From: a bacterium | GTDB taxonomy: Bacteria; J088; JAWLBW01 | Reading direction: 5' to 3' | Length of the DNA stretch: 64,000 nucleotides | Assembly (NCBI GenBank): GCA_041690355.1 | Contig: JAWLHK010000002.1 | Span: 283,082 to 347,081, forward strand | Shown: positions 1 through 64,000 of the stretch, in pieces | Position numbering within the stretch: position 1 is the first letter of the stretch | How the letters are laid out: every line of letters begins with the position of its first letter | Translations under genes and position numbers: made by a program | The notes under the pieces: generated by a model | Seen by the model: only the letters and a program-made list of their open reading frames with translations | Database searches by the model: none | What the model was told of the DNA's origin: nothing

Positions 1-107
1 TCGTTCAGATCGCGCCAGTTCTGCCAGGCCCAGGCGCCCACGAGCGCCGTGCCAATCAGGAGAAATGCCAGGAATAACCCGGCCATGGAGTGCAGGATTT
101 TCTTCAT
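1..107 (-). CDS. membrane protein, N-terminal fragment (gene runs off window start); possibly MltG/YceG-like
   Basis: Reverse strand reads MKKILHSMAGLFLAFLLIGTALVGAWAWQNWRDLNE with one TM helix; ATG at 105-107 overlaps the ruvX stop; the MltG guess rests only on the common ruvX-mltG gene order. Confidence 0.3.
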   Translation of the reverse strand, partial: MKKILHSMAGLFLAFLLIGTALVGAWAWQNWRDLN

Positions 108-517
108 CGGGAGTCTGCGTCGAGGTAATTCTGGAGAATGATGGCGGCCGCGATGCGATCGACGGAACCCTTTTGGCGCCGGACCTTCCGGGGGGCGTCG
201 CGCAGCACCCGGGTGGCCTCGATAGACGAAAAGCGCTCGTCGACGGTTTCGACGGGCAGGCCGAGGGTCGCTCCGATCCGGCCGGCGAGGTCGAGGACGC
301 GCGTGGCCCGCGGTCCTTCGCTGCCGTCCTGATTCAGGGGCAGGCCGACGACCACGCGGCTGATTTCGTGCTCGCGAACCAGGGCGCCGATGCGCGCCAG
401 AAGGTCGCGATCGCCGGTGATTTCGAGCGTGCCCACGGGTTGGGCGGTAAGCCCCAGACTGTCGCTGACGGCAACGCCTACCCGGCGTTCGCCGAGGTCC
501 AGTCCGAGAATCCGCAT
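104..517 (-). CDS. ruvX: Holliday junction resolvase-like protein RuvX/YqgF
   Basis: Translation MRILGLDLGERRVGVAVSD... matches the YqgF/RuvX N-terminal signature; start taken at the internal Met (MRILG) rather than the longer ORF start at 544. Confidence 0.85.
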   Translation of the reverse strand: MRILGLDLGERRVGVAVSDSLGLTAQPVGTLEITGDRDLLARIGALVREHEISRVVVGLPLNQDGSEGPRATRVLDLAGRIGATLGLPVETVDERFSSIEATRVLRDAPRKVRRQKGSVDRIAAAIILQNYLDADSR

Positions 518-565
518 GGCGGTTATTATATCCGCGCCGACCAACGGGCGCGACCCCCCACATCA

Positions 566-745
566 AGTTACGAGTTACGAGTGACGAGTGAACGAGTGAC
601 GAACACCTTACCGTTCGCCTCGAGCTTACGGACGAAGGCAGAGCCGGAGTCGACAGCGAGAGGTTGCGCAAACTGACGATTGACGATTTGGCGGAACGCG
701 CCCGCTGGCCCCCGTCCCTTGCTTCCTTGGCGCTCGGCGCTTGTC
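566..745. repeat. mosaic intergenic element, reverse orientation (TCACTCG array 566-605, AATCGTC units 675-688, AGCGCCG module 725-745)
   Basis: Tandem 7-bp units cgagtta/cgagtga, gacgatt x2 and ccttggcgctcggcgcttg; the reverse complement of 601-688 aligns with 10563-10650 with few mismatches. Confidence 0.8.
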
Positions 746-811
746 TTGTCCCCCGGCGGCGTTTGACGCTTGGCCGGCGTTCAGTGAGCAGCGGGTTTCT
801 CGTCTCGTGCG

Positions 812-835
812 TTGAAAGGGGGGGCATGGTAGAAT
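812..835 (+). promoter_or_regulatory. putative typA promoter with extended -10 (TGgTAGAAT) and weak TTGAAA -35
   Basis: ttgaaa at 812-817, TG at 827-828, tagaat at 830-835; the 11-mer catggtagaat is repeated upstream of rimP. Confidence 0.35.
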
Positions 836-887
836 ATTAGACTTTACATTCGTCTCCGGAGGAGAACCGGAGGACAGGAAAGATTTT

Positions 888-2717
<1,830 letters not shown>

Positions 2718-2718
2718 A

Positions 2719-2830
2719 TTTACGATTGACGATTGACGATTGACAATTTTCGGAACGAACCCTGGCATGCTGCCCGTTCTTGCGGGAGCCGGTCAAATCG
2801 TCAATTGTAAATTGTAAATCGTCAATTTCC
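2719..2830. repeat. inverted pair of AATCGTC-type heptamer arrays (2719-2750 and 2794-2830) flanking a 43-bp core
   Basis: Arm 1 tttacgattgacgattgacgattgacaatttt, arm 2 caaatcgtcaattgtaaattgtaaatcgtcaatttcc; arms pair unit by unit with a few mismatches; begins 2 bp after the typA stop. Confidence 0.8.
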
Positions 2831-2862
2831 TCTGCCCGATAACTGCGGGCCAGGAGCACGAC

Positions 2863-4473
2863 ATGAAACTCTATCTGCCGGAACTGCGGCTGCGGATTGA
2901 AGAGTCCGCTGAGTTGCTGCGCGAGCGGGCCGCAGGGCAGCTGCAGATCGCACCCGACGCCATCCGGAAGCTCGACATCCGCCGGCGCTCGCTCGATACC
3001 CGGCAGCGCGACGTCATCTGGAGCGTCTACGGCCTCGAGCTCGAAGTCGACCCCGCGGCCGTGGCGCCCGACACGGGCCGGCGCTTTTCGCAGATCCCCA
3101 AGCGGGCGCTTCCGGCGCCGCTCCCCCCGCGGCCTTCGCGGCTTCCCGAACACCCGATCGTCATCGTGGGCGCCGGTCCCGCCGGGCTCTTCTGCGCCCA
3201 GCGGCTGGCCGACGTGGGGGTCCCCTGCGTGCTCGTGGAACGGGGGAAGCCGATCCGCCGGCGCGCCCAGGATACCAAGCGGTTCAAGAAGAGCGGCGAG
3301 CTGAACCCCGAGAGCAACATCCAGTTCGGCGAGGGCGGAGCCGGAACCTACAGCGACGGCAAGCTGACCTACCGCACCGACGACCCGCTGTCGGCCTGGG
3401 TGCTCGAGACCTTCATCCGCTACGGGGCCGACCCGGAGATCCGCTATCTGAACCGCCCCCACATCGGCACCGAACACCTTCGCGCCTGCATCGTGCGCAT
3501 GAGCGAGGGGCTGTCGGCACAGGGGGTCGCCTTTCGCTTCGATTCCCGGTTGGAACATCTGGTCATCGAAGAGCAGGGGAACCGGAAAGTACTGCGCGCC
3601 GCGCGGCTGACCGACGGCGAGATTCCCGCGGAAAAGCTGGTGCTCGGCATCGGCCACTCCGCACGGGATACGTTTCTCGCGCTGCAGGCCGACGGGGTCC
3701 CCTTCGTCGCCAAGCCGTTCGCCGTGGGGGTGCGCGCGGAACATCCGCAATTGCTCGTGGACCAGAGCCAGTACGGCCGGCATGCCGATAATCCTGCGCT
3801 GCCGCGGGCGAGCTACGCCCTGTCGCAGCAGGTGCGCACCGACGCAGAGCGGGGCGTCTATTCCTTCTGCATGTGTCCGGGCGGCGAGACGATGGCTTGC
3901 TCGAGCGAGTTCGGTGGCGTCGTCACGAACGGCATGAGCTACTCCGTGCAGCGCAGCGGCGTGGCCAGCTCGGGGCTCGTGGTCAGCGTGAATCCGCCGG
4001 ACTGCGGCGACCCGGCGGATGCGTTTGCCGGGATGCGCTTTCAGCGTTCCCTCGAAGAAGCGGCCTTCCGTCTCGGCGGCGGAACTTACTTCGCGCCGGC
4101 GCAGGGAATTTCCGATTTCCTGAGTGGCAAGGTTTCCGGTCGTCTTGGCGCGCAGGGAACCACGTACCATCCCGGGGTGACCGAAGCCGATCTGCGTACG
4201 ATCCTTCCGCCGTTCGTCACGGCCGCGCTCGAGCGGGCACTCCCCGCGTTCGAGCGGCGCATCCGCGGGTACACGGGCGAGAGCGGAATCATCGTGGGGG
4301 TCGAGACGCGCACGAGCAGCCCGGTGCGCATCCCCCGCGAAGAGGACCTGCAGGCCACCGGCTGGACCGGCCTGTATCCCGTGGGCGAAGGCGCCGGGTA
4401 TGCGGGCGGCATCGTGAGCGCGGCTGTCGACGGCGTGCGCGCGGCCGACGCGATCCTGAAAGCCCTGGCGTGA
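2863..4473 (+). CDS. FAD-dependent oxidoreductase (uncharacterized FAD-dependent dehydrogenase family)
   Basis: 536 aa; dinucleotide-binding motif IVIVGAGPAGLFCA and GIGHSARD segment typical of this family. Confidence 0.75.
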   Translation: MKLYLPELRLRIEESAELLRERAAGQLQIAPDAIRKLDIRRRSLDTRQRDVIWSVYGLELEVDPAAVAPDTGRRFSQIPKRALPAPLPPRPSRLPEHPIVIVGAGPAGLFCAQRLADVGVPCVLVERGKPIRRRAQDTKRFKKSGELNPESNIQFGEGGAGTYSDGKLTYRTDDPLSAWVLETFIRYGADPEIRYLNRPHIGTEHLRACIVRMSEGLSAQGVAFRFDSRLEHLVIEEQGNRKVLRAARLTDGEIPAEKLVLGIGHSARDTFLALQADGVPFVAKPFAVGVRAEHPQLLVDQSQYGRHADNPALPRASYALSQQVRTDAERGVYSFCMCPGGETMACSSEFGGVVTNGMSYSVQRSGVASSGLVVSVNPPDCGDPADAFAGMRFQRSLEEAAFRLGGGTYFAPAQGISDFLSGKVSGRLGAQGTTYHPGVTEADLRTILPPFVTAALERALPAFERRIRGYTGESGIIVGVETRTSSPVRIPREEDLQATGWTGLYPVGEGAGYAGGIVSAAVDGVRAADAILKALA

Positions 4474-4493
4474 GGCGGGCTGCACAGCCGCGC

Positions 4494-4710
4494 ATTCCTG
4501 ATTCCTGATTCCTGATTCTTGATTCTTGACTCCTTGAGCCGGAAGGTGAAGCGCCGAGCGCCGAGCGCTAAGCACCGAGGAAGGGCAAAGGTTTCATCGT
4601 CCTTGTCTGAAATCGTCAATTGTAAATCGTCAATCGTCAATTCCCGTGACTTGACGCGCGCCCGCCGACTCTATATTTTGACTCTTGACCCCTGACTCTC
4701 GACTCGCGAC
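4494..4710. repeat. mosaic intergenic element (ATTCCTG array 4494-4537, AGCGCCG module 4548-4580, AATCGTC array 4610-4645, GACTCTT-like array 4668-4710)
   Basis: Four distinct tandem heptamer arrays in a row between the FAD gene stop and the sterol-desaturase-family start. Confidence 0.8.
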
Positions 4711-4718
4711 GAAGAACC

Positions 4719-5594
4719 ATGCCCGACATCATCCTCTATGCCATTCCGTTCTTTCTGGGAACGGTGATTCTTGAAGCGGTCGTTTCGTCCTGGCTCAAGG
4801 TGAAGGACGTGAAGGGGTTCGAGAAGAAAGACACCTTCGCGAGCCTCGGCATGGGCATCGGCAACGTGCTCGTGAACCTGATGGTCAAGGGGGGCGTGTT
4901 CGCGAGCTTCACGTTCCTCCATCAGTTCCGCCTGTTCGACATCGGGACTGTCTGGTGGGCGTGGGTGCTGCTGCTGTTCGGCGAAGACCTCTGCTACTAC
5001 GCCTTTCACCGCGCGAGCCATGAGGTGCGCTTTCTCTGGGCGGCGCACGTCAATCACCACTCGAGCGAGCACTACAATTTGTCGACGGCGCTGCGCCAGT
5101 CGTGGACGACGCCGCTGACGAGCTTCTGGTTCTGGCTGCCGCTGCCGCTCCTCGGTTTCGAGCCGTGGATGATCGTGACCCAGCAGTCGATCAGCCTGCT
5201 CTATCAGTACTGGATTCACACCGAGTGGATCAAGAAGCTGCCGTTCGGTCTCGAAGGGGTGCTCAATTCTCCCTCGCACCACCGCGTGCACCACGGGTCG
5301 AACGCAGCGTATCTGGACCGCAACCACGGCGGCATCCTGATCATCTGGGATCGCCTCTTCGGCACCTTCGCGCCCGAGCGCGAGAAGGTCGTCTACGGAC
5401 TGACGAAGAACATCCACACGTTCAACCTCGTGAAGATTGCCTTTCACGAGTGGGCCGCGCTGCTCAAGGACATGGCGCGTCCGAATCCGTTGTGGGTGCG
5501 GCTGCAGTATGCCCTGCGTCCGCCCGGATGGAGCCCCGACGGCTCGACCCTGACCTCGGATCAGCTTCGCGCGACGCAGCAGGCGCAGGCGTAA
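4719..5594 (+). CDS. fatty acid hydroxylase / sterol desaturase family membrane protein
   Basis: 291 aa; histidine boxes HRASH, HVNHH and HHRVHH in a multi-TM protein. Confidence 0.85.
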   Translation: MPDIILYAIPFFLGTVILEAVVSSWLKVKDVKGFEKKDTFASLGMGIGNVLVNLMVKGGVFASFTFLHQFRLFDIGTVWWAWVLLLFGEDLCYYAFHRASHEVRFLWAAHVNHHSSEHYNLSTALRQSWTTPLTSFWFWLPLPLLGFEPWMIVTQQSISLLYQYWIHTEWIKKLPFGLEGVLNSPSHHRVHHGSNAAYLDRNHGGILIIWDRLFGTFAPEREKVVYGLTKNIHTFNLVKIAFHEWAALLKDMARPNPLWVRLQYALRPPGWSPDGSTLTSDQLRATQQAQA

Positions 5595-5645
5595 GTTAGC
5601 AATCGCTACCTGCGATAGTTCTCCTCTCGCATCGCCGCCGGCTAT

Positions 5646-5864
5646 TTAACCGGGATGTTTCCGGTCAGTCGCTCTGGAAGCTTCGTATCCTTCAAGTTCC
5701 GCTCGCCATTCTCCGGTCAGAAACTTTTCGGTCATGGCCTCGCGCCGCTTCAGCATGAGCGCTTCGGAGAGCAGCTTCCGAATCGCCGGGCCTTTCTTCT
5801 TTTCACCCGTTAACTCGCAGATTTCCCTGACTTCTTCGTCAGCGATTTCAAATGCGATCCTCAT
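5646..5864 (-). CDS. solo antitoxin-like small protein (VapB/DUF2191-like)
   Basis: 72 aa, MRIAFEIADEEVREICELTGEKKKGPAIRKLLSEAL..., resembling VapB-type antitoxins; the 251-aa ORF on the track is judged an overextension across DoxX; region looks lower in GC than its surroundings. Confidence 0.45.
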   Translation of the reverse strand: MRIAFEIADEEVREICELTGEKKKGPAIRKLLSEALMLKRREAMTEKFLTGEWRAELEGYEASRATDRKHPG

Positions 5865-5933
5865 ATTTCTGAGTTTCCCACAGGGCAATGGCAACAAGCA
5901 ACGCCCGAGGTTGCGGCAGTACGGACGTCTCGT

Positions 5934-6404
5934 TTGTATACTGTATGCATGCAGAATCTCACGCGTTTTCTCTATTCTCCCGTCGAGTCGACATCCGTCT
6001 CGCTCGGGCTGCTCGCGCTTCGCGTGGGCACCGGGTTGTTCATGTTCTTCTTCCACGGTCTGGGCAAGGTACTGAATTATGCGGAACGGGCGCAGACGTT
6101 CAAGGACCCACTCGGCGTGGGGAGCGAGATCAGTCTGCTGCTCGCCATTTTCGCCGAGGTCGTCTGCGCGCTCGTGATCGTGCTTGGGCTGGGGACGCGG
6201 CTGGCGGCCATTCCGCTCGTGATCACGATGCTCGTGGCCGCGGGCATCGTGCACATTACCGACCCGTGGGCGAAGCAGGAGTTCGCGCTGCTCTACGCGA
6301 TCCCCTTCTTCGGGCTGCTGCTGACGGGCGCGGGGAAGTTTTCCCTGGATGCCCGTCTCTTCGGGCGCGCACCCGCTGCGCCGGTTCCGCCGACGGTGCA
6401 CTGA
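5934..6404 (+). CDS. DoxX family membrane protein
   Basis: Multi-TM protein with DoxX-like layout; true start may be the internal ATG at 5949 (MQNLTRF). Confidence 0.75.
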   Translation: MYTVCMQNLTRFLYSPVESTSVSLGLLALRVGTGLFMFFFHGLGKVLNYAERAQTFKDPLGVGSEISLLLAIFAEVVCALVIVLGLGTRLAAIPLVITMLVAAGIVHITDPWAKQEFALLYAIPFFGLLLTGAGKFSLDARLFGRAPAAPVPPTVH

Positions 6405-6484
6405 AACTGGGCCTGCTTCCAGCGCGCTTGCCGAGCAGCCGCTTTCGTGCTTAGCTATGAGCAGCCGGCCTTTCTGAAAAAGCG

Positions 6485-6640
6485 ATGCGGACGCGAACCA
6501 TTTTTATCGTTGCCGCGATTCTTGGCTTCGCTTTCTGGTCAGCCTGGCCTTGGCTGGAAGAGTTTCTGGCGGTTGATCGCTGTCTGGACTCCGGCGGTCG
6601 GTGGTTGGCTGAAGAGTCCCGCTGCGAGGATGGGTTGTGA
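6485..6640 (+). CDS. small hypothetical membrane/secreted protein (51 aa)
   Basis: Read by eye (below the track length cutoff): MRTRTIFIVAAILGFAFWSAWPWLEEFLAVDRCLDSGGRWLAEESRCEDGL; stop overlaps the GTG start of the next gene (GTGA). Confidence 0.3.
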   Translation: MRTRTIFIVAAILGFAFWSAWPWLEEFLAVDRCLDSGGRWLAEESRCEDGL

Positions 6641-7020
6641 AACGCATTTTACTCGGTCTCTTCGTTGGCGTTGCTGCCGTGATTGCCGGAAGAGCGGGTC
6701 TCGACTTGGTGCGGCCACGTCATCTGGTCATCGTCCTGAACGAAACCGGCCAGAACCTTCGCTCGTTCGGGATTGGCGTACGGGAACCCAAGGTGTTTGC
6801 GGAGGTGCCCGCGGGTGCGGTTCGATTCTTCGAGTTTCGTGATGTCAGCCATGCCGCCTACGTCTTTTCGCTGCCGAACGCATCCGGAGTCCGGGAGCCT
6901 GCCGGCAGCTGCGGATACACGGGAGCGGGTGTCAACCGGTATATCGTTCGGCTGAAGGAGTTCCCCGTTGAGGACAGGCACTGCGCTCCCGGACACCCAA
7001 CGAACAGGGGAATGGAATGA
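6637..7020 (+). CDS. hypothetical secreted protein
   Basis: 127 aa with N-terminal hydrophobic segment; GTG start; coupled to both neighbouring genes by 4-bp overlaps. Confidence 0.4.
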   Translation: MKRILLGLFVGVAAVIAGRAGLDLVRPRHLVIVLNETGQNLRSFGIGVREPKVFAEVPAGAVRFFEFRDVSHAAYVFSLPNASGVREPAGSCGYTGAGVNRYIVRLKEFPVEDRHCAPGHPTNRGME

Positions 7021-7424
7021 CGAACCCTCTGGTGGGTGGGCGGGTTCCATCCGGCCGGTGGATTGTGCTCGCTCGACGCGCGGGTGCCCTGGCGATCGAC
7101 GGATGCGTCGCGCTCTTCCTCGGTGTCGCGGGCGCGCTGCTCGGCGAAGCGATGGAGCTCCTCCACGGCGCCCGTCCATTCATGCCCGGCGCCGCCGTCG
7201 CGGCTTTTCTGGTCCTTCGAACGGCCGATCTCTCCCTTGGATATCGCGTGTTCGGTCTCAGCGCCGCCAACACATCCCTCGTTAAGAATCTCATTCGTGC
7301 CGTCGCGGTTCTCGTACCCGGGTATAACGTATTTGACGGGGTCCACGCCCTCTTGGTTTCAAATCAGCAGACGTTTACGGACAGCAGACTTGCCGTCAAG
7401 GTGGTTGAGGCACGGCTTCGTTGA
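7017..7424 (+). CDS. hypothetical membrane protein, tentatively RDD-family-like
   Basis: 135 aa; hydrophobic segments with R...D and TFTDSRLAVKVV motifs loosely resembling RDD proteins. Confidence 0.4.
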   Translation: MTNPLVGGRVPSGRWIVLARRAGALAIDGCVALFLGVAGALLGEAMELLHGARPFMPGAAVAAFLVLRTADLSLGYRVFGLSAANTSLVKNLIRAVAVLVPGYNVFDGVHALLVSNQQTFTDSRLAVKVVEARLR

Positions 7425-7447
7425 GGGAAGGCCAATTGTTTGAAGTA

Positions 7448-7476
7448 TTGACAGCAGTGATATCAATGCCTACAAT
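7448..7476 (+). promoter_or_regulatory. sigma70-type promoter of the toxin-antitoxin operon (TTGACA-17-TACAAT)
   Basis: ttgaca at 7448-7453, 17-bp spacer with palindrome tgatatca, tacaat at 7471-7476; the antitoxin ATG at 7483 sits about where transcription would start. Confidence 0.55.
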
Positions 7477-7482
7477 GACGAC

Positions 7483-7734
7483 ATGGCGACACTGAACGTG
7501 AGAAACCTTCCGGACGATGTTCATGCCCGTCTCCGCATTCGCGCGGCCAAGGCCGGCCGCAGCATGGAGGCCGAGGCACGGGCCATTCTCGAATCCGCGT
7601 GTCGCGACGAAACCGCAGCTGAAAAGGAGTCCGATCTCCAGGCGTGGGTCGATAAGCTCTATTCGGGTCGGAAACCAAAACGCGTCGTCGAGTCGCTGAT
7701 CCGTGAACGTCGTCTCGCGGCAAAGCGCGAGTGA
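7483..7734 (+). CDS. type II antitoxin, ribbon-helix-helix (FitA/VapB-like)
   Basis: 83 aa; MATLNVRNLPDDVHARLRIRAAKAGRSMEAEARAIL is typical of FitA/VapB antitoxins; stop overlaps the toxin start. Confidence 0.8.
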   Translation: MATLNVRNLPDDVHARLRIRAAKAGRSMEAEARAILESACRDETAAEKESDLQAWVDKLYSGRKPKRVVESLIRERRLAAKRE

Positions 7735-8105
7735 TTGCACTCGATGCATCGGCGCTGCTGGCGTACCTTTTCCGTGAGCGTGGCCACGAGGAGGTAGCCC
7801 CGCTTCTTGACGAGGCATGTATATCGACGGTGAATTACGCGGAGGTACTTTCCCGATTTGTGCGGGATGGCATCGATATTCTGGACCTCACCGGGCCTCT
7901 GAGCCGTCAGCTTGAAGTGGTACCCTTTGACGAATCACAAGCCGTACGTGCCGCCACTTTGCTCCCTTTTTGTGCGCCGCTGGGCCTATCGCTGGCCGAC
8001 AGGGCCTGTCTTGCCCTTGCTGCGGTCCGGAGTATACCCGTCTACACGGCTGACCGGGTCTGGGCGAAGCTCGACATCGGGATAGACATCCGTTTGATAC
8101 GCTGA
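7731..8105 (+). CDS. vapC: type II toxin VapC (PIN-domain ribonuclease)
   Basis: 124 aa; PIN acidic residues (IALDAS, LSLADRA, YTADR); GTG start overlapping the antitoxin stop. Confidence 0.85.
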   Translation: MIALDASALLAYLFRERGHEEVAPLLDEACISTVNYAEVLSRFVRDGIDILDLTGPLSRQLEVVPFDESQAVRAATLLPFCAPLGLSLADRACLALAAVRSIPVYTADRVWAKLDIGIDIRLIR

Positions 8106-8139
8106 CGGACCCTTCTGTCCGCCATCGGCCATCGGGCAT

Positions 8140-10431
8140 TCAGTTCGCGCGACTCGTCATCTCGAAGACGATCTCGCGGCTCGTGGTCAGCTCTTCGTGC
8201 TCGAGGTAGTGCCGGTTGATGCGCTTACCGTCCACGTAGACCGCGCCGACATAGATATTCTTCTCCGAAGTTCCCGGCGCGCGAATGGTGAGGGTGCGGC
8301 CATTCTCGAGGCGGATGACGGCCTTTTCGAAGATCGGCGTGCCGATCCAGTAGCGGGTCGTGGCGGGAATCGGATAGAAGCCGAGGGCGCTGAAGATGTA
8401 CCAGGCCGACAGCGTGCCGCCGTCGTCGTTGCCGTCGAGGCCGTCGGGACCCGTGCCGTAGCGGCTTTCCATGACCCACCGGATGACCGGCGCGCCGCGT
8501 TTCGGTTCGCCCCACATCGCATACAGGTAGGGGGCGTGCAGGTCGGGCTCGTTGCCGTGCCAGTAGTAGTTGTCGGGCATGCGGATATCGCCGAGATATG
8601 GCTTCGGCGTCTCCTGCGACTTCGTGAAGAAGTGGTCGAGCTTCGCCAGGGCCGCGTCGACGCCGCCGAGCAGCGTCGCCAGCTTCTCGACGTTCCACGG
8701 CACAAGCCAGAGGTACTGCCAGGCGTTGCCCTCGGTGTAATCGTCGGTGTGGTTGAGCGGGTCGAGGGCCGGTAGCGCCCAGGAGCCGTCTCGCTTTTTC
8801 GCGCGGAAAAAGCCGTTCTCCGCATCCCAGAGGGTGTCGAACGCGTCGGCCCGGTCTGCGAAGAACAGGGCGTCTTCTTCCTTGCCGATGGCCTGCGCGA
8901 ACCGGCTGATGGCAAAGTCGGCCCACATGTTTTCCTGCGTAACCGAAACGGAACCGTTGGTGTTGTCGGCGGTGCAGTGCCCGAGGGTGTTGTAATCGTC
9001 GACGCAGCGCCGCATGTTGTACGGGTCACCCCAGACGGCCGTCGAGACCATGAGCGCGTAGGCACGTTGCCAGTCGAAGTCGCGGATTCCCTTGAGATAG
9101 CTGTCTGCAATCACGATGTCGGCCGGGGTACCGATCATGGATGCCCCGTCACGGTGGGCGAAGGGCCAGCGGGGCAGGGAGCCGCGGGCGCGCCCCATTT
9201 CGACGAGTGAGCGCACGAAGTCGCGCTGATACGAGGGCGTCAGCCACGTCAGCAGCGGATGCAGCGTGCGGTAGGTATCCCACAGGCTCATGTCCGAGTA
9301 GAACTCGCTTCCGGCGTCGGCGGCGATGCTTCCGTCAAAGGCACGGTGGCGGCCGTTCACGTCGCTGTAGAGGCTCGGCATCTGCAGGGCATGGTAGAGG
9401 GCCGTGTAGAAGATTTCGCGCTGGTCGGGCGTGCCCCCTTCGACTTCAATCTGGTCGAGGCGGGTCTCCCAGACGGTGCGCGCCGCTTCGCGGATGTCGT
9501 CGAAGGTACGCCCGGCCGTTTCGACCGAGCGGTTCGCCTCGGCATCCCGGGCGCTCGTGAAGGAGATGCCGACGAAGACCTCGACCGGGGCCGACGGATC
9601 GAAGTGGAGATAGGCCCCCGTGCTTCCGCCGCTGCCGTCGGCGCGGGCGTTGATGCCGCGATCCTGGAGGGCGCCGCCGTCGGTGGTCGCGCTCCACACG
9701 CCGTACTTGCGGAAGGGCCTGCTGAAGACGGCATCCATGTAGATGGTGACGCCGCCGAAGCGCCCCGAAAAGGCGTTCCGCTGATGCAGGGAGCCGCGCA
9801 GCCGCTTCTCGCCGGGAAGGATCTCGATCTGGCTCCAGTCGACCTCGCCCGAAGAGAGCGTATGCCCGAGGTCGACCACGACGACGGCATCGGCGCCGGG
9901 GGGAAAGGTGTAGCGGTGCGCGCCGGTGCGCAGCGTGGCCGACAGCTCGGCGCGGATGGCCTGGGCCCGCTGTTCTTCATCGGCCGGATCGGAAACGCCC
10001 AGATCGACGGCGTAGTACCCCGGCTCGCCGACCTCGGCCCCGTGCGTAAAGGGGGCGCTGTATCCGCGCCAGCTCGTTTTCTCGGCGGTCATGCCGAGCG
10101 TGGGCATGAAGGTGACGTTGCCGTAATCGATGGCGCCGGTGCCGTGGACGTGCGTGTGGCTGAAGCCTTCGATGTGCGTATCGCCGTAGAAGTAGCCGGC
10201 GAAGTGCGCGAAGGTCTCCCGGCCGAAGAGTCCGCCCTGGGTGTCGGGGCTCAGTTTGACGAGGCCGAAGGGGAGGGCGGCGCCCGGGTAGCAGCTGCCG
10301 GCGCCGAACCCGGTGCCCCCCGTGCCGATGAAGACGTCGACCTCTTCGAACGGCGAGCGCCGCTCGGATTCGGGAAGCGGAGGGCAGGCGGCGAGCAGGA
10401 AAGCGAAAATCAGGAAGACGAATCGCATCAT
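8140..10431 (-). CDS. glycoside hydrolase family 92 (alpha-mannosidase-like), secreted/lipoprotein
   Basis: About 764 aa; signal peptide MRFVFLIFAFLLAAC; GH92 N-terminal signature VFIGTGGTGFGAGSCYPGAALPFGLVKLSPDT. Confidence 0.85.
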   Translation of the reverse strand: MMRFVFLIFAFLLAACPPLPESERRSPFEEVDVFIGTGGTGFGAGSCYPGAALPFGLVKLSPDTQGGLFGRETFAHFAGYFYGDTHIEGFSHTHVHGTGAIDYGNVTFMPTLGMTAEKTSWRGYSAPFTHGAEVGEPGYYAVDLGVSDPADEEQRAQAIRAELSATLRTGAHRYTFPPGADAVVVVDLGHTLSSGEVDWSQIEILPGEKRLRGSLHQRNAFSGRFGGVTIYMDAVFSRPFRKYGVWSATTDGGALQDRGINARADGSGGSTGAYLHFDPSAPVEVFVGISFTSARDAEANRSVETAGRTFDDIREAARTVWETRLDQIEVEGGTPDQREIFYTALYHALQMPSLYSDVNGRHRAFDGSIAADAGSEFYSDMSLWDTYRTLHPLLTWLTPSYQRDFVRSLVEMGRARGSLPRWPFAHRDGASMIGTPADIVIADSYLKGIRDFDWQRAYALMVSTAVWGDPYNMRRCVDDYNTLGHCTADNTNGSVSVTQENMWADFAISRFAQAIGKEEDALFFADRADAFDTLWDAENGFFRAKKRDGSWALPALDPLNHTDDYTEGNAWQYLWLVPWNVEKLATLLGGVDAALAKLDHFFTKSQETPKPYLGDIRMPDNYYWHGNEPDLHAPYLYAMWGEPKRGAPVIRWVMESRYGTGPDGLDGNDDGGTLSAWYIFSALGFYPIPATTRYWIGTPIFEKAVIRLENGRTLTIRAPGTSEKNIYVGAVYVDGKRINRHYLEHEELTTSREIVFEMTSRAN

Positions 10432-10494
10432 AGCGATGGATTCTACCATGGCGCGTCATTTCTGTAACGCGCTACTTGAGCGCCGGGCACCAGT

Positions 10495-10672
10495 CAAGCG
10501 CCGAGCGCCGAGCGCTGAGCGCCAAGGAAACAAGCACATGGGTATTTTCGGTACTTTCCGGTAAATCGTCAATCGTCAGTATGCGCAACCTCTCGCTGTC
10601 GACTCCGGCCCTGCCTTCGTCGGTCAGCTCGAGGCGAACGGGAATGTCACTCGTCACTCGTAACTCGTAACT
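10495..10672. repeat. mosaic intergenic element, forward orientation (AGCGCCG module 10495-10527, AATCGTC units 10563-10579, TCACTCG array 10647-10672)
   Basis: Same module order and internal unique sequence as the reverse-oriented element at 566-745. Confidence 0.8.
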
Positions 10673-10754
10673 TCGCGGAGCGCTCCCCCTTCCCCCCTTG
10701 GCAAGGGGACGCACTACAATAGGGAAGCGTGAACGCCGCCTCGAGGAGTTACCG

Positions 10755-11456
10755 ATGAAGAAATGGAAGACCCTGCCCCCCAACATCCGCCTCCGGCTCG
10801 TCGAACCGGGCGGCCATGCCTACGAATTGCCCCTGCTTCCGGCTGTGCTCGGGGGACCCGGGGCCGACATCGTGCTCGACCACCCGACGGTTTCGGCCGA
10901 ACACGCGCGCATCGAGCTGGCCGGCGGGGTGCTCGTGGTGCGCGACCTGGCTTCGCGCAAGGGGACCTGGGTGAACGGGCGCCGCGTGGGAGACGACCTG
11001 CGCGCGCTCGAACACGGCGACACGCTGGCGCTGGGCTCGGCCCTGCTGCGGGTGGATCTGCAGTCGGTGGCGCGTCAGCAAGGGCGCCGGGCGGTGGCGC
11101 CGCTGGCCGAAACCGTGCCCGCGGGCCACGAGGAGGCTCAGGAGGCGCACCGGTGGAGCACGGCCCGCAGCGTCTGGCTCGTGGTCAACTCCGGCGGCGG
11201 ACAGCAGCGGTTTCTGCTCGATCGCCCCGTGCAGACCATCGGCCGCCTGGCCGACATCCGCATTTCCGATCCCGCCTTGTCGCGGAAGCACCTCCAGGTT
11301 GAGATCCACCCCGATCGCGTCTGTCTGAAAGACCTGGCGAGCGCGAATGGAACCTATGTGGACGGCCACCGCATCTCCTACCTGGAGGTGGATGGAGAAG
11401 TGACGTTTTCGGCCGGCTCGGCCACGTTTCACCTCGTCGCCAACCAGCGCGCCTGA
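10755..11456 (+). CDS. FHA domain-containing protein (two FHA domains)
   Basis: Start at MKKWKTL with gaggag RBS; two FHA-like modules (…GTWVNGRRV… and …GTYVDGHRI…). Confidence 0.8.
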   Translation: MKKWKTLPPNIRLRLVEPGGHAYELPLLPAVLGGPGADIVLDHPTVSAEHARIELAGGVLVVRDLASRKGTWVNGRRVGDDLRALEHGDTLALGSALLRVDLQSVARQQGRRAVAPLAETVPAGHEEAQEAHRWSTARSVWLVVNSGGGQQRFLLDRPVQTIGRLADIRISDPALSRKHLQVEIHPDRVCLKDLASANGTYVDGHRISYLEVDGEVTFSAGSATFHLVANQRA

Positions 11457-11478
11457 GCCGGACGCCGTTCCCGGAAAC

Positions 11479-11506
11479 AAAAAAGGGCGCCTGCGGGCGC
11501 CCTTTT
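11479..11506. terminator. bidirectional intrinsic terminator between the FHA gene and grx
   Basis: aaaaaa + GC stem gggcgcc / ggcgccc with tgcg loop + tttt. Confidence 0.6.
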
Positions 11507-11526
11507 CCAACCCGTGTGCAACCGGG

Positions 11527-11841
11527 TCAGACGCCGGCCATCTTCGCCAGGTCGCCGCTGGCGGCCATCTGCTGCACGATGTCGTTGCCGCCGACGAATT
11601 CACCGTTCACGTAGAGCTGGGGAATCGTGGGCCAGTTGGAGAAGTCCTTGATCCCCTGGCGCAGGGCCTCGTCGGCCAGCACGTTGCGGGCGGCAAAGGG
11701 GATGCCGAGGCGCTTCAGCGTCGCCACGGTGGCCGCCGAGAAGCCGCACATGGGCTGGTCGGGGGTTCCCTTCATGTAGAGCATGACTTTGTTTTCCTGG
11801 ACGTCCTTGGAAATCATGTCGAATACCGGATTCTCGGCCAT
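11527..11841 (-). CDS. grxD: Grx4-family monothiol glutaredoxin
   Basis: 104 aa with CGFS active site (PMCGFSAAT). Confidence 0.9.
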
Positions 11842-11879
11842 GTAAGCCTCCTCTAGGAAAAAGAAAATTCAGACGGAAC

Positions 11880-12116
11880 TTAATCGGATGCCATCGTGGT
11901 CAGGGCCAGGGCGTGAATCGGAGCGTGCGAGCCCTGGATGTACTCGTTGAGCGCGCCGTAGACCATCTGATGCTGCTTGACCAGCGTGAGCTCCTTGAAT
12001 TGCGGCGCCTTGATGGTGGCGGCGAAGTGGTCGCCGGTGCCGGTCGTGTCGACGACGTTCACCCGGGCGCCCGGGAGCGCAACTTCAATCAGTTTCTGGA
12101 CTTCTTCAGTCGTCAT
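11880..12116 (-). CDS. BolA family protein
   Basis: 78 aa from MTTEEVQKLIEVALPGARVNVVDTTGTGDHFAATIKA; the track ORF is overextended upstream. Confidence 0.85.
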   Translation of the reverse strand: MTTEEVQKLIEVALPGARVNVVDTTGTGDHFAATIKAPQFKELTLVKQHQMVYGALNEYIQGSHAPIHALALTTMASD

Positions 12117-12200
12117 GCATCCTCTGTCGGGGGGTGAAAGGCCATATTGTACCAAATTGGTGCGAATTCGGGGAGGGAAGCGTCGAGCGTCAAGCAACCA

Positions 12201-12236
12201 AGAAAAAACCCCGGCCGCCGTGGGGCGACCGGGGTG
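12201..12236 (-). terminator. putative intrinsic terminator downstream of the H+-PPase gene
   Basis: On the minus strand: GC-rich hairpin (ccccggtcgcc / ggcggccgggg) followed by a T-run. Confidence 0.5.
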
Positions 12237-12258
12237 CAATGGTGCGGACGGGCCGCGC

Positions 12259-14736
<2,478 letters not shown>

Positions 14737-15011
14737 CGTTCGAACTCCAGGTTTCGAATGGGTAAGGGAAGTCGGGTCGCAGGCGCGCCGCCGCAGCCGG
14801 GGGGCAGGGTGGAAAAACTGAGCGCCAAAAAGCAGTTAAACGGCCTAGTATAGCAGCAAACCGGGTGGCTGTAAAGCAATCGGCCTGAGGATGGGACGGG
14901 GCAAACAAAGCGGGCTGTCAACCCCTCGCCGATGTGTTTTTCGGATCGCCCCCGGCGCCCGGAAGGGAGCCGGTAGTCTGAGAGTGGACGTTTTTTCCAT
15001 GGAGGAATTCT

Positions 15012-15308
15012 ATGAAAGCGAAGTTCTGGATAGCTTCCGCCGCGGCTCTCGTGCTGGGTACGGCCGGTTTCGCCCAGGCAGCCGGCGGCGACAAGGAACA
15101 CGAAGGCATGGAGGGTCAGCAGACCGAAGAGATTCTGATTCCCGCCCCGGGCGAGGCCACGGCCGGCACCGAAGAAACGCGCGTCCCGATGGAGGGCGAA
15201 GAAGGGATGCAGGACCCGGGGCTGCAGCAGGACGAGGTGATTCAGGAAGACCTGGCGCCTGAAGAGGGCGCGACCGGCGCCGAAGAGTCCGACGGCATGA
15301 ACTACTGA
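15012..15308 (+). CDS. small secreted acidic protein (hypothetical)
   Basis: 98 aa; signal peptide MKAKFWIASAAALVLGTAGFAQA; ggagg RBS; followed by a terminator. Confidence 0.5.
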   Translation: MKAKFWIASAAALVLGTAGFAQAAGGDKEHEGMEGQQTEEILIPAPGEATAGTEETRVPMEGEEGMQDPGLQQDEVIQEDLAPEEGATGAEESDGMNY

Positions 15309-15328
15309 TCAGCCGGATACGAAGCATG

Positions 15329-15369
15329 AAAAAAGCGGAAACCGGCCGGTCCGGTTTCCGCTTTTTTTT
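15329..15369. terminator. bidirectional intrinsic terminator
   Basis: A-run, stem gcggaaaccgg / ccggtttccgc, T8; lies between the 15012 gene and the 3' end of tRNA-Val. Confidence 0.65.
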
Positions 15370-15375
15370 CGAAGA

Positions 15376-15450
15376 TGGTGGGCGATGTAGGGATCGAACC
15401 TACGACTTCCACCGTGTGAAGGTGGCACTCTCCCGCTGAGTTAATCGCCC
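15376..15450 (-). tRNA. tRNA-Val (anticodon CAC)
   Basis: Minus-strand read GGGCGATTAACTCAGCGGGAGAGTGCCACCTTCACACGGTGGAAGTCGTAGGTTCGATCCCTACATCGCCCACCA folds as a cloverleaf: 7-bp acceptor stem, D and T arms, anticodon loop TTCACAC, encoded CCA. Confidence 0.9.
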
Positions 15451-15510
15451 GAGTGCATGCAGGAATCGAAAATTGTAGCAGCCCCTTTCGGAATGATCAA
15501 TGGGGCCGCT

Positions 15511-15649
15511 GCCAAGCGCTGAGCACCGAGCGCCCATGAGGAACGAGAAACGTGATCAAGGTTCTTGCCTGGATTCGTCACTCGTCACTCGTAACTCGTA
15601 ACTCGGCACTTGCATAAATCGTCAATCGTCAATCGTAAATTGTAAATTC
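15511..15649. repeat. mosaic intergenic element (AGCGC module 15511-15535, caaggttcttgcc 15557-15569, TCACTCG array 15573-15606, AATCGTC array 15616-15649)
   Basis: Tandem heptamers as in the other elements; the AATCGTC array overlaps the last codons of the 15622..16008 gene. Confidence 0.8.
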
Positions 15650-16008
15650 TCCGGCTCCGCCGCCGCCGCCTCGATGGTTCCGCCCGGGGCCACCAGATAG
15701 AACCCGGCATCCCCGTCACCGTACTCCCCGGACGGATCCGACAGCAGCGGCGCCTGGATGCCGAACCGGTCGCACAGCGCGCGCGCTTCGGCTGGTTCGG
15801 CCGCCACGATCAGATAGACGTTCACGAAATCTTCGAGCAGCCAGTGGGCCACGCGCGCGGCCGCGGCTTCGAGCAGGCGCTCCTGTCTCGCACGGGGAAC
15901 AATGCCGACGACCGTGTGCCCGCGGGCGAAGATTTCGGCCAGATCGATGTTCCCCCCCTTGCTCGAAGCCAGACGGCGGGCGGGAAACGGCGTGCGGACG
16001 GCAATCAT
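15622..16008 (-). CDS. hypothetical protein with degenerate thioredoxin/peroxiredoxin-like segments (no CxxC)
   Basis: 128 aa from MIAVRTP; APLLSDPSGEYGDG and FYLVAPGGTIE resemble peroxiredoxin motifs but no catalytic Cys is present; C-terminal ENLQFTIDD is encoded by the heptamer array. Confidence 0.4.
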   Translation of the reverse strand: MIAVRTPFPARRLASSKGGNIDLAEIFARGHTVVGIVPRARQERLLEAAAARVAHWLLEDFVNVYLIVAAEPAEARALCDRFGIQAPLLSDPSGEYGDGDAGFYLVAPGGTIEAAAAEPENLQFTIDD

Positions 16009-16151
16009 TGGAGGGCGCTCGGGAAAGAGGTTCGTTCCGTTCCAGTATACGGAATTCCACCCGCGGTCGCCGCCGGAGGAGCGACGGTCGTGCATACTTT
16101 CGCTGCGGCGGGCGGGCGGCCGATTTGTCCGGGCATCCCCGCCGCGCTATC

Positions 16152-17396
16152 ATGACTGGCATGACAGCCTGGCAGGGAAAACAGGTTCTTCTCGGGGTGA
16201 GCGGCGGGATCGCCGCCTATCGCGCCGCCGAACTGGTGCGCCTTTTCGTCAAGGCCGGGGCGAGCGTGAACGTCGTCATGACGCGCAACGCCACCGAGTT
16301 CATCACGCCGCTCACGATGCAGACCCTGAGCGGAAATCCCGTACTTACGGACACCTTCGACCGGGAACAGGGAGCCGACATCAAGCATGTCTCGCTCCCC
16401 GACGAGGCGGATGTGATCGTGCTCGCGCCCGCCACGGCCAACCTCATCGGAAAGCTTGCGAACGGCATCGCCGACGACCTGCTGACGACCGCCCTGCTCG
16501 TGGCCCGCTGCCCCATCGTCATGGCGCCGGCCATGAACGTGCACATGTGGGATCACCCCGTCGTGCAGGAGAACCTCGCCCGGGTTCGCCGTATTCCCGG
16601 CCTTCGCGTCGTGGAACCCGTGGAGGGGCTGCTTGCCTGCGGCTGGGAGGGAAAGGGGAAGCTGGCGGAGCCGGAGGCCATTTTCCGGGCGGCGGGCGAG
16701 GCCCTGCGTCCTCGGGATCTGAGCGGCCGCAGCCTGGTGCTCACGGCCGGGCCGACGCGGGAATTCCTCGATCCGGTCCGCTACCTTTCGAATCCGTCCA
16801 CCGGCAAGATGGGGCTCGCCATCGCCGAGGCCGCCGCCGTGCGCGGGGCCGACGTGACCGTCGTGCTCGGGCCCACCGCCGAGAAGCCTCCGGCCGGGGT
16901 GCGCGTCCTTCGGGTCGAATCGGCCGCCGACATGTTCGAGGCCGCGCGCGCGGCCTTCGCAGACGCCCAGGTGTTCATCGCCTCGGCTGCCGTCGCCGAT
17001 TACACGCCGGCGGTGCGCGAAGACCGTAAAGTGAAGAAAAGCGAGGGGGATGTCGACGTACGCCTGACGCGCACGACCGACATCCTCAAGACGCTTGCCG
17101 CCGACAAGGGTGAGCGGATCGTCGTCGGCTTCGCGGCCGAGACGAACGACGTGGTCCGCTACGCGCGCGAGAAGCTTGTCGCCAAGAACTGCGATCTGGT
17201 CGTCGCCAACGACGTCACGGCGCCCGGAAGCGGGTTCGCCGTCGACACGAACCGGGCGATTCTGGTCGAACGGGAAGGCGAGACCGAGCTACCCCTGCTG
17301 ACCAAGCGTGAGATCGCCGACCGTATTCTCGATCGTGTCGTCGAGCTGCTTGCGCAGGGCGGCCGGATCGAGCGCCCTGAGCGCCACCGCGCCTGA
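16152..17396 (+). CDS. coaBC: bifunctional phosphopantothenoylcysteine decarboxylase / phosphopantothenate-cysteine ligase
   Basis: 414 aa from MTGMTAWQGK; flavoprotein N-domain (VLLGVSGGIAAYRAAEL) and CoaB C-domain (LVLTAGPTREFLDPVRYLSNPSTGKMG). Confidence 0.9.
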   Translation: MTGMTAWQGKQVLLGVSGGIAAYRAAELVRLFVKAGASVNVVMTRNATEFITPLTMQTLSGNPVLTDTFDREQGADIKHVSLPDEADVIVLAPATANLIGKLANGIADDLLTTALLVARCPIVMAPAMNVHMWDHPVVQENLARVRRIPGLRVVEPVEGLLACGWEGKGKLAEPEAIFRAAGEALRPRDLSGRSLVLTAGPTREFLDPVRYLSNPSTGKMGLAIAEAAAVRGADVTVVLGPTAEKPPAGVRVLRVESAADMFEAARAAFADAQVFIASAAVADYTPAVREDRKVKKSEGDVDVRLTRTTDILKTLAADKGERIVVGFAAETNDVVRYAREKLVAKNCDLVVANDVTAPGSGFAVDTNRAILVEREGETELPLLTKREIADRILDRVVELLAQGGRIERPERHRA

Positions 17397-17397
17397 A
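17318..17397. repeat. 80-bp direct repeat, copy 1 (3' end of coaBC)
   Basis: Matches 21988-22067 with 4 mismatches in 80 bp; encodes the CoaBC C-terminus on the plus strand. Confidence 0.85.
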
Positions 17398-17417
17398 GTC
17401 ACGGGCATAGGTTCGGC

Positions 17418-18308
17418 TCAGCGCCGTTTGCCCTGGCTCTCGAGATCCGAATCGTCCTCGTCGTCGGGGTCCTCCGGATCCTCCTCTTCATCGTCTCGGT
17501 CATCGTCGTCCGGCTCGCCGGGCGCTTCGGGGTCTTCATCGTTGATGCGGGGCTGCTGATCCTGCGATCGGGCGCGAATTTCCTCCACCGCTCGCGTTTC
17601 ACCCGCGCGCTCCTGCAGCTCGTCGCGCTGCAGTGCATCGGCCGCATCCCGGGCAGGGTGAGCCGGCCGGCTGAACCCGCGCATGGCGTGGAGCCAGGAG
17701 TCAAAGGCAGACCCCTTCAATGCCTCCGGCTGCACCGCAGCCAGGTCTTCACCCGAGACGAGGCCGGCCGCCAAGGCCCGCGCGGCGGTCCGGGTCGCGT
17801 CGTCCATCTGGCCGGGGCGCAGTGCCGCTCTCAACTGCGTCTTCACGAAGGCTACGGCTTCGCCCTCGCCGGCGCCGGCCGCATTCAGGACGCCGGTGGC
17901 GTACAGAGCAGACTGCATGCGTTGCGCGTCGCCGGCCAGAGCCTGAAGATCGGCAACGGTCGCTGCCGACAAGCCGCCGGCCATGGCCGTCAGCGCCGCC
18001 TGCTGCACGGGGCGTGCCGCTACGGCTCCGGGGGCGGCCTTCTGCAGCGCGGCAAGCCGAGCCCGCTGCAGTTGCAGCGCTTCGACGAGCCGGACTGCCG
18101 GAACCCGCTTTGCGACACCTTCGAGCGCCTTTTGTCGCAGCGGTTCGGTCGGCAGGCCGTCGTTCTCGGCGGCATCGAGGAGCGCCTGTACGCGGGCAGC
18201 CACCTCGCGCGGATAGCCGCTGCGGGCGAGTCGATCGGCAAGTCTCTCCTCGCCCCACGCAGACGGGATGGAAACCAGCAGCAAGAGGATGGTGGCGATT
18301 GTTTTCAC
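17418..18308 (-). CDS. secreted Ala-rich protein with poly-acidic C-terminal tail (hypothetical)
   Basis: 296 aa; signal peptide MKTIATILLLLVSIPSAWG; C-terminal D/E-rich tail. Confidence 0.55.
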   Translation of the reverse strand: MKTIATILLLLVSIPSAWGEERLADRLARSGYPREVAARVQALLDAAENDGLPTEPLRQKALEGVAKRVPAVRLVEALQLQRARLAALQKAAPGAVAARPVQQAALTAMAGGLSAATVADLQALAGDAQRMQSALYATGVLNAAGAGEGEAVAFVKTQLRAALRPGQMDDATRTAARALAAGLVSGEDLAAVQPEALKGSAFDSWLHAMRGFSRPAHPARDAADALQRDELQERAGETRAVEEIRARSQDQQPRINDEDPEAPGEPDDDDRDDEEEDPEDPDDEDDSDLESQGKRR

Positions 18309-18691
18309 GGTGTCCTCTTCTCTAACGGTCGAGCCGCCTCGGAGTCACCGCCCGGCGGAACCAGGAGTACGGCGTTGCGGCCGCCAAAGTCGTCTTGCTC
18401 GTACCAGTCGAAATCGACGGGCGGCGCACTCCCCGCAGGGCCCAGGCAGTGCAGCCGATACACACCGGGCGGCGGCGACGCAAACTGCAGACGCCAGCCC
18501 GCGCGAGTCTCGCGGCTTTCGAGCAGAGAAACCGGTCGCCATGCCGAAAAGTCAGCCAGCAGCTCCGGTCTGCCTCCCAGGGCCGGGCACGTGACTTCCC
18601 AGGCCGCGCCCAGCGACTCGGGGCGTGCCTCACGGTAGCAGCCGGTGACCGCGGTTGCGGCTAGAACCAGTAGAGCGGCGCGAATTCCCAT
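18305..18691 (-). CDS. lipoprotein (hypothetical)
   Basis: 128 aa; lipobox LAATAVTGC; overlaps both neighbours. Confidence 0.5.
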   Translation of the reverse strand: MGIRAALLVLAATAVTGCYREARPESLGAAWEVTCPALGGRPELLADFSAWRPVSLLESRETRAGWRLQFASPPPGVYRLHCLGPAGSAPPVDFDWYEQDDFGGRNAVLLVPPGGDSEAARPLEKRTP

Positions 18692-19566
18692 AGCAGCCGG
18701 GCGGTTGCCCTTTCATAGGAAAAGACGTTCGAGTGGTTGCGCATCGCGGCGGCTGACAGCGTGATGCGATGGGAGGCGGCAACGCGTTGATCGAACCGTG
18801 CATAACCCGCCACCCGTGCGTCGGCCCGTCCCGAGCCATAGTCGCGCACACGGTAGGCGGCCGTGAGCGATGCCGAGGCCCCCCGCCAGAGTGGCGCCGC
18901 GAGGCCGCCGCGCACAGACCAGCCATCGTACCGGTAGACGGCTTCGTCTTCAACGCTGCGGGCGAGGCCGGCCGCCACGGGCACGGCGAGCCACGACAGG
19001 ACCCGCCAGCGCAGGCGCGCTTCGGCGCGGTGTTCGGTGTCGCGTCTCGGATCCAGGTTCGCCGCAGCATCGGCCGTAAGCCGCGTGCCGGCGAAAAGAG
19101 CGCCTTCTACCGGTGCGTCCGGCGCCCACGTGAAAAGTCCTTCGACCTGGCCCCCGTAGGACGTGCGGCCGCCCACCAGCCGTGCCGCCCGGTAGCGGTA
19201 GCCCGCCACAGAGAGGTCGAGCCGCGTTCGCAGGCTGGTCAGAAACGACCACCCCAGCCCCCCTTCGTAAAAGAAGGACGCACCCGGTGAGGCGGTCGGA
19301 GACGACAGCGCCGTGAGTTCTTCACCCTGCGCCGAAACGTCGACGGCCAGCCGGTGCCGCAACCCGGGCACCCAGACGGCCGTCCATCCGACTTCGCCGC
19401 CGGCGATGCCCACGGCGGTCGCGTCCGTCGCGGCGAAGTCATAATTCGAGTCGACGGCCGCCTGCAGGCCGATGCGCGGCCCCGTGGCGAAGACCGGCCC
19501 GTCGGCATGGGCGCGTGCTGCGGGGGCGCCGAGGAGCGCGAGAAGAAGTATCGTTCGCAACAACAC
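18661..19566 (-). CDS. putative outer-membrane beta-barrel protein
   Basis: 301 aa; signal peptide; alternating hydrophobic pattern; C-terminal aromatic residue (…PLYWF). Confidence 0.5.
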   Translation of the reverse strand: MLLRTILLLALLGAPAARAHADGPVFATGPRIGLQAAVDSNYDFAATDATAVGIAGGEVGWTAVWVPGLRHRLAVDVSAQGEELTALSSPTASPGASFFYEGGLGWSFLTSLRTRLDLSVAGYRYRAARLVGGRTSYGGQVEGLFTWAPDAPVEGALFAGTRLTADAAANLDPRRDTEHRAEARLRWRVLSWLAVPVAAGLARSVEDEAVYRYDGWSVRGGLAAPLWRGASASLTAAYRVRDYGSGRADARVAGYARFDQRVAASHRITLSAAAMRNHSNVFSYERATARLLWEFAPLYWF

Positions 19567-19578
19567 GCAGAGGCGACC

Positions 19579-20160
19579 TTACCGGGCGGCGATGTGGACG
19601 ACGGAATTGACGCGGCCGAACCCGTCGTCGACTGTCCCGGCCGCGGCCGGATCGGCCAGCCACTGCTCGCCATCGACGACGAACTGATACTGATAGACGC
19701 CCGGCGTCAGCTCAATCGATAATCGCCAGACCCTGCCTTCACGGCGCAGGACGTGGCGCTCCGGATCCCAGCCATTGAACTCACCCACGAGGGCGACCGA
19801 TTCCGCATGCGGGTGGACGAAGACGAACTCCGTCCCCGAAGGGGAACCGGGCAGCGTTCTCGCCGCCAGAACGCCGAGCGCGAAGGCGAGCACCAGGGAC
19901 GCAAAGGCCGCCAGGGGCGCCGCCCGCCGCAAGGTGAGGCGCCACCATGGGGTACCGTGTTCGGCCGCACGCATACGTACGGCGCGCAAGACCCGTTCCT
20001 CGAAACCGGGAGACGGTTCGGCGTCGATGGGCATGGCCGACCAGGTGCGGGCGGCCGCATCGAGCGCCGGCGATGCGGCACGCCGCCGCGCAAACGCGGC
20101 GTGCTCGGCTTCGGTGAGTTCGCCGGCGAGATACTTGGAGAGCAGTTCAGCGTCACTCAT
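19579..20160 (-). CDS. anti-sigma factor with C-terminal CBM48/AMPK-beta-like carbohydrate-binding domain
   Basis: 193 aa; N-terminal anti-sigma-like region, one TM helix, then VALVGEFNGWDPERH...GVYQYQFVVDGEQWLADP resembling the AMPK-beta glycogen-binding domain; overlaps the sigma gene by 8 bp. Confidence 0.65.
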   Translation of the reverse strand: MSDAELLSKYLAGELTEAEHAAFARRRAASPALDAAARTWSAMPIDAEPSPGFEERVLRAVRMRAAEHGTPWWRLTLRRAAPLAAFASLVLAFALGVLAARTLPGSPSGTEFVFVHPHAESVALVGEFNGWDPERHVLRREGRVWRLSIELTPGVYQYQFVVDGEQWLADPAAAGTVDDGFGRVNSVVHIAAR

Positions 20161-20728
20161 ACAGTTTCTCCAGAGCCTTCAACAGCATAGCCCGTCCGCG
20201 CAGCAGGCGCATCTTGACCGCGCTCAGCCCCACGCCCAGGACCGAGGCGATTTCCTGCAGCGGCCGGTCGTCGTAGTGGGCGAGCATGAGCACCTCGCGA
20301 TAGGAATCGGGGAGAGACGCGAGCGCCTTGCCGACCAGCCTGCGCTCTTCGTCAGAGACCATGCGCACGTCTTCCGGTTCGCCGCCCACGGCCGTGTGGA
20401 GCGCGTACTCCAGCGGCCGCTCGTTTCGAACCGCCTGGGCGCGGAAGTAGTCGTGGGCGAGATTCGAGGCGATGCGCATGACCCAACCGTCGAGGTTCAC
20501 CATCGTGTGAAAGGTGGGCAGGCGGGTGAGCGCACGTACGAGCGCTTCCTGCGTCAAGTCCTCGGCGAGCGTAAAGGAACCTGTCATGCGCAGCAGACGC
20601 CTGAAGAGGAGGGTCTTGTAGCGCTCTACGAAGGCCGACTGGGCCGACCGGTCGCCTGCCTTGCACCGTCGGACGAGGTCTTCGTCATCGGCGCTCGGCG
20701 GGCGGTCGGTAGTGGATTCCTTTGTCAC
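20153..20728 (-). CDS. RNA polymerase sigma-70 factor, ECF subfamily
   Basis: 191 aa with sigma region 2 and region 4 features. Confidence 0.9.
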   Translation of the reverse strand: MTKESTTDRPPSADDEDLVRRCKAGDRSAQSAFVERYKTLLFRRLLRMTGSFTLAEDLTQEALVRALTRLPTFHTMVNLDGWVMRIASNLAHDYFRAQAVRNERPLEYALHTAVGGEPEDVRMVSDEERRLVGKALASLPDSYREVLMLAHYDDRPLQEIASVLGVGLSAVKMRLLRGRAMLLKALEKLYE

Positions 20729-20902
20729 GCGCGCTCATTCCCGGCCTTCCGGGCACGTCAGGTAACCGTCCCCTCGGGCGCGAGACAGTATACCCTACGG
20801 GAATAAACGGATACTCCCCGCCCGCAGTCACATTCTTTTTTCACGCCTGTGACCCGAAGGGCTGCCGGCCGTTGATCGAGAAACCATTGCACCGAGGTCA
20901 CC

Positions 20903-21862
20903 ATGCGCGCTTCCACATCAACCATGATTCTTGCGTTCGGGCTCGCCGCCTGCGCGCCTGCCGCCGCCACCGATCCCGCCGGCCGCCTGTCTGCGGGCGA
21001 CGTGCCGCAGGCCACCGCGCGGCTCACCATCCAGGCTGCGGCGCCCGCCGCGGCGGCCCCTGTCCAACCCCTCGCGTTTCTCGCGAACGGCGTCACCATC
21101 GAAGCGGCGACGGCCGTCATTGCCGAGGTCAATCTCAAGGGCTGGGAGTACGAGGAGGATGACGAGCACGAAGGCGATGATGGCGCGGATGAACGTGAAG
21201 AGGAGGAGGTGGAAGACGATTCGGCTTCCCTGAGCGGCGCGCTGCTGCGCGGCCAGGCAGAAGACGACTCCATCGACGAGGAGGAGGCTGACGAAGCGTC
21301 GTCCGAGGATACCGACGATTCCGGCGACGAAGAAGACAGCGAAGACCCTGAAGTCGAAAACGTAGACTTCAAAGGTCCCTATCATGTCGACCTGCTGACC
21401 GGAGCAAGCACGCCGCCGTTCGGCGATTCCGTGCTGCCGTCGGGGGCATATCGCAGCGTCGAGTTCAAGCTCGACGCACCGGAGGACTCGACGACCGCCG
21501 CGTCGATTGAAATCGCCGGTCGCTTTGCGGTCGACGGCGTTTACCACCCCTTCATCCTGCGCAATCTGCGCGACGAGGAGCTCAAGTGGGATTTCGCCGC
21601 CCCGGTTTCCATGTCGGCGGCCGCCGTCAACGAACTGGTCCTCCGTATTCCCCTGGGGCAGTGGGTGAACGCCGCCCTGGTAGAGGCCATGGCCCAGTCC
21701 GTACGCGACGGCGCGGTCGTGCCCGATGCCGACGGCGTCTACCTCTTTACGACCGAGACGGCCGCGGTCGCCGACATCCTGGAAGCCAATCTCGAGAATG
21801 AGGGCGGGCTCGAACACGATGACGGTGACGACGACGAAGAAGACGACGAAGCGGCTGAATGA
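20903..21862 (+). CDS. acidic lipoprotein (hypothetical)
   Basis: 319 aa; lipobox LAFGLAAC; long D/E-rich low-complexity stretches. Confidence 0.55.
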   Translation: MRASTSTMILAFGLAACAPAAATDPAGRLSAGDVPQATARLTIQAAAPAAAAPVQPLAFLANGVTIEAATAVIAEVNLKGWEYEEDDEHEGDDGADEREEEEVEDDSASLSGALLRGQAEDDSIDEEEADEASSEDTDDSGDEEDSEDPEVENVDFKGPYHVDLLTGASTPPFGDSVLPSGAYRSVEFKLDAPEDSTTAASIEIAGRFAVDGVYHPFILRNLRDEELKWDFAAPVSMSAAAVNELVLRIPLGQWVNAALVEAMAQSVRDGAVVPDADGVYLFTTETAAVADILEANLENEGGLEHDDGDDDEEDDEAAE

Positions 21863-21906
21863 CCGCCTGAAGTCTCGCTCGGCGGGAATCTTGTTAGGGG
21901 GGAGGA

Positions 21907-21945
21907 TGGAGGCGGCAGGGTCACCTGTCGCCTCCATTTTTTTTT
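21907..21945. terminator. bidirectional intrinsic terminator
   Basis: Stem tggaggcggcag / ctgtcgcctcca followed by T9; between two convergent genes. Confidence 0.65.
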
Positions 21946-21961
21946 GGGCGGATGCGTAGGA

Positions 21962-22981
21962 CTAGGCCCGCGAGCCCGTGGGCGGCTCGACCGGATTCTC
22001 GACCGTGTCGTCGAGCTGCTTGCGCAGGGCGGCCGGATCGAGCGCCTTGAGCGCCATCGCGCCTGAACCCGGCACCCGGTCGGGATACCGGTTCGTCCAT
22101 GTACGCGCCGGAAAATCGAACTCCAGAATCGGCGCCAGCTCCTGAAAGTGCATGTCGGGATCAAACTCCGACTTGCGCCGCATGCGCCGGCCTTCCTTAT
22201 GCAGGCGCTGGGCCGTGTCGAGCATGCGCTGCCCGGTCGGATCGTTGTGGTAGGTATGCGAGCGATCCAGCTGATGCAGCATGTCGAAAATACTGTTCAT
22301 GGCCAGGTGATCGTAGCGGTGCGCGTCGGCGGCGTCGAACTGCCATGGTGAGCGCTGGTTCATGGAATTGAGCGCGCTGCGCCACTGCTTCATGTTCTGC
22401 ACGAACAGGGTCGAGTTGAAGATCATTTTGTTCACGCGGTGTGAAAAGATGGTCTCTTCGAGCTGCGACTGGAGCAGCGCGTCGTCGCGCGGATCCACCA
22501 GACGCTGAATACGGCCGGCCATGTCCCAGATCGGTTTCTGCGTCCGCCCGTCGTAGCGCACCTCCCAGTAGGCATGCTTGAATCCCCGCGGGGCGTCGCT
22601 GCGCAGGACCTGGGAGGGAATGAATATGTTGTGGGCGATCGTGTCGGCGGCCAGGTGGGTGATATAGCCCCACATGAAGGCTTTCTGCGGCTCGTCGGGG
22701 GCCTTTTCGAGCAGCTCGAAGGCGACGTCCCAGTTGTGGCAGTGCAGCCGGTAATCGATGTACTTCTTGCCCAGAATCAGATCGGCCGCCAGGTTCCCGT
22801 ACATGTAGTCGAACGAGTACGTGGCGAGCAGCGTGCGCAGGGCGACCGGCACCATCTCGAGGTTGATGAGGACCTCGCTCGCAAAGCGCAGATGCGTGGC
22901 GGGGCCCCAGGCCCATGCCGCGTCGGGCACGAGAAAAACGAGCAGAAAACCGATGAAGATGGACAAGAAAACCATGCGCAC
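21962..22981 (-). CDS. zinc-dependent phospholipase C family protein
   Basis: 339 aa; signal peptide; WGPATHLRF and GYITHLAADTIAHN metal-ligand motifs; last ~25 codons lie on the reverse strand of the 80-bp repeat. Confidence 0.65.
   Translation of the reverse strand: MRMVFLSIFIGFLLVFLVPDAAWAWGPATHLRFASEVLINLEMVPVALRTLLATYSFDYMYGNLAADLILGKKYIDYRLHCHNWDVAFELLEKAPDEPQKAFMWGYITHLAADTIAHNIFIPSQVLRSDAPRGFKHAYWEVRYDGRTQKPIWDMAGRIQRLVDPRDDALLQSQLEETIFSHRVNKMIFNSTLFVQNMKQWRSALNSMNQRSPWQFDAADAHRYDHLAMNSIFDMLHQLDRSHTYHNDPTGQRMLDTAQRLHKEGRRMRRKSEFDPDMHFQELAPILEFDFPARTWTNRYPDRVPGSGAMALKALDPAALRKQLDDTVENPVEPPTGSRA
21988..22067. repeat. 80-bp direct repeat, copy 2 (3' end of the phospholipase C-like gene, opposite strand)
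   Basis: Matches 17318-17397 with 4 mismatches. Confidence 0.85.
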
Positions 22982-23115
22982 GCGTCCGGCGGATTGTTAC
23001 AATACCACCCATTATATCGGACACTGGATGCGCGTCGCAGCCTGCGATGGGCACGTTCGGCAACCCCCGCCGCCCTGCCTGCCCGGCCGGAGGGGGTTCC
23101 GGGGACGGACGAAGC

Positions 23116-24018
23116 ATGGATGAGTGGAAGGACACGCTGCGGCAGATCCGGTCGCACCTCGAGTACCTGCGCGACATGGGGGTGACCGAGCTGAGCCTGC
23201 CCACCGAGGAGGCCGAAGCGCAGCTGCGCGCCGGACCCTCGGGGGGGAGGGGGGCTGCCGCCGCTCCTCAGTCGAGCCCCTCCCGGTCATTCGCTCCGCC
23301 GCCGCCTGCTCCGCCCCCGGCCGTCGGTTCTGCTTCGCCGCCCCCGCCGCAACCCGCCCGGGAAGCGCCGCGTGCGTATGAGGCCCCCGCAGCCGTCGCG
23401 GCCGCTGCGATGCCCGCCGCCCGCGCCCCCGCGCCTGCGTCCCTGCCGGTGGCAGAGGGGCTCGAGCCGATGGAACGCGAGGTTTCGGGCTGCCGCCAGT
23501 GCCGGCTCTGTGAGAAACGCACGCAGACGGTCTTCGGCAGCGGCAATCCCCAGGCCGATCTGATGTTCGTCGGCGAGGGCCCGGGGGCCGAGGAAGATCG
23601 GCGCGGTCTCCCCTTCGTGGGTGAAGCCGGGCAGCTTCTCGCGAAAATCATCGAGGCCATGGGGACGACCCGTGAGGCGGTCTACATCGCCAACGTCGTA
23701 AAGTGCCGCCCGCCGAACAACCGCACCCCGATGCTCGACGAAATCGAGGCCTGCTATCCGTACCTGCGGCGCCAGATCGCGGCCGTGAAGCCGAAGATTA
23801 TCGTGGCCCTCGGCGCGCCGGCGACCCAGACGCTGCTCGGCGTGAGCATGCCGATTTCGCGCATGCGCGGCAGCTTCTACCGGTACGGCGAAATCCAGGT
23901 CATGCCCACCTTTCACCCCGCCTATCTCCTGCGGAATCCGGGGGAAAAGCGGGCCGTCTGGGAGGATATGCAGAAAGTCATGGCCGCGCTCAATCTGACT
24001 CAGGGGGACAAGGCATGA
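23116..24018 (+). CDS. uracil-DNA glycosylase, family 4, with Pro/Ala-rich N-terminal extension
   Basis: Core GCRQCRLCEKRTQTVFGSGNPQADLMFVGEGPGAEEDRRGLPFVGEAGQLL is typical of family-4 UDG; start taken at ATG 23116 (track ORF begins at 23047). Confidence 0.8.
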   Translation: MDEWKDTLRQIRSHLEYLRDMGVTELSLPTEEAEAQLRAGPSGGRGAAAAPQSSPSRSFAPPPPAPPPAVGSASPPPPQPAREAPRAYEAPAAVAAAAMPAARAPAPASLPVAEGLEPMEREVSGCRQCRLCEKRTQTVFGSGNPQADLMFVGEGPGAEEDRRGLPFVGEAGQLLAKIIEAMGTTREAVYIANVVKCRPPNNRTPMLDEIEACYPYLRRQIAAVKPKIIVALGAPATQTLLGVSMPISRMRGSFYRYGEIQVMPTFHPAYLLRNPGEKRAVWEDMQKVMAALNLTQGDKA

Positions 24019-25352
24019 AGTTCCTGGGAAGATTCCTTTCCGCCCTGTTCGCGATTGTCGCCTTCGCGCTGCCCGCCGCGGCCCAGGAGACCGGCGACGC
24101 TGCCGGAGGCCCGCTCGTGTTCGAGGCGGTGCTCACCCAGGACATGATCAATCCGGCGACGGCCGAGTACATCGAGCGCGCCATCGCCAGGGCCGAAGAA
24201 GAAAAGGCGGCGGCGCTGCTCATCCGCATCGACACTCCGGGCGGCATGCTGCAGAGCACGCGCAGCATCGTGCGCGCCATGCTCGCCGCCAAGGTTCCGA
24301 TTGTGACCTACGTGGCGCCGGGCGGCGCGCAGGCCGGCTCGGCCGGGGTCTTCATCACGATGGCCGGCCACGTGGCCGCCATGGCGCCGGGAACCAACAT
24401 CGGCGCGGCCCATCCGGTCGCCGGGGGCGGTGAAGACATCGGCGAGCAGGGCGGCAGCGCGATGGAAGAGAAGGTCGTCAACGATACGCGCGCCTTTGCC
24501 GAGGCCATCGCCCGGGAACGCGGGCGTAACGAGGCATGGGCCGCCGCGGCCGTGACCAGCTCGGTCTCGGTGGCCGCCGAAGAAGCCTTGCGCGAGAAGG
24601 TCATCGACCTGATCGCCGCGAACACCGGGGAGCTGCTCGCGCAGATTGACGGGCGCGAGGTCACGACGGAAAGCGGCACGATGACCCTGCGCACGGCGGG
24701 CGCCCGGGTCGTCACGCTCGAGATGACCTTCAAGCAGAAGCTCATCTCGTTTCTCGCGAATCCGAACATCGCCTACATGCTGCTCACGCTCGGCTTTCTC
24801 GGGTTGTATGTGGAGCTGTCGAATCCGGGGCTCATCCTGCCCGGGGTGGCGGGCGTGCTCTGCCTGATTCTCGGTTTTGTGGCTCTGCAGATCATCCCGT
24901 TCAACGCGGGGGGGCTCGCGCTGATCCTGCTGGGGATCGTACTGTTCGTCGCCGAGATCTTCGTCCCCGGCTTCGGCCTGCTGACCGCCGGAGGCGTCGT
25001 CGCGCTCGTGCTGGGGGGAATTCTGCTCTTTGATACGCCGGAGGCTTCGGTGTCGGTAGACTACGGACTCATCGTAACGGTGGGCATCTCGCTCGGGATC
25101 ATTTTCGGGGCCGTGGCCTATGCCGTGGCGCGCTCGTTCCGCCGCAGGGTGACCACCGGTACCGAGGGCATGCTCGGGAAGATCGGCGTCGCCGAAAGCG
25201 ACCTTTCGCCGCGCGGGACGGTTTTCGTCAACGGCGAGATCTGGAGCGCCGTCGCGTCCAGTCCGGTATCCAAGGGCGAACGCGTCGAAGTCGTCGCTAT
25301 CGACGGCCTGACCATTCAAGTGAAACCTGCTGAAGGAGGCGAACGTGCCTAA
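24015..25352 (+). CDS. NfeD-family membrane-bound serine protease
   Basis: 445 aa from MKFLGRF; ClpP-like N-domain, TM segments, C-terminal OB-fold region; ATG overlaps the UDG stop. Confidence 0.85.
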
Positions 25353-26097
25353 CCTGTTCTATCTTGTCGTTGCGGCGGTCATCCTCATTTCCTTTCTGTC
25401 GGCGGCCATCAAGATCTTCAACGAGTACGAGCGCGGCGTCGTGTTTCGCCTCGGCCGCTACGTGGGGATCAAGGGGCCGGGGCTCGTCATCCTGATTCCC
25501 TTCATCGATAAGGCGGTCACGGTCAGCCTGCGCACCGTCACCCTCGACGTGCCTCCGCAGGACGTCATCACCAAGGACAACGTGTCGGTCAAGGTGAACG
25601 CGGTGCTCTACTTTCGCGTCCTGCACCCGAACAAGGCCGTGCTCGAGGTCGAAAACTTCCTCTACGCCACGAGCCAGCTTGCCCAGACGACCCTGCGCAG
25701 CGTGTGCGGCGAAGCCGACCTCGACGATCTGCTCAGCGAGCGCGAGAAGCTCAACCATGATCTGCAGTCCATTCTCGACAGGCAGACTGATCCGTGGGGC
25801 ATCAAGGTGAGCGCCGTGGAACTCAAGCACATCGACCTGCCGCAGGAGATGCAGCGGGCCATGGCGCGCCAGGCCGAGGCCGAGCGCGAGCGGCGCGCCA
25901 AGGTCATCGCGGCCGACGGTGAGTTCCAGGCTTCGACCAAGCTGGCTGAAGCGGCCGACGTCATGTCACAGAACCCGGTCACGTTGCAGCTGCGCTACCT
26001 GCAGACGCTGGGTGAGATCGCGACGGAAAACAATTCCACCACGGTCTTTCCCATTCCCATCGACCTGTTCACGGCCTTCACCCAGAAGAAGAGCTGA
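25345..26097 (+). CDS. SPFH/band-7 (stomatin-like) protein
   Basis: 250 aa; N-terminal TM then SPFH domain; GTG start overlapping nfeD; classic NfeD-stomatin pair. Confidence 0.9.
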
Positions 26098-26101
26098 CGG
26101 C

Positions 26102-27187
26102 TTGCTGCGCCGGCGTTTCGCCGTACTGCTGTTTGCGGCCGCGGCCCTCGGGTTCCCCCCCGCGGTTTCGGCCGACGGCGACGTCGTGGTCCGCGTGCGC
26201 ATCGCCGGCGCCGGCAGCGTGACGGTCGAAGGAGACCTGCGCTACGAAGGCAAGGATACCGGTGGGCGGGCCAAGCGGCTCATTATTACCGTGACCGGCG
26301 GGAGCCTGCGCGTGGCCGGCGAGAGGGAACGCGGCGAACTCTCGGTGACCGCCCGCAGCGGCCGCATCAAGGTCGGCAGCTATAGCTACCGCGGGCGCAT
26401 GCGCATCGCCGCCGTCGACGGCAAGGTGCAGGTCGTGAACGTCGTCGACATGGAGAACTATCTCGCCTCGGTGCTCGGTTCCGAGATGGGAGCCTCCTGG
26501 CCGCGCGAGGCGCTTAAGGCGCAGGCGGTCGTGGCGCGCAGCTACACGCTCGTGAACAAGCGCAAGTCGCGCAACCGGGCCTTTGACGTCGACGCCTCGG
26601 TGCTCTCGCAGGTCTACAAGGGGATCAAGGGCGAAGATTCCCGCACGCGCGCCGCCGTCGACGCCACGCGCGGTGAGGTGCTCATGGTCGGCGGCGAGAT
26701 CGTCGAAGGGTTCTATCACAGCGCCTGCGGCGGCCAGACCGAAGCGGCAGCGGCGATCTGGCAGGGGAGCCCCGCATGGTTCCGCTCCGTCAAGGACCCC
26801 TACTGCGAAGCCGCCCCCGGTTACTTCTGGACTCACCGTATCGATTACCGGGAGCTCGGCCGCAAGCTCGGCGTCGGCCCGGTTACCGCCGTCAAGGTGC
26901 TCGATCGGGGCCCCGGCGGGCGCGTACTGCTGGCCCAGTTCGAGGGGGAGGGGGAGCAGCGGCTGCTCGCCGGTGACGAGGTCCGGCGGCTGCTCGGCTA
27001 CGCCAACCTGAAGAGCACCTTCTTCGAAATCTCCGTCGAGGGCGCGACGTTTCTCTTCAAGGGGAGCGGCTCGGGGCACGGCGTCGGTCTCTGCCAATGG
27101 GGTGCGCGCGGCCAGGCCGAAAAGGGGCGCACCTACCGCCAGATCCTCGCCCACTACTTTCCCGCCGCCCGCCTGGCGAACCCCTGA
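26102..27187 (+). CDS. SpoIID/LytB domain protein
   Basis: Signal peptide LLRRRFAVLLFAAAALGFPPAVSA then SpoIID-like domain; no ATG near the signal peptide, so TTG at 26102 is proposed. Confidence 0.75.
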   Translation: MLRRRFAVLLFAAAALGFPPAVSADGDVVVRVRIAGAGSVTVEGDLRYEGKDTGGRAKRLIITVTGGSLRVAGERERGELSVTARSGRIKVGSYSYRGRMRIAAVDGKVQVVNVVDMENYLASVLGSEMGASWPREALKAQAVVARSYTLVNKRKSRNRAFDVDASVLSQVYKGIKGEDSRTRAAVDATRGEVLMVGGEIVEGFYHSACGGQTEAAAAIWQGSPAWFRSVKDPYCEAAPGYFWTHRIDYRELGRKLGVGPVTAVKVLDRGPGGRVLLAQFEGEGEQRLLAGDEVRRLLGYANLKSTFFEISVEGATFLFKGSGSGHGVGLCQWGARGQAEKGRTYRQILAHYFPAARLANP

Positions 27188-27280
27188 CCACCTTGTCAAT
27201 TTGGCAAGACTGCCCTAGCCTGAAACGAGAAAGCCGGGCTGCGCACTGGGGCGCGCACCGGTCGGTTTCGGGGAGGAAGC

Positions 27281-27625
27281 ATGCGGAAGATTTTCTGCGC
27301 GCTGGGGTGGTCTTTTCTTCTGGTGGCCTGCGGCACGTTCGACGGGGAACCTCCGGGGGCTTCGGGCCCGGTGTCCCTGACAGAAGTGGACGAGACCGTC
27401 ATCATCAGCCAGTCGGACGATCGATGGAGCCGGTTCGAGCTTCCCGAAGAAGACGGGGAGTGTTCGCAGGACGCCGATTGCGAAATGGGGGGCTGTTCGG
27501 CCGAAGTCTGCACGACGGTCACGACGGCCCCGGAGCTGTTCACGACCTGTAACGAACAGCACCCCGGCAATGGTTTCCGTTGCGGCTGCATCCGGTCGCA
27601 TTGCCGCTGGCAGAAATACGAATGA
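27281..27625 (+). CDS. cysteine-rich lipoprotein (hypothetical)
   Basis: 114 aa; lipobox FLLVAC; eight further Cys in the mature part; gggaggaag RBS. Confidence 0.55.
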   Translation: MRKIFCALGWSFLLVACGTFDGEPPGASGPVSLTEVDETVIISQSDDRWSRFELPEEDGECSQDADCEMGGCSAEVCTTVTTAPELFTTCNEQHPGNGFRCGCIRSHCRWQKYE

Positions 27626-27726
27626 GCGTTCGGGCCGGGCCCGAACGCTCATTCCTGATTCCTGATTCTTGATTCCTGACCGGAACGCCCAGCGACTGCC
27701 GGCTGAAGACTGCCGCCTGAAGACTG
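27620..27726. repeat. mosaic intergenic element (palindromic hairpin 27620-27654, ATTCCTG array 27651-27681, CAGTCTT-family units 27694-27726)
   Basis: Perfect palindrome tgagcgttcgggc/gcccgaacgctca overlapping the stop codon, then attcctg x4, then a duplicated ctgccgNctgaagactg. Confidence 0.75.
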
Positions 27727-30306
27727 TTATTCGTACTCGAGCGCCGAGATGATGTTCGTCTTCGCGGCCTTCCACCCCGGATAGATGCTGGCCAGCACCG
27801 AGACGACGAAGGCGAGCAGAAAGCCGCCGACGACGCTCTCGAGGGGGAACACGAACGGGGTCGTCCAGCCGATGACCTCGCGCAGCATGATCTTCGTGAT
27901 GATGGCCGTGAAGCCGACCCCCGCCAGCACACCGAAGCTTCCCGCCAGAATCCCCATGACCCCCGCCTCGTTCATGACCAGCTTCTGCAGCTGCCGGCGG
28001 GTGAAGCCGATGGCGCGCAGCATCCCCAGCTCGCGGGTGCGGTCGAGCACCGAGACCATGAGCGTGTTGATGATGCCGATGACGGCGATGATGATGGCGA
28101 TGATGTACATGACATCGGTGATGCGGAACGCCTGCTGGACGGCAGTCTGCACCTCGGTCTTGTACTCGGAGTTCGTCTGCAGCACGAGCCGGTAGTTTTT
28201 CCCGAACTTGGCCGTGATCGCATCCCGCACGGCGGCGATGTTGGCCCCCGGCTTGAGGAAGACGTCATAGCTGTCGACGCCGTTGTCCTGGAAGTACTTC
28301 TTGAAGGTCGACCGGTCCATGCCGATGACTCCCTGGTCGCTCATGTAATCCACGCGCACTCCCGCAATCGAGAAGTCGTGCGCTCCGGTGGGGGTCTTGA
28401 GGGAGACCTTGTCGCCGGCATGCAGATTGAACCGGTTCATGAAGTTCTCCGACACGTAGACTGAGTCGTTGCCGGTCACCGCGTCGTAGACCTTCTCCGC
28501 TTCGCCCTCGATCCAGATGCCCGGGCTGTACTTACGGTATTCGGGCATCTGCACGCTGTAGAGCACGATGCCCGTGCCGCCGTAGCTCTGGTTGATCATG
28601 CGGAAGCGGTTGACGTCGGCGACCCCGTCTACCTCGCGCAGAATGTCGTCGCCCAGGGTCTCGGGCATGTCGACGGCGTCGGGGCCGGGCAGGGCCGACG
28701 AGCTGCGGATGACCAGGTCGGCCGTGACCGACTGCTCGAGCCATTCGAGCACCGAGCTCTGAAAGCTGAGCATCGTACCCTTGACCGCGACGGCCAGCGA
28801 AATGCCAATCATGAGCGCGCTCACGGTCACGCTCGTGCGGCCGGGCGTACGCGTGAGGTTGTCGGCACCCAGCTTACCCTCGACGCTGAAGAGCTTGCGC
28901 AGAACCGGGCTGAAGAGGTCGCCGGCCACCACGATGAGAATCGGGGCGAGCAGCGTGAGGGCGAGAAAGCCGAGCATGCTCGATGCCGAACCGACGAAGG
29001 GATTATCGAGGAACTTCTGGGCGTACAGGCCTGCGAACTGCAGGCCGAACAGGGCGATGCCCATGTAGAAGTACTTCATGTACGCCTTGCGCTGGGTCGC
29101 CTCCATGGCCACGGGGCGCATGGCCTCGAGCGGCGACACCGTCGCGGCCTGGCGGGCCGGCGCGATGGCCGAAAGCACCGAGGTGCCGACGCCGAGCGCG
29201 ATGACGATGCCGATATGCAGCGGCGACATGGCGATCTGGTCGATGTTGATCTTGAAGTAAGCCGTGCTGATCGTCTGCGCAACGATGGACGTCAACTCGC
29301 GCGCCAGCAGAAAGCCCGAGAAGCTGCCGATGGTTGCCCCGATGAGGCCGAGCACGCCCGCCTCGACGATGAAGATGCCGCGGATCTGGGCCGCCGTCAC
29401 ACCGAGGGCGCGCATGATGCCGATCTCGCGGCGGCGCTGGGCGACGGCCATCGAGAAGGTGTTGTAGATGAGAAACATGCCGACGAAGAGCGACAGGGCG
29501 CTCATGATCGTGAGGATCTGCTGAAAGCTCTTGAGCATGTTCTCGACCTGCCCCGAGCGCGCGCCCGGATAGCCGATCTCGTACCCTTCGCCCAGCGTCT
29601 CGCGCAGACGCGAGACCACGGCCTCACGCTCTTCGGCGCCGGCGTTCGGGGCCAGGATGATGTCGATCTGATCGAGGCGCCCTTCGCGCTCGAGCACGGT
29701 CATGGCGCTGTAGACGTCCATGATCAGCAGGTTGCCGCCGAAGACCTTCGCGGCCCCTTTTTCTTCGAGAATCGCGCGCACGGTCAGCGTCTTGAGCCCC
29801 GCGCCGGTCACCAGGTTGATCGTGTCGTCCTTCTTGATGCCGTACCGGTTCGCGAGAACGTTGGTCATCAGCACGCTGTCGGGGCTGTTGAGAAACTGCA
29901 GGGCGTCGATTTCTTCGCCCTTGTGCTCGTCATCCTCAGCCGTGAAGGTGCGAAAGTCCTTGTCGGCGAAGGTGTCGACGCCGAGCAGAATGATCGTGTC
30001 TTCGGGGTTCGACTCGAGAAAGGCGCTCGTGCGGATGATCGGCGTGGCCTTGGCAACCCCTTCGACCTGGGTCACCTGCTCGTAGACGGCCTCTTCGAAG
30101 CCGCTGCGGCCGCGGCTGATCTCAATCTGCGCCCGCCCGGCGACGTTGTTGATCATCTGGCGGAAAGAGGTGAGCGTGGCGTCGTTGACGAGCATGATGC
30201 CCACGAAGACGGTGATGCCCAGGGCGATGCCGACGACGGTCAGCCCGGTGCGCAGCAGGTGAAGCGTGAAGTGGCGCAGGCTGACGTTGCGAAGGAAAAA
30301 GAGCAT
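27727..30306 (-). CDS. ABC transporter permease, FtsX-like (MacB/LolCE type)
   Basis: 859 aa with two FtsX-like TM bundles and large periplasmic domains. Confidence 0.9.
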   Translation of the reverse strand: MLFFLRNVSLRHFTLHLLRTGLTVVGIALGITVFVGIMLVNDATLTSFRQMINNVAGRAQIEISRGRSGFEEAVYEQVTQVEGVAKATPIIRTSAFLESNPEDTIILLGVDTFADKDFRTFTAEDDEHKGEEIDALQFLNSPDSVLMTNVLANRYGIKKDDTINLVTGAGLKTLTVRAILEEKGAAKVFGGNLLIMDVYSAMTVLEREGRLDQIDIILAPNAGAEEREAVVSRLRETLGEGYEIGYPGARSGQVENMLKSFQQILTIMSALSLFVGMFLIYNTFSMAVAQRRREIGIMRALGVTAAQIRGIFIVEAGVLGLIGATIGSFSGFLLARELTSIVAQTISTAYFKINIDQIAMSPLHIGIVIALGVGTSVLSAIAPARQAATVSPLEAMRPVAMEATQRKAYMKYFYMGIALFGLQFAGLYAQKFLDNPFVGSASSMLGFLALTLLAPILIVVAGDLFSPVLRKLFSVEGKLGADNLTRTPGRTSVTVSALMIGISLAVAVKGTMLSFQSSVLEWLEQSVTADLVIRSSSALPGPDAVDMPETLGDDILREVDGVADVNRFRMINQSYGGTGIVLYSVQMPEYRKYSPGIWIEGEAEKVYDAVTGNDSVYVSENFMNRFNLHAGDKVSLKTPTGAHDFSIAGVRVDYMSDQGVIGMDRSTFKKYFQDNGVDSYDVFLKPGANIAAVRDAITAKFGKNYRLVLQTNSEYKTEVQTAVQQAFRITDVMYIIAIIIAVIGIINTLMVSVLDRTRELGMLRAIGFTRRQLQKLVMNEAGVMGILAGSFGVLAGVGFTAIITKIMLREVIGWTTPFVFPLESVVGGFLLAFVVSVLASIYPGWKAAKTNIISALEYE

Positions 30307-30376
30307 GGTGCTCCTCGAACGGCTGAAAGGATGAAAGAAAGGGGAACGGCGGCCGCGAACCGGGCGGGACCCGAGC

Positions 30377-31090
30377 TCAGGCCGGCTCGAATTCCTTGCG
30401 CGAAGCTTCGCGGATCTCTTCGATGAGGCCGTCCTTCACGATGACGATGCGGTCGCCCGCCTCGGCCACCTTCGGGTCGTGGGTGACGAGCACGATGGTC
30501 TGCTTGAACTCCTCGACCGTGCGGCGCAGCAGGCGCAGGATTTCGGCCCCCGTCTTCGAGTCCAGATTGCCCGTCGGCTCGTCGGCGAGCAGCAGGGCCG
30601 GGTTGTTGGCGAGGGCGCGGGCGATGGCGACGCGCTGCTGCTGTCCGCCCGAGAGTTCTTCGGGCTTGTGGCCGAGCCGGTGCTCGAGCCCGACGAGGGC
30701 GACCAGCTCCTTCACGCGCCGGTCGATGGTGGCCTTATCGACTTTTTCGAGCACGAGCGGGAGCGAGATGTTCTCTTCGACCGTCATCGTCGGCAGCAGG
30801 TTGAAGAACTGGAAGACGAAGCCGAGGCGGCGGCGGCGCAGCAGCGTCAGCTTCTGATCGCCCATTTCCTGGGTGCCCTGGCCCTCGATGACCACCTTGC
30901 CGCTCGTCGGAATGTCGAGCCCGCCGAGCAGGTGCAGCAGCGTGCTCTTTCCCGATCCGCTCGGGCCCATGATCGAGACGATCTCGCCCTTGTGGGCCTG
31001 GAGACTGACCCCCTTGAGAGCCTGCACGGCCTTGGCGCCGGTGCCGTAGGTCTTGGTCACGTTCTGGACATCAATCATTACATCGCTCAT
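30377..31090 (-). CDS. ABC transporter ATP-binding protein
   Basis: 237 aa from MSDVMIDVQN; Walker A GPSGSGKST, ABC signature LSGGQQQRV, Walker B LLLADEPT. Confidence 0.9.
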   Translation of the reverse strand: MSDVMIDVQNVTKTYGTGAKAVQALKGVSLQAHKGEIVSIMGPSGSGKSTLLHLLGGLDIPTSGKVVIEGQGTQEMGDQKLTLLRRRRLGFVFQFFNLLPTMTVEENISLPLVLEKVDKATIDRRVKELVALVGLEHRLGHKPEELSGGQQQRVAIARALANNPALLLADEPTGNLDSKTGAEILRLLRRTVEEFKQTIVLVTHDPKVAEAGDRIVIVKDGLIEEIREASRKEFEPA

Positions 31091-31350
31091 GAGCCTGCCC
31101 TTTGCGGAAAGTTGGCGGAAATCCGGAAGGGCCATTATACATGGATACCCGCCCTTAATCAACCGTGCGTTTAATTGGCGGTACGCTCCAATTCAAACAA
31201 GGTTTTCACGGAGGGGAGCTGCTGTCGGGCCGCTGGGGGGAGGCCCGTGGGGGACGAGGCATCCGCGTATCGTTAAAACGCTGTTTTGAGCCATTTTCCG
31301 CATTGACGCCGCCCAGGGGTTCCGGGTAGGGTTTGACAGGAGTTTCTACC

Positions 31351-33078
31351 ATGTCCCGTTTTTCCCTTCGGTTCCTCGCCGCGGCCGCTCTCTTAAGCGG
31401 ATGCGCTTCACAGACCTCTGTCGCCCGCCTCCGGGCCCTCCCGCCCCGCGAGAGCATCGCGGAGCACTGCCGCGAGCAGATCGGCGCGCCCCGTATCGAA
31501 CGCGTCGGCGAGCGCATCTACGCGGCGCTTGGCTACGATCTGGCCAACACGATCCTCATCCGCACCGACGACGGCAACGTCATCGTCGATCCCGGCATGA
31601 GCCCGGCCCGGGCCGCGCGCGTCCGCGAAGATCTGCTGGCCGCGGCGCCGGGACCCGTGCGCGCCGTCGTCTACACGCACAGCCATATCGATCACATCGG
31701 CGGTGCCAGCGTGTGGGTCGAGGAGGGGACCGAGATCTGGGCGACCGACGCCTTTCTGCCGCACATGCTGAAGCAGTACGGCCGGTTTCAGCGCGCCGAG
31801 GCCATGCGCGGGCAGGGGCAGTTCGGCCGTCACGTTCCCCTCGAAGCGCTCCCGTGCTCGGCCATCGGGCGGCGGGTCGACATCGACGCCGCTCTCGAGT
31901 CGGGGGTACGCGTGCCGACCCGCACCTTCTCGGGGCAGGCGTCGTTCACGATCGGCGGCGTTCGCTTCGAGCTTCGCGAGGCGCACGGCGAGACGCACGA
32001 TCAGCTCTTCGTCTGGCTTCCGGGCGAGCGGATCCTGCTGCCCGGCGACAACTTCTATCACGCTTTTCCGAACCTCTACACGATTCGCGGCACCAGCGCA
32101 CGGCCCGTCGACGTGTGGATCGAAAGCCTCGACGCCATGCGCCGCCTCGCGCCCATGGCCCTGGTACCCTCGCACACGCGGCCGGTGGTCGGCGGTGACT
32201 TGGTGGCCGGGGCGCTTCGCGATTACCGTGACGGCATCCAGTGGCTGCGCGACGACGTCGTGCGCCGGGCCAACGCGGGGATGACCGTCGAGGAGATCGT
32301 TTCTTCGGTCGGCCTTCCCCCGCATCTTGCGCAACGCCCCTTTCTCCAGGAACTCTACGGGCAGGTCGACTGGTCGGCGCGCGCCATCTACGACAACGAA
32401 CTCGGCTGGTTCGACGGCGACCCGCTGGCGCTTTATCCGCTCGCGGCCACGGAGACGGCGCGGCGCACGGTGCAGCTCATGGGCGGGAGCGAGAAGGTGC
32501 TCGCCGCTGCCCGCGAAGCGCGCGCGCAGGGAGATCCGCGTTGGGCGGCTCACCTGCTCGGCCTGCTGCGCGACGCCCGCGCAGGCGATCCCGAGATCGT
32601 CCGCGAAGAGCTCGCGCGGAGCCTCGAGGCCGTGGCCGCCGGCGTGGGCAATACGAACGGGCGCGCCTATCTGTTGGAATCGTCGGTCGCGCTCACGGAA
32701 ACCAGGAGACCGCTCCCGCGTGTGCAGCTCGATGATGCGCTGCTGGAGGGAATTCCCGTCAAGGTATTCATGACGCTCATGAGCGGCCGCCTGATCCCCG
32801 AACGGTCGGCGGCCGTCCACGAATCGGTCGTGTTCCGCTTCGGCGAGCAGCAGTTCGTGCTTACCATCCGTCGCGGCGTGGCTGAGCTGGTGGAAGGGGA
32901 ACCCCTCCCCGGCACCCCCGAGCCGCTGGCGGTCGTGCATACCGATCCGTTGACGTGGAAGCGGCTGGCGCTGCAGATCGACAGCCCGGCCGCGGCCCTG
33001 CTGTCGGGGCGGCTGCGCATCGAGGGGAGCCAGACGGGCTTTCTGGCCTTCACGAACCGCTTCGACCGCGAACTCTGA
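31351..33078 (+). CDS. metallo-beta-lactamase-fold alkyl/aryl sulfatase-like lipoprotein
   Basis: Lipobox LLSGC; MBL motif THSHIDHIGG; C-terminal SCP2-like region; aggag RBS before ATG 31351. Confidence 0.8.
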   Translation: MSRFSLRFLAAAALLSGCASQTSVARLRALPPRESIAEHCREQIGAPRIERVGERIYAALGYDLANTILIRTDDGNVIVDPGMSPARAARVREDLLAAAPGPVRAVVYTHSHIDHIGGASVWVEEGTEIWATDAFLPHMLKQYGRFQRAEAMRGQGQFGRHVPLEALPCSAIGRRVDIDAALESGVRVPTRTFSGQASFTIGGVRFELREAHGETHDQLFVWLPGERILLPGDNFYHAFPNLYTIRGTSARPVDVWIESLDAMRRLAPMALVPSHTRPVVGGDLVAGALRDYRDGIQWLRDDVVRRANAGMTVEEIVSSVGLPPHLAQRPFLQELYGQVDWSARAIYDNELGWFDGDPLALYPLAATETARRTVQLMGGSEKVLAAAREARAQGDPRWAAHLLGLLRDARAGDPEIVREELARSLEAVAAGVGNTNGRAYLLESSVALTETRRPLPRVQLDDALLEGIPVKVFMTLMSGRLIPERSAAVHESVVFRFGEQQFVLTIRRGVAELVEGEPLPGTPEPLAVVHTDPLTWKRLALQIDSPAAALLSGRLRIEGSQTGFLAFTNRFDREL

Positions 33079-33081
33079 AAA

Positions 33082-33332
33082 CAGTCTTCAGGCGTCAGTC
33101 TCCGGTCCTCAGTCGGAATTCGTCACTCGACACTCGATACCCGTCACTGAGTATTCGTCACTCGTCACTCGTCACTCACACAAAGCGCCAAGCGCTGAGC
33201 ACCGAGTGCTGACGAGGCAAGGGCGAAGTGTTTCAAGGTTCTTGCCGGAAACGCGTCACTCGTCACTCGTAACTGAACAAGGTTCTTGCCGCTCAATCGT
33301 CAATCGTCAATCGTAAATCGTCAATCGACGAG
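33082..33332. repeat. largest mosaic intergenic element (CAGTCTT-family 33082-33114, TCACTCG array 33117-33180, AGCGC module 33184-33217, caaggttcttgcc 33234-33246 and 33278-33290, TCACTCG 33251-33275, AATCGTC array 33293-33332)
   Basis: All module types in one spacer, beginning 4 bp after the sulfatase stop and ending next to a TATAAT box upstream of rseP. Confidence 0.8.
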
Positions 33333-33357
33333 TGGGGCGTAGTATAATGAGCGAATC

Positions 33358-34692
33358 ATGGGAATTCTGACATTCATCCTCGTGCTGGGGATTCTGATCT
33401 TCGTTCACGAGTTCGGCCACTTCTATTTCGCGAAACGCGCGGGCGTCGGCGTCGAACGTTTCTCCATCGGCTTCGGCCCCAAACTTTTCGGCTTCACGCG
33501 GGGCGAAACGGAGTACCGCGTCGCCGCCATTCCGCTCGGCGGCTACGTGAAGATGGTCGGCGACAATCCCGACGAGGCCCGGCAGGGGACCGAGAAGGAA
33601 TTTCTGAGCCGCCCCGTGCGCGACCGGCTGCCCATCGTGCTGGCGGGCCCCATCGTGAACCTGGCGCTCGCGTTCGTGCTCATGCCGCTGGTCTACCTGC
33701 TCGGCGTGCAGGTACCCGCCTTCGTTCAGGAAAAGCCGGTCATCGGGTATGTCGAGCCGGGGAGCCCGGCCGAGCGCGCCGGCCTGCAGACGGGGGACGA
33801 AATCGTCGCCATCAACGGCAAGCCGATGCCCGCCTGGGAAGACGTGCTCGCCTCGACCATGGCCGAGCCCGGCAAGACGATTCAGGTGCGGCTGACCCGC
33901 GGCGGCTCCAGCCTGCAGGTTCCCGTGCATCTCGAAACCGCCGAGAGCGGGGCCGCGGCCTTCGGCGTGCAGCCCCCGGCCGTGCCCGTCGTCGGGCAGG
34001 TCAATCCCGGATCTCCCGCCGCCCTGGCCGGCCTGCAGCCGGGCGACCGGATCACCAGCCTGAACGGGGTGCCGGTCGACCACTGGGTGGCCATGGCCGA
34101 ACGCATCCAGTCGCTGGGGACGCAGCCGATTGAAGTCGGCTTCGCGCGCGACGGGGGCGAGCAGCGCGTCATGCTCACCCCCGAGCGCATGGCCGACGCC
34201 GACCGGGTCATCATCGGCATCCAGCGCAGCGAAGACCTGGTCGAGGTGCAATACGGCTTCGTCGACGCTGTGCGCGAAGGTTCGCGCCGCGTCGTACAGA
34301 TGACGACCCAGACCTTCGACATCCTGGGCAAGCTGCTGACCGGACAGCTGGGGGTGAAGACCCTGGGCGGCCCGATCCGCATCGCGCAGGTGACGTCGGC
34401 GGCGGCCGAAAGCGGCCTCTCCGACGTGCTGTCGCTGATGGCGTTTCTCTCGTTGCAGCTCGGCATTCTGAACCTGCTGCCGTTTCCGGTGCTCGACGGC
34501 GGGCACGTGCTCTTCATGAGCATCGAGGCCATCCGCCGCCGTCCGCTGTCGCGGCGCGCGCTCGAAATTTCGACGCAGGTCGGCTTCGTGCTGCTGCTCG
34601 TGCTCATGGTCGTCGTGACCAAGAACGACATCATGCACGCCTGGGGTCCGCAGATCGAGCGCATGTTCGACACGGTCCGTAATCTGTTCTGA
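33358..34692 (+). CDS. rseP: RIP metalloprotease RseP (site-2 protease)
   Basis: 444 aa; HEFGH zinc motif in TM1, PDZ region, C-terminal TM helices. Confidence 0.9.
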   Translation: MGILTFILVLGILIFVHEFGHFYFAKRAGVGVERFSIGFGPKLFGFTRGETEYRVAAIPLGGYVKMVGDNPDEARQGTEKEFLSRPVRDRLPIVLAGPIVNLALAFVLMPLVYLLGVQVPAFVQEKPVIGYVEPGSPAERAGLQTGDEIVAINGKPMPAWEDVLASTMAEPGKTIQVRLTRGGSSLQVPVHLETAESGAAAFGVQPPAVPVVGQVNPGSPAALAGLQPGDRITSLNGVPVDHWVAMAERIQSLGTQPIEVGFARDGGEQRVMLTPERMADADRVIIGIQRSEDLVEVQYGFVDAVREGSRRVVQMTTQTFDILGKLLTGQLGVKTLGGPIRIAQVTSAAAESGLSDVLSLMAFLSLQLGILNLLPFPVLDGGHVLFMSIEAIRRRPLSRRALEISTQVGFVLLLVLMVVVTKNDIMHAWGPQIERMFDTVRNLF

Positions 34693-34694
34693 CC

Positions 34695-35387
34695 GTGTTT
34701 CTGCTGGCCATCGATACCAGCTCGCCCGCCTTCTCCTGCGCGCTGCTCGAAGACGGGGCCGAGCGCGCCGCGCTGCACGTGCGCGGGCGAATGGCGGCCG
34801 AGGTCGACCAGTTGCTGACCCTCGATCGCATGCTGCAGTCGGCCGGCGTCGCCATTGCCGAGGTCGACGCCTTTGCGTGCACCATCGGGCCGGGAAGCTT
34901 CACCGGACTTCGGGTGGGTCTTTCGCTCCTCAAGGGGCTTGCGCTGCCGGGGGCGCGGCCGGTGTTCGGCATCTCGACACTCGAGGCGCTGGCGGCGGCG
35001 GTCGGTTACCCCCCGGGCCCGGTCGTCGCCTGCCTCGATGCCCGGCGCCATGAGGTCTACGCCGCTGCCTGGTCAGACGGGGGCGTCGTGGTGCCCGAGG
35101 GGGTGTATGCGGTCGAAGCGCTGCGGGAACGCGTCCGCGGCCTGGGGGGTGAGCCGCTCTGGGTTGGCGGCGGCGCCCGCGTCTGCGGCGAAGCGCTGGG
35201 GCTTGCGCCCGGTCGCCTGGCCCCGGAGTGGTTCGACGCCCCGCGCGCCGAGATCGTCGCCCGCCTCGCCTGGCACGCCTGGGAACGGGGCGAGCGGCCG
35301 GCCCCCGACCTCCTCGTCCCCAACTACCTGCGGGCTTCGGAAGCGGAACGGAAAAGGCGTCCGGCTGGCGACGGGACCGGCTCGTAA
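34695..35387 (+). CDS. tsaB: tRNA threonylcarbamoyladenosine biosynthesis protein TsaB
   Basis: 230 aa; LAIDTSS start and GPGSFTGLRVG motif; GTG start. Confidence 0.85.
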   Translation: MFLLAIDTSSPAFSCALLEDGAERAALHVRGRMAAEVDQLLTLDRMLQSAGVAIAEVDAFACTIGPGSFTGLRVGLSLLKGLALPGARPVFGISTLEALAAAVGYPPGPVVACLDARRHEVYAAAWSDGGVVVPEGVYAVEALRERVRGLGGEPLWVGGGARVCGEALGLAPGRLAPEWFDAPRAEIVARLAWHAWERGERPAPDLLVPNYLRASEAERKRRPAGDGTGS

Positions 35388-35618
35388 CAGGTCCCTTTCT
35401 ACGGGCAGGAGCTGAGCGGACAAAAAACTGTCCTTGCGGTCAATATTTTAGCCGTTTCACTTCGATACAGGGGGGCGGCTTGCCCCTTGCCCCCCGGAGC
35501 CCTCGCCTGGCGGCCAAAAAGTTGCCCGGTTGCGAATCGGACTCTCCTCTGGAAAAGCGTTGGTACGGGCCTTGCTTGAGCATGGTGCCGTTTCCTCTTT
35601 TTCCCGCTTGGAGTTTCG

Positions 35619-35876
35619 ATGCCTTCGGCCAACGTCATCCCGTTTCCGTCCCGCGAGAAGCTTTCCTGCCCGCGCGAAGACTACTTGATTCGACACGAAG
35701 AAAAAACCGATCTGCTTCGCGATGGCGTGCGGCGGGTCGTGAGCATCCGCAAGACGTTCTTTGACGGGCGCGAACGGGTCGAGCTGGAGTTCGAAACCGA
35801 GTACCAGCGCGATGCCGAGCTCGACGAGTTTCTTGCCCGTGTCGACGACGCGGTGCAGGCCTACTTCTGCTCCTGA
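35619..35876 (+). CDS. hypothetical small protein
   Basis: 85 aa ORF with no recognised motif; followed by a strong terminator. Confidence 0.35.
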   Translation: MPSANVIPFPSREKLSCPREDYLIRHEEKTDLLRDGVRRVVSIRKTFFDGRERVELEFETEYQRDAELDEFLARVDDAVQAYFCS

Positions 35877-35897
35877 GGCAGAGCGCTGACTTTCTGA

Positions 35898-35942
35898 ACG
35901 GGTGGCCGGGAACAGTTCCTGTTTCCGACCACCGTTTTTTTT
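35898..35942 (+). terminator. intrinsic terminator
   Basis: Imperfect long hairpin (cgggtgg...ccaccg) followed by T8. Confidence 0.6.
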
Positions 35943-36136
35943 GCCCGTCGCGGGGCGGCTATGTTACAATTCTCACTCGTCTAGGCACGCGAAATTCCTA
36001 CAGGTTTCCGCTTTCGGCGTGCCGCCCGTTTTGCCCGGAGGTCGGACTTGCCCTTGAAATCCGCCAGCAGCTGCAGCCTATCGGCTTGCCCGGGCGTCGT
36101 CACGCGTCGGGTCTCCCTGCCGGAGGAATGCTGACG

Positions 36137-36625
36137 ATGCGCATTCTGGGCCTGGATCCGGGTTCGCATTTCACCGGTTACGGCGTGCTCGATTGGGCGG
36201 GGAGCCGGGCGACGCATGTCGACAACGGCGTCATCGCGCTGGCCGATGGGCCGCTTCCGTCGCGCCTGAGCGAACTTTCGACACGCCTGAACGAAGTCAT
36301 CGACGCGCACGCGCCCGACGTGGCCGCCGTCGAGTCGGTGTTCGCGCACCGCAATTTTCAATCCGCCTTCATTCTCGCCCAGGCCCGCGGTGCGCTCCTG
36401 GCCGTGCTCGGCCTGCGCCGCGTGCCGGTTTTCGAGTACGCGCCCGCCGACATCAAGAAGACCCTGACCGGCAACGGCCGCGCCGAGAAACCGCAGATGC
36501 AGCGCATCGTGCGCATGCTGCTCAAGCTGCCCGAGGATGCCGCCGCCGACGCCTCGGATGCGCTCGCGGCCGCCTTCTGCCACGTGCGCATGGCGCGCAC
36601 CCACGCCGTTCTGGGGGGGCGCTGA
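36137..36625 (+). CDS. ruvC: crossover junction endodeoxyribonuclease RuvC
   Basis: MRILGLDPGSHFTGYGVL start typical of RuvC; start at internal Met. Confidence 0.9.
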   Translation: MRILGLDPGSHFTGYGVLDWAGSRATHVDNGVIALADGPLPSRLSELSTRLNEVIDAHAPDVAAVESVFAHRNFQSAFILAQARGALLAVLGLRRVPVFEYAPADIKKTLTGNGRAEKPQMQRIVRMLLKLPEDAAADASDALAAAFCHVRMARTHAVLGGR

Positions 36626-37209
36626 TGATCGCGCGGCTGCGGGGACGCATTTGGGAAAAAGGGTCCGGCGCGCTTGTACTCGACGTCAATGGCGTCGGTT
36701 ACGAGGTGCACGTCACGTCGACGACCCTGGCGACGGTGGGTCCCGAGGGCCAGACGGCCGACCTCAACATTTCGACGCAGGTACGCGAAGACAGCATTAC
36801 GCTCTACGGTTTCGTGCGCCCTGAAGAACGCATGCTTTTCGAGATGCTCATCGGCGTGAGCGGCATCGGGCCCACGAAGGCCATCGGCGCGCTCTCGGCG
36901 ACGACGCCGTCTGATCTGGCCGTGGCCCTCGCCGGCGGCGATCTGGTGCGCCTGTCGCGCCTGCCCGGCATCGGCAAGAAGACGGCCGAGAGGCTCGTGG
37001 TCGAGCTGCGCGACAAGATCGACGCCCTGCGCGCCACCCTGGGCGCGACGGCGGGCGTACCCGGCGGGGCGCGCGGCGACGCGCTGGCGGCCCTGCTCAC
37101 GCTGGGTTACACCCGGCAGCAGGCCGAAGCGGCACTCGACGGCGTCGGCGACGGAAACGTTCAGGATCTCATCAAGACGGCCCTGCAGAGACTGAGCACG
37201 CGATCATGA
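36625..37209 (+). CDS. ruvA: Holliday junction branch migration protein RuvA
   Basis: MIARLRGRI... OB domain, HhH motifs ([19 protein letters not shown]); ATG overlaps the ruvC stop. Confidence 0.9.
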
Positions 37210-38231
37210 GCAGCCCGCAGGCCAACGACGTCCGTCCCGAGGGTGATGCCCTCGATACCGCATGGGAAGAACCGCTGCGTCCGGTTCGCCTTGACGACTA
37301 CATCGGCCAGGCCGAAATGAAGGCCAACCTGAAAGTCGGCATCCAGGCGGCGCGCCAGCGTGGCGAACCCCTGGGGCACGCGCTGTTCTTCGGCCCGCCG
37401 GGGCTGGGTAAGACGACGCTCGCGCACATCATCGCCACCGAGATGGGGGGAGGCCTGCGCTCGACCGCGGGCCCCGTGCTGTTGCGCCAGGGAGATCTGG
37501 CGGGCATCCTGACATCGCTCGAAGCCAACGACATTCTCTTCATCGACGAGATTCACCGCCTGCCGCGGGCCGTCGAAGAAATCCTCTACTCGGCCATGGA
37601 GGACTTCAAGCTCGACATCCTGCTCGGCGCGGGGCCTGGCGCCCAGAGCGTGAAGATTGACCTGCCCCGCTTCACCCTCGTCGGCGCCACGACCCGCGCG
37701 GGCTCGCTTTCGACGCCGCTGTACGACCGCTTCACCTTTCACGAACACCTGAATTTCTACACGCCGGTCGACCTGCAGCAGATCATCGAACGGGCGGCCC
37801 GGCTCAATCGCATTCCCATCGAACCCGAAGGGAGCCTGGCGCTCGCGGGCCGTTCGCGGGGCACCCCGCGCATCGCGCTGCGCCTGCTCAGCCGGGTGCG
37901 CGACTTTGCAGAAGTGGGCGACGGTGTGATAGATGGTAAGACGGCCTGCGAGGCTCTCGATCGGCTGCACGTCGACGAGGCAGGGCTGAATATGATGGAC
38001 CAGAAGATTCTCCTGACGATACTCGAGAAGTTCAGCGGGGGACCGGTGGGGCTTGAAACGCTGTCGGCGGCCGTGGGCGAAGAAAAAGAGACCATCGAGT
38101 TCACCATCGAACCGTACCTGCTGCAGCAGGGCTTTCTTGCGCGTACGCCGCGCGGCCGCGTGCTGACGGAGCATGCCTACCGTCATTTCGGACGGAGCAT
38201 TCCTTCGTCGCAGAGGAAACTTTTCCCGTGA
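37206..38231 (+). CDS. ruvB: Holliday junction branch migration ATPase RuvB
   Basis: Walker [10 protein letters not shown], Walker B FIDEIHR, full RuvB length. Confidence 0.95.
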
Positions 38232-40645
38232 ACCTTACGTCCTACCTCCTGCGCCAGACGCCTGTCGAGCCGACCCTTCTCGAGCAGATACTCGCGTTCA
38301 CGCAGGACAATCCCCAGGTCATCGCCGGCGCGGGCGTGCTGCTCGTGGTGCTTCTGGTGCTGCGCAAGTTCATCGGCTCCGATGCGGGCCCCAAACCGGG
38401 CAAGCTCCCCCGCAATCCGAAACAGGCCCGCCGGTGGGCCGAGCTGTCGATTCAGGCCAACAAGTTTCGCCAGGCGGGCGACTTCTACCTCATCGCCAAC
38501 GAATACGAAGCGGCTTACAACGCGTTTGCGCGCGCCGCCGCTTACGACGAGGCCGCCGAGGCGGCGCTTGCGCTCGGTGCCAAGGAAAAAGCGGCGATGA
38601 TGCTCGAAAAGGCGAAGAAGTATGTCGCCGCCGCGAAGCTGTATCAGCAGTCGGGACGCTACAACGACGCCGGCGAGGTCTTCGCGCGTGCCGGTAACGA
38701 TACCCTTGCCGCCGAAGCCTTCGAGGCGGCTGGCAACTGGGGCAAGGGGGCCCTGCACTTCGAGCGCGCCCGCAACCACGTCAAGGCGGCCGACCTCTAT
38801 GTGAAGGCGCGGGATTTCAAGAAGGCCGGCGCCCTGTACGAAGCTGCCTACCGCGAGGCGCGGCAGCAGTCGAAGGAGAACCCCGCGCGGACGCGCCAGG
38901 CCGGCGAGTTCGCGCTCAAGGCTGCGGGCTGCTTTGAGAAGATCAAGGAAGTGAAACCGGCCATCGCCGTTCTGAGCGACGCCGGCTTCTTCGAAAAGGC
39001 GGCCGGCCTGCTGCGCTCGACCAACGATCTCGAGGGGGCCGCCGACCTCTACGTCAAGGCCAACCTCCCGCTGCAGGCCGCCGATCTCTACGTGCAGATG
39101 GGCGACCCCGAGCGCGCCGCCCGCCTCAAGGGCGATGTCCTGCGTTCGGAGGGGAACGAGCTGGCCGCCGCCGATAATTACCGGCAGGCCGGTGAGTATC
39201 TGGAAGCGGCCGAAATCTTCCGCCGGCACAACCATTACGCCGAAGCCGCCTCGATGTATCTGCAGGTGGGCGATTACCTGCAGGCAGGCGAAATGTTCCT
39301 GCGCGCCAAGGACCCACGCAAGGCGGCCGAGGCCTGGGAGCGCGCGGGTGACTATCGCCGGGCCGCCGAGGTCTACCAGCGGCTCGGCGACGGCCGCAAG
39401 CAGAGCGAACTGCTCGAGCGCGCCGGCGAGTCGTTCGAAGCCGGGCTGAATTACTACCGTCTGAAGCTCCCCGACGAGGCCGTGCGGGTGCTTTCGTCGA
39501 TTCCCGGCGAGCATCCCTCGTTCCGCAAGGCCTGCAACCTGCTCGGCGACATCTATCGCGAAAAGGGAGACGCGGCGCAAGCCGTCAAGAAGTATCAGCA
39601 GGCGGTCGAGGGGCAGAAGGTCAGTCAGGCCAACCTGCATCCCTATTACAATCTGGCGCGCGTGCTCGAAGAGTCGGGCGACCCGCGCCTCGCCTTCGCC
39701 CTGTTTCGCAAGATTCAGCAGGAAGACAGCCAGTTTCAGGACGTGGCGGCGCGCGTCAACACGCTCAAGTCGCGCGTCGAAGAGGCCGATCGCAAAGAGC
39801 GCGAGAAGACGGCGCCCCCCGATACGAGCACGGCCACGCCCGTGGTCGCGCGCGCCAAGAAGCGTTATACGCTGTTGTCGGAGATCGGCCGCGGCGGCAT
39901 GGGAATCGTCTACAAGGCGCACGATCAGGTGCTCGACCGTGTCGTCGCCTTCAAGGTGCTCCCCTCCGATCTGCGCAACAATGACGTGGCGGTGAAGAAC
40001 TTCCTGCGCGAAGCCAAGGCCGCCGCCGGGCTGAACCACCCGAACATCGTCATCGTCTACGACGCCGGCGAAGAGGGTGACAACTATTATATCGCCATGG
40101 AGTACATCGAGGGGCGTACGCTGCGCGACATCGTCGTCGCCGACGGCAAGATTCCGCTGCCCGGGCTCATGGTCATCACGGCCCAGCTCTGCCGGGCCAT
40201 GGAGTACGCGCACGGCCGCAGCGTGGTTCATCGCGACATCAAGGGCTCGAACATCATGTGGACCGACGCCAAGCTCGTCAAGGTCATGGATTTCGGGCTC
40301 GCCAAGGTCATTCAGGAAGTCGTCAACTTTCAGACCGTGGTCGGCGGCACCCCGCACTACATGGCGCCCGAACAGATCCTGGGCGAAGAAATCGACCGCC
40401 GCGCCGACCTGTATTCGCTGGGGGTCACGCTCTACGAGTGCGCCACGGGCACCGTCCCGTTTCCCAAGGGCGACGTCGGCTACCATCACATCCACACCCC
40501 TGCACCCGACCCGCGCGAGTTCAACAAGGATGTACCCGAGGCCTATGCCAAGCTGCTTCTGAAGTGCCTCGTGAAGGATCCGGCGGCACGCTATCAGAGC
40601 GCCGCCGAAATCTACGAGGACCTCAAGGAAATTCGGGTGCGATAA
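38228..40645 (+). CDS. membrane-anchored Ser/Thr protein kinase with TPR-like helical repeat region
   Basis: 805 aa; N-terminal TM; about 450 aa of Ala-rich repeats; C-terminal kinase domain ([29 protein letters not shown]); GTG start. Confidence 0.85.
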
Positions 40646-43074
40646 TGGACACGCAGGCCGTGCTCGAGCACCTGCAGCGCTTACCGCCCTGGGCCTGGGG
40701 CGCGGCCCTGCTGGGACTGGTGGCGCTGGTCTTCGCCGTGCGCGTTCTGAAGCGCTACGGCCGGCTGCGCCGTTACCCCGGTCTTCAGCCGCGGTTTCGA
40801 TCGGCGGCCGGGGCGCGCGTGCTCGCCGCGGCCGAGGCCTCCGAAAAGCGCGGTGCGTTCGAAGAGGCGGGAGATCTGTTTCTCCAGCTAGAACTCCACG
40901 ACGGCGCGCGCCGCAACTATCATCGCGCCCAGACCGGGTTGAAGCTGGCCGGCTCTTATCTCGCCACCGGGCAGAAGCTCGAGGCCGCCACGTGGTTCGA
41001 ACGTGCGGGGCGAGTCGACGAGGCGCTCGAACTGTACCTCGAAGTGGGCCAGATCGCCCATGCGGCACGTGCGGCGCAGTCGGCCGGTGACTTTCTGCAG
41101 GCGGCCCAGCTCTTCGAGGGGGCGGGCGATTTCGCCGCCGCGGCTCCCCTTTACCGGCGCATTCAGGACATTCCCAAAGCGTTCGCCTGCTATGAGAAAG
41201 CCGGCGAGCAGGGGGCGGCGGCGGCGCTGGGCGTCGAACACGTCGGCCAGATGCTCGCCGGGCTCCGGCAGGGGAAAAAGGCGAGCGCCGCCGACGTGCG
41301 CGAACTCGAGTCGCTCGCCGAGCGCGCGGCGGCGATCCTGGCAGAGTCGGAGAAGGCGAGCGACTGGGAGCAGGGGCTGCAGCTCTATCTCTTCGCGAAG
41401 CGGTGGGCGAGCGCGGGGCACCTTTTCCGCAAACTCGGCAAGCTCGAAAAGGCCGTCGAGCAGTTTCTGCGCGCCGGCGACAAACGCAATGCCGCCGACG
41501 TGCTCGACGAACTCGGCCGCCCCCGCGAGAGCGCGAAGCTCAAAGGCGAAGACTTTCTCGCCCGCGACATGCTGCGCGAGGCGGCCGCGCAGTTCGAGAC
41601 CGCCGAACTCTGGGAGCAGGCCGCCGAAGCGCTCGTCAAACTGGGCGACAACCTGAAGGCCGCCCTTCTGTTTCGCCGCATGAACATGCCGCTGCGCACC
41701 GCAGAGCTGCTGGAAAAGGAAGGGCAGTACGGCGAGGCGGCCGCCGCCTACCGCGAGGCGGGCGACGACGAACGCGCCCTGCACTGCTACGAGCAGTTGA
41801 GCGACTGGGGCGCGTATACGGAACTGCTCGAAGCGAAGGAGCGGTGGTACGAGGCCGGCCTGAATTACCTCAAGCGGGGGCTGAGCGACAAGGCAATCAA
41901 GGCCCTGCAGCGGGTCGACGAGCACGATCCGCGCTACGGGGCCGCGGCCCTCGCGCTCGGCGACCTCTTCGCCGAGAAGGGCATGCATGGCCTCGCGAAA
42001 GAAAAGTACCTGGCCCTCATCGGTGACGAGCGCATCCAGCGCCGGAACATCGAGGCCTATTACAAGCTGGCGCTCGCCTACGAAGCCAATCAGGAGCTCA
42101 ACCAGGCGCTCCAGACGTTCGAGAAGATCCTCGGCCTCGACTTTCACTTCAAGGACGTCGGCCAGCGCATTCACGATCTGAAGGAACGCATCGCCCTGCG
42201 CACCCCGTTCATGACGCCGGCGCAGAGCGGGGGCCAGCCGGTCGATCCCTTCGCCGCCACGCTCATGCAGCCGGCCCAGGCGGCCAAACGCCGGTATGAA
42301 ATCGTCTCTGAACTCGGCCGCGGCGGGATGGGTGTCGTCTACAAGGCGCGCGATACGGTACTCGACCGGGTCGTGGCCCTCAAGGTGCTCCCCCCCATGT
42401 TCCGCCAGAACGAGCTGGCCCTGCGCAACTTCTTTCGCGAAGCCAAGAGCGCGGCGGCACTTCAGCACCCCAATATCGTCACCGTCTACGATACGGGTGA
42501 AGAAGCGGGCAGTCCCTATATTACAATGGAATTCGTAGAGGGGCGCGATCTCAAGCAGATCGTGTCGGAGTCGGGGGCGTTTGCGCTGGGGCCGCTTCTG
42601 CTGGTGTTCGGGCAGATGTGCCAGGCGCTCACCTATGCGCACGAGCGATCCATCGTGCACCGGGATATCAAACCGAGCAACGTGCTGTGGACCAAGGACA
42701 AGCAGGTCAAGGTAACCGACTTCGGCCTCGCCCGCGCCCTGAACCAGGGTGCGAACACCATGACCACGACCGGCGGCACCCCCTACTACATGAGCCCCGA
42801 GCAGACGCTGGGCAAGAACCTCGATCACCGCACCGACATCTACTCGCTGGGGGTCATGATGTTCGAGCTGGCGACGGCGCGCCTGCCGTTCGAGGAGGGG
42901 GACATCGGGTACCACCACGTTCACTCCGAGGCGCCGAACCCGTCGGTGCACCGCAACGACCTGCCCCCGGCCATGAGCCGTATCATCCTGCGCTGCCTGG
43001 CCAAGAAGGCCGACGAGCGCTATGCGACGGCCGCCGACGTTTTTCGCGAGCTGCGCGAGTCCTTCGGCAGCTGA
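40645..43074 (+). CDS. membrane-anchored Ser/Thr protein kinase with TPR-like helical repeat region (paralog)
   Basis: 809 aa from MDTQAVL; same architecture (LGRGGMGVVYKA, HRDIKPSN, DFGLARA); ATG overlaps the upstream stop. Confidence 0.85.
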   Translation: MDTQAVLEHLQRLPPWAWGAALLGLVALVFAVRVLKRYGRLRRYPGLQPRFRSAAGARVLAAAEASEKRGAFEEAGDLFLQLELHDGARRNYHRAQTGLKLAGSYLATGQKLEAATWFERAGRVDEALELYLEVGQIAHAARAAQSAGDFLQAAQLFEGAGDFAAAAPLYRRIQDIPKAFACYEKAGEQGAAAALGVEHVGQMLAGLRQGKKASAADVRELESLAERAAAILAESEKASDWEQGLQLYLFAKRWASAGHLFRKLGKLEKAVEQFLRAGDKRNAADVLDELGRPRESAKLKGEDFLARDMLREAAAQFETAELWEQAAEALVKLGDNLKAALLFRRMNMPLRTAELLEKEGQYGEAAAAYREAGDDERALHCYEQLSDWGAYTELLEAKERWYEAGLNYLKRGLSDKAIKALQRVDEHDPRYGAAALALGDLFAEKGMHGLAKEKYLALIGDERIQRRNIEAYYKLALAYEANQELNQALQTFEKILGLDFHFKDVGQRIHDLKERIALRTPFMTPAQSGGQPVDPFAATLMQPAQAAKRRYEIVSELGRGGMGVVYKARDTVLDRVVALKVLPPMFRQNELALRNFFREAKSAAALQHPNIVTVYDTGEEAGSPYITMEFVEGRDLKQIVSESGAFALGPLLLVFGQMCQALTYAHERSIVHRDIKPSNVLWTKDKQVKVTDFGLARALNQGANTMTTTGGTPYYMSPEQTLGKNLDHRTDIYSLGVMMFELATARLPFEEGDIGYHHVHSEAPNPSVHRNDLPPAMSRIILRCLAKKADERYATAADVFRELRESFGS

Positions 43075-43937
43075 TCTTCGCGCCGCTCGCTCTGGCCGGC
43101 CTGCTGCTGCCCGCCCCGGCGTCGGCGACCCAGACCCTGCTCTTCGAGCGTGCCGAGACGCCCGCCGCGGGCACGTTGACGCTCGGGCTGGGGGCCGACT
43201 GGCGGATGCGCGACTACCAGGCGCTCGACCCTGAGGCCGAACGGGGCAGCCCCGCCTCCGATTTCGAGCAGAAATACACGCTCGGCCGGCTCACCGCCGG
43301 ATACGCGGCCGGCGACCGGGTCGAACTGCGGGCCTGGGGCACGGGCATGAACGTCTTTCGCCCGGGCGCGGGGAGCGTGCGCAACCTGCGCGAGTACCGG
43401 ACGGTCGACGATCTGGTGACCGGCTTCAAGTGGCGCTTCTGGCCGTGGAACACGATTGCGGGCGCCCCGCTTCTCGCCGCCCTGCGCTTCGACACGAAGT
43501 TCCCGAACACGAACGAGCGCTATTTCGCGGGAACGAACAACATCGACCTGGCCTTCGGCGCCCTGGCCGATCTGACCCTCACCCGCGACGTGACGCTGCA
43601 CCTGCAGGCCGGCCTCAACATCGTCGGCGACCCCCGCCGGGCCAACCACCAGGACGACTGGGCCGAATATCGGATTGCCCTCGGCCCGTCGGCCGCGCAC
43701 CGCCGTGCCCGCCGCTGGGGGCTTGCTGGGGGCCTGCAGGGCTACCGCGGCTACTATGACCGCCATGACGACAAGGGGCGCATCTTTCTGCAGACGAGCT
43801 GGCGCCCCGGCGAGCGCTGGGAGGTGCTCGGCGCCCTGACCCGGCAGGTCTACGGCGACCGGGCCGAACCGTTCGAGGTCTTTCACTTCACGGAACAGGC
43901 GGGGGTCGCCGTCGATGTCCTCTGGCGTCTGCCCTAG
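43071..43937 (+). CDS. secreted / outer-membrane-like hypothetical protein, start codon uncertain
   Basis: Signal-peptide-like LIFAPLALAGLLLPAPASA begins right after the kinase stop, but no in-frame ATG/GTG/TTG precedes it; coordinates assume CTG at 43071. Confidence 0.4.
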   Translation: MIFAPLALAGLLLPAPASATQTLLFERAETPAAGTLTLGLGADWRMRDYQALDPEAERGSPASDFEQKYTLGRLTAGYAAGDRVELRAWGTGMNVFRPGAGSVRNLREYRTVDDLVTGFKWRFWPWNTIAGAPLLAALRFDTKFPNTNERYFAGTNNIDLAFGALADLTLTRDVTLHLQAGLNIVGDPRRANHQDDWAEYRIALGPSAAHRRARRWGLAGGLQGYRGYYDRHDDKGRIFLQTSWRPGERWEVLGALTRQVYGDRAEPFEVFHFTEQAGVAVDVLWRLP

Positions 43938-43990
43938 CAGGGTCTTGAAATATTTGAGCGAGCGCGAAATATCGATTCCTGCGCTCGGGT

Positions 43991-44019
43991 TTGCGGAGCC
44001 CGGCTTCCCATGGTAGAAT
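43991..44019 (+). promoter_or_regulatory. putative promoter of the rimP-nusA-infB operon (TTGCGG-17-TGgTAGAAT)
   Basis: ttgcgg at 43991-43996, TG at 44011-44012, tagaat at 44014-44019; shares catggtagaat with the typA upstream region. Confidence 0.4.
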
Positions 44020-44047
44020 CATCTACTAACTTGGGTATTTCTACCGA

Positions 44048-44076
44048 GTGGATTTCCGTCAGGTATCCACTTTTTT
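44048..44076 (+). promoter_or_regulatory. leader hairpin with T-run (possible attenuator) upstream of rimP
   Basis: gtggat / atccac stem with 11-nt loop followed by tttttt, inside the 5' leader. Confidence 0.35.
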
Positions 44077-44100
44077 CGTTTATGAGAGGGAGAGTTCGGG

Positions 44101-44604
44101 GTGGAGCCGCGGTCCAAAGCCGACGACCAGCTGCGCGAGTCGATTGAAAACCGGGTCCGCGAGGTCGCAGACCTGCGACTGGCCCGGATCGGACTCGATC
44201 TGGTCGACGCCGAGTACAAGCGGGAACCCGGCGGCGTCGTCCTGCGGCTCTACATCGACAAGGAGGGCGGGGTCAGCCTCGACGATTGTCAGTCGGCCAG
44301 CCGCACGCTCGAACCGGTGTTTGAAACCGAGGGGGTAGACGACCTGATTCCGGGGCCGTACAACCTCGAGGTTTCGAGCCCGGGACTTTTCCGCCAGCTG
44401 AAGCGGCCGCGCGATTTTGAACGCGCCGTCGGCCGGCGGATCAAGATTCGGACCCATCGCGCCCTCGAGGGGCAGAAGGTCTTTGTAGGCATCCTCGACC
44501 GGCTGGGCGAGGATCATCTGTTTCTGCGCACCGGTGACGCCGTCTTCGAAATCGAGATGGACAACATCGGCAAAGCGAATCTGGAACCGGAATTGCATTT
44601 CTGA
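44101..44604 (+). CDS. rimP: ribosome maturation factor RimP
   Basis: 167 aa, GTG start; RimP-like sequence immediately upstream of nusA. Confidence 0.85.
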   Translation: MEPRSKADDQLRESIENRVREVADLRLARIGLDLVDAEYKREPGGVVLRLYIDKEGGVSLDDCQSASRTLEPVFETEGVDDLIPGPYNLEVSSPGLFRQLKRPRDFERAVGRRIKIRTHRALEGQKVFVGILDRLGEDHLFLRTGDAVFEIEMDNIGKANLEPELHF

Positions 44605-44647
44605 CGAGCCGGCGCCCGGCCATACGGGTGTCGCACAGGAGGATACG

Positions 44648-46180
<1,533 letters not shown>

Positions 46181-46286
46181 GGATGACCGATCCGGCGCCC
46201 GGGGTTCGCGTCAACCTCGAACCCGGCGCTCCTGCCGTGCTCTGTGCGTCGCGATGACGTAAGATAGACAGGTTGAGGAAATATTG

Positions 46287-48947
<2,661 letters not shown>

Positions 48948-48975
48948 TCGCGCGGCCCGGCCCCGCTCGCGCCCG

Positions 48976-49272
48976 ATGTACGTCGGCGTCCTGACCCTGC
49001 GGCTGTACCTTCACGGGGTGCGCGACCTCAAGGCCAAGCGGCGCATCGTTCAGTCGGTTCGTGAGCGTGTCCGATCGCGCTTCAACTGCGCCGTTGCCGA
49101 AGTCGACGATCTCGACCGCTGGCAATCGGCCGTCCTCGGTGTGAGCGTCGTCAGCAACGACGGCGCCCACGCCGATTCTTCGCTGCAGCATATCGCAGAC
49201 TTCGTCGACGGCCTCGGGCTCGCCGAAGTTCTCGACCGATCCGTAGAGATCCTCGTCGTCCGGGAGGAGTAA
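48976..49272 (+). CDS. DUF503 (YlxP-like) protein
   Basis: 98 aa; the small conserved gene usually found between infB and rbfA. Confidence 0.7.
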   Translation: MYVGVLTLRLYLHGVRDLKAKRRIVQSVRERVRSRFNCAVAEVDDLDRWQSAVLGVSVVSNDGAHADSSLQHIADFVDGLGLAEVLDRSVEILVVREE

Positions 49273-49631
49273 TGGCCAGAGAATTCAAACGCAGCGATCG
49301 GGTGGGCGAACAGATTCAGCGGATCCTCGGGGAGCTGCTGCTGTACGAAGTGAAGGACCCGCGCCTCACCGGCGTCACGCTGACAGGGGTCAAGGTCACC
49401 GACGATCTCTACCATGCGACGGTCTACTTTTTCGTCCACGGCGGCGAGAAGGAGCGCGACGAAGCCCTGGCCGGATTTCGCTCGGCGGCCGGCTATTTCC
49501 GCAGCGTCATCCGCAAGCAGACCGATCTGCGCACCACCCCCGAACTCCACTTCTCCTGGGACCGCTCGCTCGACGAGGGGGAGAAGATGGACCGCATTTT
49601 CCGCGAGCTGCAGGATCGTGGCGGCGAGTGA
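49272..49631 (+). CDS. rbfA: ribosome-binding factor A
   Basis: 119 aa with RbfA-like KH fold sequence. Confidence 0.9.
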   Translation: MAREFKRSDRVGEQIQRILGELLLYEVKDPRLTGVTLTGVKVTDDLYHATVYFFVHGGEKERDEALAGFRSAAGYFRSVIRKQTDLRTTPELHFSWDRSLDEGEKMDRIFRELQDRGGE

Positions 49632-50613
49632 GCTCGAGCGGGCCGCCGCTGCCCTGCGCGCGGCCGAAACCGTGCTCGTGACCGCCCATGCCCAGCCCGA
49701 GGGTGATGCACTCGGATCCAGCCTCGCGCTCGCTCTCCTGCTCGAACGCATGGGCAAGCGCGTACAGCTTTTCAATGCCGATCCGGTTCCGCGCAACTTG
49801 CGCTTTCTCCCGCAAATCGCGCGCCTGCTGACCCACGCGCTCCCCTCGGGCCCGGTCGATGCCGTCGTGCTCTGCGACGTCGCCGAGCCCGAACGCGTGT
49901 CCGAGGGCCTCGAGTCGCTACCTGCGCGAATCCGCATCGTCTTCGACCACCACCTGACCACCCGCGCCTTCGGCGATATCCTCGTGCGCGATGCCGATGC
50001 CCCGGCCACCTGTGAACTCATCCTGCAGCTGGCCGACGCCCTCGCGGTTCCCCTCGACGCCGAGCTGGCGACCTGTCTTTATGCGGGAATCGCCGTGGAT
50101 ACCGGAAATTTCCGCTTCTCGAATGCCGGGACGCGCGCCTTTGCCGCCGCCGCCCGGCTCGTCGCGGCCGGGGCTGATGCGCCCGCCATCGCCCACGAGC
50201 TGTTCGAAGAGCTTCCGCTCAGCCGCCTGCGCCTGCTGGCATGCGCGCTCGGGTCGCTCGAACTCGATCTCGAGGGGCGCGTCGCTTCGCTGACGGTCGA
50301 CGCCGCCATGCTCGAGGCCTGCGCCGCCGGGACGGAAGATCTGGACGGGCTCGTCAACTATCCGCGCGCGCTCGCCGGTTGCGCCGTCGCGTTGCTGCTC
50401 TATCCGAGGTCTTCGGGTGAGACCCGCATCAGCCTGCGCACGAGCGTGAACGCAGTCGATGTGGAATCGGTGGCGCGCGTCTTCGGGGGCGGCGGCCACC
50501 AGCACGCGGCGGGGTGTACGATTGCCGCGCCGGCGCCGGAAGCGCGCCGCAGGGTCGTCGCCGAAATCGAACGCATGCTCGCGCGCGTTCTGCCGTCTGC
50601 GGAGCAGGCCTGA
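49618..50613 (+). CDS. nrnA: DHH-family oligoribonuclease / pAp phosphatase NrnA-like
   Basis: DHH motif (IVFDHH) and GGGH motif; GTG start proposed at 49618, overlapping rbfA. Confidence 0.8.
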   Translation: MAASELERAAAALRAAETVLVTAHAQPEGDALGSSLALALLLERMGKRVQLFNADPVPRNLRFLPQIARLLTHALPSGPVDAVVLCDVAEPERVSEGLESLPARIRIVFDHHLTTRAFGDILVRDADAPATCELILQLADALAVPLDAELATCLYAGIAVDTGNFRFSNAGTRAFAAAARLVAAGADAPAIAHELFEELPLSRLRLLACALGSLELDLEGRVASLTVDAAMLEACAAGTEDLDGLVNYPRALAGCAVALLLYPRSSGETRISLRTSVNAVDVESVARVFGGGGHQHAAGCTIAAPAPEARRRVVAEIERMLARVLPSAEQA

Positions 50614-51539
50614 TGAACGGCGTGCTCCTGGTCGACAAGCCGGCCGGGCTGACGTCGCGCCAGGTCGACGACCGGGTGAAGCGCGGCCTGGGCCGCGGCG
50701 CCCGTGTCGGTCACGCCGGCACGCTCGATCCTTTCGCCACGGGGCTGCTGCCCGTGCTCATCGGCGAGGCGACCAAGCTGAGCCCGTGGCTCACCGGGTG
50801 CGAAAAGGCCTATGAAGCGGAACTCGTGCTCGGGCGCGCGACCGACACGGCCGACCGAGAGGGGGCGGTCGTGGCCGAGGCCGCCATCGGTGCGCTCGAT
50901 CCCGCGCGCATCCGGGCGGCGATGGACGCACTTACGGGCACCTTTCCCCAGCGCGTCCCCGCCTACTCGGCCGTCAAGCAGGGGGGCGAGGCGCTTCATG
51001 CGAAGGCCCGCCGCGGCGAGGCCGTCGACGCGCCCGTGCGCGACGTGACCGTCTACGCCTGGGATCTGCTCGGGACGACCCCGACGTCCATCCGCTTCTC
51101 GGTGCGCTGCGCGGCGGGCACGTTCGTGCGCGCGCTGGGCGAACAGCTGGCCGAGCGGCTGGGGACGATCGGATACCTGGAGACCCTGCGGCGCACGGCC
51201 GCCGGCCGGTTCTCGGTTGCCGACGCGCGCCCCCTCGACGAGGCTCTCGCGCGCATGTCGCTGCTGCCGCTCGAAGCGGCCCTGGATCTTCCCGTCGTTC
51301 ACCTCGACGCCCGCACGGCCTGGCAGATGGCCAACGGCCAGCGCGTTTCTGCCCCCGACGGCCCCGCGCGGGCGCAGGCGTGGACTCCCGAAGGGCGGCT
51401 CCTGGCCGTCGTCGAGCGCCGCGAGACGGCCGAGGATACCCCCCCGGTCTGGCGGGTCGTGCGCGGCTTTCGTCTCGGCAGCCCCCAGCGGCCAGAAAGG
51501 CCCGGCGCCCCGGGGGAGGCGGCGGCCAAAGCCCCTTGA
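50613..51539 (+). CDS. truB: tRNA pseudouridine(55) synthase TruB
   Basis: GVLLVDKPAGLTS and catalytic HAGTLDP motifs. Confidence 0.9.
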   Translation: MNGVLLVDKPAGLTSRQVDDRVKRGLGRGARVGHAGTLDPFATGLLPVLIGEATKLSPWLTGCEKAYEAELVLGRATDTADREGAVVAEAAIGALDPARIRAAMDALTGTFPQRVPAYSAVKQGGEALHAKARRGEAVDAPVRDVTVYAWDLLGTTPTSIRFSVRCAAGTFVRALGEQLAERLGTIGYLETLRRTAAGRFSVADARPLDEALARMSLLPLEAALDLPVVHLDARTAWQMANGQRVSAPDGPARAQAWTPEGRLLAVVERRETAEDTPPVWRVVRGFRLGSPQRPERPGAPGEAAAKAP

Positions 51540-51556
51540 CGGGGATTTGCGATTCC

Positions 51557-51585
51557 TTTACAGGGACGCGCCCGGGTGGTAGACT
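51557..51585 (+). promoter_or_regulatory. putative sigma70 promoter of rpsO (TTTACA-17-TAGACT)
   Basis: tttaca at 51557-51562, 17-bp spacer, tagact at 51580-51585; aaggaaaggag RBS before ATG 51634. Confidence 0.4.
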
Positions 51586-51633
51586 ATCGGATTACCTCTA
51601 TTTAGAGAAGACAAGGAAAGGAGTGCGCGAGCC

Positions 51634-51903
51634 ATGCCGCTTGCCGTCGAAAAAAAGGGCGAAATCATCACCTCGCATCGTAAGCACGAAAACGATACGG
51701 GCAGCCCCGAAGTCCAGATTGCGCTGTTGACTGAACGTATCACGTACCTCACCGAGCATTTCAAGACCCACAAGAAGGATCACCATTCCCGCCGGGGTCT
51801 GCTCAAGCTCGTCGGCCGTCGCCGCAAGTTGCTCGACTACTTGCGCCGCAACGACATCGAGCGCTACCGGTCCATCATCGAAAAGCTCGGAATCCGCAAG
51901 TAA
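51634..51903 (+). CDS. rpsO: 30S ribosomal protein S15
   Basis: 89 aa with characteristic S15 sequence. Confidence 0.95.
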
Positions 51904-51926
51904 TCTGCGGATGGGAATGAGGTTCC

Positions 51927-54038
51927 ATGCTCTACACGCCCAAGATCTATGAAACGCAGATCGATGGCAAGACGATCCGGATTGAAACGGGTCGTATGGC
52001 CAAGCAGGCAGACGGCAGCGTGCTCGTCTCCTGTGGCGGCAGCGTCGTTCTCGTCGTTGCCGTCTCTGCCGAAAAGCCCAAGGAAGGCATCGATTTCTTT
52101 CCGCTGACCTGCAACTACCAGGAGCAGGCCTACGCCGCCGGCAAGATTCCCGGCGGGTATTTCAAGCGCGAAGGCAAGCCGCCCGAGAAGGAAGTGCTCA
52201 CGAGCCGGCTCATCGACCGCCCGCTGCGCCCGCTGTTTCCGGAAGGCTACAGCAACGAAACCCAGGTCATGGCTACGGTCATCTCGGCCGACACCGAGAA
52301 TGATACGGACGTGCTCGCCATGATCGGCGCTTCGGCCTGCCTGACGATTTCGAACATCCCGTTTCACGGACCGATCGCGGCCGTGCGCGTGGGGCGTGTC
52401 GACGGCAAGCTGGTGGCCTACCCGACGCGCTCGCAGCTGAAGACCAGCGACATGAACATCGTCCTGGCCGCCAGCAAGGAGTCGCTCGTCATGGTCGAAG
52501 GGGGCGCCCAGTTCGTTCCCGAAGCCGACGTGCTCGCCGCGCTGGAGTTCGGCCACAAGTCGATTCAGCCGCTCATCGAGCTGCAGGAGAAGATGCAGGC
52601 CGACGTGGGCCGCCCGAAGCGCGAATTCTCGACCAAGACCTTCGATAAGGAGTGGGTCGACAAGGTGCGCCCGTTCGCCGAAGCCAAACTTCGCGATGCC
52701 TTCCAGACGGCCGACAAGGCCGAACGCCGCGGCAAGCTGAGCGCCATCGGCGAAGAGGTGCTCGCGCACTTTGCGGGAACTGAAGACACCGCCGCAAACG
52801 CCGGCGAAGTCAAGGCCGCCTTCGAAGAAGTCAAGTGGCGCATCATGCGCCTGCTGATCAAGGAAGGCAAGCGCATCGACGGCCGCGGGCTCAAGGACAT
52901 CCGTCCCATCGTCTGCGAAGTCGGCGTGCTCCCGCGCGCCCATGGTTCGTCGCTGTTCACGCGCGGCGAAACCCAGGCGCTCGTGGCCGCCACGCTCGGT
53001 ACCAGCGAAGACGCGCAGTGGATTGACACGCTGGAAGGCGACTTCCAGAAAACGTTCATGCTCCACTACAACTTTCCCGCCTACTCGGTGGGCGAGGTGC
53101 GTCGGCTGGCCCCTCCGGGCCGCCGCGAAATCGGCCACGGCGCGCTGGCCGAACGGGCCGTGCGTCCGGTGCTGAACCAGGAAGAGCTCCCCTACACGAT
53201 CCGCATCGTGAGCGACATTCTCGAATCGAACGGTTCGAGCTCGATGGCCTCGGTCTGCGGCGCGACCTTGAGCCTGCTCGACGCCGGCATCAAGATCAAG
53301 GCGCCGGTGGCCGGCATCGCGATGGGACTCATCAAGGAAGACGACCAGTTCATGGTGCTCTCCGACATCCTCGGCGACGAGGACCATCTGGGGGACATGG
53401 ACTTCAAGGTCTGCGGCACGCGCGAAGGGATCACGGCCCTGCAGATGGACATCAAGGTCACCGGCGTGACCGGAGCCATCATGCAGCAGGCGCTCGACCA
53501 GGCGCGCGAAGGCCGTCTGCACATCCTGGGCAAGATGGCCGAGGCGCTGTCCGAACCGCGTCCCGAGCTCTCGCCCTATGCACCGCGCCTCACGACGATT
53601 AAGATCAACCCCGACAGGATCCGGGACGTCATCGGCTCGGGCGGCAAGACCATTCGCGGTATCGTCGCCGAAACCGGCGTCAAGATCGACGTCGAAGATG
53701 ATGGCACCGTGACGATCTTCTCGGCCGACGCCGACAGCATGCGCCGGGCGGTTCAGATCGTCAAGAACCTCACCGAAGAGGCCGAGGTCGGCGCTCTGTA
53801 CGTGGGCAAGGTGCGCAAGATCATGGACTTCGGCGCCTTCGTCGAGATTCTCCCCGGAACCGACGGACTCGTTCACATCTCGCAGCTGTCGCACGAACGT
53901 GTGGCGTCGGTGAGCGATGTGCTGAAAGAGGGTGACGAAATACTGGTGAAGGTGCTCGGCATCGACAACGCAGGCAAGATCAAGCTCTCCCGCAAGGAGG
54001 CGCTGGACGCTAATCCGGAGCACGCCGTCAACCGGTAA
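51927..54038 (+). CDS. pnp: polynucleotide phosphorylase
   Basis: 703 aa; two RNase PH domains, KH and S1 domains. Confidence 0.95.
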
Positions 54039-54061
54039 TTCGCTGCAGGGGGTTATCAGGG

Positions 54062-55321
54062 GTGTATCGAAAAACGCAGCTTGACAACGGCATCCGCGTC
54101 GTTACCGAAGAAGTCGGATCTTTTCACACGGTGGCCCTCGGGCTGCATGTCGGGGTCGGCTCCCGCTTCGAGAGCGAAGCGGAAGCCGGCTACTCGCACT
54201 TTCTCGAACACATGCTTTTCAAGGGGACGCCGACCCGGTCGGCGTCCCGCATTGCACGGGAAATCGAGTCGGTCGGCGGTATCCTCAACGCCTACACCGC
54301 CAAGGAATACACCAGCTACTACTGCAAGGTTCTCTACGAGAACTTCGAGACGGCCGTCGATCTGCTGACGGACATCTTCCTGAACTCCACCTTCGATCCC
54401 GAAGAGCTTGAACGCGAGCGCGAGGTTATCAAGGAAGAAGTCCGCATGGTCGACGACACGCCCGACGACCTGGTGGTCGACCTCTTCTATCGCGATCTGT
54501 TTCCCGGGCATCCGCTCGGGCGCCCGATCCTGGGCACCTTCGACACGCTTGACGCCTTGACCCGAGACAGCCTCGTCGCCTACAGAGACCGGCATTACCG
54601 TCCCCACAACGTCGTCATCTCGGCCGCCGGGCGGGTCGATCACGATCGGCTCGTCGAAACGATCGCCCGCGTCTTCGACGGCGTGCATGGGGCCGCGACC
54701 CATCCGCTCGACGCGCCGCCGCCCATCGACCGCAAGGCCAGCCTGCACCACAAGCCCACCGAGCAGGTACACATCTGCCTGGGCACGCAGTGTTTCGCCT
54801 ACGGCGATCCGCGGCGCATCCCGCTGCTCGTGCTCAACACTGAACTCGGCGGCGGCATGGGGAGCCGTCTGTTTCAGGAAGTGCGCGAAAAGCGGGGGCT
54901 CGCCTACACGGTGGGTTCACACGCCAGCGGCTATCTGGATGCGGGGCTCTTCGAAATCTTTCTCGGCACGGCCAAGAAGAACGTCGCCGACGCCGTAAAC
55001 GTCTGCCTCGACGAACTCGAAAAGCTCGTGCGCCATCCGCTCACCGAACAACAGCTGCGCGAAGCCAAGAGCCAGCTCAAGGGGGCCCTGCTCATGTCGC
55101 TCGAGAGCAGTGACGCGCGCATGGGAAGGCTCGCCCGCAACGAGCTCTACCTCGGCCGCGCACAGAGCATCATGGACCTCATCGAGCAGGTCGACGCCGT
55201 GACCCAGGACGACATGGACGCGGTCGCCCGCCAGGTGTTCAATCCCGAACGCATGGTGCTCACCATGCTCGGCGACGGCGACGGCATCCGCGTGCCCGAC
55301 AGTTTCGCGGTCCGGACATGA
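54062..55321 (+). CDS. M16 family zinc peptidase (insulinase-like)
   Basis: HFLEH inverted zinc-binding motif near the N-terminus; GTG start. Confidence 0.85.
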
Positions 55322-55767
55322 CCGTCCGCGTTCCCGTCCGCGTCCTGCCGCACGCGGCCGACCTCCCGCTGCCTGGCTACGCGACGGCTCACGCCGCCGG
55401 ACTCGATCTGCTCGCCGCCGTCGACGCCGACGTCCTGCTGGCTCCGATGCAGCGCGCCGTTATCCCCACCGGGCTGTGCGTGGCGATCCCCGAAGGGTGG
55501 GAGGCGCAGGTGCGCCCCCGGTCGGGGCTTGCCCGCAATCACGGCGTCACCTGCCTGAACACGCCCGGAACGATCGATGCCGATTACCGCGGCGAGATCG
55601 GCGTTCTGCTCGTCAACCTCGGCGCCGAGCCCTTCGCCGTGTCTCGCGGCATGCGCATCGCCCAGCTCGTCGTGTCTCCGGTGGGCCGCATCGAGTGGGA
55701 ACCTGCGACCGAGCTTCCGCCCACGGTGCGCGGCGCGGGCGGCTTCGGCAGTACCGGCGTCGCCTGA
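55318..55767 (+). CDS. dut: dUTP diphosphatase
   Basis: 149 aa with dUTPase motifs ([20 protein letters not shown]). Confidence 0.9.
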
Positions 55768-55837
55768 GGCGCCCACCCGGAAATCTTCTGCCGGCAGGGT
55801 CCTTCAGCAGACGGTCGCCCCGGTTTACAATGGGCCT

Positions 55838-56611
55838 GTGCCCCGCGTCGATCTCCACTCTCATCTCATCCCCGGCGTCGACGACGGCGTGCGCACCCTT
55901 GATGATGCTCTGCGGTGCATCGAGGGGCTCGTCGAGCGTGGATACGATTGCCTCTGCACGACGCCCCACCAGGCCGACCGCTGGCGCCCCGACGCCGCCT
56001 TCCTGACCGCCGCCCTGCGCGGGTTGCGCGAAGAGATCGACCGGCGCGGGTGGCCCGTGCGGCTCGCCCTCGGCGCCGAGAACCATCTCGACGAGGTCTT
56101 TCTGACACGACTCGAGCAGGGGACCCTGCCCACGTACGGCCTCGCCGGCCGCGACGTGCTCGTGGAGTGCCCGGTTTGGTCCCGGCCGCCGTTTCTTGAA
56201 GAAATCCTCTTCCGCCTGCAGACAGGCGGGATACGGCCGGTTCTTGCCCACCCTGAGCGCTATCCGTGGCTGGTGCGCGACAGGGCGCGCGTTGCGGCCC
56301 TCCGGAACGCGGGGTGCCTGTTCCAGGTCGACCTCGGGAGCTTCGCCGGGGCATACGGCAGCGAGGCAAGACAGGCGGCGCGGCGGCTCGTGCGCGAGAA
56401 AGCCGTCGATCTCGTCGCGACCGACCTGCACGGTGCCGGCCGCCTGCCCGCCCTGGTCGACGCCGGGTGGCAGGCGCTGGCCGAACTGGCCGGCCCGGCC
56501 GAGCTGGCGCGGTGGGGATCTGCGACCCCCGGCGAGATCTTCGCGCGTGCCTGGACGGGCGCCTGGGGGCAAGAAATCGCTCACCCCCCCGAACCGTCTG
56601 CCGATATCTAA
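55838..56611 (+). CDS. PHP-domain protein-tyrosine phosphatase (CpsB/YwqE-like)
   Basis: N-terminal VDLHSHLIPGVDDG metal-binding motif; GTG start. Confidence 0.7.
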   Translation: MPRVDLHSHLIPGVDDGVRTLDDALRCIEGLVERGYDCLCTTPHQADRWRPDAAFLTAALRGLREEIDRRGWPVRLALGAENHLDEVFLTRLEQGTLPTYGLAGRDVLVECPVWSRPPFLEEILFRLQTGGIRPVLAHPERYPWLVRDRARVAALRNAGCLFQVDLGSFAGAYGSEARQAARRLVREKAVDLVATDLHGAGRLPALVDAGWQALAELAGPAELARWGSATPGEIFARAWTGAWGQEIAHPPEPSADI

Positions 56612-56662
56612 GCGGCTGATATCTCAGCAGTCCATTGCTGATTCACCCGGCCATTCGGTACA

Positions 56663-58576
56663 ATGGTCGTTTGGCCTCGCGATGTGGCGTCGCCGATGTC
56701 ACACGGGAATTTCGCCTGGGCGCAGCGCATGAGTCTTGTCGGCAACATTGAGGATCTTCCGCTCACGGACATCCTCCAGATCGTTTCGCTCAGCCGAAAG
56801 TCGGGTGTTCTGGCATTGAAGCGCGAGGGGGCTGAGGCCGCGATCTGCTTTCAGAACGGGCTCGTCGTCGCTGCCTCCATCACCGACTTCCCGCTCGACC
56901 TGCTGGCGTTTCTGCGCCGCAAGGGCCTGCTGACCCCGGCCGACGAAGCCGACGTCCGCCAGCAGGTACAGGACGGCATTCCGGTGGCCGAAGCGCTTGC
57001 AAACTTCGCGGTCCCCGACACCGTCATCGAAGGCTTTTCCCGCGCGGCGATCGAAAAGGTGGTCTACCGTCTGTTCACCTGGCGCGAAGGCTCGTTCACA
57101 TTCGATCTGATGGATGGGGCCGAAGAGCGTTTCCGCGCGAATCCGCTGCATCCGTTTCTCGCCCAGGGGGTGAACCCGCAGTTTCTCGCCATGGAAGGGG
57201 CGCGCCTGCAGGACGAGAGCGACTATTTCACGACGAAAAGCCCCGGCGCTGCGCCTTCGCCTGACCCCGCGCCGGCCCCGGCCGCGAAGCCCGAGCCCCG
57301 TCCCGCGCAGGCGGCCCCGAGCGAGCCTCCGGTCGCGCCTGCGCCGCCTCCCGCTCAGCCTGCGCGCGCCGCCGCCCCCGCGACGGCCCCCGCGACGGCC
57401 TCCGGTGCGGCCTCCAGTGCGGCCCCCCGGCCGTCGGCCGCCGCCGCTCCGGCGCCGGCCCTCAACGACCGGCCGCTCGTCGCCATCGTCGACAACGACG
57501 CCGTCGCGCTCAAGAACATCGAAAACGTGCTCCTGCAGCGCGGCTACGAAGTGGCCGCCTTTGCCCGCGTCGAGACCGTCATCAACGCCGTGCGCGAGCT
57601 CCTGCGCAAGGGGCGGCCGCTCATCGTGCTGGCCGACCTCGTCATGCCCAAGCGCGATGCGAGCGGGATGCTGGGCGGTCTCGAGGTGCTCGAGCTGCTG
57701 CGCGCCGAAGAGCAGGACGTGCCGATCGTCGTGCTGGCCGACATCAACAATGCCGATGCCGAAGCGCGCGCCCGCGAACTGGGGGCCGACGGCTACGTCT
57801 CGAAGCCGGGCCGCAAGTTCTACGTCAAAGAAAAAGAAAACAACACGCCCGAGTTTCTGACCTTCATGGCCGGCCTGGCCGCCGAGATCGAGCGGCTGAC
57901 CGAGAAGGCACGCGGCATTTCGGCGTCTCCGGCCGCCTCGCCGTTCGTCGATCTGAGCACCGAGCTCAAGGGCGAGCTCGAGGCTGCGACCCATGCCGTG
58001 AGCGCCACGGCCCCCGTCATGGTGCCGGGCATCGAAAAATCGCGCGGCCTCGACATGCTCAAGGAGATGGTTCGCGAACTCAACGATCCGCACTTCAACG
58101 CCGACGTCTCGCTGCTTGTGCTCCGTTTCGCCGTCGAGCTCATGGATCGGGCGGTGATCTTCGCCGTGACGCCGCAGGAAGTCATCGGCCTCGGGCAGGC
58201 AGGCATCGACGCCCCCGACGCGACGGCGCGCGTGCGCTCCATGCGGGTGCCCCTCGCCGGGAGCTCGATTTTCTCCGACGTCGTGCGCATGAACGGCGCG
58301 GTGCGCCGCAAACTCGATTCCAGTGAGTGGAACCGGTATATTCTCGACCAGCTCGGCGGCCAGCGCCCCGAAGAATCCTTCGCGGCCCCGATTTTCACGA
58401 GCCGGCGCATGGCCGCCGTCGTCTACGGCGACAATGCGTCGAGCGGGCGCCCCATCGGAGACGTCGATGCCCTCGAAATTTTTCTTTCGCACGCCGGCAT
58501 CGCCATGGAGCGGGCGCTGCTCGAGCGGCGGCTGCGCGACTTGACAGGCAGCCAACGCATCCACTATGCTGATTGA
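56663..58576 (+). CDS. DUF4388 - receiver (REC) - GAF-like multidomain regulator
   Basis: DUF4388-like N-terminus, Pro/Ala-rich linker, REC domain (LADLVMP, YVSKP), GAF-like C-terminus; true start may be ATG 56696 or 56729. Confidence 0.75.
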   Translation: MVVWPRDVASPMSHGNFAWAQRMSLVGNIEDLPLTDILQIVSLSRKSGVLALKREGAEAAICFQNGLVVAASITDFPLDLLAFLRRKGLLTPADEADVRQQVQDGIPVAEALANFAVPDTVIEGFSRAAIEKVVYRLFTWREGSFTFDLMDGAEERFRANPLHPFLAQGVNPQFLAMEGARLQDESDYFTTKSPGAAPSPDPAPAPAAKPEPRPAQAAPSEPPVAPAPPPAQPARAAAPATAPATASGAASSAAPRPSAAAAPAPALNDRPLVAIVDNDAVALKNIENVLLQRGYEVAAFARVETVINAVRELLRKGRPLIVLADLVMPKRDASGMLGGLEVLELLRAEEQDVPIVVLADINNADAEARARELGADGYVSKPGRKFYVKEKENNTPEFLTFMAGLAAEIERLTEKARGISASPAASPFVDLSTELKGELEAATHAVSATAPVMVPGIEKSRGLDMLKEMVRELNDPHFNADVSLLVLRFAVELMDRAVIFAVTPQEVIGLGQAGIDAPDATARVRSMRVPLAGSSIFSDVVRMNGAVRRKLDSSEWNRYILDQLGGQRPEESFAAPIFTSRRMAAVVYGDNASSGRPIGDVDALEIFLSHAGIAMERALLERRLRDLTGSQRIHYAD

Positions 58577-58602
58577 CGTTTTGCCTCCGGAGCCGCTATC
58601 GC

Positions 58603-58986
58603 GTGGGAAAAAAACTCCTGGTGGCCGAGGATTCGGCTACCATGCGACAACTGATCGTCGCCGCCCTCAGTCGGATTCCCGACCTTGAGATCGTCGAGTG
58701 CCAGAGCGGCTTTGAAGCCCTCAAGGCCATCCCACGGGTGCGTTTCGACATGGTGCTCACCGACATCAACATGCCCGACATCAACGGGCTCGAGTTGATC
58801 GGTTTTCTCAAGAGCAACCCCGATACCCGGAACATTCCCATCGTCATCATCACGACCGAGTCGAGCAAGCGTGATCAGGTGAAAGGCCTCGCCCTCGGGG
58901 CCAGCGAGTACCTGATCAAGCCGTTCTCTCCCGAGCGGCTGCAGGAGCTCGTCAGCCGGCACCTCCAGATACAGCTTCCCCAATGA
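58603..58986 (+). CDS. cheY: CheY-like single-domain response regulator
   Basis: KKLLVAEDS, MVLTDINMP (phospho-Asp), YLIKP; GTG start at 58603 preferred over TTG at 58573. Confidence 0.85.
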   Translation: MGKKLLVAEDSATMRQLIVAALSRIPDLEIVECQSGFEALKAIPRVRFDMVLTDINMPDINGLELIGFLKSNPDTRNIPIVIITTESSKRDQVKGLALGASEYLIKPFSPERLQELVSRHLQIQLPQ

Positions 58987-61058
58987 AAGACGACAAGGCC
59001 CTCCAGGAGTTTGTTTCGGAGAGCGAAGAGATCATCGAGGAGATCTTTCAGAACCTCCATGAGATCGAGGGGAGCATCGATCAGGGGCGCTACAACCCCG
59101 AAACCCTGAACGCAATCTTCCGCGGCGCGCACTCCATGAAGGGGCTCGCGGGGATGTTCGGTTTCGAGGGGATCCAGAGCTTCGCCCACCATCTCGAGGA
59201 CCTGCTCGACAAGCTGCGCCTGGGCAAGCTCACGTTCGACAAGCCGATTCTCAACCGGCTGTTTTCCAGCATGGAGTACCTGCGCAGCCTGGTGGCCGAC
59301 CGGGCGCAGGGAAAAGCCGACGACATGGCCGCCATCGACGAGCGCATCCGCGAGCTGCAGGCCATGCTCGCCGGGGGCAAGGGCGGGGCAGAGTCGAACC
59401 CCTTCGAGGGGGTAGCCCTCGATCCTGGCCTGCTCGGCGTGCTGACGGAGTACGAAGAATACCGCCTGAAGACCAACATCGAACAGGGTCATAACCTGTT
59501 CCGCGTGCGGGCGACGTTCGACATCATGAGTTTCGATCAGGAGCTCGACGGCATCACGAAGAAGCTCAAGGGGATGGGGGCCGAGCTCATCACGACCCTC
59601 CCGAGCCCCGAGCCGGCCAAGGAGATGGAGATCAAGTTCGATCTCGTCGCCGGAGGCGATCGGCCGCTGGCCGACCTCGAAGCCGAACTGGCCGCCCCGA
59701 ACGTGACCGTTACCGAAATCGAGCAGGCGAGCAAAAAAAAAAGGCCGTCGCCGGGAGTAGCCGGCACGGTTGAGAGCTTCCTCCAGGCGCAGGCGCCGAG
59801 TGGAACCGTGGTCGACGATGACGACGCCGGCCGCAGAGACGAGGCCACCTCAATCCGCAGCGTTTCGAAAACGGTGCGCGTCGATATCGACAAGCTCGAT
59901 ACGATCATGAACGTCGTGGGCGAGCTCGTTCTCTACTCGTCGCAGATCAACCGCTTCGCCGAAAAACTGCGCCTCGAGCAGGGCAACACGGGCCCCTCGG
60001 CGCAATTCTTCAAGGCCAGCCGCGCCCTCGAACGCAAACTGCGCGAACTGCAGGACGGCGTCATGGATACGCGCATGGTGCCGCTCAAGCAGGTGTTCGA
60101 CAAACTCCAGCGCATCGTGCGCAAGATTGTGCAGGACGTCGGCAAAGAAGCCGAGCTGGTCATTCTGGGCGGCGAGACCGAGCTCGATAAGCTGATCATC
60201 GAAGACCTCGGCGATCCGCTCATGCACATCATCCGCAATTCCGTCGACCACGGGCTCGAAACCCCCGACGAGCGCGAGAAGGCCGGCAAACCGCGCAAGG
60301 GAACGATCCGCATCCACGCCTACCAGCGCGGCAACCACGTCAACCTCGAGGTTGAGGACGACGGCCGCGGCATCGACCGCGAGCGCATCCGCAGGAAGGC
60401 GCGCGAAAAGCGGCTGGTCGACAACGTAGATGCCCTCAAGGACGACGAGGTGCTCAGCCTGATCTTCCTCCCCGGCTTCTCGACGGCCGAGAAGGTCTCT
60501 GAGCTTTCGGGGCGCGGCGTGGGACTCGATGTCGTCAAGGAGAACATCGCGCAGATGCGCGGGCTCATCAACATCGATACCGAACTCGGCAAGGGAACCA
60601 AGTTCACGCTCACCCTGCCGATCACGCTGGCCATCATCCGCGCCCTCATCATCGAGGCCCGCGGACGGCTCTATGCGATTCCGCTCAGTTCGATTCTCAC
60701 CTCGCTCATGATCGAGCCCCGGCAGATACGCACCATCGAGCGGCGCGAGGTCATGGAGTTCCGTCATCAGAATGCGGTGCAGACGCTGCCGCTGCTGCGG
60801 CTCGAGCGCATCTTCGACCTGCGCCGCGACACGGCCGAGGCGGGCGAAAGCCTCTACGTCGTCGTGCTCGAGCTGGCCGATCGCCGCCTGGGGCTGATCG
60901 TCGACCGCCTGCACGGACAGCAGGATATCGTCATCAAGTCGATCAGCGACGTCCTGCGCACGCGCGGCATCGCGGGGGCCACGGATCTGGGGAACCAGCA
61001 GACGATTCTCGTCCTGGACGCCGCGGCCCTGATCGACGAGGCCGCGCGCGGAGTCTGA
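58983..61058 (+). CDS. cheA: chemotaxis histidine kinase CheA
   Basis: Hpt (HSMKG), dimerisation and HATPase regions, C-terminal CheW-like domain; no fused receiver. Confidence 0.95.
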   Translation: MKDDKALQEFVSESEEIIEEIFQNLHEIEGSIDQGRYNPETLNAIFRGAHSMKGLAGMFGFEGIQSFAHHLEDLLDKLRLGKLTFDKPILNRLFSSMEYLRSLVADRAQGKADDMAAIDERIRELQAMLAGGKGGAESNPFEGVALDPGLLGVLTEYEEYRLKTNIEQGHNLFRVRATFDIMSFDQELDGITKKLKGMGAELITTLPSPEPAKEMEIKFDLVAGGDRPLADLEAELAAPNVTVTEIEQASKKKRPSPGVAGTVESFLQAQAPSGTVVDDDDAGRRDEATSIRSVSKTVRVDIDKLDTIMNVVGELVLYSSQINRFAEKLRLEQGNTGPSAQFFKASRALERKLRELQDGVMDTRMVPLKQVFDKLQRIVRKIVQDVGKEAELVILGGETELDKLIIEDLGDPLMHIIRNSVDHGLETPDEREKAGKPRKGTIRIHAYQRGNHVNLEVEDDGRGIDRERIRRKAREKRLVDNVDALKDDEVLSLIFLPGFSTAEKVSELSGRGVGLDVVKENIAQMRGLINIDTELGKGTKFTLTLPITLAIIRALIIEARGRLYAIPLSSILTSLMIEPRQIRTIERREVMEFRHQNAVQTLPLLRLERIFDLRRDTAEAGESLYVVVLELADRRLGLIVDRLHGQQDIVIKSISDVLRTRGIAGATDLGNQQTILVLDAAALIDEAARGV

Positions 61059-61060
61059 TC

Positions 61061-61876
61061 ATGTACGAGGAATTTTTCGGACTCAGCGCCCGCCCGTTTC
61101 AGAAGACCCCCGATCCCGCATTTCTCTATCGCGGACGCAAGCACGCCGAGGCGCTCACGCGCATGATATACGCGGCCGAAGAGCGCGAGCTCATGGTGCT
61201 CACCGGTGAGATCGGCGCCGGCAAGACCACGCTCACGCGCGCCCTCGCCGACGAACTTCCCGAAGACCGGTATCGCATCGTCCTGCTCATCAATCCCCGC
61301 ATCTCGGCGCTGCAGCTGCTTCAGGCCCTGGCCGAGCGGCTCGGGCTCGAGAACGCGCCCCGGCAGCGGGTGCGCCTGCTCGAGGCCGTCCAGGCGCGCC
61401 TTTACGAGCTCGATCAGCAGGGGGTGACGCCTGTGCTGATCATCGACGAAGCCCAGATGCTCCCCGGCAAGGACATCTTCGACGAGCTGCGGCTCATTAC
61501 GAACTACCAGCTCGACGATCGCAATCTGCTGGCCGTTCTTCTCGTCGGTCAGCCCGAACTGAGCAGGCGCCTCGCACACCCGAGCTATCGCGCATTGCAG
61601 CAACGAGTGGGAATCCGGTATCATCTTGAGGCACTGGATGAACAGGAAGTGCGGGAATATGTTGACTTTCGCACGGAAGTTGCCGGGCGCGGCGCGCCGC
61701 TTTTCACCACAGAGGCGGTCGCCGCACTGTTCCGTCTGAGCGGCGGCATACCCCGCGTCATCAACAATCTTGCGGCCAGCGCGTTGCTGAGCGGCTTCGG
61801 CAAGGGCGAAGACCCGGTCGACGCCGCTTCGGTCGAAGACGCGGCCCGCGAGCTTCAGCTGGTGCAGGTGGGGTGA
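61061..61876 (+). CDS. ExeA/GspA-like AAA ATPase
   Basis: FGL..RPF N-terminal motif, Walker A GEIGAGKTT, Walker B LIIDEAQ, GIPRVIN C-terminal motif. Confidence 0.8.
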   Translation: MYEEFFGLSARPFQKTPDPAFLYRGRKHAEALTRMIYAAEERELMVLTGEIGAGKTTLTRALADELPEDRYRIVLLINPRISALQLLQALAERLGLENAPRQRVRLLEAVQARLYELDQQGVTPVLIIDEAQMLPGKDIFDELRLITNYQLDDRNLLAVLLVGQPELSRRLAHPSYRALQQRVGIRYHLEALDEQEVREYVDFRTEVAGRGAPLFTTEAVAALFRLSGGIPRVINNLAASALLSGFGKGEDPVDAASVEDAARELQLVQVG

Positions 61877-61877
61877 G

Positions 61878-62744
61878 GTGGATTTACTCGAGATCCGCAA
61901 GAAAGCGCGCGCGCAGAAGAAAGCCGGGTCGACCAAGGACGATGCCCCCGGGGCGTCTGCGCCTGCCGTCGTCCCGGAGGCAGCTGCTGTTGCCGAAGCG
62001 CCTCCTGCGGCCGCATGGCCGGCCGGGGCCGTGCAGCACGTGCCCGCGCCTGCGGCGACCCCTGCGGCTTCAGACGAACCGGAAGTGCCCGCCTGGACGG
62101 CCGACGAGTTCGAGCATTTCCTGCAGAGCGGACCTTCTGCGCCCCCGGCGGCGGCCTTCGCCGCGCCTGCGTCACAGGCTGTGCCGGGCGGCTATCCCGC
62201 AGGGTCGGCCAGGGGCGACAGCCTGCGCGACTCGCTGCTCAACGCCGACTTTCTCGAACTGGCGACCGAAGAGCTTTACCGCCACACGTACGACGTCGAG
62301 ACGCCCGACACGGCATTCCGGCAGGTGCTGGCCTGTCTGCTCGCCGACGAGGAGTACGGCATCGACATTCACGGCATCCGCGAAATCATCAAGCCGCGCG
62401 ACATCACCGAGGTGCCGCGCGCCCCGCGCTACGTGCTCGGGATCATCACCCTGCGCGGCCGGGTCATCCCGGTGCTCGACCTGCGCGAGCGCCTGGGACT
62501 CAGCGTGTCGCCGTTGGGGCGCCAGAGTAAAATTGTCGTCGTGGCGCACCGGGAGAGCTTCTTCGGGCTGCTCGTCGACGCCGTCATCGACGTCGCCAAG
62601 ATTCCCGAGCCCTCCATCGAGAGCACGAGCGCGGTCATGGTCGGGGTCGACGGCAAGTATCTCGAAGGGATCGGCCGCGTCGGAGATGAAATGATCATCC
62701 TGCTCAACCTCGGCGAAGTTCTGAATATCGAGGGCCAGTCGTGA
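61878..62744 (+). CDS. CheW-domain protein with Pro/Ala-rich N-terminal extension
   Basis: About 140 aa low-complexity extension then CheW domain; GTG start. Confidence 0.8.
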   Translation: MDLLEIRKKARAQKKAGSTKDDAPGASAPAVVPEAAAVAEAPPAAAWPAGAVQHVPAPAATPAASDEPEVPAWTADEFEHFLQSGPSAPPAAAFAAPASQAVPGGYPAGSARGDSLRDSLLNADFLELATEELYRHTYDVETPDTAFRQVLACLLADEEYGIDIHGIREIIKPRDITEVPRAPRYVLGIITLRGRVIPVLDLRERLGLSVSPLGRQSKIVVVAHRESFFGLLVDAVIDVAKIPEPSIESTSAVMVGVDGKYLEGIGRVGDEMIILLNLGEVLNIEGQS

Positions 62745-63268
62745 AGACCGAATACCGTAGCCGGCACGATGAGATTCAGCTTGCGGTGCTCGTGGTCGGG
62801 GGCGAGAAGTTCGCGCTCGACATCATGCGCATCATGGAAATACAGCGGTCGCAGACCATCACGCGCATGCCCAAGGTGCCCGACTTTCTCGAAGGGGTCA
62901 TCAACCTGCGCGGTGCGGTCATTCCGGTCGTCGACATGCGCAAGCGGCTGGAGCTCACCGTCACGCCGACCTCGCGCAAGACGCGCATCGTCATCGCCAA
63001 CGTCGGTGGCAAGATCGTCGGCCTGCTCGTCGACGAGGTCAGCGAAGTCATTCGCGTCGCCCGCTCAGACATCGGTCCGGCGCCCGCCCTGACCCGCGGC
63101 ATCGGATCCGAGTACATCATGGGGGTCGTCAAGCGCAAAGACGAGCTGCTCCTGCTGCTCGATTTCGAACGCATCCTCAGCACCGAAGAACGCGTGAAGA
63201 TCGACGAGATCAAGAAGCGCGCCCGCGAAACGGCGCAGCCGGCGGGAGAGGCGGTGAAGCCGGCATGA
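62741..63268 (+). CDS. cheW: chemotaxis coupling protein CheW
   Basis: 175 aa single CheW domain; GTG start overlapping upstream stop. Confidence 0.9.
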   Translation: MKTEYRSRHDEIQLAVLVVGGEKFALDIMRIMEIQRSQTITRMPKVPDFLEGVINLRGAVIPVVDMRKRLELTVTPTSRKTRIVIANVGGKIVGLLVDEVSEVIRVARSDIGPAPALTRGIGSEYIMGVVKRKDELLLLLDFERILSTEERVKIDEIKKRARETAQPAGEAVKPA

Positions 63269-64000
63269 GCGCGCGCAACTCCAGCATCGCCAGGCAGTTC
63301 ATCACCTTCATTTCGGTCGTCGTGGCCGTTCTGTCGGGCGTGCTCTCGATCGTCTTCTTCTTCAATTCCCGGACGCTGCTGAACGAAGAGCTCGATCGGC
63401 GCGGCCTGCTCATCACGCGGCAGCTCGGCTACGGGGCCGACGTCGCGATCATGAACAACTCGCTGATGTACCTCGACCAGAAAATCGACAATTTTCTCGG
63501 CGACAGCGACATCGCGTTCATCATCTATCGGAACAAGGAAGGGCTCGTCCTGCGCGACTGGTATCAGGAGCAGGACATGCGCGACGAGGTCAACAAGGAC
63601 CCGCAGGCCGACCGGTACCGATTTCGCGGCTACGAGATCCGCCACATCACGCGGCCGGTGACCTCGGTGACGACGACGCTCAGCGCCGATATCTTCGCCG
63701 TCTTCGGTGAAGAAGAAAGCGCCGGTGAGTCGGCCGCCACGTCGACGGTCGAGACGGTAGGCCTGGTCGAAGTCGGCATCAGCACGAAGAACATTCTCGA
63801 GCGCCTGCAGGACATCCTCTACAAGGCCATCGGCATCGCCGTGACGGGCGTGCTCATGGCCATTCTGCTCTCGTATTTCTACATTACCTACACGACGCGT
63901 CCCCTGAAGCGCATGGTGGGTGCGGCGCGCAGCGTGGCCGAGGGCAATCTGGCCGTTTCGATTGACGTCGACTCCACCGACGAGATCGGCGACCTGGCCC
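63265..64000 (+). CDS. methyl-accepting chemotaxis protein, 5' part (continues beyond window end)
   Basis: ATG at 63265 overlaps the cheW stop; TM1, about 170-aa sensor region, TM2, HAMP onset (RPLKRMVGAARSVAEGNLAVSIDVDSTDEIGDLA); absent from the ORF track because no stop is reached. Confidence 0.8.
   Translation, partial: MSARNSSIARQFITFISVVVAVLSGVLSIVFFFNSRTLLNEELDRRGLLITRQLGYGADVAIMNNSLMYLDQKIDNFLGDSDIAFIIYRNKEGLVLRDWYQEQDMRDEVNKDPQADRYRFRGYEIRHITRPVTSVTTTLSADIFAVFGEEESAGESAATSTVETVGLVEVGISTKNILERLQDILYKAIGIAVTGVLMAILLSYFYITYTTRPLKRMVGAARSVAEGNLAVSIDVDSTDEIGDLA

Follow-up and report, generated by a model that had tools for sequence, protein, structure and literature searches.

An inverted pair of near-identical intergenic elements within a dispersed family of heptanucleotide-array composites in a GC-rich uncultured bacterium

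The window, by which we mean the whole stretch of 64,000 nucleotides that was analysed, carries ordinary housekeeping genes among the ORFs of its first 35 kb that were scanned against Pfam, and two of its intergenic regions hold the elements studied here. Locus A lies between RuvX (Pfam, E 9e-41) and TypA/BipA genes, as originally predicted, and its composite element (565-743, minus strand) fills the gap that separates the core promoter of ruvX from that of typA. Among the proteins of the collection searched, the nearest relatives have TypA only 77-82% identical, and they provided the syntenic loci L121-L125 (with the order ruvX-typA-FAD-dependent gene-TetR-fatty-acid hydroxylase at L121), and promoter positions were inferred from the consensus and from conservation in these relatives. 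A TATAAT box (525-530, minus strand) is located 7 nt before the ruvX ATG (515-517), and is matched in position by TATACT at L121 and TACAAT at L123. From this putative promoter, ruvX is very probably leaderless, which would place composite A upstream of the transcript. On the other side, typA (888-2717) is preceded by a candidate extended -10 sequence, TGgTAGAAT (827-835, plus strand), whose TAGAAT/TAAAAT box is conserved in relatives.

Locus B carries a composite at 10495-10673 on the plus strand, which fills the gap between the promoters of a GH92 gene and an FHA-domain gene. The FHA-domain gene starts with an ATG at 10755 and has a putative promoter box, TACAAT, at 10715-10720. The divergent GH92 gene (8140-10431) has a promoter-like site, GTTACA-17-TGgTAGAAT, on the minus strand at 10440-10468, with 27 nt between it and the left end of composite B.

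A repeat search aligned the reverse complement of 605-696 with 10556-10647 over 92 nt at 91% identity, and identified a second match of 27 nt at 100% identity (565-591 and 10647-10673). In a MAFFT alignment of the reverse complement of 540-780 with 10460-10710, the two loci form an unbroken near-identical block. The near-identical inverted pair of the original prediction is thus borne out, at positions that differ from those first given by at most 1 base. The two loci also have the unique core that had been claimed for them, with the 26-mer GCGCAACCTCTCGCTGTCGACTCCGG exact at 644-669 (minus strand) and 10583-10608 (plus strand). Since this exact 26-mer occurs in both A and B, with 0 matches in 100 dinucleotide shuffles, a likeness of low-complexity sequence only is ruled out, and the likeness of A and B is real and non-random.

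Both composites are built from the same succession of parts. Each begins with the upstream module that the pair had been said to have in common (CAAGCGCCGAGCGCC...AAGGAA), in the form CAAGCGCC(GAGCGCC)n-AAGGAA; in A this is CAAGCGCC-GAGCGCC-AAGGAAG, with 2 GAGCGCC heptamer units (722-743, minus strand), and in B it is CAAGCGCC-(GAGCGCC/T)3-AAGGAAA, with 4 units (10495-10530, plus strand). The module is followed by a diverged spacer (689-721, minus strand, in A, and 10531-10563, plus strand, in B), by (AATCGTC)2+AG, in the register TCGTCAA-TCGTCAG (673-688, minus strand, and 10564-10579, plus strand), and by the unique core cassette (603-672, minus strand, and 10580-10646, plus strand). Past the core the copies differ by whole heptamers, as had been noted from the sequence: the alignment has a 14-column gap, and A has two more TCGTCAC-array units than B. 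This final array reads TCGTCAC-TCGTTCAC-TCGTCAC-(TCGTAAC)2 in A (565-602, minus strand) and TCAC-TCGTCAC-(TCGTAAC)2 in B (10647-10673, plus strand). Unit number therefore varies between the paralogous copies A and B, with both arrays differing by two units, as would be expected from slippage.

Contrary to the first view, the pair is not a unique element: five more loci in the window carry the same arrays and upstream module. We identified 20 tandem arrays of period 7 in the 64 kb (Tandem Repeats Finder), compared with a mean of 2.0 and a maximum of 5 in 20 dinucleotide shuffles of the window. These arrays cluster at seven intergenic loci, A to G, within 34 kb, and in one case the end of an array provides an ORF with its stop codon. 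The units belong to the families TYGTMAN (TCGTCAC, TCGTAAC, TCGTCAA, which is equivalent to AATCGTC, and TTGTAAA), GAGYRCY (GAGCGCC) and AYTCYTG (ATTCCTG), with the 14-mer GACTGCCGSCTGAA as a further unit. The host genome has a GC content of 65%, and the AATCGTC/AATTGTA arrays form AT-rich islands. The modules recur in one order, with (ATTCCTG)n after a terminator-like hairpin, (GAGCGCC)n-AAGGAA, a spacer of ~35 nt, TCGTMAN arrays and then the next promoter; the short module CAAGGTTCTTGCC interrupts arrays three times.

Locus C (15511-15650, plus strand) consists of the GAGCGCC module, spacer, (TCGTCAC)2(TCGTAAC)2 and (AATCGTC)n, and is positioned between the promoter of a minus-strand tRNA and an ORF, also on the minus strand, whose 3' end with its stop codon falls within the array. 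Locus D (33080-33330, plus strand) is the longest composite and ends 15 nt before the TATAAT of an M50 peptidase gene, while locus E (4489-4650, plus strand), upstream of a fatty-acid hydroxylase gene, contains (ATTCCTG)6, the GAGCGCC module, spacer and (AATCGTC)4; composites D and E each lie between a stop codon and the following promoter. Strong hairpins were found only at locus F (2709-2830, plus strand), where the interval from typA to the FAD-dependent gene has two inverted AATCGTC-type arrays around 45 nt of spacer, and at locus G (27616-27728, plus strand), where a 16-bp hairpin, (ATTCCTG)4 and 2.4 copies of GACTGCCGSCTGAA are located between convergent genes.

The module of GAGCGCC units and spacer is present in exactly five copies in the window, spanning 34 kb (nhmmer, E 5e-6 to 2e-10), including those of A and B, and its nhmmer profile had no matches outside the window in loci from other genomes. 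The five composites A to E align through this module into the first TCGTMAN array, with the spacer of A homologous to those of B to E, and the (TCGTCAC)2(TCGTAAC)2 array (26-27 nt) is identical at A, B and C. The shared module, the alignment and the identical array indicate that one dispersed family, with at least five members, includes both A and B.

We found no heptamer arrays in the syntenic loci L121-L125 of the relatives. The ruvX-typA spacer is 213-220 bp long in relatives compared with 371 bp here, a difference of approximately the size of composite A (179 bp), and the density of period-7 arrays is 0.2 per 10 kb in relatives compared with 3.1 here. The sites of the relatives are thus empty, indicating that the composites were gained in this lineage.

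A genome scan with a degenerate 3.5-unit TCGTMAM pattern identified at least 120 loci. The matches listed include Anaerolineae, Chloroflexaceae, Kouleothrix, Acidobacteriota, Verrucomicrobiota and several Bacteroidota, as well as a Planctomycetota MAG, Geobacter, Desulfacinum and Marinobacterium, and among these listed matches a few genomes give many loci each. Tandem repeats in the matched loci are predominantly of period 7 (648 arrays in 1.1 Mb), and the heptamer repertoire differs genome by genome. The distribution is therefore sporadic, with near relatives lacking arrays and TCGTMAN arrays scattered over many phyla. Where genomes of other phyla are rich in heptamers, their arrays of different units are grouped into composites, and short non-array cassettes recur beside arrays. 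A Chloroflexaceae MAG has an ordered composite of its own, with a unique centre and three occurrences, ending in TCGTCAC/TCGTAAC arrays beside gene starts. TCGTMAN arrays in a shared composite architecture were observed in isolated genomes of Chloroflexota, Acidobacteriota, Verrucomicrobiota, Bacteroidota, Desulfobacterota and the present lineage. In tandem intergenic regions, TCGTMAN arrays are directed toward the downstream gene in 42 cases and away from it in 39 (crude gene calls), and this lack of strand bias speaks against a general RNA-level role.

Among the loci, only A and B contain the ~65-nt non-repetitive cassette. It is placed between TCGTCAA-TCGTCAG and TCGTCAC..., inside what reads as one TCGTMAN array in one register. 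The core is identical between A and B at 57/60 positions (95%), compared with 17/34 (50%) in the adjacent homologous spacer (Fisher p=6e-7), so that the pair has a mosaic history. The cassette would either have been copied between the loci long after the composites diverged or have been kept by selection; with two copies only, a highly identical core does not tell recent copying apart from purifying selection. Our searches for further copies of the core returned none beyond these two: nhmmer and blastn-short detected neither a third nor a diverged copy, whether in the window or among 125 loci of other genomes, and there was no exact match to a core 22-mer in 100,044 GTDB representative genomes or in the JGI metagenomes, and no match to a degenerate 31-mer of the second half of the core in the JGI metagenomes.

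We looked for a product of the core at the RNA and the protein level. The only Rfam match at the gathering score was a tRNA, and relaxing the threshold to E<=10 added nothing relevant. Shuffled sequences fold as well as either strand of either copy (z -0.8 to +0.6), and the best hairpin of B is broken by two of the substitutions in A. A structured RNA gene was rejected on this lack of an Rfam match and of excess folding energy. A conserved hairpin in the GAGCGCC spacer was also rejected, as the alifold energy is weak (-4.9 kcal/mol) and the covariation term is near 0.

In A as in B, two reading frames stay open through the core, and none of the three internal substitutions changes an amino acid in either frame; three substitutions in one codon phase are expected in about 1 case in 9 (p ~0.1), and six-frame synonymous and non-synonymous counts were not significant. 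The sense ORF, on the strand of the element, encodes 29 aa and starts with ATG in copy B and TTG in copy A. It has no Shine-Dalgarno sequence, the frames diverge after an indel, and in A the sense frame continues into ruvX in another frame. The antisense frame lacks a start codon in A, and its start in B falls inside the neighbouring gene; its 19-residue peptide is faintly like the G1 box of the CheA encoded in the window (tblastn E 0.1), a likeness that we treated as chance. Neither frame had a match in Pfam or PDB at E<=10 or a homologue among 5.8 billion proteins. A small ORF or pseudogene fragment was rejected given the missing Shine-Dalgarno sequence, the break in frame, the lack of homologues and the non-significant counts.

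The original prediction had taken the pair to be a mobile or recombining element. Recombination is supported by the dispersed family, the mosaic similarity of A and B and the differences in unit number, whereas transposon-type mobility is not: no terminal inverted repeats are common to A and B, and no transposase, RAYT or reverse transcriptase was detected among the Pfam-scanned ORFs of the first 35 kb. No target-site duplication was found at the ends of the composites, and the core is flanked on both sides by TCGTCA, which is the array unit itself. The prediction is thus partly supported, in that A and B are a dispersed, recombining repeat, with transposition left without support. A MITE or transposon-derived element is not supported, as the two copies do not share terminal inverted repeats (a 24-nt repeat is present at A only), and neither is a REP/REPIN/BIME, as there is no palindromic unit and composites A and B fold like shuffles. 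A CRISPR-like array was rejected because the units are 7 nt long and have no spacers.

The repeat at locus A is a 24-nt imperfect inverted repeat (541-564 and 685-708), with 19/24 positions matching, and it brackets the array-core-array unit exactly. None of 100 shuffles reached 19 (the maximum being 17), and the single-strand DNA fold keeps a 13-bp closing stem in the centroid. Locus B has no such inverted repeat, and the arms recur nowhere else and do not constitute a repeat family; in A, one arm takes the place of a spacer segment that the other four family members conserve. It could be the mark of an insertion into a palindrome or of a local template-switch event.

On balance, we lean towards the reading that A and B are members of a lineage-specific, STRR-like family of intergenic heptanucleotide mosaics, shaped by slippage and ectopic recombination. 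Arrays would lengthen and shorten by slipped-strand mispairing, whole units at a time, and composites would be spread and homogenised by ectopic recombination or template switching between arrays. The cassette would have been copied between two pre-existing composites by ectopic recombination, gene conversion or template switching, as we infer from the sequence comparison, and the heptamer arrays on both of its flanks may have primed the copying. Copying primed in this way would explain why the core is 95% identical next to a saturated spacer of ~50% identity. Composites would occupy DNA that is free between terminators and core promoters, or between divergent core promoters. They would have no sequence-specific product, and their likeliest effect would be at the DNA level (spacing, curvature or insulation between divergent promoters), if they have any. 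Two observations speak against this reading. The 24-nt inverted repeat at locus A looks more like insertion into a palindrome than gene conversion, and the main reading does not account for it. In addition, A and B run from TCGTCAA arrays through the core to TCGTCAC arrays, whereas C and D have the two array types the other way round, so that a simple conversion has no obvious donor or recipient.

A rather unlikely alternative to the slippage and recombination reading is that the array-core-array unit, or the core itself, is a small non-autonomous mobile element that inserts into TCGTMAN arrays or palindromes and is moved in trans by an enzyme whose gene lies at another place in the genome. 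The empty sites of the relatives would fit such an element, as would the CAAGGTTCTTGCC module that interrupts arrays three times and the short dispersed cassettes that adjoin arrays in other heptamer-rich genomes. The succession TCGTCAG, core, TCGTCAC, all in the same register, is what would be expected from insertion into an array with a 6-7-bp duplication, but the supposed duplication is indistinguishable from the array unit. It is mainly the inverted repeat at locus A, bracketing the unit and unmatched in 100 shuffles, that keeps this alternative alive; however, the repeat is absent at B and its arms are not a repeat family. There are, moreover, two copies of the core in 64 kb and none in the public collections, the scanned ORFs include no transposase, RAYT or reverse transcriptase, and the hairpin potential of the core does not exceed chance. 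We consider it very unlikely that the core specifies a gene product, either a small RNA with two paralogous copies or a short ORF (the 29-aa sense frame or the antisense frame). The two frames open in both copies with three synonymous substitutions, the ATG and TTG starts and the faint CheA likeness (E 0.1) would be consistent with a short ORF, but the substitutions fall into one codon phase at p ~0.1, a Shine-Dalgarno sequence is missing, and the frames part after the indel, with the antisense frame lacking a start in A and the sense frame in A entering ruvX out of frame. The protein searches (Pfam and PDB at E<=10, 5.8 billion proteins) are equally against it, and an RNA gene is opposed by the absence of an Rfam match, of excess folding energy and of a terminator.

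It is also unlikely, in our estimation, that the composite is a selected cis-acting element, with an UP-element-like AT-rich array or heptad sites for a regulator or nucleoid protein, that tunes or insulates divergent promoters; by analogy with the TTTTGAT heptads of ctxAB in Vibrio cholerae, unit number might then conceivably act as a tuning knob. The arrays are at approximately -48 to -85 (A) and -54 to -80 (B) from the putative starts of ruvX and the FHA-domain gene, directly abut the -35 zone at D and E, and in their AATCGTC/AATTGTA form are AT-rich in a 65% GC genome. Composites A, B and C were counted as sandwiched between two promoters, and the core has remained 95% identical while the spacer is saturated. 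However, relatives have the same genes expressed without any array, and the neighbouring functions are unrelated (RuvX, FHA protein, M50 protease, fatty-acid hydroxylase, tRNA). Arrays are also found after stop codons and between convergent genes (F and G), and show no orientation bias in other genomes. We know of no protein that binds these array types. More speculatively, and we think improbably, ordered multi-heptamer composites could be a distinct class of array-bodied non-autonomous mobile DNA, propagated as units by an uncharacterised enzyme. If this were true, short cassettes such as the core would insert into arrays, and the class would explain the similar TCGTMAN composites in isolated genomes whose near relatives lack arrays.

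Among repeats of other kinds, the SDR of Nostoc punctiforme are reportedly 21-27 nt long, share a hairpin and occur in many copies, nested inside other repeats. The core described here is also a cassette nested in repeats but, unlike SDR, is ~65 nt long, has no significant hairpin and is known from two copies. For heptamer repeats themselves, we know of no described case with an established function, and the same applies to their origin.

Heptanucleotide repeats are summarised as the commonest long simple-sequence repeats (LSSR), with a sporadic distribution and polymerase slippage as their proposed origin (Mrazek 2007, as summarised in PMC4679880 and PMC4692102). The described cases include the cyanobacterial STRR heptamers, with which reports of such arrays in bacteria began, the TAACTGA arrays (PMC4679880) and the GGGAATC arrays of Xanthomonas (PMC4692102). 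The arrays described here resemble LSSR and STRR in consisting of tandem 7-nt units in 2-8 copies that are strongly over-represented, intergenic and present at many loci per genome, in being sporadic and absent from close relatives, and in varying in unit number, with heterogeneous units within an array. They differ from these cases in their units (TCGTMAN, GAGCGCC and ATTCCTG), in their host, an uncultured lineage of 65% GC, and in that several different arrays follow one another in a recurring order, joined by short unique linkers, the whole composite being dispersed.

The TAACTGA direct repeats occur in marine Beggiatoaceae, cyanobacteria and Bacteroidetes (MacGregor 2015, PMC4679880). Like these, the arrays in the window have 2-6 heptamer units, are intergenic near gene starts and are patchily distributed across phyla. 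The units are themselves alike (TAACTGA compared with TAACTCG here), and TAACTGA itself closes an array at 33268-33274. The Beggiatoaceae repeats are forward-oriented, lie within a few nt of the start codon and have been proposed to act in translation (PMC4679880), whereas the arrays here lie upstream of putative leaderless or short-leader promoters, in both orientations, and also after stop codons. Xanthomonas and Nostoc have ~180 intergenic heterogeneous GGGAATC/GGGGAYT arrays per genome (Rehm et al. 2015, PMC4692102). These vary in length among close relatives, and some inverted pairs can form hairpins, as may be compared with locus F; their units are G-rich and form quadruplexes, whereas the units here have no G-runs.

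BIME and REP-REPIN elements are high-copy intergenic mosaics of motifs and linkers in a set order that evolve within a genome (PMC3116915). The composites share with BIME the recurring order of modules and the dispersal of whole composites. The units of BIME/REPIN are, however, imperfect palindromes mobilised by RAYT, whereas A and B are direct tandem arrays without a palindromic unit, and the scanned ORFs include no RAYT. The TTTTGAT heptads of ctxAB in Vibrio cholerae form a single locus to which ToxR and H-NS bind (bioRxiv 10.1101/2021.05.14.444153). Like these heptads, the arrays here are tandem, immediately upstream of a core promoter and different in unit number between copies, and their placement (-48 to -85 at A, -54 to -80 at B, from the putative starts) is compatible with the ctxAB type; unlike them, they involve many loci and several unit types.

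The elements show every testable defining feature of the heptanucleotide LSSR kind, and lack those that were tested for MITEs, REP/BIME, structured RNAs and small protein genes. This is a described, functionally unsolved class of repeats, and the case reported here is new to it. The window offers a compact example of heptamer arrays in a GC-rich uncultured lineage, gained recently, as the empty sites of the relatives indicate, and its two copies sharing a cassette whose history is unlike that of its surroundings provide a handle on slippage, ectopic recombination and transposition as competing origins. For annotation, near-identical intergenic pairs in heptamer-rich genomes should not by default be read as sRNAs, small ORFs or transposons.

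Of the intergenic clusters of period-7 tandem arrays, locus F (2709-2830), in the gap between typA and the FAD-dependent gene, consists of two AATCGTC-type arrays in opposite orientation, giving a 124-nt hairpin with an RNA minimum free energy of -43.9 kcal/mol and a z-score of -4.56, which none of 200 shuffles matched. Several C-to-T unit variants at this locus would make G-U pairs in a plus-strand transcript. Locus G (27616-27728), between convergent genes, contains a perfect 16-bp hairpin followed directly by (ATTCCTG)4 and then by an array of 2.4 copies of the 14-mer GACTGCCGSCTGAA, and this region has a z-score of -3.84. We additionally noted that the 14-mer array recurs in opposite orientation, at 83% identity, at 33080-33115, where it opens composite D, one of the loci at which several heptamer arrays and spacers are strung together. 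At 4474-4534, a stop codon is followed by a hairpin and then by (ATTCCTG)6, so that here too the ATTCCTG array comes after a hairpin.

The latter interval belongs to a 245-bp gap (4474-4718) occupied by composite E. In the syntenic loci of two relatives (L121, 13548-14219; L122, 3636-4298), the FAD-dependent gene is separated from the fatty-acid hydroxylase by a TetR-family gene, which is missing at this position in the window. An extra run of GACTCNN-type heptamers (approximately 4678-4708) lies between a TATATT box and the start codon.

At locus A, we observed an imperfect 24-nt inverted repeat with arms at 541-564 and 685-708 (19/24 positions matched; none of 100 shuffles as good), bracketing exactly the array-core-array unit, in which the core is the unique cassette of about 65 nt found at loci A and B only. 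The closing stem of this repeat is retained in the centroid of the DNA fold, and locus B lacks the 24-nt inverted repeat of locus A. The antisense translation of the core (613-675 and 10577-10639) resembles the CheA HATPase G1 box VNLEVEDDGRGIDRERIRRK at 60339-60395 (tblastn E 0.1); this relation found no support from Pfam, PDB or a large protein search, and the likeness is probably due to chance.

TANAAT boxes were identified 7-9 nt 5' of the start codon in several genes, including ruvX (515-532), GH92 (10431-10448) and the M50 peptidase (33343-33360). The true start of GH92 is probably the ATG at about 10431, rather than 10449. The ruvX box-to-start arrangement is kept in relatives, suggesting that leaderless mRNAs are frequent in this lineage. 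Beside composite C, the minus-strand tRNA (15379-15500) has a promoter-like TTGATC-17-TACAAT, 14 nt from the composite end. A minus-strand ORF (15622-16095; C-terminus ...LQFTIDD*), for which Pfam gave no match, terminates within the AATCGTC array, its TGA stop being supplied by the repeat.

Repeats were also identified in or near coding regions. An 80-nt direct repeat (95% identity) links the 3' end of coaBC (17318-17397; ...DRILDRVVELLAQGGRIERPERHRA*) to 21988-22067, which encodes the same 25 residues bar one change, preceded by unrelated sequence; of the four nucleotide differences, three leave the plus-frame residue unchanged. A phospholipase-C-like ORF on the minus strand extends with its 3' end into the second copy. 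A 239-nt direct repeat (74% identity; 39878-40116 and 42307-42545, 2.4 kb apart), within or beside a 938-aa ORF (40258-43074), probably reflects a repeat at the protein level, either internal or paralogous.

Ordered multi-heptamer composites were also found in other genomes. The Chloroflexaceae MAG JALONX01 has its own, in three occurrences (L098, ~5000-5230; L119, ~3780-4010 and ~8390-8610), comprising (GTGAAAC)n, (GTAATGC)n, inverted GGGAAATA/TATTTCC arrays flanking a unique GATGCTCAGGAT centre, and then TCGTCAC/TCGTAAC arrays, which stop a few nt short of a start codon. The density of period-7 arrays within its sampled loci is 10.9 per 10 kb. A composite in the same style occurs in a low-GC gut Bacteroidaceae MAG from goat caecum (L002, 11836-12517 and 13440-13620), in which a recurring linker, TTTTCCGCGCCGCATGGCC, is each time followed by TCGTAGC/TCGTCAC/TCGTAAC arrays.

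Follow-up and report, generated by a model that had tools for sequence, protein, structure and literature searches.

The window, by which is meant the whole 64-kb stretch of DNA that was analysed, carries an open reading frame (888..2717, + strand) that encodes TypA/BipA, as recognised by the Pfam domains GTP_EFTU and BipA_C. From the ORF list and Pfam, its TGA stop codon is placed at 2715..2717, and the carboxy terminus of the protein (...AEAVA*) is kept in relatives. The downstream open reading frame encodes an FAD-dependent protein (PF21688) with an ATG at 2863. The spacer between the two genes is largely occupied by a repeat element. Outside the repeat, at 2834..2856 on the + strand, a small stem-loop (GCCCG-ATAACTG-CGGGC) is followed by AGGAG, the ribosome-binding site of the FAD gene. 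According to a comparison of spacers, relatives retain the stem-loop, with a single compensatory change (GCTCG...CGAGC). Since the ~30 nt that immediately precede the FAD start are common to all relatives compared, the stem-loop and ribosome-binding site mark, as judged from this comparison, the ancestral right boundary of the spacer.

The repeat element is composed of two heptad arrays in opposite orientation that flank a middle segment, all described here on the + strand. The left arm (2717..2749; TTTACGA TTGACGA TTGACGA TTGACAA TTT) is in the GACGATT or 'R' orientation, and the right arm (2795..2830; AAATCGTC AATTGTA AATTGTA AATCGTC AATTT) is in the AATCGTC or 'F' orientation. The middle (2750..2794) makes up the GC-rich tip of a hairpin in the fold. 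A repeat search paired 2717-2749 with 2795-2827 as arms of 33 nt each, 82% complementary and separated by 45 nt, and registers offset by one heptad (7 nt) also paired with 88–94% complementarity. TRF assigned a period of 7 to both arms with 4.4 and 4.7 copies, respectively. An earlier sequence-only reading had described inverted heptamer arrays that can pair unit by unit, and the arms are in agreement with it. The boundaries agree as well: counted in whole units, the left array starts 2 nt past the typA TGA (TTACGAT from 2719, then TGACGAT TGACGAT TGACAAT TTT), and the element ends at 2830, 32 nt before the ATG at 2863, where ~30 bp had been estimated.

The same reading had proposed a long imperfect stem-loop, and this is consistent with the folding calculations. 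The + strand RNA of 2710-2840 folds with an energy of -43.9 kcal/mol (z = -4.16), a result that none of 200 shuffled sequences equalled, and the fold of the element as DNA was also far better than shuffles (z = -4.45). The RNA of the - strand folds less well (z = -1.57), a difference due to C-to-T variants of the right arm, which allow G-U pairs on the + strand only. The middle is itself imperfectly palindromic, with CGGAACGAAC...GTTCTTGCG arranged around the centre GGCA-TGC-TGCC. As its ends extend the palindrome of the arms, the entire 112 nt may be considered as one imperfect palindrome. Thus, a middle does exist in place of the 43-bp core suggested earlier (45 nt by the present boundaries), but not as a separate and neutral cargo. 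With blastn, no other copy of 2750-2794 was identified in the 64-kb window. An alignment did note a resemblance between the middle and sequence beside an array at 674-688. In each of its three reading frames the GACGATT strand of the left arm contains TGA, and stop codons are absent from the AATCGTC strand. Rfam covariance models produced no match at E<=10 in 2600-2950, and the sole match at the gathering threshold in the window was a tRNA.

The arms are not specific to this locus, a point missed in the earlier reading. They are copies of a heptad family that is distributed across the genome and across metagenomes: when two or fewer mismatches are allowed, GACGATTGACGATT has 20 matches within 64 kb, where 0.53 would be expected, and AATCGTC/GACGATT arrays are present at six further intergenic sites of the window. 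These include an AATCGTC x2 array in the ruvX-typA spacer (674..688, - strand), which lies within a ~215-nt composite repeat (566-785), and an array of AAATCGTC AATTGTA AATCGTC AATCGTC AATT upstream of a fatty-acid hydroxylase gene (4610..4642, + strand). The composite repeat is present a second time (10460-10677) and there contains another AATCGTC x2 array (10563..10578, + strand). An array of two AATCGTC units, AATCGTA and AATTGTA (15613..15648, + strand) directly follows an ACTCGTC array at 15572-15610. A five-unit array of the AATCGTC family (33291..33329, + strand) lies 14 nt ahead of a TATAAT box, with an rseP-like gene ~30 nt downstream of the array. By site, the window holds one AATCGTC doublet and five singlets, the latter being five of the six sites other than typA.

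Other heptads are chained in the window as well, namely ACTCGTC, AGCGCCG, ATTCCTG and GACTCTN, together with a 14-mer, GACTGCCGCCTGAA. With a stringent autocorrelation filter, 11 period-7 arrays were detected and none with periods of 5, 6 or 8–11. All of them sit between genes supported by Pfam or GC3, that is, in non-coding DNA, and the array-free second half of the window is made up of tight operons such as rimP-nusA-infB-truB-rpsO-pnp. From an alignment of the copies, a loose module may be described as (AGCGCCG)n, a short variable hairpin, an optional (ACTCGTC)n and (AATCGTC)n, and both halves of the typA element align to the 3' part of this (AGCGCCG)n...(AATCGTC)n module. The two dispersed copies of the ~215-nt composite element have a core that is ~95% identical. 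When one composite element was folded alone, its energy did not exceed that of shuffled sequences, and its borders present neither terminal inverted repeats nor duplications. It is well supported that the feature after typA is a doublet of two inverted arrays, each of 4–5 heptads of the AATCGTC family, and that it belongs to a family that fills many spacers.

Beyond the window, an exact 20-mer (AATCGTCAATCGTCAATCGT) was found in at least 120 metagenome contigs and 41 viral contigs where approximately one match is expected by chance. The GC content of the contigs that contain it ranges from 0.32 to 0.69. Across 666 kb of metagenome loci, 227 period-7 arrays were detected as opposed to 1–20 for other periods. 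Their units were AATCGTC (123 arrays), AATCGTG (13), AATCGTT (10) and some 60 other heptads. AAGGTTCTTGCC and the AGCGCCG array were absent from all 184 loci examined. That a family of tandem 7-nt arrays occurs in many uncultured bacteria is well supported. Two near-identical contig pairs (97–98% identity) were the only ones available for comparison, and in both the arrays were identical with no change in copy number.

When metagenome arrays 10–120 nt apart were counted as neighbours, 26 were in the order seen in the window (RF, GACGATT...AATCGTC), 10 were in the opposite order (FR) and 5 were direct. With 36 of 41 (88%) inverted, the inverted doublet is thus a preferred architecture. Of all arrays in these loci, ~63% are singlets. 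The spacers of doublets in other contigs are unrelated in sequence and 15–117 nt in length, a range that includes the 45 nt of the typA element, itself an RF doublet. The FR doublets have outer GC clamps, A- and T-runs and structured spacers, and in this respect resemble bidirectional terminators (AAAAGCCGTG...CACGGCTTTT). RF doublets, by comparison, have spacers without structure of their own, and the clamp and tract features of the FR type were not seen in them.

Six relatives have a TypA of more than 70% identity, and the contigs selected for comparison encode TypA proteins that are 77–82% identical to the one in the window. A search of genome contigs with TypA yielded relatives of at most 59% identity. 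On these contigs the gene order ruvX, typA, FAD is kept. The typA-FAD spacer is 19 bp in L016, 57 bp in L017, 115 bp in L020 and 156 bp in L018, and heptads are absent from all four. In ~84 kb of the relatives' DNA, not one array of period 7 was identified. The spacer between ruvX and typA measures 370 nt in the window versus 182–220 nt in relatives, an excess of ~150–190 nt which is attributed to the composite heptad element. Since the relatives keep the gene order but are without heptads, the arrays are a lineage-specific gain in conserved spacers. By this comparison, it is well supported that the typA doublet was gained in this lineage within a typA-FAD spacer that was ancestrally short. 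A comparison of the orthologous spacers had been proposed earlier as a check.

The two closest relatives provide a further observation. The L020 spacer contains a GC-rich palindrome of 70 nt, and the L018 spacer contains two GC hairpins, one of which is a classical terminator. The hairpins of the two relatives are unrelated in sequence. A 3' hairpin is therefore recurrent at typA, and from these spacers unrelated hairpins have come repeatedly to occupy the position just after the gene.

With a hairpin of this stability (-43.9 kcal/mol) located immediately 3' of the typA stop, a Rho-independent terminator of typA may be considered. The classical terminator at the same place in L018, the closest relative, and the likeness of FR-type heptad doublets elsewhere to bidirectional terminators would be in keeping with it. 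The features of the element itself point in the other direction. The base of the stem is AU-rich and its tail, AAUUUCCUCU, is not a U-run, while a clear terminator of this genome (12235-12208) has a GC stem followed by TTTTT. A scan of 2400-3200 found no terminator, and no credible promoter was found in the typA-FAD spacer. As the FAD gene lay ancestrally 19–57 bp from typA and no promoter dedicated to it is evident, its expression would be lost if termination were efficient. It is well supported that the typA element is not a canonical intrinsic terminator; the suggestion made earlier is not supported in that sense, and the assignment as a whole is barely credible.

The other role suggested in the sequence-only reading, a miniature mobile element with terminal inverted repeats, fares no better in that form. 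The arms (33 nt, 82% complementary) have the appearance of terminal inverted repeats, but they are generic arrays that are also found alone. The core is unique in the window, the spacers of other doublets are unrelated to it, and the only flanking duplication is AATT(T), a self-complementary sequence that belongs to the repeat unit. Among the ~48 open reading frames of the window, itself a 64-kb part of a contig of at least 376 kb, there is no transposase, RAYT (no Y1_Tnp match) or integrase. From these observations, it is well supported that the typA element is not a MITE of the transposase type.

A broader form of mobility, REPIN-like or MITE-like, may also be considered in which the inverted doublet is the replicative unit of non-autonomous DNA. 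An HUH/RAYT-type or other enzyme acting in trans would recognise the hairpin in single-stranded DNA, and singlets would be decayed remnants. Lineage-specific insertion into conserved spacers is what such an element would produce, as are the two dispersed copies of the composite element. The proportion of adjacent arrays that are inverted (88%) approaches the 93% reported for REP doublets (PMC3116915). The presence of one heptad across contigs of very different GC content and in viral contigs suggests horizontal spread. Contig ends are no more than 450 nt away from 50 of 128 array sites, a pattern that multicopy repeats would be expected to produce. These points are set against the variable length of the unrelated spacers, a core that is unique in the window, the lack of an evident target-site duplication beyond the self-complementary AATT, and a composite repeat without terminal inverted repeats or border duplications. 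The units are tandem repeats and not individually palindromic REPs, singlets outnumber doublets, which is the opposite of REPINs, and the window encodes none of the enzymes named above. Mobility of this kind is considered distinctly unlikely.

Two further classes of element were set aside. An integron attC site does not agree with the ends of the element (ATTTACG and GTCAATT, not RYYYAAC...GTTRRRY), and the gene it follows, typA, has a housekeeping role and conserved synteny. Pairs of DNA-uptake sequences and CRISPR were ruled out on sequence and period.

The arrays may instead serve as sites on DNA. Heptads would then be bound cooperatively, at one dimer per 7 bp, by a putative nucleoid-associated or global regulator or by a ribbon-helix-helix dimer such as omega of the plasmid pSM19035. 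The inverted pair would serve as a two-part site through which the DNA ahead of the FAD gene is organised or repressed, with the potential for a hairpin as a by-product. Omega recognises heptads of the consensus WATCACW. The AATCGTC arrays are similar to omega operators in that they consist of 7-bp repeats, share AATC, are in some cases upstream of promoter-like boxes and, with 4–5 units, reach the four or more contiguous heptads, direct or inverted, that Omega/ParB of pSM19035 needs (PMC9499535). They differ from omega heptads, which are contiguous without a spacer, plasmid-borne and accompanied by a cognate ribbon-helix-helix gene; no such protein, nor any other candidate, was found in the window.

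Heptads with a regulatory assignment are known from other bacteria. In G. metallireducens, tandem heptads that for the most part form opposite-strand pairs with a variable distance between them were described as 'putative global regulator binding sites', for which binding by IHF or HU was proposed only (PMC2700814). Classes 1–3 and the four-heptad elements of that species resemble the arrays described here as they consist of 3–5 tandem heptads in opposite-strand pairs, are intergenic, and are separated by variable distances. They also occur in one species only and are absent from its relative (PMC2700814), and the arrays here are likewise absent from relatives. The class 3 consensus MTYCTGA is identical at 6 of 7 positions to the TTCCTGA arrays of the window (ATTCCTG; 4491-4534 and 27647-27679). 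AATCGTC, on the other hand, is unlike either MTYCTGA or TCTCCGTS, and no evidence links the two organisms. In Nostoc, deletion of heptamer repeats alters promoter output (bioRxiv 10.1101/2022.06.06.494920), and heptad arrays next to start codons are present both there and in Beggiatoaceae (PMC4679880; bioRxiv 10.1101/2022.06.06.494920). The TAACTGA arrays of Beggiatoaceae, cyanobacteria and Bacteroidetes lie between genes as runs of 2–6 tandem heptads, in many cases only a few nt upstream of starts (PMC4679880). Their patchy phylogenetic distribution, suggestive of horizontal spread, is shared by AATCGTC, and several metagenome AATCGTC arrays likewise abut start codons. They differ in being start-oriented and almost always direct (1 inverted in 170; PMC4679880), whereas AATCGTC has no overall orientation bias and a strong preference for inverted neighbours.

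Observations from the window and the metagenome loci bear on protein binding in both directions. The arrays are strictly intergenic and restricted to 4–5 units, and among units outside the search seed AATC is conserved more than position 7. Six of the seven AATCGTC arrays in the window point toward the start of the adjacent gene, and several are just upstream of promoter-like boxes (TATAAT after 33291-33329; TTGACG-17-TATATT after 4610-4642). This proportion falls short of significance (one-sided p ~0.06), and a bias toward the + strand confounds it. The metagenome loci, for which genes were called with a GC3 heuristic that was correct in ~9 of 10 checks on the window, displayed no orientation bias (25 toward gene starts vs 31), and orientation as a general rule was dropped. 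Hexamers resembling a -10 box were not enriched next to arrays over 122 metagenome sites. Since the palindrome extends past the heptads into the middle, and since FR doublets carry GC clamps and A/T tracts, real nucleic-acid pairing is indicated. With these arguments on either side, protein sites are possible but on the unlikely side.

Promoter-like interpretations of the sequences themselves were also rejected. If the arrays were clusters of sigma-70 -35 and -10 boxes (TTGACG and TACAAT, R strand), both boxes should be available at 16–18 nt, and no array of the window provides this. A sigma-54-like reading of the core, CTGGCAT...TTGC, has 18 nt from GG to GC and not 12.

For function at the level of RNA, 13 metagenome doublets with co-directional flanking genes were compared by strand. 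The sense strand was the better folder in 5, the antisense strand in 5, and 3 were equal. As there is no consistent bias toward folding of the sense strand, there is thus no G-U signature of selection at the RNA level, which is also in keeping with protein sites. The strand asymmetry of the typA element (z of -4.2 vs -1.6) may be incidental.

To our knowledge, heptanucleotide arrays have neither an established function nor an established mechanism of generation. A literature search found no relevant mention of the AATCGTC unit. As summarised in later work, heptamers are, in many bacteria, the long simple-sequence repeats met most often, with slippage as their proposed origin (Mrazek 2007 via PMC4679880; PMC4692102). 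According to PMC4692102, tandem 7-nt units are represented by the long simple-sequence repeats of Mrazek et al. 2007, the cyanobacterial STRR, GGGAATC in Xanthomonas and GGGGAYT in Nostoc. The same text describes few to ~10 copies, strictly intergenic placement, one unit at many loci and over-representation of period 7, all of which apply to AATCGTC (PMC4692102). Some of the Xanthomonas copies form inverted pairs with the potential for a stem-loop or cruciform (PMC4692102). In contrast to the Xanthomonas and Nostoc repeats, AATCGTC is not G-rich and has no quadruplex potential, and in contrast to the known heptanucleotide repeats, several unrelated heptad classes are chained here into mosaics.

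From this background, the element could be a neutral by-product of slippage biased to 7-nt units, with the inverted pair arising by chance or template switching and having no function. The commonness of heptamers reported in the literature above, the co-occurrence of many different heptads, and close relatives that are wholly without heptad arrays are in accord with such an origin. It accounts poorly for one heptad that recurs at many loci on many unrelated contigs, as pure slippage would amplify arbitrary heptads. Nor does it explain inverted neighbours that far exceed direct ones or the narrow array size of 4–5 units. A neutral by-product is very unlikely.

The reading given most weight, held with about even confidence and by analogy, is that the typA doublet is an intercistronic hairpin whose action, if it has one, would be that of a REP/BIME or REPIN. 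REP, BIME and REPIN elements are extragenic and multicopy, and form inverted doublets with a poorly conserved spacer and a long hairpin (PMC3116915, PMC3337134), as does the doublet described here. Such elements often lie directly behind stop codons, and stabilisation of the upstream mRNA is among their known effects (PMC3116915, PMC3337134). REP doublets form hairpins in single-stranded DNA or in mRNA (PMC3116915), and mRNAs that contain REP are structured substrates of exonucleases (PMC12320835). The analogy is not complete. A REP unit is a single imperfect palindrome with a conserved head of the GTAG type, whereas the units here are tandem heptads. REPINs have a fixed spacing per genome, more doublets than singlets, and a link to RAYT, in contrast to the one doublet, five singlet sites and lack of a RAYT in the window. 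Because most arrays are singlets, which are unable to form hairpins, a hairpin cannot be the general function of the family.

For the intercistronic hairpin after typA, a course of events may be proposed. The arrays would probably arise via replication slippage of 7-nt units, and the inverted doublet through inverted duplication or template switching. As typA and the FAD gene are ancestrally adjacent, with no credible promoter or terminator between them, ancestral co-transcription is suggested by the gene arrangement and the element is probably transcribed and folded. Its transcript would form an AU-rich stem of ~33 bp with a GC-rich tip, beginning at the typA stop, and since it is built of repeats the stem could pair in several 7-nt-shifted registers. 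Such a hairpin may bar 3' exonucleases, provide a duplex for cleavage of the RNase III type, or partly attenuate read-through. Any of these actions would uncouple expression of typA from that of the FAD gene.

A more far-reaching proposal is that AATCGTC-family arrays are the cis sites of an undescribed, horizontally spread system, served either by a protein that reads heptads or by an HUH/RAYT-like enzyme that copies doublets. On this view, mobile or regulatory DNA built from repeats would form a new class present in many uncultured bacteria and some phages, and the typA doublet would be one of its units, functional or replicative. This is unlikely, and it is put forward as speculation.

The AATCGTC doublet adds to a class of bacterial heptad repeats that is known but functionally unexplained. 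What it contributes to this class is a single unit found on contigs that differ widely in GC content, a strong bias toward inverted doublets, and a clean setting, in the form of syntenic relatives without heptads, in which gain inside conserved spacers may be seen. If doublets are processed, bound or mobilised, they would provide a way into studying a type of non-coding DNA that is widespread in bacteria. In annotation, heptad arrays should not be labelled as terminators or MITEs by default. Heptad arrays also break metagenome assemblies.

Two copies of a composite element of about 215 nt were identified in the window, each within a divergent promoter region. The first is found between ruvX and typA (566–785, plus strand) and the second in the GH92/FHA gene region (10460–10677, minus strand). 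The element is composed, in order, of an ACTCGTN array, a non-repeat core of about 70 nt, two GACGATT units, a variable hairpin and a GGCGCTC array. The core is about 95% identical from copy to copy, and neither terminal inverted repeats nor target duplications were found at the borders of either copy. Of the differences between the cores, three are synonymous third-position changes in one frame, which corresponds to a 29-codon ORF. In the second copy (copy B), the ATG of this ORF is at about 10581, directly after an AATCGTC array.

On the ruvX side of typA, a TATAAT or TACAAT box is positioned exactly 7 nt 5' of the ruvX ATG, both in the window (515–531, minus strand) and in three of three relatives (typA-carrying contigs L017, L019 and L021). 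The ruvX gene appears to be leaderless. The rseP-like gene has a similar-looking layout, with a TATAAT at 33343–33348 and an ATG at about 33358.

Just upstream of the FAD gene that follows typA, a small stem-loop (GCCCG-ATAACTG-CGGGC) and an AGGAG occupy positions 2834–2856. The stem-loop is retained in two relatives, L017 and L020, as GCTCG...CGAGC with one compensatory pair change, and possibly represents a conserved structural element of the 5' leader. On the far side of the FAD gene, L016 and L017 carry a TetR-family gene before the fatty-acid hydroxylase gene. In the window, no TetR gene is present between these two genes, only a 245-nt spacer (4474–4718). This spacer consists almost entirely of heptads in four arrays (ATTCCTG x6, AGCGCCG x4, AATCGTC x4 and GACTCTN x4) and also includes a promoter-like site, TTGACG-17-TATATT.

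Two of the relatives' contigs, L019 (ending at 6015) and L021 (ending at 3104), both stop exactly 14 nt past the typA stop codon. The final bases of L019 are the beginning of a long GC palindrome that is present whole in L020. This suggests that in that organism the palindrome, too, is a repeat present in multiple copies that breaks assemblies.

Elsewhere in the window, a 16-bp GC hairpin (27620–27654) leads directly into an ATTCCTG array, which is followed, within 27620–27726, by 2.4 copies of the 14-nt repeat GACTGCCGSCTGAA. The reverse complement of this repeat is found at 33078–33115, directly 3' of the stop codon of a sulfatase-like gene. The sequence GCCGCCTGAA is a single base away from the DNA uptake sequence of Neisseria, a likeness that is probably coincidental. 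About 500 nt (15650–16150) separate the likely CoaBC start from the heptad arrays; this stretch contains no Pfam-supported gene, and the ORF at 15625–16146 (minus strand) had no match.

The heptad arrays of the window are all confined to its first 34 kb, where GC skew is slightly positive; beyond about 38 kb the skew is negative and there are no arrays. Sixteen of the 19 arrays share a strand orientation, a replication-strand bias being inseparable from gene orientation in so little sequence. The AATCGTC strand has no stop in any frame and would encode IVNRQSS repeats.

In metagenome loci sharing an exact AATCGTC-family 20-mer (L076, L178, L166 and L157), some AATCGTC arrays abut coding starts and leave no room for a ribosome-binding site. 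In one example, AATCGTCAATG..., the last AATCGTC unit is overlapped by the ATG of an RmlA-like gene; other metagenome arrays continue into the leader region of genes that resemble those of type IV pilins. Among the viral loci (L024–L060), a group of low-GC (0.38–0.49) IMG/VR contigs, such as L025, L026, L033 and L042, have dense, irregularly spaced ATCGTCAA repeats adjoining a long A/T-rich tract. This layout resembles iterons beside the unwinding element of a replication origin, and, beyond the shared motif, the viral repeats probably have no relation to the bacterial arrays.

Follow-up and report, generated by a model that had tools for sequence, protein, structure and literature searches.

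A VapBC/FitAB toxin-antitoxin module with a probably leaderless antitoxin transcript and a predicted operator box array overlapping its promoter

The toxin-antitoxin module described here is located within a 64,000-nucleotide stretch of bacterial DNA (referred to as the window), to which all coordinates refer. It is composed of two plus-strand genes, which specify a ribbon-helix-helix antitoxin and a PIN domain toxin, preceded by a sigma-70-like promoter and a series of predicted operator boxes. The features of the locus are as follows.

7441 to 7443, plus strand: in-frame TGA stop codon 5′ of the antitoxin open reading frame (ORF), read from the sequence; 7483 is the first start past this stop
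7448 to 7453, plus strand: −35 hexamer TTGACA, 6/6 match to the consensus
7449 to 7456, no strand assigned: operator box 1, TGACAGCA, overlapping the −35; phase −34
7454 to 7470, plus strand: 17-nt spacer, gcagtgatatcaatgcc, read from the sequence
7458 to 7465, no strand assigned: operator box 2, TGATATCA, the palindrome tgatatca, within the spacer; phase −25
7467 to 7474, no strand assigned: operator box 3, TGCCTACA, the commonest box among relatives; phase −16
7471 to 7476, plus strand: −10 hexamer TACAAT, 5/6 match to the consensus
7476 to 7483, no strand assigned: operator box 4, TGACGACA, ending on the A of the ATG, where +1 is predicted; phase −7
7477 to 7482, plus strand: gacgac, the six bases separating the −10 from ATG 7483
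7483, plus strand: predicted +1, on the A of the start codon and 7 nt past the final base of the −10, proposed from promoter geometry and the recurrence of a 6- to 7-nt distance in relatives
7483 to 7734, plus strand: antitoxin ORF, 83 amino acids (aa), FitA-like ribbon-helix-helix at residues 2 to 45
7731 to 7734, plus strand: GTGA, the antitoxin stop overlapping the toxin start, read from the sequence
7731 to 8105, plus strand: toxin ORF, 124 aa, GTG start, VapC-type PIN domain with D5/E38/D90/D108

The product of the first ORF was matched by the Pfam family FitA-like_RHH (PF22513; E value of 5.2e-20, residues 2 to 39) and, more weakly, by Arc (E value of 6e-5). FitA of Neisseria gonorrhoeae (PDB 2H1O_E and 2BSQ_E; E value of 2e-4, residues 3 to 45) is the sole significant relative among solved structures, with Mnt representing a weak match in the PDB. 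All 27 aligned antitoxin sequences start at M1, and the residues of the beta-strand which face DNA are, in this protein, T3, N5, and R7; the C-terminal tail presumably binds the toxin.

The second ORF encodes a protein which was matched by the Pfam PIN family (PF01850; E value of 1.9e-13, residues 2 to 115), and the assignment of the pair to the VapBC type, as made in the original prediction, was thus borne out by Pfam matches of both products. A word-indexed search retrieved 5,295 toxin homologs, mostly of 125 aa and, where labeled, annotated as VapC or PIN nuclease. Residues D5, E38, D90, and D108 were invariant across an alignment of 25 of these homologs; four such acidic residues are the defining mark of VapC active sites. 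A single-sequence search of the PDB with the toxin returned only noise, the structural matches being obtained instead from profile and fold searches. The alignment profile matched Mycobacterium tuberculosis VapC26 (PDB 5X3T; E value of 4e-5) and VapC30, and the AlphaFold2 model (pLDDT of 95.6 and pTM of 0.89) returned, as its top Foldseek matches, VapC of the E. coli F plasmid, Salmonella, Shigella, and M. tuberculosis (TM scores of 0.78 to 0.82; E values of 1e-7 to 1e-6), with lower likeness to FitB (TM scores of 0.62 to 0.68). NCBIfam and PADLOC models produced no match to either the antitoxin or the toxin.

For comparison, relatives of the toxin were scanned using one genome per species, yielding at least 80 loci, among which 26 encoded a homologous FitA-like antitoxin that could be aligned from residue 1. 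A scan of metagenomes, for which the antitoxin alignment served as the query, yielded at least 80 further loci. Following the removal of duplicates, of loci with short upstream sequence, and of those whose antitoxin match did not start at residue 1 or 2, 102 upstream regions were retained. Most toxin relatives below approximately 50% identity (loci L029 to L080) had no antitoxin detectable with the FitA-like query, and the PIN clade of these relatives seems, from sequence comparison, to be paired with other antitoxin types through partner swapping.

The overlap of the antitoxin stop with the toxin start, which had been described previously for this locus, was confirmed as GTGA at positions 7731 to 7734. 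A 4-nt NTGA overlap was present in 23 of the 26 homologous genome loci (among the loci listed), which favors a mode of toxin synthesis in which ribosomes reinitiate once the antitoxin has been translated. One might instead view the module as decayed or domesticated, with a toxin that is no longer toxic and a pair reduced to a small, autoregulated DNA-binding protein and an inactive companion. Certain VapC proteins, including M. tuberculosis VapC1 and VapC27, are indeed nontoxic upon expression (PMC6118392), and the lack of NCBIfam and PADLOC matches would agree with such a fate. Nevertheless, both ORFs are intact and of full length relative to their homologs, the remaining invariant positions are retained along with all four catalytic acidic residues, the toxin model is confident, and both the NTGA coupling and the operator array (see below) are intact. 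Because the ORFs, catalytic residues, coupling, and operator are all preserved, we consider decay to be highly improbable.

The region from the promoter into the antitoxin gene reads gtaTTGACAgcagtgatatcaatgccTACAATgacgacATGgcg. Direct reading of this sequence upheld the original description of a TTGACA-17-TACAAT promoter followed by 6 nt and ATG 7483. With 11 of 12 consensus positions, this promoter ranked first among the 10 sites found in bases 1 to 20000 and was the only match of at least 11/12 on either strand of the entire 64-kb window, against 0.05 expected from first-order Markov simulations of the window. Relative to A7483, the −35 occupies positions −35 to −30 and the −10 positions −12 to −7, which places the canonical +1 exactly on the A of ATG 7483. 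The in-frame TGA at 7441 to 7443 precludes any start codon upstream of ATG 7483, which is, moreover, the sole start that preserves the antitoxin ribbon-helix-helix strand. None of the Shine-Dalgarno motifs GGAG, GAGG, and AGGA is present in the 17 nt 5′ of this ATG. In folding of the predicted mRNA, its 5′-most 60 nt showed no excess of structure over shuffled sequences (z = +1.04), and the centroid fold leaves the AUG unpaired.

The palindrome tgatatca in the promoter spacer had been put forward as a plausible autorepression operator. While the palindrome is indeed present (7458 to 7465), it constitutes only the second of four boxes and not the whole operator. The operator is predicted to consist of four 8-bp TGNNNNCA boxes with a 9-bp spacing, extending from 7449 to 7483 (−34 to +1), and a 30-bp imperfect palindrome (7447 to 7476) is centered on the tgatatca of box 2. 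The last five bases of box 3 are the first five of the −10, which itself extends across the boundary between boxes 3 and 4, and the boxes together cover the −35, the spacer, the −10, and the +1. Given that the −35 overlaps box 1 and that the −10 lies across boxes 3 and 4, bound antitoxin would be expected to occlude the whole promoter and the +1.

A pattern of three boxes was found only at this site in the window (two overlapping matches, with 0 expected), and in the genome loci, numbering at least 80, all 11 matches to this pattern were located immediately upstream of an antitoxin gene. Across 27 upstream regions (of the loci listed), 71 boxes were counted against 0.26 expected per region, representing an approximately 10-fold enrichment, and the dominant spacings between boxes were 9, 18, and 27 nt (33, 16, and 6 instances, respectively). 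The units are thus 8 bp in length but are repeated every 9 bp, in arrays of two to four, and boxes two apart are separated by 18 bp; judging from this arrangement, such pairs could be bridged by a toxin dimer, as in FitAB.

The sequence of the boxes varies with residue 5 of the antitoxin. The box TGCCTACA was counted 16 times in the 27 loci and 32 times among the listed loci whose antitoxin carries Asn5. CCTACA boxes were present in 28 of 43 loci with Asn5 versus 3 of 59 with another residue at this position (P = 4e-11; loci listed), a test which, like those of layout against Shine-Dalgarno sequence below, counts related loci as independent and is inflated by their shared ancestry. Loci specifying Thr5 antitoxins carry the boxes TGCATGCA, TGCTAGCA, or TGACAGCA. 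A candidate fifth box, TGGCGACA (7484 to 7491, plus strand), was not counted, as it lies 8 nt rather than 9 nt from box 4 and coincides with codons 1 to 3; it is probably a by-product of Met-Ala-Thr or Met-Ser-Thr codons. A box-like octamer abutting box 4, as TGGCGACA does here, was also observed in loci L112 and L114.

To describe the layout of the 102 upstream regions, a close promoter was defined as a sigma-70-like match of at least 8/12 with its −10 ending 5 to 10 nt before the start, and a Shine-Dalgarno sequence as GGAG, GAGG, or AGGA. Close promoters were present in 23 of the 102 listed loci, all 23 of which have an ATG start and 22 of which lack a Shine-Dalgarno sequence, whereas 58 of the other 79 listed loci possess one (Fisher P = 1.5e-9), this absence being partly forced because the −10 sits where a Shine-Dalgarno sequence would lie. 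Among control ORF starts in the same loci, 16 of 1,279 (1.25%) have a promoter at such a distance. The boxes follow the same division: in loci with the leaderless layout they occupy a fixed phase of −34, −25, −16, and −7, the last box ending on the A of the ATG, and a box at −7 was present in 24 of the 102 listed loci, none of which (0/24) has a Shine-Dalgarno sequence, compared to 59 of the other 78 (P = 6e-12, with related loci again counted as independent).

The antitoxin family is spread across Pseudomonadota, Acidobacteriota, Myxococcota, Chloroflexota, and other phyla. The leaderless layout was seen in Pseudomonadota, Acidobacteriota, Myxococcota, and Bradymonadales; among the 26 genome loci, it was encountered in Dongiaceae, Burkholderiales, Sphingomonadales, Terriglobia, Thermoanaerobaculia, Bradymonadales, and Archangium. 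In a rough neighbor-joining tree of antitoxin plus toxin for 52 genome and metagenome loci, the two layouts interleave, with at least nine changes between them. Six leadered loci (L010, L038, L081, L089, L096, and L098) retain TTGACA-17-TACAAT together with TGCCTACA boxes, positioned 24 to 39 nt upstream.

This comparison of 102 loci supports, at the sequence level, a leaderless antitoxin mRNA. An alternative is that most transcripts of the antitoxin gene carry a leader and arise by read-through from the ORF at 7017 to 7424 or at an unrecognized promoter; in this view, the hexamers are a side effect of the boxes and translation begins at an internal start without a Shine-Dalgarno sequence. The same-strand ORF at 7017 to 7424 ends 58 nt before the ATG with only weak terminator-like sites in between, and, in the lack of a convincing terminator, leadered read-through transcripts may exist in addition. 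The hexamers do, furthermore, overlap the boxes, with TGACAGCA holding most of the −35 and TGCCTACAaTG containing TACAAT, and an obvious Shine-Dalgarno sequence is also absent from several other genes of the window. Against this alternative, the hexamers recur with their 17-nt spacing in relatives found in unrelated genomic contexts, the 11/12 match is unique in the 64 kb, and no protein family was significantly matched by the upstream ORF (RDD, E value of 0.08). Where the hexamers lie 20 to 39 nt upstream, a Shine-Dalgarno sequence is present, and where they abut the ATG, it is absent; that the same hexamers are always accompanied by a Shine-Dalgarno leader when positioned further upstream argues that they do function as a promoter. 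The comparative results fit a working promoter which sometimes abuts the ATG, and we regard predominantly leadered transcription as unlikely.

A second alternative retains the promoter and shifts transcription initiation to 1 to 3 nt before the AUG (e.g., to G7480 or A7481), which would result in a very short leader. The choice of start site varies within about 6 to 9 nt downstream of a −10, and the distance from the −10 to the ATG in homologous loci is 6, 7, 9, or 10 nt. This distance is 6 to 7 nt in 19 of the 23 close-promoter loci, however, which would let transcription begin with a purine either at the A of the ATG or one base away from it. Such a short leader at the present locus is considered distinctly unlikely. 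Leaders of 1 to 3 nt behave like leaderless mRNAs in translation, and the functional difference would be small.

It is proposed, with a probability of approximately 75%, that the module is a leaderless, autorepressed VapBC/FitAB toxin-antitoxin operon. As such, it would represent a chromosomal type II operon which carries its own compact cassette for expression and control. RNA polymerase with the housekeeping sigma factor would act on TTGACA-17-TACAAT and start at A7483, yielding an mRNA which would begin with AUG and would thus have neither a 5′ leader nor a Shine-Dalgarno sequence. Ribosomes are presumed to initiate antitoxin synthesis at this 5′-terminal AUG, and the toxin is most likely produced by termination-reinitiation at the GTGA overlap. 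Antitoxin dimers would insert their N-terminal beta-strand (T3, N5, and R7) into the four TGNNNNCA boxes; bridging by the toxin, as in FitAB, probably strengthens this binding, which would shut off the promoter. Upon loss of the antitoxin, the PIN toxin, with its D5/E38/D90/D108 site, would be freed to cut its presumed RNA target and thereby exert its predicted toxicity.

The FitAB system of N. gonorrhoeae (PDB 2BSQ, 2H1O, and 2H1C) resembles the module in its FitA-like antitoxin domain, its PIN toxin partner, and its 8-bp DNA units. FitAB contacts 6 of the 8 nt in each half of its inverted repeat (PMC6118392). The 8-bp box unit identified here from sequence fits such half-site contacts. The sequence TGCTATCA, which we take to be the FitA half-site, occurs among the boxes of related loci. 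While the FitAB operator comprises two inverted half-sites which are separated by 12 bp, lie about two helical turns from each other, and are bridged by a toxin dimer, the boxes of the present module are arranged in tandem, 9 bp from start to start and up to four in a row. Ribbon-helix-helix dimers placed side by side at 9-bp spacing may form an assembly unlike the two-half-site FitAB complex. The toxin model is, in addition, closer to the enteric and mycobacterial VapC proteins (TM score of about 0.8) than to FitB, and we know of no leaderless start for fitAB.

Likeness to the M. tuberculosis VapBC26, VapBC30, and VapBC15 modules is evident for the toxin, whose profile matches VapC26 and VapC30 and whose fold matches VapC30 and VapC15. 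The present module differs in belonging to a different, uncultured host lineage and in possessing both a full −35 and a full −10, mycobacterial promoters depending mostly on the −10. For the M. tuberculosis VapBC modules, we are aware of no description of a stereotyped box array which ends in the AUG. Of the 37 toxin-antitoxin pairs of M. tuberculosis for which a primary start has been mapped, 32 are leaderless (PMC3898074).

5′ RACE and N-terminal sequencing have also established leaderless expression for paaR2-paaA2-parE2 of E. coli O157:H7, which resembles lambda cI in this respect (PMC8630535), and the transcript of the PvuII controller gene (C.PvuII) is likewise leaderless and arises within its own operator (PMC2175313). 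These three systems share with the present module a small autoregulator of a mobile or selfish element whose transcription starts in or next to its own operator, although their regulators are helix-turn-helix proteins with an experimentally defined leaderless start, whereas the regulator here is a ribbon-helix-helix protein and its start is predicted. Arc, Mnt, CopG, MetJ, and omega share the DNA-reading beta-strand, in which alternate residues face the bases, and operators of ribbon-helix-helix repressors are composed of closely spaced tandem or inverted short units. Those repressors, however, stand alone with no toxin partner, and the 9-bp spacing and the TGNNNNCA frame are specific to the antitoxin family considered here. 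Autorepression of VapBC/FitAB operons through operators which overlap the promoter is well documented (PMC3378870; PMC3920265).

The module is one VapBC/FitAB pair among thousands, and leaderless toxin-antitoxin transcripts have already been documented in mycobacteria and E. coli. Since leaderless toxin-antitoxin operons are established and their autorepression is textbook knowledge, the module belongs to a known kind and does not define a new class, and the box array ending in the AUG and the split of one family into two layouts are refinements which introduce no new principle. What the comparison adds is a single antitoxin family with two cleanly separated layouts, one leaderless and one with a Shine-Dalgarno leader, and a readable operator grammar, with TGNNNNCA recurring at 9-bp intervals, which follows a single residue of the strand that reads the DNA. 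Predictions of operator specificity can be drawn from this, for instance for an N5-to-T5 swap, and the region offers a compact natural promoter/operator part. A further, tentative suggestion, which we consider possible rather than probable, is that the 36-bp promoter/operator/AUG cassette acts as a host-independent portable unit which is carried along with the toxin-antitoxin family and bound by adjacent dimers at 9-bp spacing, and that its layout has switched repeatedly. If so, this portable cassette family would provide a natural series for the gain and loss of leaderless initiation.

The host belongs to an uncultured lineage, its closest relatives with a name being of the Binatia, Thermodesulfobacteriota, and Geobacter type. 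Its PNPase shares 76% identity with the nearest protein in the database and 62 to 64% with proteins of Binatia, Thermodesulfobacteriota, and Geobacter. The window also encodes tetratricopeptide repeat (TPR)-linked Ser/Thr kinases and a DUF4388 response regulator, and the G+C content of the module (58 to 60%) is slightly lower than the window mean of 65%. Immediately 5′ of the promoter, where the upstream ORF ends, the sequence carries a direct repeat of 13 nt with a 16-nt spacing, GTTGAGGCACGGC / GTTGAGGGAAGGC (7404 to 7432, plus strand); as two copies only were found, it may have arisen by chance. A possible second antitoxin, the 72-aa product of the ORF at 5649 to 5864 (minus strand), was rejected, as neither Pfam nor NCBIfam returned a significant match to it; a toxin gene is, moreover, absent next to this ORF. 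The product begins MRIAFEIADEEVREICELTGEKKKG and resembles small VapB/DUF2191-type antitoxins.

Promoter-like sequences were also observed close to other start codons of the window. For the GH92 glycoside hydrolase gene (minus strand), the start may be ATG 10431 in place of 10449, which would give MMRFVFLIFAFLLAAC, a lipoprotein-like signal peptide, and GTTACA-17-TAGAAT (9/12, a weak match; within 10431 to 10468, minus strand) ends 8 nt before ATG 10431. This gene could, on such sequence features, be a second short-leader or leaderless gene in the window. TTGTCC-17-TATCAT (9/12; 16125 to 16163, plus strand) ends 7 nt before ATG 16161 of a 411-aa ORF, which is a third candidate for a leaderless start by the same reading, and a perfect TATAAT lies 9 nt before ATG 33358 (33337 to 33360, plus strand) of a 444-aa ORF. 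A search of the window against Rfam identified no known RNA element at the toxin-antitoxin module; its sole match in the window was a single tRNA gene at 15379 to 15450 (minus strand). A strong hairpin resembling an intrinsic terminator, with 12 pairs, of which 10 are G-C, followed by a T run, is located at 12208 to 12235 (minus strand), directly after the H+-pyrophosphatase gene (12259 to 14736, minus strand).

Follow-up and report, generated by a model that had tools for sequence, protein, structure and literature searches.

The window analysed here is a 64-kb stretch of DNA from an uncultured bacterium, and it holds two copies of an intergenic element of approximately 210 bases that is built of 7-base tandem-repeat runs and other segments. 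Copy B (10466-10673, plus strand) is flanked by a GH92 gene (8140-10431, minus strand; an exact look-up confirmed the start at 10431) and by a gene for a double-FHA protein (10755-11456, plus strand). Gene calls place these two neighbours in divergent orientation, as the initial annotation had guessed. Copy A (565-797, minus strand; MAFFT and local alignment) occupies the gap between RuvX on the minus strand and BipA/TypA on the plus strand. Local alignment pairs 10466-10673 on the plus strand with 797-565 on the minus strand. The two look-alike copies recognized earlier are therefore real and inverted, and the alignment is somewhat wider than the 10495-10672 and 566-745 first given for them. 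Repeat finding across the 64-kb window recovers the same pair as inverted-repeat arms of 92 nt with 91% identity (605-696 and 10556-10647).

The full extent of copy B was set by local and MAFFT alignment with copy A, and its modules follow one another along the plus strand. A GAGCGCY array of about four units (10493-10523; TRF at period 7 and an alignment of five sites described below) is followed by a purine-rich anchor, CCAAGGAAAC(AA), at 10524-10533, which is shared with copy A and is RGGAA-like in other members. Next come a variable block of 28 nt (10534-10561), two AATCGTC units (10564-10578; TRF and our own array scan), a unique, non-repetitive 65-nt core (10579-10645) that is absent from the public collections searched, and an ACTCGTC/ACTCGTA array (10646-10673; our own array scan and local alignment). 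In copy A, on the minus strand, the variable block is found at 691-718 by comparison with copy B, the core at 607-673 by 23-mer count and local alignment, and the ACTCGTM array at 565-604 by the alignments and TRF.

Outside the variable block, the ungapped flanks of the two copies are identical at 125 of 133 positions (94%). The window contains exactly two occurrences of a 23-mer taken from the core, where shuffles lead one to expect 0.00, and an exact search for this 23-mer found no core beyond copies A and B in the 64-kb window, genome_contigs or metagenome_contigs. With blastn, plasmids and phages gave no match to the element. We count as support for a probable common descent of the two copies both the core, with 61 of 66 positions identical (~92%; five differences over 10579-10644), and the ACTCGTM array, in which copy B matches positions 591-565 of copy A at 27 of 27 nucleotides, the order of the unit variants included. 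The initial annotation had stated that the copies agree closely everywhere except in the block, which holds for these flanks but not for two other places: within the GAGCGCC array another stretch has been replaced (~15 nt in A versus 7 nt in B), and an indel of 14 nt in the ACTCGTM array makes copy A two units longer.

The variable block is a sharply bounded anomaly within this alignment. Between 10534-10561 in copy B and 718-691 in copy A only 12 of 28 positions are identical, compared with 125 of 133 in the flanks (Fisher p = 2.6e-9), and the block measures 28 nt in each copy because both sides keep the same register in A and B. The two versions had been described as completely different; the block itself is real, but a 3' TTCCG and a GGG are common to both. 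The differences are directional in composition, given that 11 of the 16 are G or C in A versus A or T in B, and the GC content of the block is 86% in A versus 50% in B. In copy B the block also holds a 10-nt tandem repeat, GGTAYTTTYC, detected by TRF at period 10. A search of the window and of 143 fetched loci found no other occurrence of either version, and it showed the flanks of the copies to be unique as well. The original proposal of a conserved frame whose inner block varies is thus borne out, and point-mutation drift at the rate seen in the flanks cannot explain the block. Its equal length in A and B argues against an insertion in one copy only. Mutagenesis of the kind produced by a DGR was considered and rejected, given that the differences are not limited to adenines.

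The element is one of many places in the window where 7-nt units are repeated. We found 14 period-7 tandem arrays in the 64 kb versus 0-1 at each other period from 4 to 12, and Markov-1 simulations gave 0.18 period-7 arrays on average and never more than 2. TRF places arrays of 2-8 units at seven sites, all in the first 34 kb (565-797, 2716-2830, 4489-4712, 10466-10673, 15511-15648, 27646-27728 and 33080-33327), and our own scan counts 18 arrays between called genes. On a gene map made with a GC3 filter and Pfam, which is rough, every multi-unit array of the named families lies in a gap between genes, and a possible minus-strand ORF at 15622-15648 would overlap one array. The gaps that bear arrays are divergent, tandem and convergent alike, so the arrays are not tied to one type of signal. 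Many units are related by single-base steps, in one series from AATTGTA through AATCGTA, AATCGTC and ACTCGTC to ACTCGTA and in another from ATTCCTG through ATTCTTG to ACTCTTG; the further units are ATTCGTC, the group GAGCGCC, GAGCGCT and GAGCACC, and the pair GACTGCC and GCCTGAA. Steps of this kind would fit slippage with mutation as well as they fit shuffling.

Five of the sites share one frame in one orientation, in which a GAGCGCY array is followed by an RGGAA-like anchor, a spacer of 27-37 nt and an AMTCGTM array. Besides A and B, the five-site alignment identifies on the plus strand a third member at 4546-4641 (GAGCGCY array, GAGGAA, a 27-nt spacer and an AATCGTC/AATTGTA array), a fourth at 15511-15648 (GAGCRCY array, GAGGAA, spacer, ACTCGTM array and AATCGTC array) and a fifth at 33187-33327 (GAGCRCY array, spacer, ACTCGTM array, a further spacer and AATCGTC array). 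Of the five members, only A and B have the core. The spacers cannot be aligned with one another and differ among the members, except for a TCAAGGTTCTTGCC stretch common to two of them. Because all five sites share the frame with a non-aligning spacer at the position of the variable block, we read the block as the non-conserved spacer of a five-member family and not as a shuffled module. The order and orientation of the modules are fixed in 5 of 5 composites, which suggests constraint or copying of whole elements and not independent births of the arrays.

The remaining arrays lie apart from the frame. Directly after the BipA stop codon there is an inverted pair at 2716-2830, with (GACGATT)n at 2716-2749 and (AATCGTC/AATTGTA)n at 2795-2830. 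TRF reports three more places on the plus strand: an ATTCCTG/ATTCTTG array at 4489-4536, an ATTCCTG array followed by a 14-nt GACTGCC/GCCTGAA array in a gap between convergent genes (27646-27728), and, at 33080-33183, CAGTCTY and ATTCGTC/ACTCGTC arrays that precede the fifth member. The initial annotation had taken the exchanged block to imply module shuffling. This is partly upheld, in that heptamer arrays do recur in different orders and orientations at the seven sites, but neither version of the block has a second occurrence in the sequence searched, so nothing points to a pool of cassettes that could be exchanged.

The proteins of the 376-kb source contig are singletons at 90% identity, the best named BipA matches reach 66% identity, and a BipA scan of genome_contigs returned distant relatives only (<=59% identity). 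Relatives are represented by four metagenome contigs (L018-L021), in which BipA is 77-80% identical to that of the window and the gene order of RuvX, BipA, an FAD-dependent protein, (TetR) and a fatty-acid hydroxylase is kept. No period-7 arrays were found in these four contigs, and their intergenic gaps are shorter: the RuvX-BipA gap is ~215 nt in the relatives versus 370 nt in the window, and the BipA-FAD gap is 19-57 nt in two of them (L018 and L019) versus 145 nt in the window. The inverted heptamer arrays at the BipA-FAD junction form a clean insertion that runs from the stop codon to a hairpin-plus-SD motif, and this motif is conserved in the relatives. One relative carries an unrelated GC-rich palindrome in place of the inverted arrays. 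Since close relatives have the same gene order without arrays, the arrays can be read as recent insertions.

Similar units are widespread in more distant DNA. The triplet (AMTCGTM)3 is present in at least 120 metagenome contigs, and among the matches listed the GC content ranges from 35 to 69%, many contigs carry several heptamer families side by side, approximately 17% of arrays have an inverted partner within 250 nt, and some matches may fall in coding sequence. The contigs listed are not relatives of the window, and they contain neither the core nor the GAGCGCY frame.

The initial annotation had suggested that the element may carry the promoters of the GH92 and FHA genes. Upstream of the FHA gene, the plus-strand block 10678-10720 consists of GAGCGCT, CCTTCCCCCC and TACAAT (10715-10720) and is conserved in relatives that lack the element; two of these, with 51-53% protein identity, share GAGCGCT and CCTTCCCCCC followed after ~17 nt by TACAAT or TATACT. 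The conservation starts at 10678, directly after the end of the element at 10673, so the element is an insertion upstream of an older promoter region. That the element carries the putative FHA promoter is thereby contradicted. The candidate -10 boxes of the other genes also lie outside the element and adjoin their genes: for BipA TGGTAGAAT at 827-835, in a -10 region that aligns with the relatives, and for RuvX TATAAT at 530-525, 7 nt before the ATG. GH92 has a predicted promoter-like site of its own on the minus strand (10440-10468), in which GTTACA is followed after 17 nt by a TG-extended TAGAAT (10445-10440) placed 8 nt ahead of the start codon at 10431, and its predicted -35 box overlaps the left end of the element by 3 nt only. 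The element is thus unlikely to carry the promoters of GH92, BipA or RuvX.

A weaker form of the promoter proposal is that the block substitution in copy B made a second promoter for GH92. On the GH92 strand, copy B contains a promoter-like site directed toward that gene (TTGACG, 17 nt, GAAAAT; 10544-10572) in which TTGACG comes from the (GACGATT) array and GAAAAT from the variable block, with 9 of 12 consensus matches. The promoter scan gave two sites in 600 nt versus 0.1 expected, and found no counterpart of the TTGACG-GAAAAT site in copy A. We regard the site as a lead, given that a consensus match is not evidence of function. A role for the arrays in general as a portable -35 box was considered and rejected, given that by eye copy B alone among six arrays pairs its GACGATT strand with a -10-like hexamer and the other five pair with no -10 box. 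With these promoter signals lying outside the element, and conserved without it in the case of FHA, we consider it very improbable, in either form, that the element serves as the promoter of its neighbours.

A small RNA or small protein, with the core as scaffold and the block as a variable targeting or seed segment, appears just as improbable. The core is far better conserved than the spacer, and a minus-strand frame in copy B gives the same peptide in both copies (19 residues followed by [I/K]LTIDDL), with three of the five core differences at third codon positions and a GC content per codon position that resembles coding sequence. Three third-position differences out of five are expected by chance about once in three when all frames are counted, however, the translations show no start codon for the frame in copy A, and the arrays put stops in all three frames. 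Pfam gave no match for the conserved core frame, and the only protein matches in an exhaustive HMMER search came from a tandem-repeat protein at 27-30% identity, with a score summed over nine weak matches. As to RNA, on neither strand is the predicted fold of the element or of its core better than that of shuffles (z between -0.8 and +0.6), the consensus fold of the five members reaches -1.1 kcal/mol with one covarying pair, and Rfam gave no match at the gathering score or at E <= 1. A scan for terminator-like hairpins inside A and B found none but one short, weak stem (copy A, 729-741), with counts at or below those in shuffled sequence. Modestly stable spacer folds occur only at 15511 (z = -2.5) and 33187 (z = -1.6), through pairing of the purine-rich anchor with the ACTCGTC array; this is not so in A or B. 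By these predictions the element is neither a structured RNA nor coding sequence. A non-autonomous mobile element of the MITE or BIME kind, which would spread whole, recombine its modules and exchange the block as a cassette, is less easily dismissed but still doubtful. It agrees with two dispersed copies in unrelated contexts with sharp boundaries of homology, with the same modules in different combinations at the seven sites, and with the inserted appearance of both A and B relative to the relatives. By eye, however, neither copy has terminal inverted repeats or target-site duplications at its ends, no transposase is linked to the element, plasmids and phages gave no match, and neither the genome nor the metagenome collection contains the core. 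REP/BIME-type stable hairpins are absent from A and B, and the sole inverted pair is the separate site at 2716-2830. The element does not appear to be a transposon.

The main rival explanation is that the arrays bind a lineage-specific DNA- or RNA-binding regulator, acting as multivalent operators or as sites in 5' UTRs, so that the composite would be a regulatory cassette set before many genes; we judge this unlikely, albeit worth keeping in view. The fixed order and orientation of the modules in all five composites would follow from it, and the ACTCGTM end, which faces RuvX in copy A and FHA in copy B, is placed 30-45 nt upstream of the -10 box of that gene, where an activator site or UP element would lie. 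Several AATCGTC arrays moreover end 30-80 nt before start codons, and regulatory roles have been proposed for the heptamer sites of Geobacter and the TAACTGA repeats of Beggiatoaceae. Against this, arrays are also found at 3' ends, between convergent genes and antisense to transcription, and they are irregular in copy number and in unit variants. A candidate for the binding protein did not emerge, and the relatives regulate the same genes without arrays. A contiguous period of 7 bp would also put successive sites on different faces of the helix. A bolder version, in which a high-copy, lineage-specific functional composite has its arrays read by a dedicated DNA- or RNA-binding protein, so that they join many unrelated genes in one network, while its ~28-nt spacer serves as a variable per-locus address, and the related idea that the 10-kb segment from BipA to GH92 could invert by recombination, with the inverted A and B at its ends, are together quite improbable.

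The explanation that we favour, with moderate confidence, is that the element is a composite intergenic repeat produced by a lineage-specific expansion of slippage-prone heptamer arrays, of which one composite was duplicated. Related 7-nt units (AATCGTC/AATTGTA, ACTCGTC/ACTCGTA, ATTCCTG/ATTCTTG/ACTCTTG and GAGCGCY) would have expanded in intergenic DNA and would commonly assemble in the order GAGCGCY array, RGGAA, non-conserved spacer and AMTCGTM array. One composite that contained the unique 65-nt core would then have been copied, in inverted orientation, to a second intergenic site by duplication or recombination. After that the copies may have changed in three ways: by gain or loss of whole units, including the 14-nt indel, by point substitutions at ~6% of positions, and by local replacement or fast turnover of the spacer as the part under least constraint, which would have given the present 28-nt block. 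The arrays would most likely be neutral or weakly functional DNA upstream of, and outside, pre-existing promoters. Any regulatory effect would be a side effect, such as the promoter-like site that might arise where the TTGACG of a GACGATT strand meets the AT-rich spacer of copy B.

We infer slippage as the generator of the arrays, and we count as support for it the indel of two whole units between the copies and the single-base steps between units within arrays, both of which may be signatures of that process. We likewise infer duplication as the origin of the A/B pair. The neutrality of the arrays, and with it the absence of a dedicated function, is an assumption. Slippage, and with it the favoured explanation, gives no account of the equal-length, GC-to-AT-biased 28-nt replacement. 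What is said here of the genome as a whole is an extrapolation from 64 kb, because two copies of the core were examined and both lie in the window.

Heptamer repeats of this general type have precedents. Cyanobacteria carry several heptamer families, known as STRR, and heptanucleotide repeats were first noticed there around 1990. To our knowledge, the unit sequences of STRR1-3 are unrelated to those of the window. The likeness to STRR and other long SSRs lies in contiguous tandem 7-nt units, with several unit families within one genome, and in an intergenic location, over-representation relative to other periods, a sporadic, lineage-specific spread and no established function. The host of the window differs from those of STRR in being an uncultured, high-GC (65%) bacterium that is not a cyanobacterium. 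The arrays themselves differ from STRR and long SSRs in that they are short (2-6 units) and set in a recurring multi-array frame, with one core duplicated at two loci. In the account of Mrazek 2007 given in PMC4679880 and PMC4692102, heptanucleotides are the most abundant class of long SSRs in most bacterial genomes and polymerase slippage is proposed as the cause of heptanucleotide SSRs.

Other described systems resemble the arrays in some respects. In Geobacter metallireducens, four tandem GGACCGG units occur at 49 sites, five tandem MTYCTGA units occur in 15 of 16 'class 3' sites, and these heptamer elements have been proposed as global regulatory elements (PMC2700814). Both systems consist of short arrays, of 4-5 tandem heptamers, dispersed over many sites, and rotation of the ATTCCTG/ATTCTTG unit of the window to TTCCTGA brings 6 of its 7 positions into agreement with MTYCTGA. 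The elements of Geobacter, however, lie within as well as between genes and are described as single-family, whereas those of the window are mosaics of several families, and no flanking sequence is held in common. Direct repeats of TAACTGA are found in marine Beggiatoaceae, some Cyanobacteria and some Bacteroidetes, and for those of Beggiatoaceae binding of a regulator has been proposed (PMC4679880). They resemble the arrays as intergenic direct repeats of 2-6 copies in distantly related lineages, often just upstream of start codons, with occasional inverted pairs and with units that contain stop codons. They differ in having one dominant unit that lies a few nucleotides from the start codon, whereas the window has at least six units, which are found at 3' ends as well as at distances of tens to ~180 nt upstream.

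GGGAATC repeats in Xanthomonas and GGGGAYT repeats in Nostoc are likewise intergenic heptamer SSRs, whose length and sequence vary between close relatives at a constant locus and which include some inverted pairs (PMC4692102). Their units are G-rich and capable of forming G-quadruplexes, whereas those of the window are without G-runs. The E. coli REP/BIME elements are similar in being intergenic mosaics of a few short motif types in varied orders, and the inverted pair of arrays after BipA takes the position, in the 3' UTR, of a REP-like hairpin. REP units are imperfect palindromes of ~35 nt and not tandem heptamers, however, and A and B are without a significant hairpin. None of the units of the window (AATCGTC, ACTCGTM, GAGCGCY, ATTCCTG, GACTGCC and ACTCTTG) equals the published units of the TAACTGA or GGGAATC type, and a search of the searchable literature found none of their arrays. 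On the best reading, the element belongs with the intergenic heptanucleotide repeats of the STRR and long-SSR type, a known kind that is little understood.

The window thus offers a clean case of heptamer repeats in an uncultured, high-GC lineage. For annotation, it means that regions of this kind should not be taken for promoters, RNA genes or small ORFs. If the arrays are read as recent insertions, a comparison could test how they affect the promoters nearby, and with the multi-array frame and the duplicated core as markers one can ask whether arrays of this kind are spread whole or originate locally.

Immediately 3′ of the BipA stop codon, the window carries an inverted pair of heptamer arrays (2716-2830), in which (GACGATT)n and (AATCGTC/AATTGTA)n lie approximately 45 nt apart. 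At the same site, two metagenome contigs of relatives with the same gene order (L018 and L019) have no insertion, and a third (L021) has a 70-nt GC-rich palindrome that is unrelated to the array pair of the window. The site just after the BipA stop codon seems to be receptive to hairpin-forming insertions. Between this pair and the FAD-dependent gene downstream, we found a small hairpin with a Shine-Dalgarno sequence (TGCCCGATAACTGCGGGCCAGGAGCA, 2833-2856). This motif is conserved among the relatives, and an alignment that includes L018 and L021 shows a single compensatory change of a base pair (C-G versus T-A). It may be a cis-regulatory stem-loop.

A further difference from the relatives is seen downstream of the FAD-dependent gene, where L018 and L019 encode a TetR-family gene before the next downstream gene, which in L018 is the fatty-acid hydroxylase. 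The window lacks the TetR-family gene and has in its place a 245-nt spacer (4474-4718) that is dense with ATTCCTG, GAGCGCC, AATCGTC and ACTCTTG arrays. An ATTCCTG array also directly follows a perfect 13+13 palindrome (GAGCGTTCGGGCC/GGGCCCGAACGCTC, 27626-27652) at the 3′ end of a plus-strand gene; the palindrome is terminator-like but has no T-run. Elsewhere, an 80-nt direct repeat with 95% identity (17318-17397 and 21988-22067) lies within or close to coding sequence.

On one of the two strands, almost every heptamer family in the window carries a TGA or TAA triplet (for example, at 10646-10673, 4494-4529 and 2722-2744), the exception being the plain GAGCGCC unit. Given that 7 mod 3 = 1, three or more such units place stops in all three frames of that strand. 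For the AT-richer units this may be coincidental. A candidate minus-strand ORF (15622-16095) would take its TGA stop from the AATCGTC array at 15622-15648 and read ...GEFTIYD*; if the ORF is real, this array forms its C-terminus.

The 27-nt array of copy B, one of the two inverted copies of the intergenic heptamer-array element, recurs identically as TCACTCGTCACTCGTAACTCGTAACT, with the same order of C/A unit variants, at positions 2111-2137 of an unrelated contig with 43% GC (L075), in which a second, similar array lies 350 nt from the first. Two other members of the element family (15511-15590 and 33187-33270) share the stretch TCAAGGTTCTTGCC, and in their predicted folds a purine-rich anchor (GAGGAACGAG or ACGAGG) is able to pair with the downstream ACTCGTC array. 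These folds are modestly better than those of shuffled sequences (z = -2.5 and z = -1.6, respectively), and the pairing is not seen in copies A and B.

TATAAT/TAGAAT boxes lie only 7-13 nt 5′ of the start codons of RuvX (525-530, minus strand), GH92 (10440-10448, minus strand) and the gene at 33359 (33340-33345, plus strand). Such short distances between -10-like boxes and start codons suggest that this organism makes transcripts that are leaderless or nearly so.

Follow-up and report, generated by a model that had tools for sequence, protein, structure and literature searches.

Heptanucleotide-Repeat Mosaic Elements and the Repeat-Encoded C-Terminus of a Thioredoxin-like Gene near tRNA-Val in an Uncultured Bacterium

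Dispersed heptanucleotide repeats in bacteria

An excess of heptanucleotide repeats in intergenic DNA is established in bacteria, with polymerase slippage being the favored origin (PMC4679880, PMC4692102). Three families are present in Calothrix, while TAACTGA is found in marine Beggiatoaceae, cyanobacteria, and Bacteroidetes (PMC4679880, PMC4692102); GGGAATC and GGGGA(T/C)T occur in Xanthomonas and Nostoc, respectively (PMC4692102). The heptanucleotide long SSRs of bacteria, such as the STRR of heterocystous cyanobacteria, consist of 2 to ~8 tandem copies of 7-bp units, are over-represented relative to other repeat periods, and are almost exclusively intergenic. A few units are reused at many loci, mixed arrays can share one region, and inverted pairs occur occasionally. 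All of these features are also seen in the window, i.e., the whole 64,000-nucleotide stretch of DNA that was analyzed. Published long SSRs vary in length and sequence between relatives and are without established function. In contrast to them, the window harbors the units AATCGTC, ACTCGTC, AGCGCCG, ATTCCTG, and AAATTGT in an uncultured host of 65% GC, and its arrays are joined in conserved order and with conserved spacers into dispersed copies of 100–190 bp, one of which is documented here as having apparently replaced the C-terminus of a gene.

In Geobacter metallireducens, Aklujkar et al. (2009, PMC2700814) list 49 elements with four GGACCGG repeats; paired sites, their class 3, carry MTYCTGA five times. 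These have been proposed, without a test, to be sites for a global regulator or for IHF/HU (PMC2700814). The sequences differ from those of the window, and no fixed-order mosaic of several array types is described in G. metallireducens (PMC2700814). However, both genomes have dispersed groups of four to five tandem heptanucleotides that lie between and sometimes within genes and are often paired on opposite strands. The window unit ATTCCTG, when rotated to TTCCTGA, agrees with MTYCTGA at six of the seven positions, and, judged by CoaBC, the window organism has its closest named relatives among the Desulfuromonadales. Intergenic heptanucleotide repeats as such are already known in cyanobacteria, Beggiatoaceae, Xanthomonas, and G. 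metallireducens; the mosaic organization is the least ordinary feature of the arrays described here.

Mosaics of another kind are the REP/BIME elements and the Correia elements of Neisseria, the latter being MITEs, which are short, non-autonomous, and dispersed and combine few modules in a stereotyped order. REP/BIME-type elements and Correia-like MITEs can sit at the 3′ ends of genes, supplying terminal codons or stops. In contrast, the modules in the window are tandem heptamers rather than palindromic units, and no terminal inverted repeats, transposase, or target-site duplication were recognized for them, the empty site in a syntenic relative (L002, see below) being too diverged to set the boundaries.

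The heptads of plasmid pSM19035 are WATCACW-type units. They are contiguous, 7 bp long, and bound cooperatively by omega2 (ParB), which requires at least four units (PMC9499535). The likeness to the window is on the DNA side alone and consists of at least four uninterrupted 7-bp units in direct and inverted orientation. While pSM19035 is a plasmid and its binder a ribbon-helix-helix protein, the window yielded neither a binder nor partition genes nor a regulatory link. By analogy, a protein-binding role for the window arrays is conceivable.

Arrays and mosaic elements in the window

At a single threshold, 11 period-7 arrays are counted in the window, whereas 50 dinucleotide-preserving shuffles average 0.04 and the other periods from 4 to 12 give 0–2 arrays each. 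Altogether, ~19 heptamer arrays are present, distributed over seven intergenic regions and confined to the first 34 kb; of the intergenic regions that are 100 bp or longer, 7 of 15 bear arrays in this part and 0 of 10 in 34000–64000. They are built from approximately five unit families (AATCGTC, ACTCGTC/ACTCGTA, AGCGCCG, ATTCCTG, and AAATTGT), typically with three to eight contiguous units. Of the 627 nt in arrays, just 2 nt fall in predicted coding sequence on a crude gene map from which the thioredoxin-like gene discussed below was missing; adding this gene makes ~30 nt (15622–15651) coding. With at least three tandem 7-bp units, an excess of period 7, and intergenic reuse of the units, the arrays are of the intergenic heptanucleotide long SSR (STRR-like) type. 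They extend the range of heptanucleotide-repeat-rich genomes to an uncultured high-GC lineage in which the repeats form ordered mosaics. A first-pass annotation of the sequence had remarked on a single array at the end of a gene, missing both that heptamer arrays are an intergenic feature across the window and that this array is part of a 140-bp mosaic element copied elsewhere in it.

This element (E3, 15511–15651, ~140 bp) is one copy of a family of intergenic mosaic elements of 100–190 bp, at least five copies of which are present, all in the first 34 kb (Table 1). The module order common to the copies is an AGCGCCG array, a spacer, an ACTCGTC array, and an AATCGTC (AATCGTC/AATTGTA) array, and the non-repeat spacers are conserved between copies. 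E3 and E4 are identical in 113 of 142 aligned columns (~80%, 15511–15648 vs 33186–33326), and the left coordinate given in the first-pass annotation, 15511, turns out to be where this homology starts. The pattern AAGCGCTGAGCACCGAG of the left module is found exactly in E3 and at 33190, with related forms at 4549, 10496, and 726(−). The spacer of both E3 and E4 holds CAAGGTTCTTGCC, which is exact at 15557, 33234, and 33278 and has seven matches with up to two mismatches, compared with 1.1 expected. E1 and E2, which lie 10 kb apart, share a near-identical 65-bp non-repeat core (TGCGCAACCTCTCGCTGTCGACTCCGGC...GCTCGAGGCGAACGG; 605–672(−) and 10580–10645(+)), in which a 28-nt stretch is exact (643–670(−) and 10582–10609(+)). 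The shared spacers indicate that whole elements are also copied between loci. Ordered mosaics are hard to explain by slippage alone and offer a handle on why bacteria favor 7-bp repeats.

Table 1. Coordinates of the mosaic elements, of the modules of E3, and of the features flanking E3
Feature	Position	Strand	Basis or remark
E1, copy of E2 in opposite orientation	563..745	−	Shared core, alignment
E5, shorter copy (AGCGCCG array, spacer, AATCGTC array)	4549..4645	+	Preceded by ATTCCTG array 4490–4534
E2, 65-bp core between AATCGTC and ACTCGTC arrays	10493..10675	+	Module comparison, alignment
Hairpin with flanking A-run and T-run, likely bidirectional terminator	15329..15369		Common to tRNA-Val and the + strand gene 15012..15308
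tRNA-Val (anticodon CAC)	15376..15450	−	ARAGORN; Rfam RF00005, 65.5 bits
Sigma-70-type promoter-like site of tRNA-Val (TTGATC, 17 nt, TACAAT; TG before second hexamer)	15472..15500	−	Between element and tRNA
E3 left module, degenerate AGCGCCG-type array (GCC AAGCGCT GAGCACC GAGCGCC)	15511..15534	+	Pattern and E4 homology
E3 non-repeat spacer with mini-palindrome CAAGGTTCTTGCC (15557–15569)	15535..15572	+	Aligns with E4 spacer
E3 ACTCGTC-family array, six units	15573..15614	+	Sequence, TRF; identical variants adjacent
E3 AATCGTC/AATTGTA array, five units	15617..15651	+	Reverse complement gives last 8–9 codons and TGA stop of the gene
Cys-less thioredoxin-fold (Bcp/PrxQ/ResA-like) protein, 128 aa	15622..16008	−	Codons 15622–15648 element-derived
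E4, closest paralogous copy of E3, non-coding	33186..33329	+	Alignment; just upstream of rseP-like gene

The two right-hand arrays of E3 lie 122–200 bp upstream of tRNA-Val(CAC). On the + strand, the first reads ATTCGTC ACTCGTC ACTCGTA ACTCGTA ACTCGGC ACTTGCA and is followed by TA, which constitutes a 2-nt phase break, while the second reads AATCGTC AATCGTC AATCGTA AATTGTA AATTCTC. Tandem Repeats Finder (TRF) reports them at 15575–15610 and 15615–15647, both with period 7 and with 5.1 and 4.7 copies, respectively. The ACTCGTC family recurs at 566–602(−), 10644–10674, 33120–33177, and 33254–33274, and the second array keeps its homology to the array of E4, which is non-coding, as far as 15647/15648.

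The genes that flank the elements encode RuvX, TypA/BipA, an FAD protein, a fatty-acid hydroxylase, a GH92 protein, an FHA protein, a MacB-type permease, and RseP, among which no functional theme was found. Between typA/bipA and the FAD-protein gene, AATCGTC-family arrays are inverted (2716–2751(−) and 2793–2829(+), with a 42-bp spacer) and form a long hairpin (DNA dG −24 kcal/mol, z −3.2). The TGA stop of typA (2715–2717) abuts the array (CC TGA ATT TAC GAT TGA), and the element end GAATTTAC may supply part of this stop codon. At 27620–27680, between convergent genes, a 16-bp near-perfect GC-rich hairpin (GAATGAGCGTTCGGGCC/CGGCCCGAACGCTCATTC) runs directly into an ATTCCTG array standing where a U-tract would be, and a 14-bp tandem repeat (GACTGCCGCCTGAA x2.4, 27694–27726) comes after the array. 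Right after E4, the rseP-like gene has TATAAT at 33343, 9 nt ahead of its ATG, and no Shine–Dalgarno sequence (33343–33360), which suggests that the mRNA of this gene may be leaderless or near-leaderless.

The 3′ end of the thioredoxin-like gene

The 128-aa protein encoded by 15622..16008 (the longest ORF in this frame being 15622..16095) is identical to a protein on record from NCBI (P0001), with no contig on record that encodes the exact protein, and it has eight homologs of 39–48% identity. Its Pfam matches to Redoxin and AhpC-TSA are weak: at 16.5 and 14.6 bits, they stay below the gathering thresholds of 26.6 and 26, respectively. The AlphaFold (AF2) model is a confident thioredoxin fold (pLDDT 94.7) for which Bcp1, ResA, and AhpE are the top Foldseek matches in the PDB, with TM-scores normalized to the query of 0.65–0.79. 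No Cys is invariant among the nine family members. The protein has the thioredoxin fold of the peroxiredoxin/redoxin (AhpC-TSA, Bcp) family but neither a conserved catalytic Cys nor a Pfam score above threshold; the gene is real and encodes a Cys-less redoxin-like protein. In a representative library, the Cys-less redoxin-like domain is also matched by three to four stretches in each of P0003 (3240 aa) and P0012 (664 aa).

The 3′ end of this gene on the minus strand reads ...GAG AAT TTA CAA TTT ACG ATT GAC GAT TGA. The second array of E3 takes in (E)NLQFTIDD, as had been recognized in the first-pass annotation, the description and coordinates of which agree with the sequence, the TRF output, and the ORF list; it also takes in the stop (15624..15622). 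The last 8–9 residues and the TGA fall in 15617–15651 and are repeat-encoded. The peptides NRQSSIV and TIDD, which the annotation had attributed to the repeats, do recur in spurious frames at 2722, 4612, 10565, 15618, and 33296. For annotation, this is a caution that repeats can be the source of ORF ends, and of small spurious ORFs, in genomes of this kind.

A C-terminal xALDRLxx motif is present in all eight homologs (123–131 aa in length, except for one of 102 aa that is shorter at the N-terminus), and the window protein alone has ENLQFTIDD there, at the same length. The first-pass annotation had asked whether orthologs end before the repeat or share the C-terminus without any repeat; no homolog shares it, all eight ending in the different, ALDRL-type motif, and the 3′ ends are non-repetitive at the five homolog loci having DNA (L001, L002, and L467–L469). 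In the AF2 model, the new tail is a short C-terminal helix in the position of ALDRL (pLDDT 78).

The closest genome available is the MAG L002, the CoaBC of which is 67% identical to that of the window. Its gene order is as in the window, namely coaBC, the thioredoxin-like gene on the opposite strand, and tRNA-Val(CAC). In L002, the gene ends in ...ALDRLFAK-TAG with no heptamer array, and the gap from stop to tRNA is 58 bp, compared with 171 bp in the window. A promoter-like stretch homologous to that of the window, as read by eye, begins 13 bp past the L002 stop codon. The E3/E4 homology, in turn, extends 8 codons into 15622..16008. Since the homologs share an ALDRL-type end, L002 is without the repeat, and the tail is homologous to the non-coding E4, it is well supported from sequence comparison that the repeat-encoded tail is derived rather than ancestral, about ten codons and the original stop having been replaced. 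The direction, a gain here and not a loss elsewhere, would follow from parsimony over the eight homologs; a search of metagenome contigs with the protein found no close relative.

A possible remnant of the ancestral C-terminus beyond the element, the peptide ‘ALGAQRL’ in another frame (15441..15581), was judged to be due to chance because its codons come from the AGCGCCG module, which is also present in E4, where it is non-coding. The metagenome contig L001, the homolog of which is 49% identical, has an array of its own (CATTAAC x6 then CATTTGC x2, 22–87) ~30 bp upstream of the homolog start; its units are not related to the window units.

The overlap with the gene is probably a by-product of the spread of the element, neither acting as a switch nor being needed by tRNA-Val. 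After the split from the L002 lineage, an element copy would have come between the thioredoxin-like gene and the tRNA-Val promoter, whereby ~ten codons at the end of the gene would have been lost, among them those for the conserved C-terminal ALDRL helix motif, along with the original stop. Translation would now continue for 8–9 codons into the element, and array-borne stops would have closed the truncated ORF quickly in any frame (within 21 codons). Changes in array length are probably due to slipped-strand mispairing, as identical variant units adjoin one another (ACTCGTC x2 and ACTCGTA x2; AATCGTC x2, AATCGTA, and AATTGTA); this agrees with what has been published on heptameric long SSRs (PMC4679880, PMC4692102). 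The copies probably spread by recombination or a mobilizing activity. The locus would then be a clean, datable case of repeat DNA remodeling a C-terminus, in which a conserved helix motif gave way to eight repeat-encoded residues and a repeat-supplied stop. Why approximately five unit families keep recurring, why their modules stand in conserved order, and why AATCGTC outnumbers its permutations (see below) is not explained by a purely neutral model; these features hint at sequence-specific selection or function.

Other readings of the arrays and their wider occurrence

By analogy with known systems, the arrays could serve one or more DNA-binding proteins (e.g., a global regulator or a nucleoid-associated protein) as cooperative binding sites, although this appears rather unlikely. 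E3 would then modulate the tRNA-Val promoter or the local DNA architecture, and its overlap with the gene would be incidental. The approximately five unit families in fixed order, typically with three to eight contiguous units, are consistent with such a role, as is the left end of E3, 10 bp from the −35 hexamer of tRNA-Val. Other copies end near promoter-like sites or the starts of co-oriented genes (TTGACG-17-TATTTT at 4651; TATAAT at 33343). Precedents are ParB of pSM19035 (PMC9499535) and the paired heptanucleotide sites of G. metallireducens (PMC2700814). However, no candidate binding protein was found, the genes flanking the elements (RuvX, TypA, GH92, FHA, RseP, and MacB-type permease) are without a functional theme, and the syntenic L002 has the same tRNA-Val promoter without any element.

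The occurrence of the units beyond the window also bears on protein binding. An exact (AATCGTC)~3 array is present in more than 120 unrelated metagenome contigs (L082–L201) of 32–69% GC, none of which has the other modules of the window. An inverted partner array lies 15–120 bp away in 27 of 120 contigs, mostly as (GACGATT)n-spacer-(AATCGTC)n, the arrangement also found at 2716–2829 of the window. Some of the spacers of inverted pairs hold terminator-like hairpins, e.g., in L139. Both the recurrence in unrelated contigs and the inverted partners favor binding sites. In contrast, the orientation of the arrays relative to neighboring ORFs is only weakly biased: at the 120 metagenome loci, 42 arrays face the 3′ end of a gene in the stop-containing orientation versus 24 with a co-oriented ORF downstream, based on crude ORF calls, such that a consistent orientation of (AATCGTC)n was discarded. 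The creation of promoters by the arrays was likewise rejected; TTGACG units give occasional −35-like matches with no consistent pattern.

In viral contigs (L202–L434), 20-nt arrays of AATCGTC number 41, those of ACTCGTC 23, ATTCCTG 64, AGCGCCG 6, and TAACTGA 115. Three same-composition permutations of AATCGTC, a very small control set, give 15, 0, and 5 arrays. The excess again speaks for binding sites, and the counts hint, within this tiny control, that some heptamers are preferred. The mosaic itself was not encountered elsewhere, CAAGGTTCTTGCC, (ACTCGTC)2, and (GAGCGCC)2 being present in 0 of 201 loci examined, and a literature search gave no match to the exact array sequence. Among coaBC loci of other genomes, 1.28 Mb in total, period 7 is the commonest (10 arrays compared with 0–4 for each other period), at an array density ~18-fold lower than in the window. 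The Desulfuromonadales/Geobacter MAGs L015 (9899–9983 and 11203–11243) and L078 (9920–9983) have arrays immediately up- and downstream of coaBC; their units are GCTGATA/GCTGATG and GGAGGCT as well as GGCTGTA, with an inverted pair in L078.

A small 7-bp vocabulary (AATCGTC, ACTCGTC, ATTCCTG, and others) might even be recognized by dedicated proteins or by a copying or mobilizing activity rather than being slippage debris, a proposal that is decidedly doubtful. If it held, units would be assembled into ordered mosaics that give structure to intergenic DNA, the units themselves being found again in widely differing bacteria and in phage-like contigs. Frequent units with a stop on one strand would, as a side property, close any frame within 21 nt, as they do here.

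At the RNA level, the element might act as the 3′ UTR of the gene and fold to terminate, insulate, or stabilize the transcript before the tRNA-Val promoter, which is very improbable. E3 can form a long imperfect hairpin centered on CAAGGTTCTTG on either strand (z = −2.4), the inverted AATCGTC arrays after typA (2716–2829) form a strong one (z = −3.2), and inverted array pairs are common elsewhere. However, the other copies show no excess stability (z −1.35 to +0.56), such that a stable structure is not conserved in the family; no U-tract follows the E3 hairpin, and no such element lies between gene and tRNA in L002. Rfam matches tRNA only and no family matches the element, which together with the inconsistent z-scores across copies led to the rejection of a structured RNA or riboswitch. 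No intrinsic terminator was found between the gene and tRNA-Val. The likely terminator at 15329..15369 was recognized from the sequence and a terminator-like match on the + strand. The first-pass annotation had placed the array upstream of tRNA-Val, and it does lie there; this position is most simply incidental because the element is absent from L002 despite the same order of genes, and the tRNA has a promoter-like site of its own.

A contingency locus, in which 7-bp slippage would reversibly switch the C-terminus between functional states as the first-pass annotation had envisaged, is scarcely credible: the unit length is not divisible by three, array and ORF overlap, and the loss of one unit would lengthen the tail by 10 residues, but no change abolishes or restores the protein, every variant has the repeat-encoded tail in place of the conserved motif, the two to three perfect units are short for efficient slippage, the protein is of cytoplasmic type with no evident surface role, and arrays are also found at ~18 other sites, all non-coding. 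The C-terminal tail can indeed change with the gain or loss of a unit; the importance attached to this was overstated, since only short alternative tails result. When one or two units are changed in simulation, the protein ends in ...ENLQFTIYD*, ...TIDDLCKCRVTSYE*, or ...TIYASAELRVTSDE* or is unchanged, only the last 2–18 residues of an already non-native tail being affected, and duplications downstream of the stop are without effect. Repeat number in this simulation turns the product neither on nor off, nor does it exchange functional variants, and no on/off phase-variation switch is expected because a unit change only swaps short C-terminal tails.

The tails remain short because the reverse-complement array meets a stop within 7–21 codons in every frame. 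(GACGATT)n has a TGA every 7 nt, and since 7 and 3 are coprime, successive units put the stop in successive frames; the actual three frames stop after 7, 9, and 21 codons. In a post hoc comparison of a very small sample, TGA/TCA is found in all five frequent units, giving one strand a stop in each of its three frames, and in none of the three rare ones.
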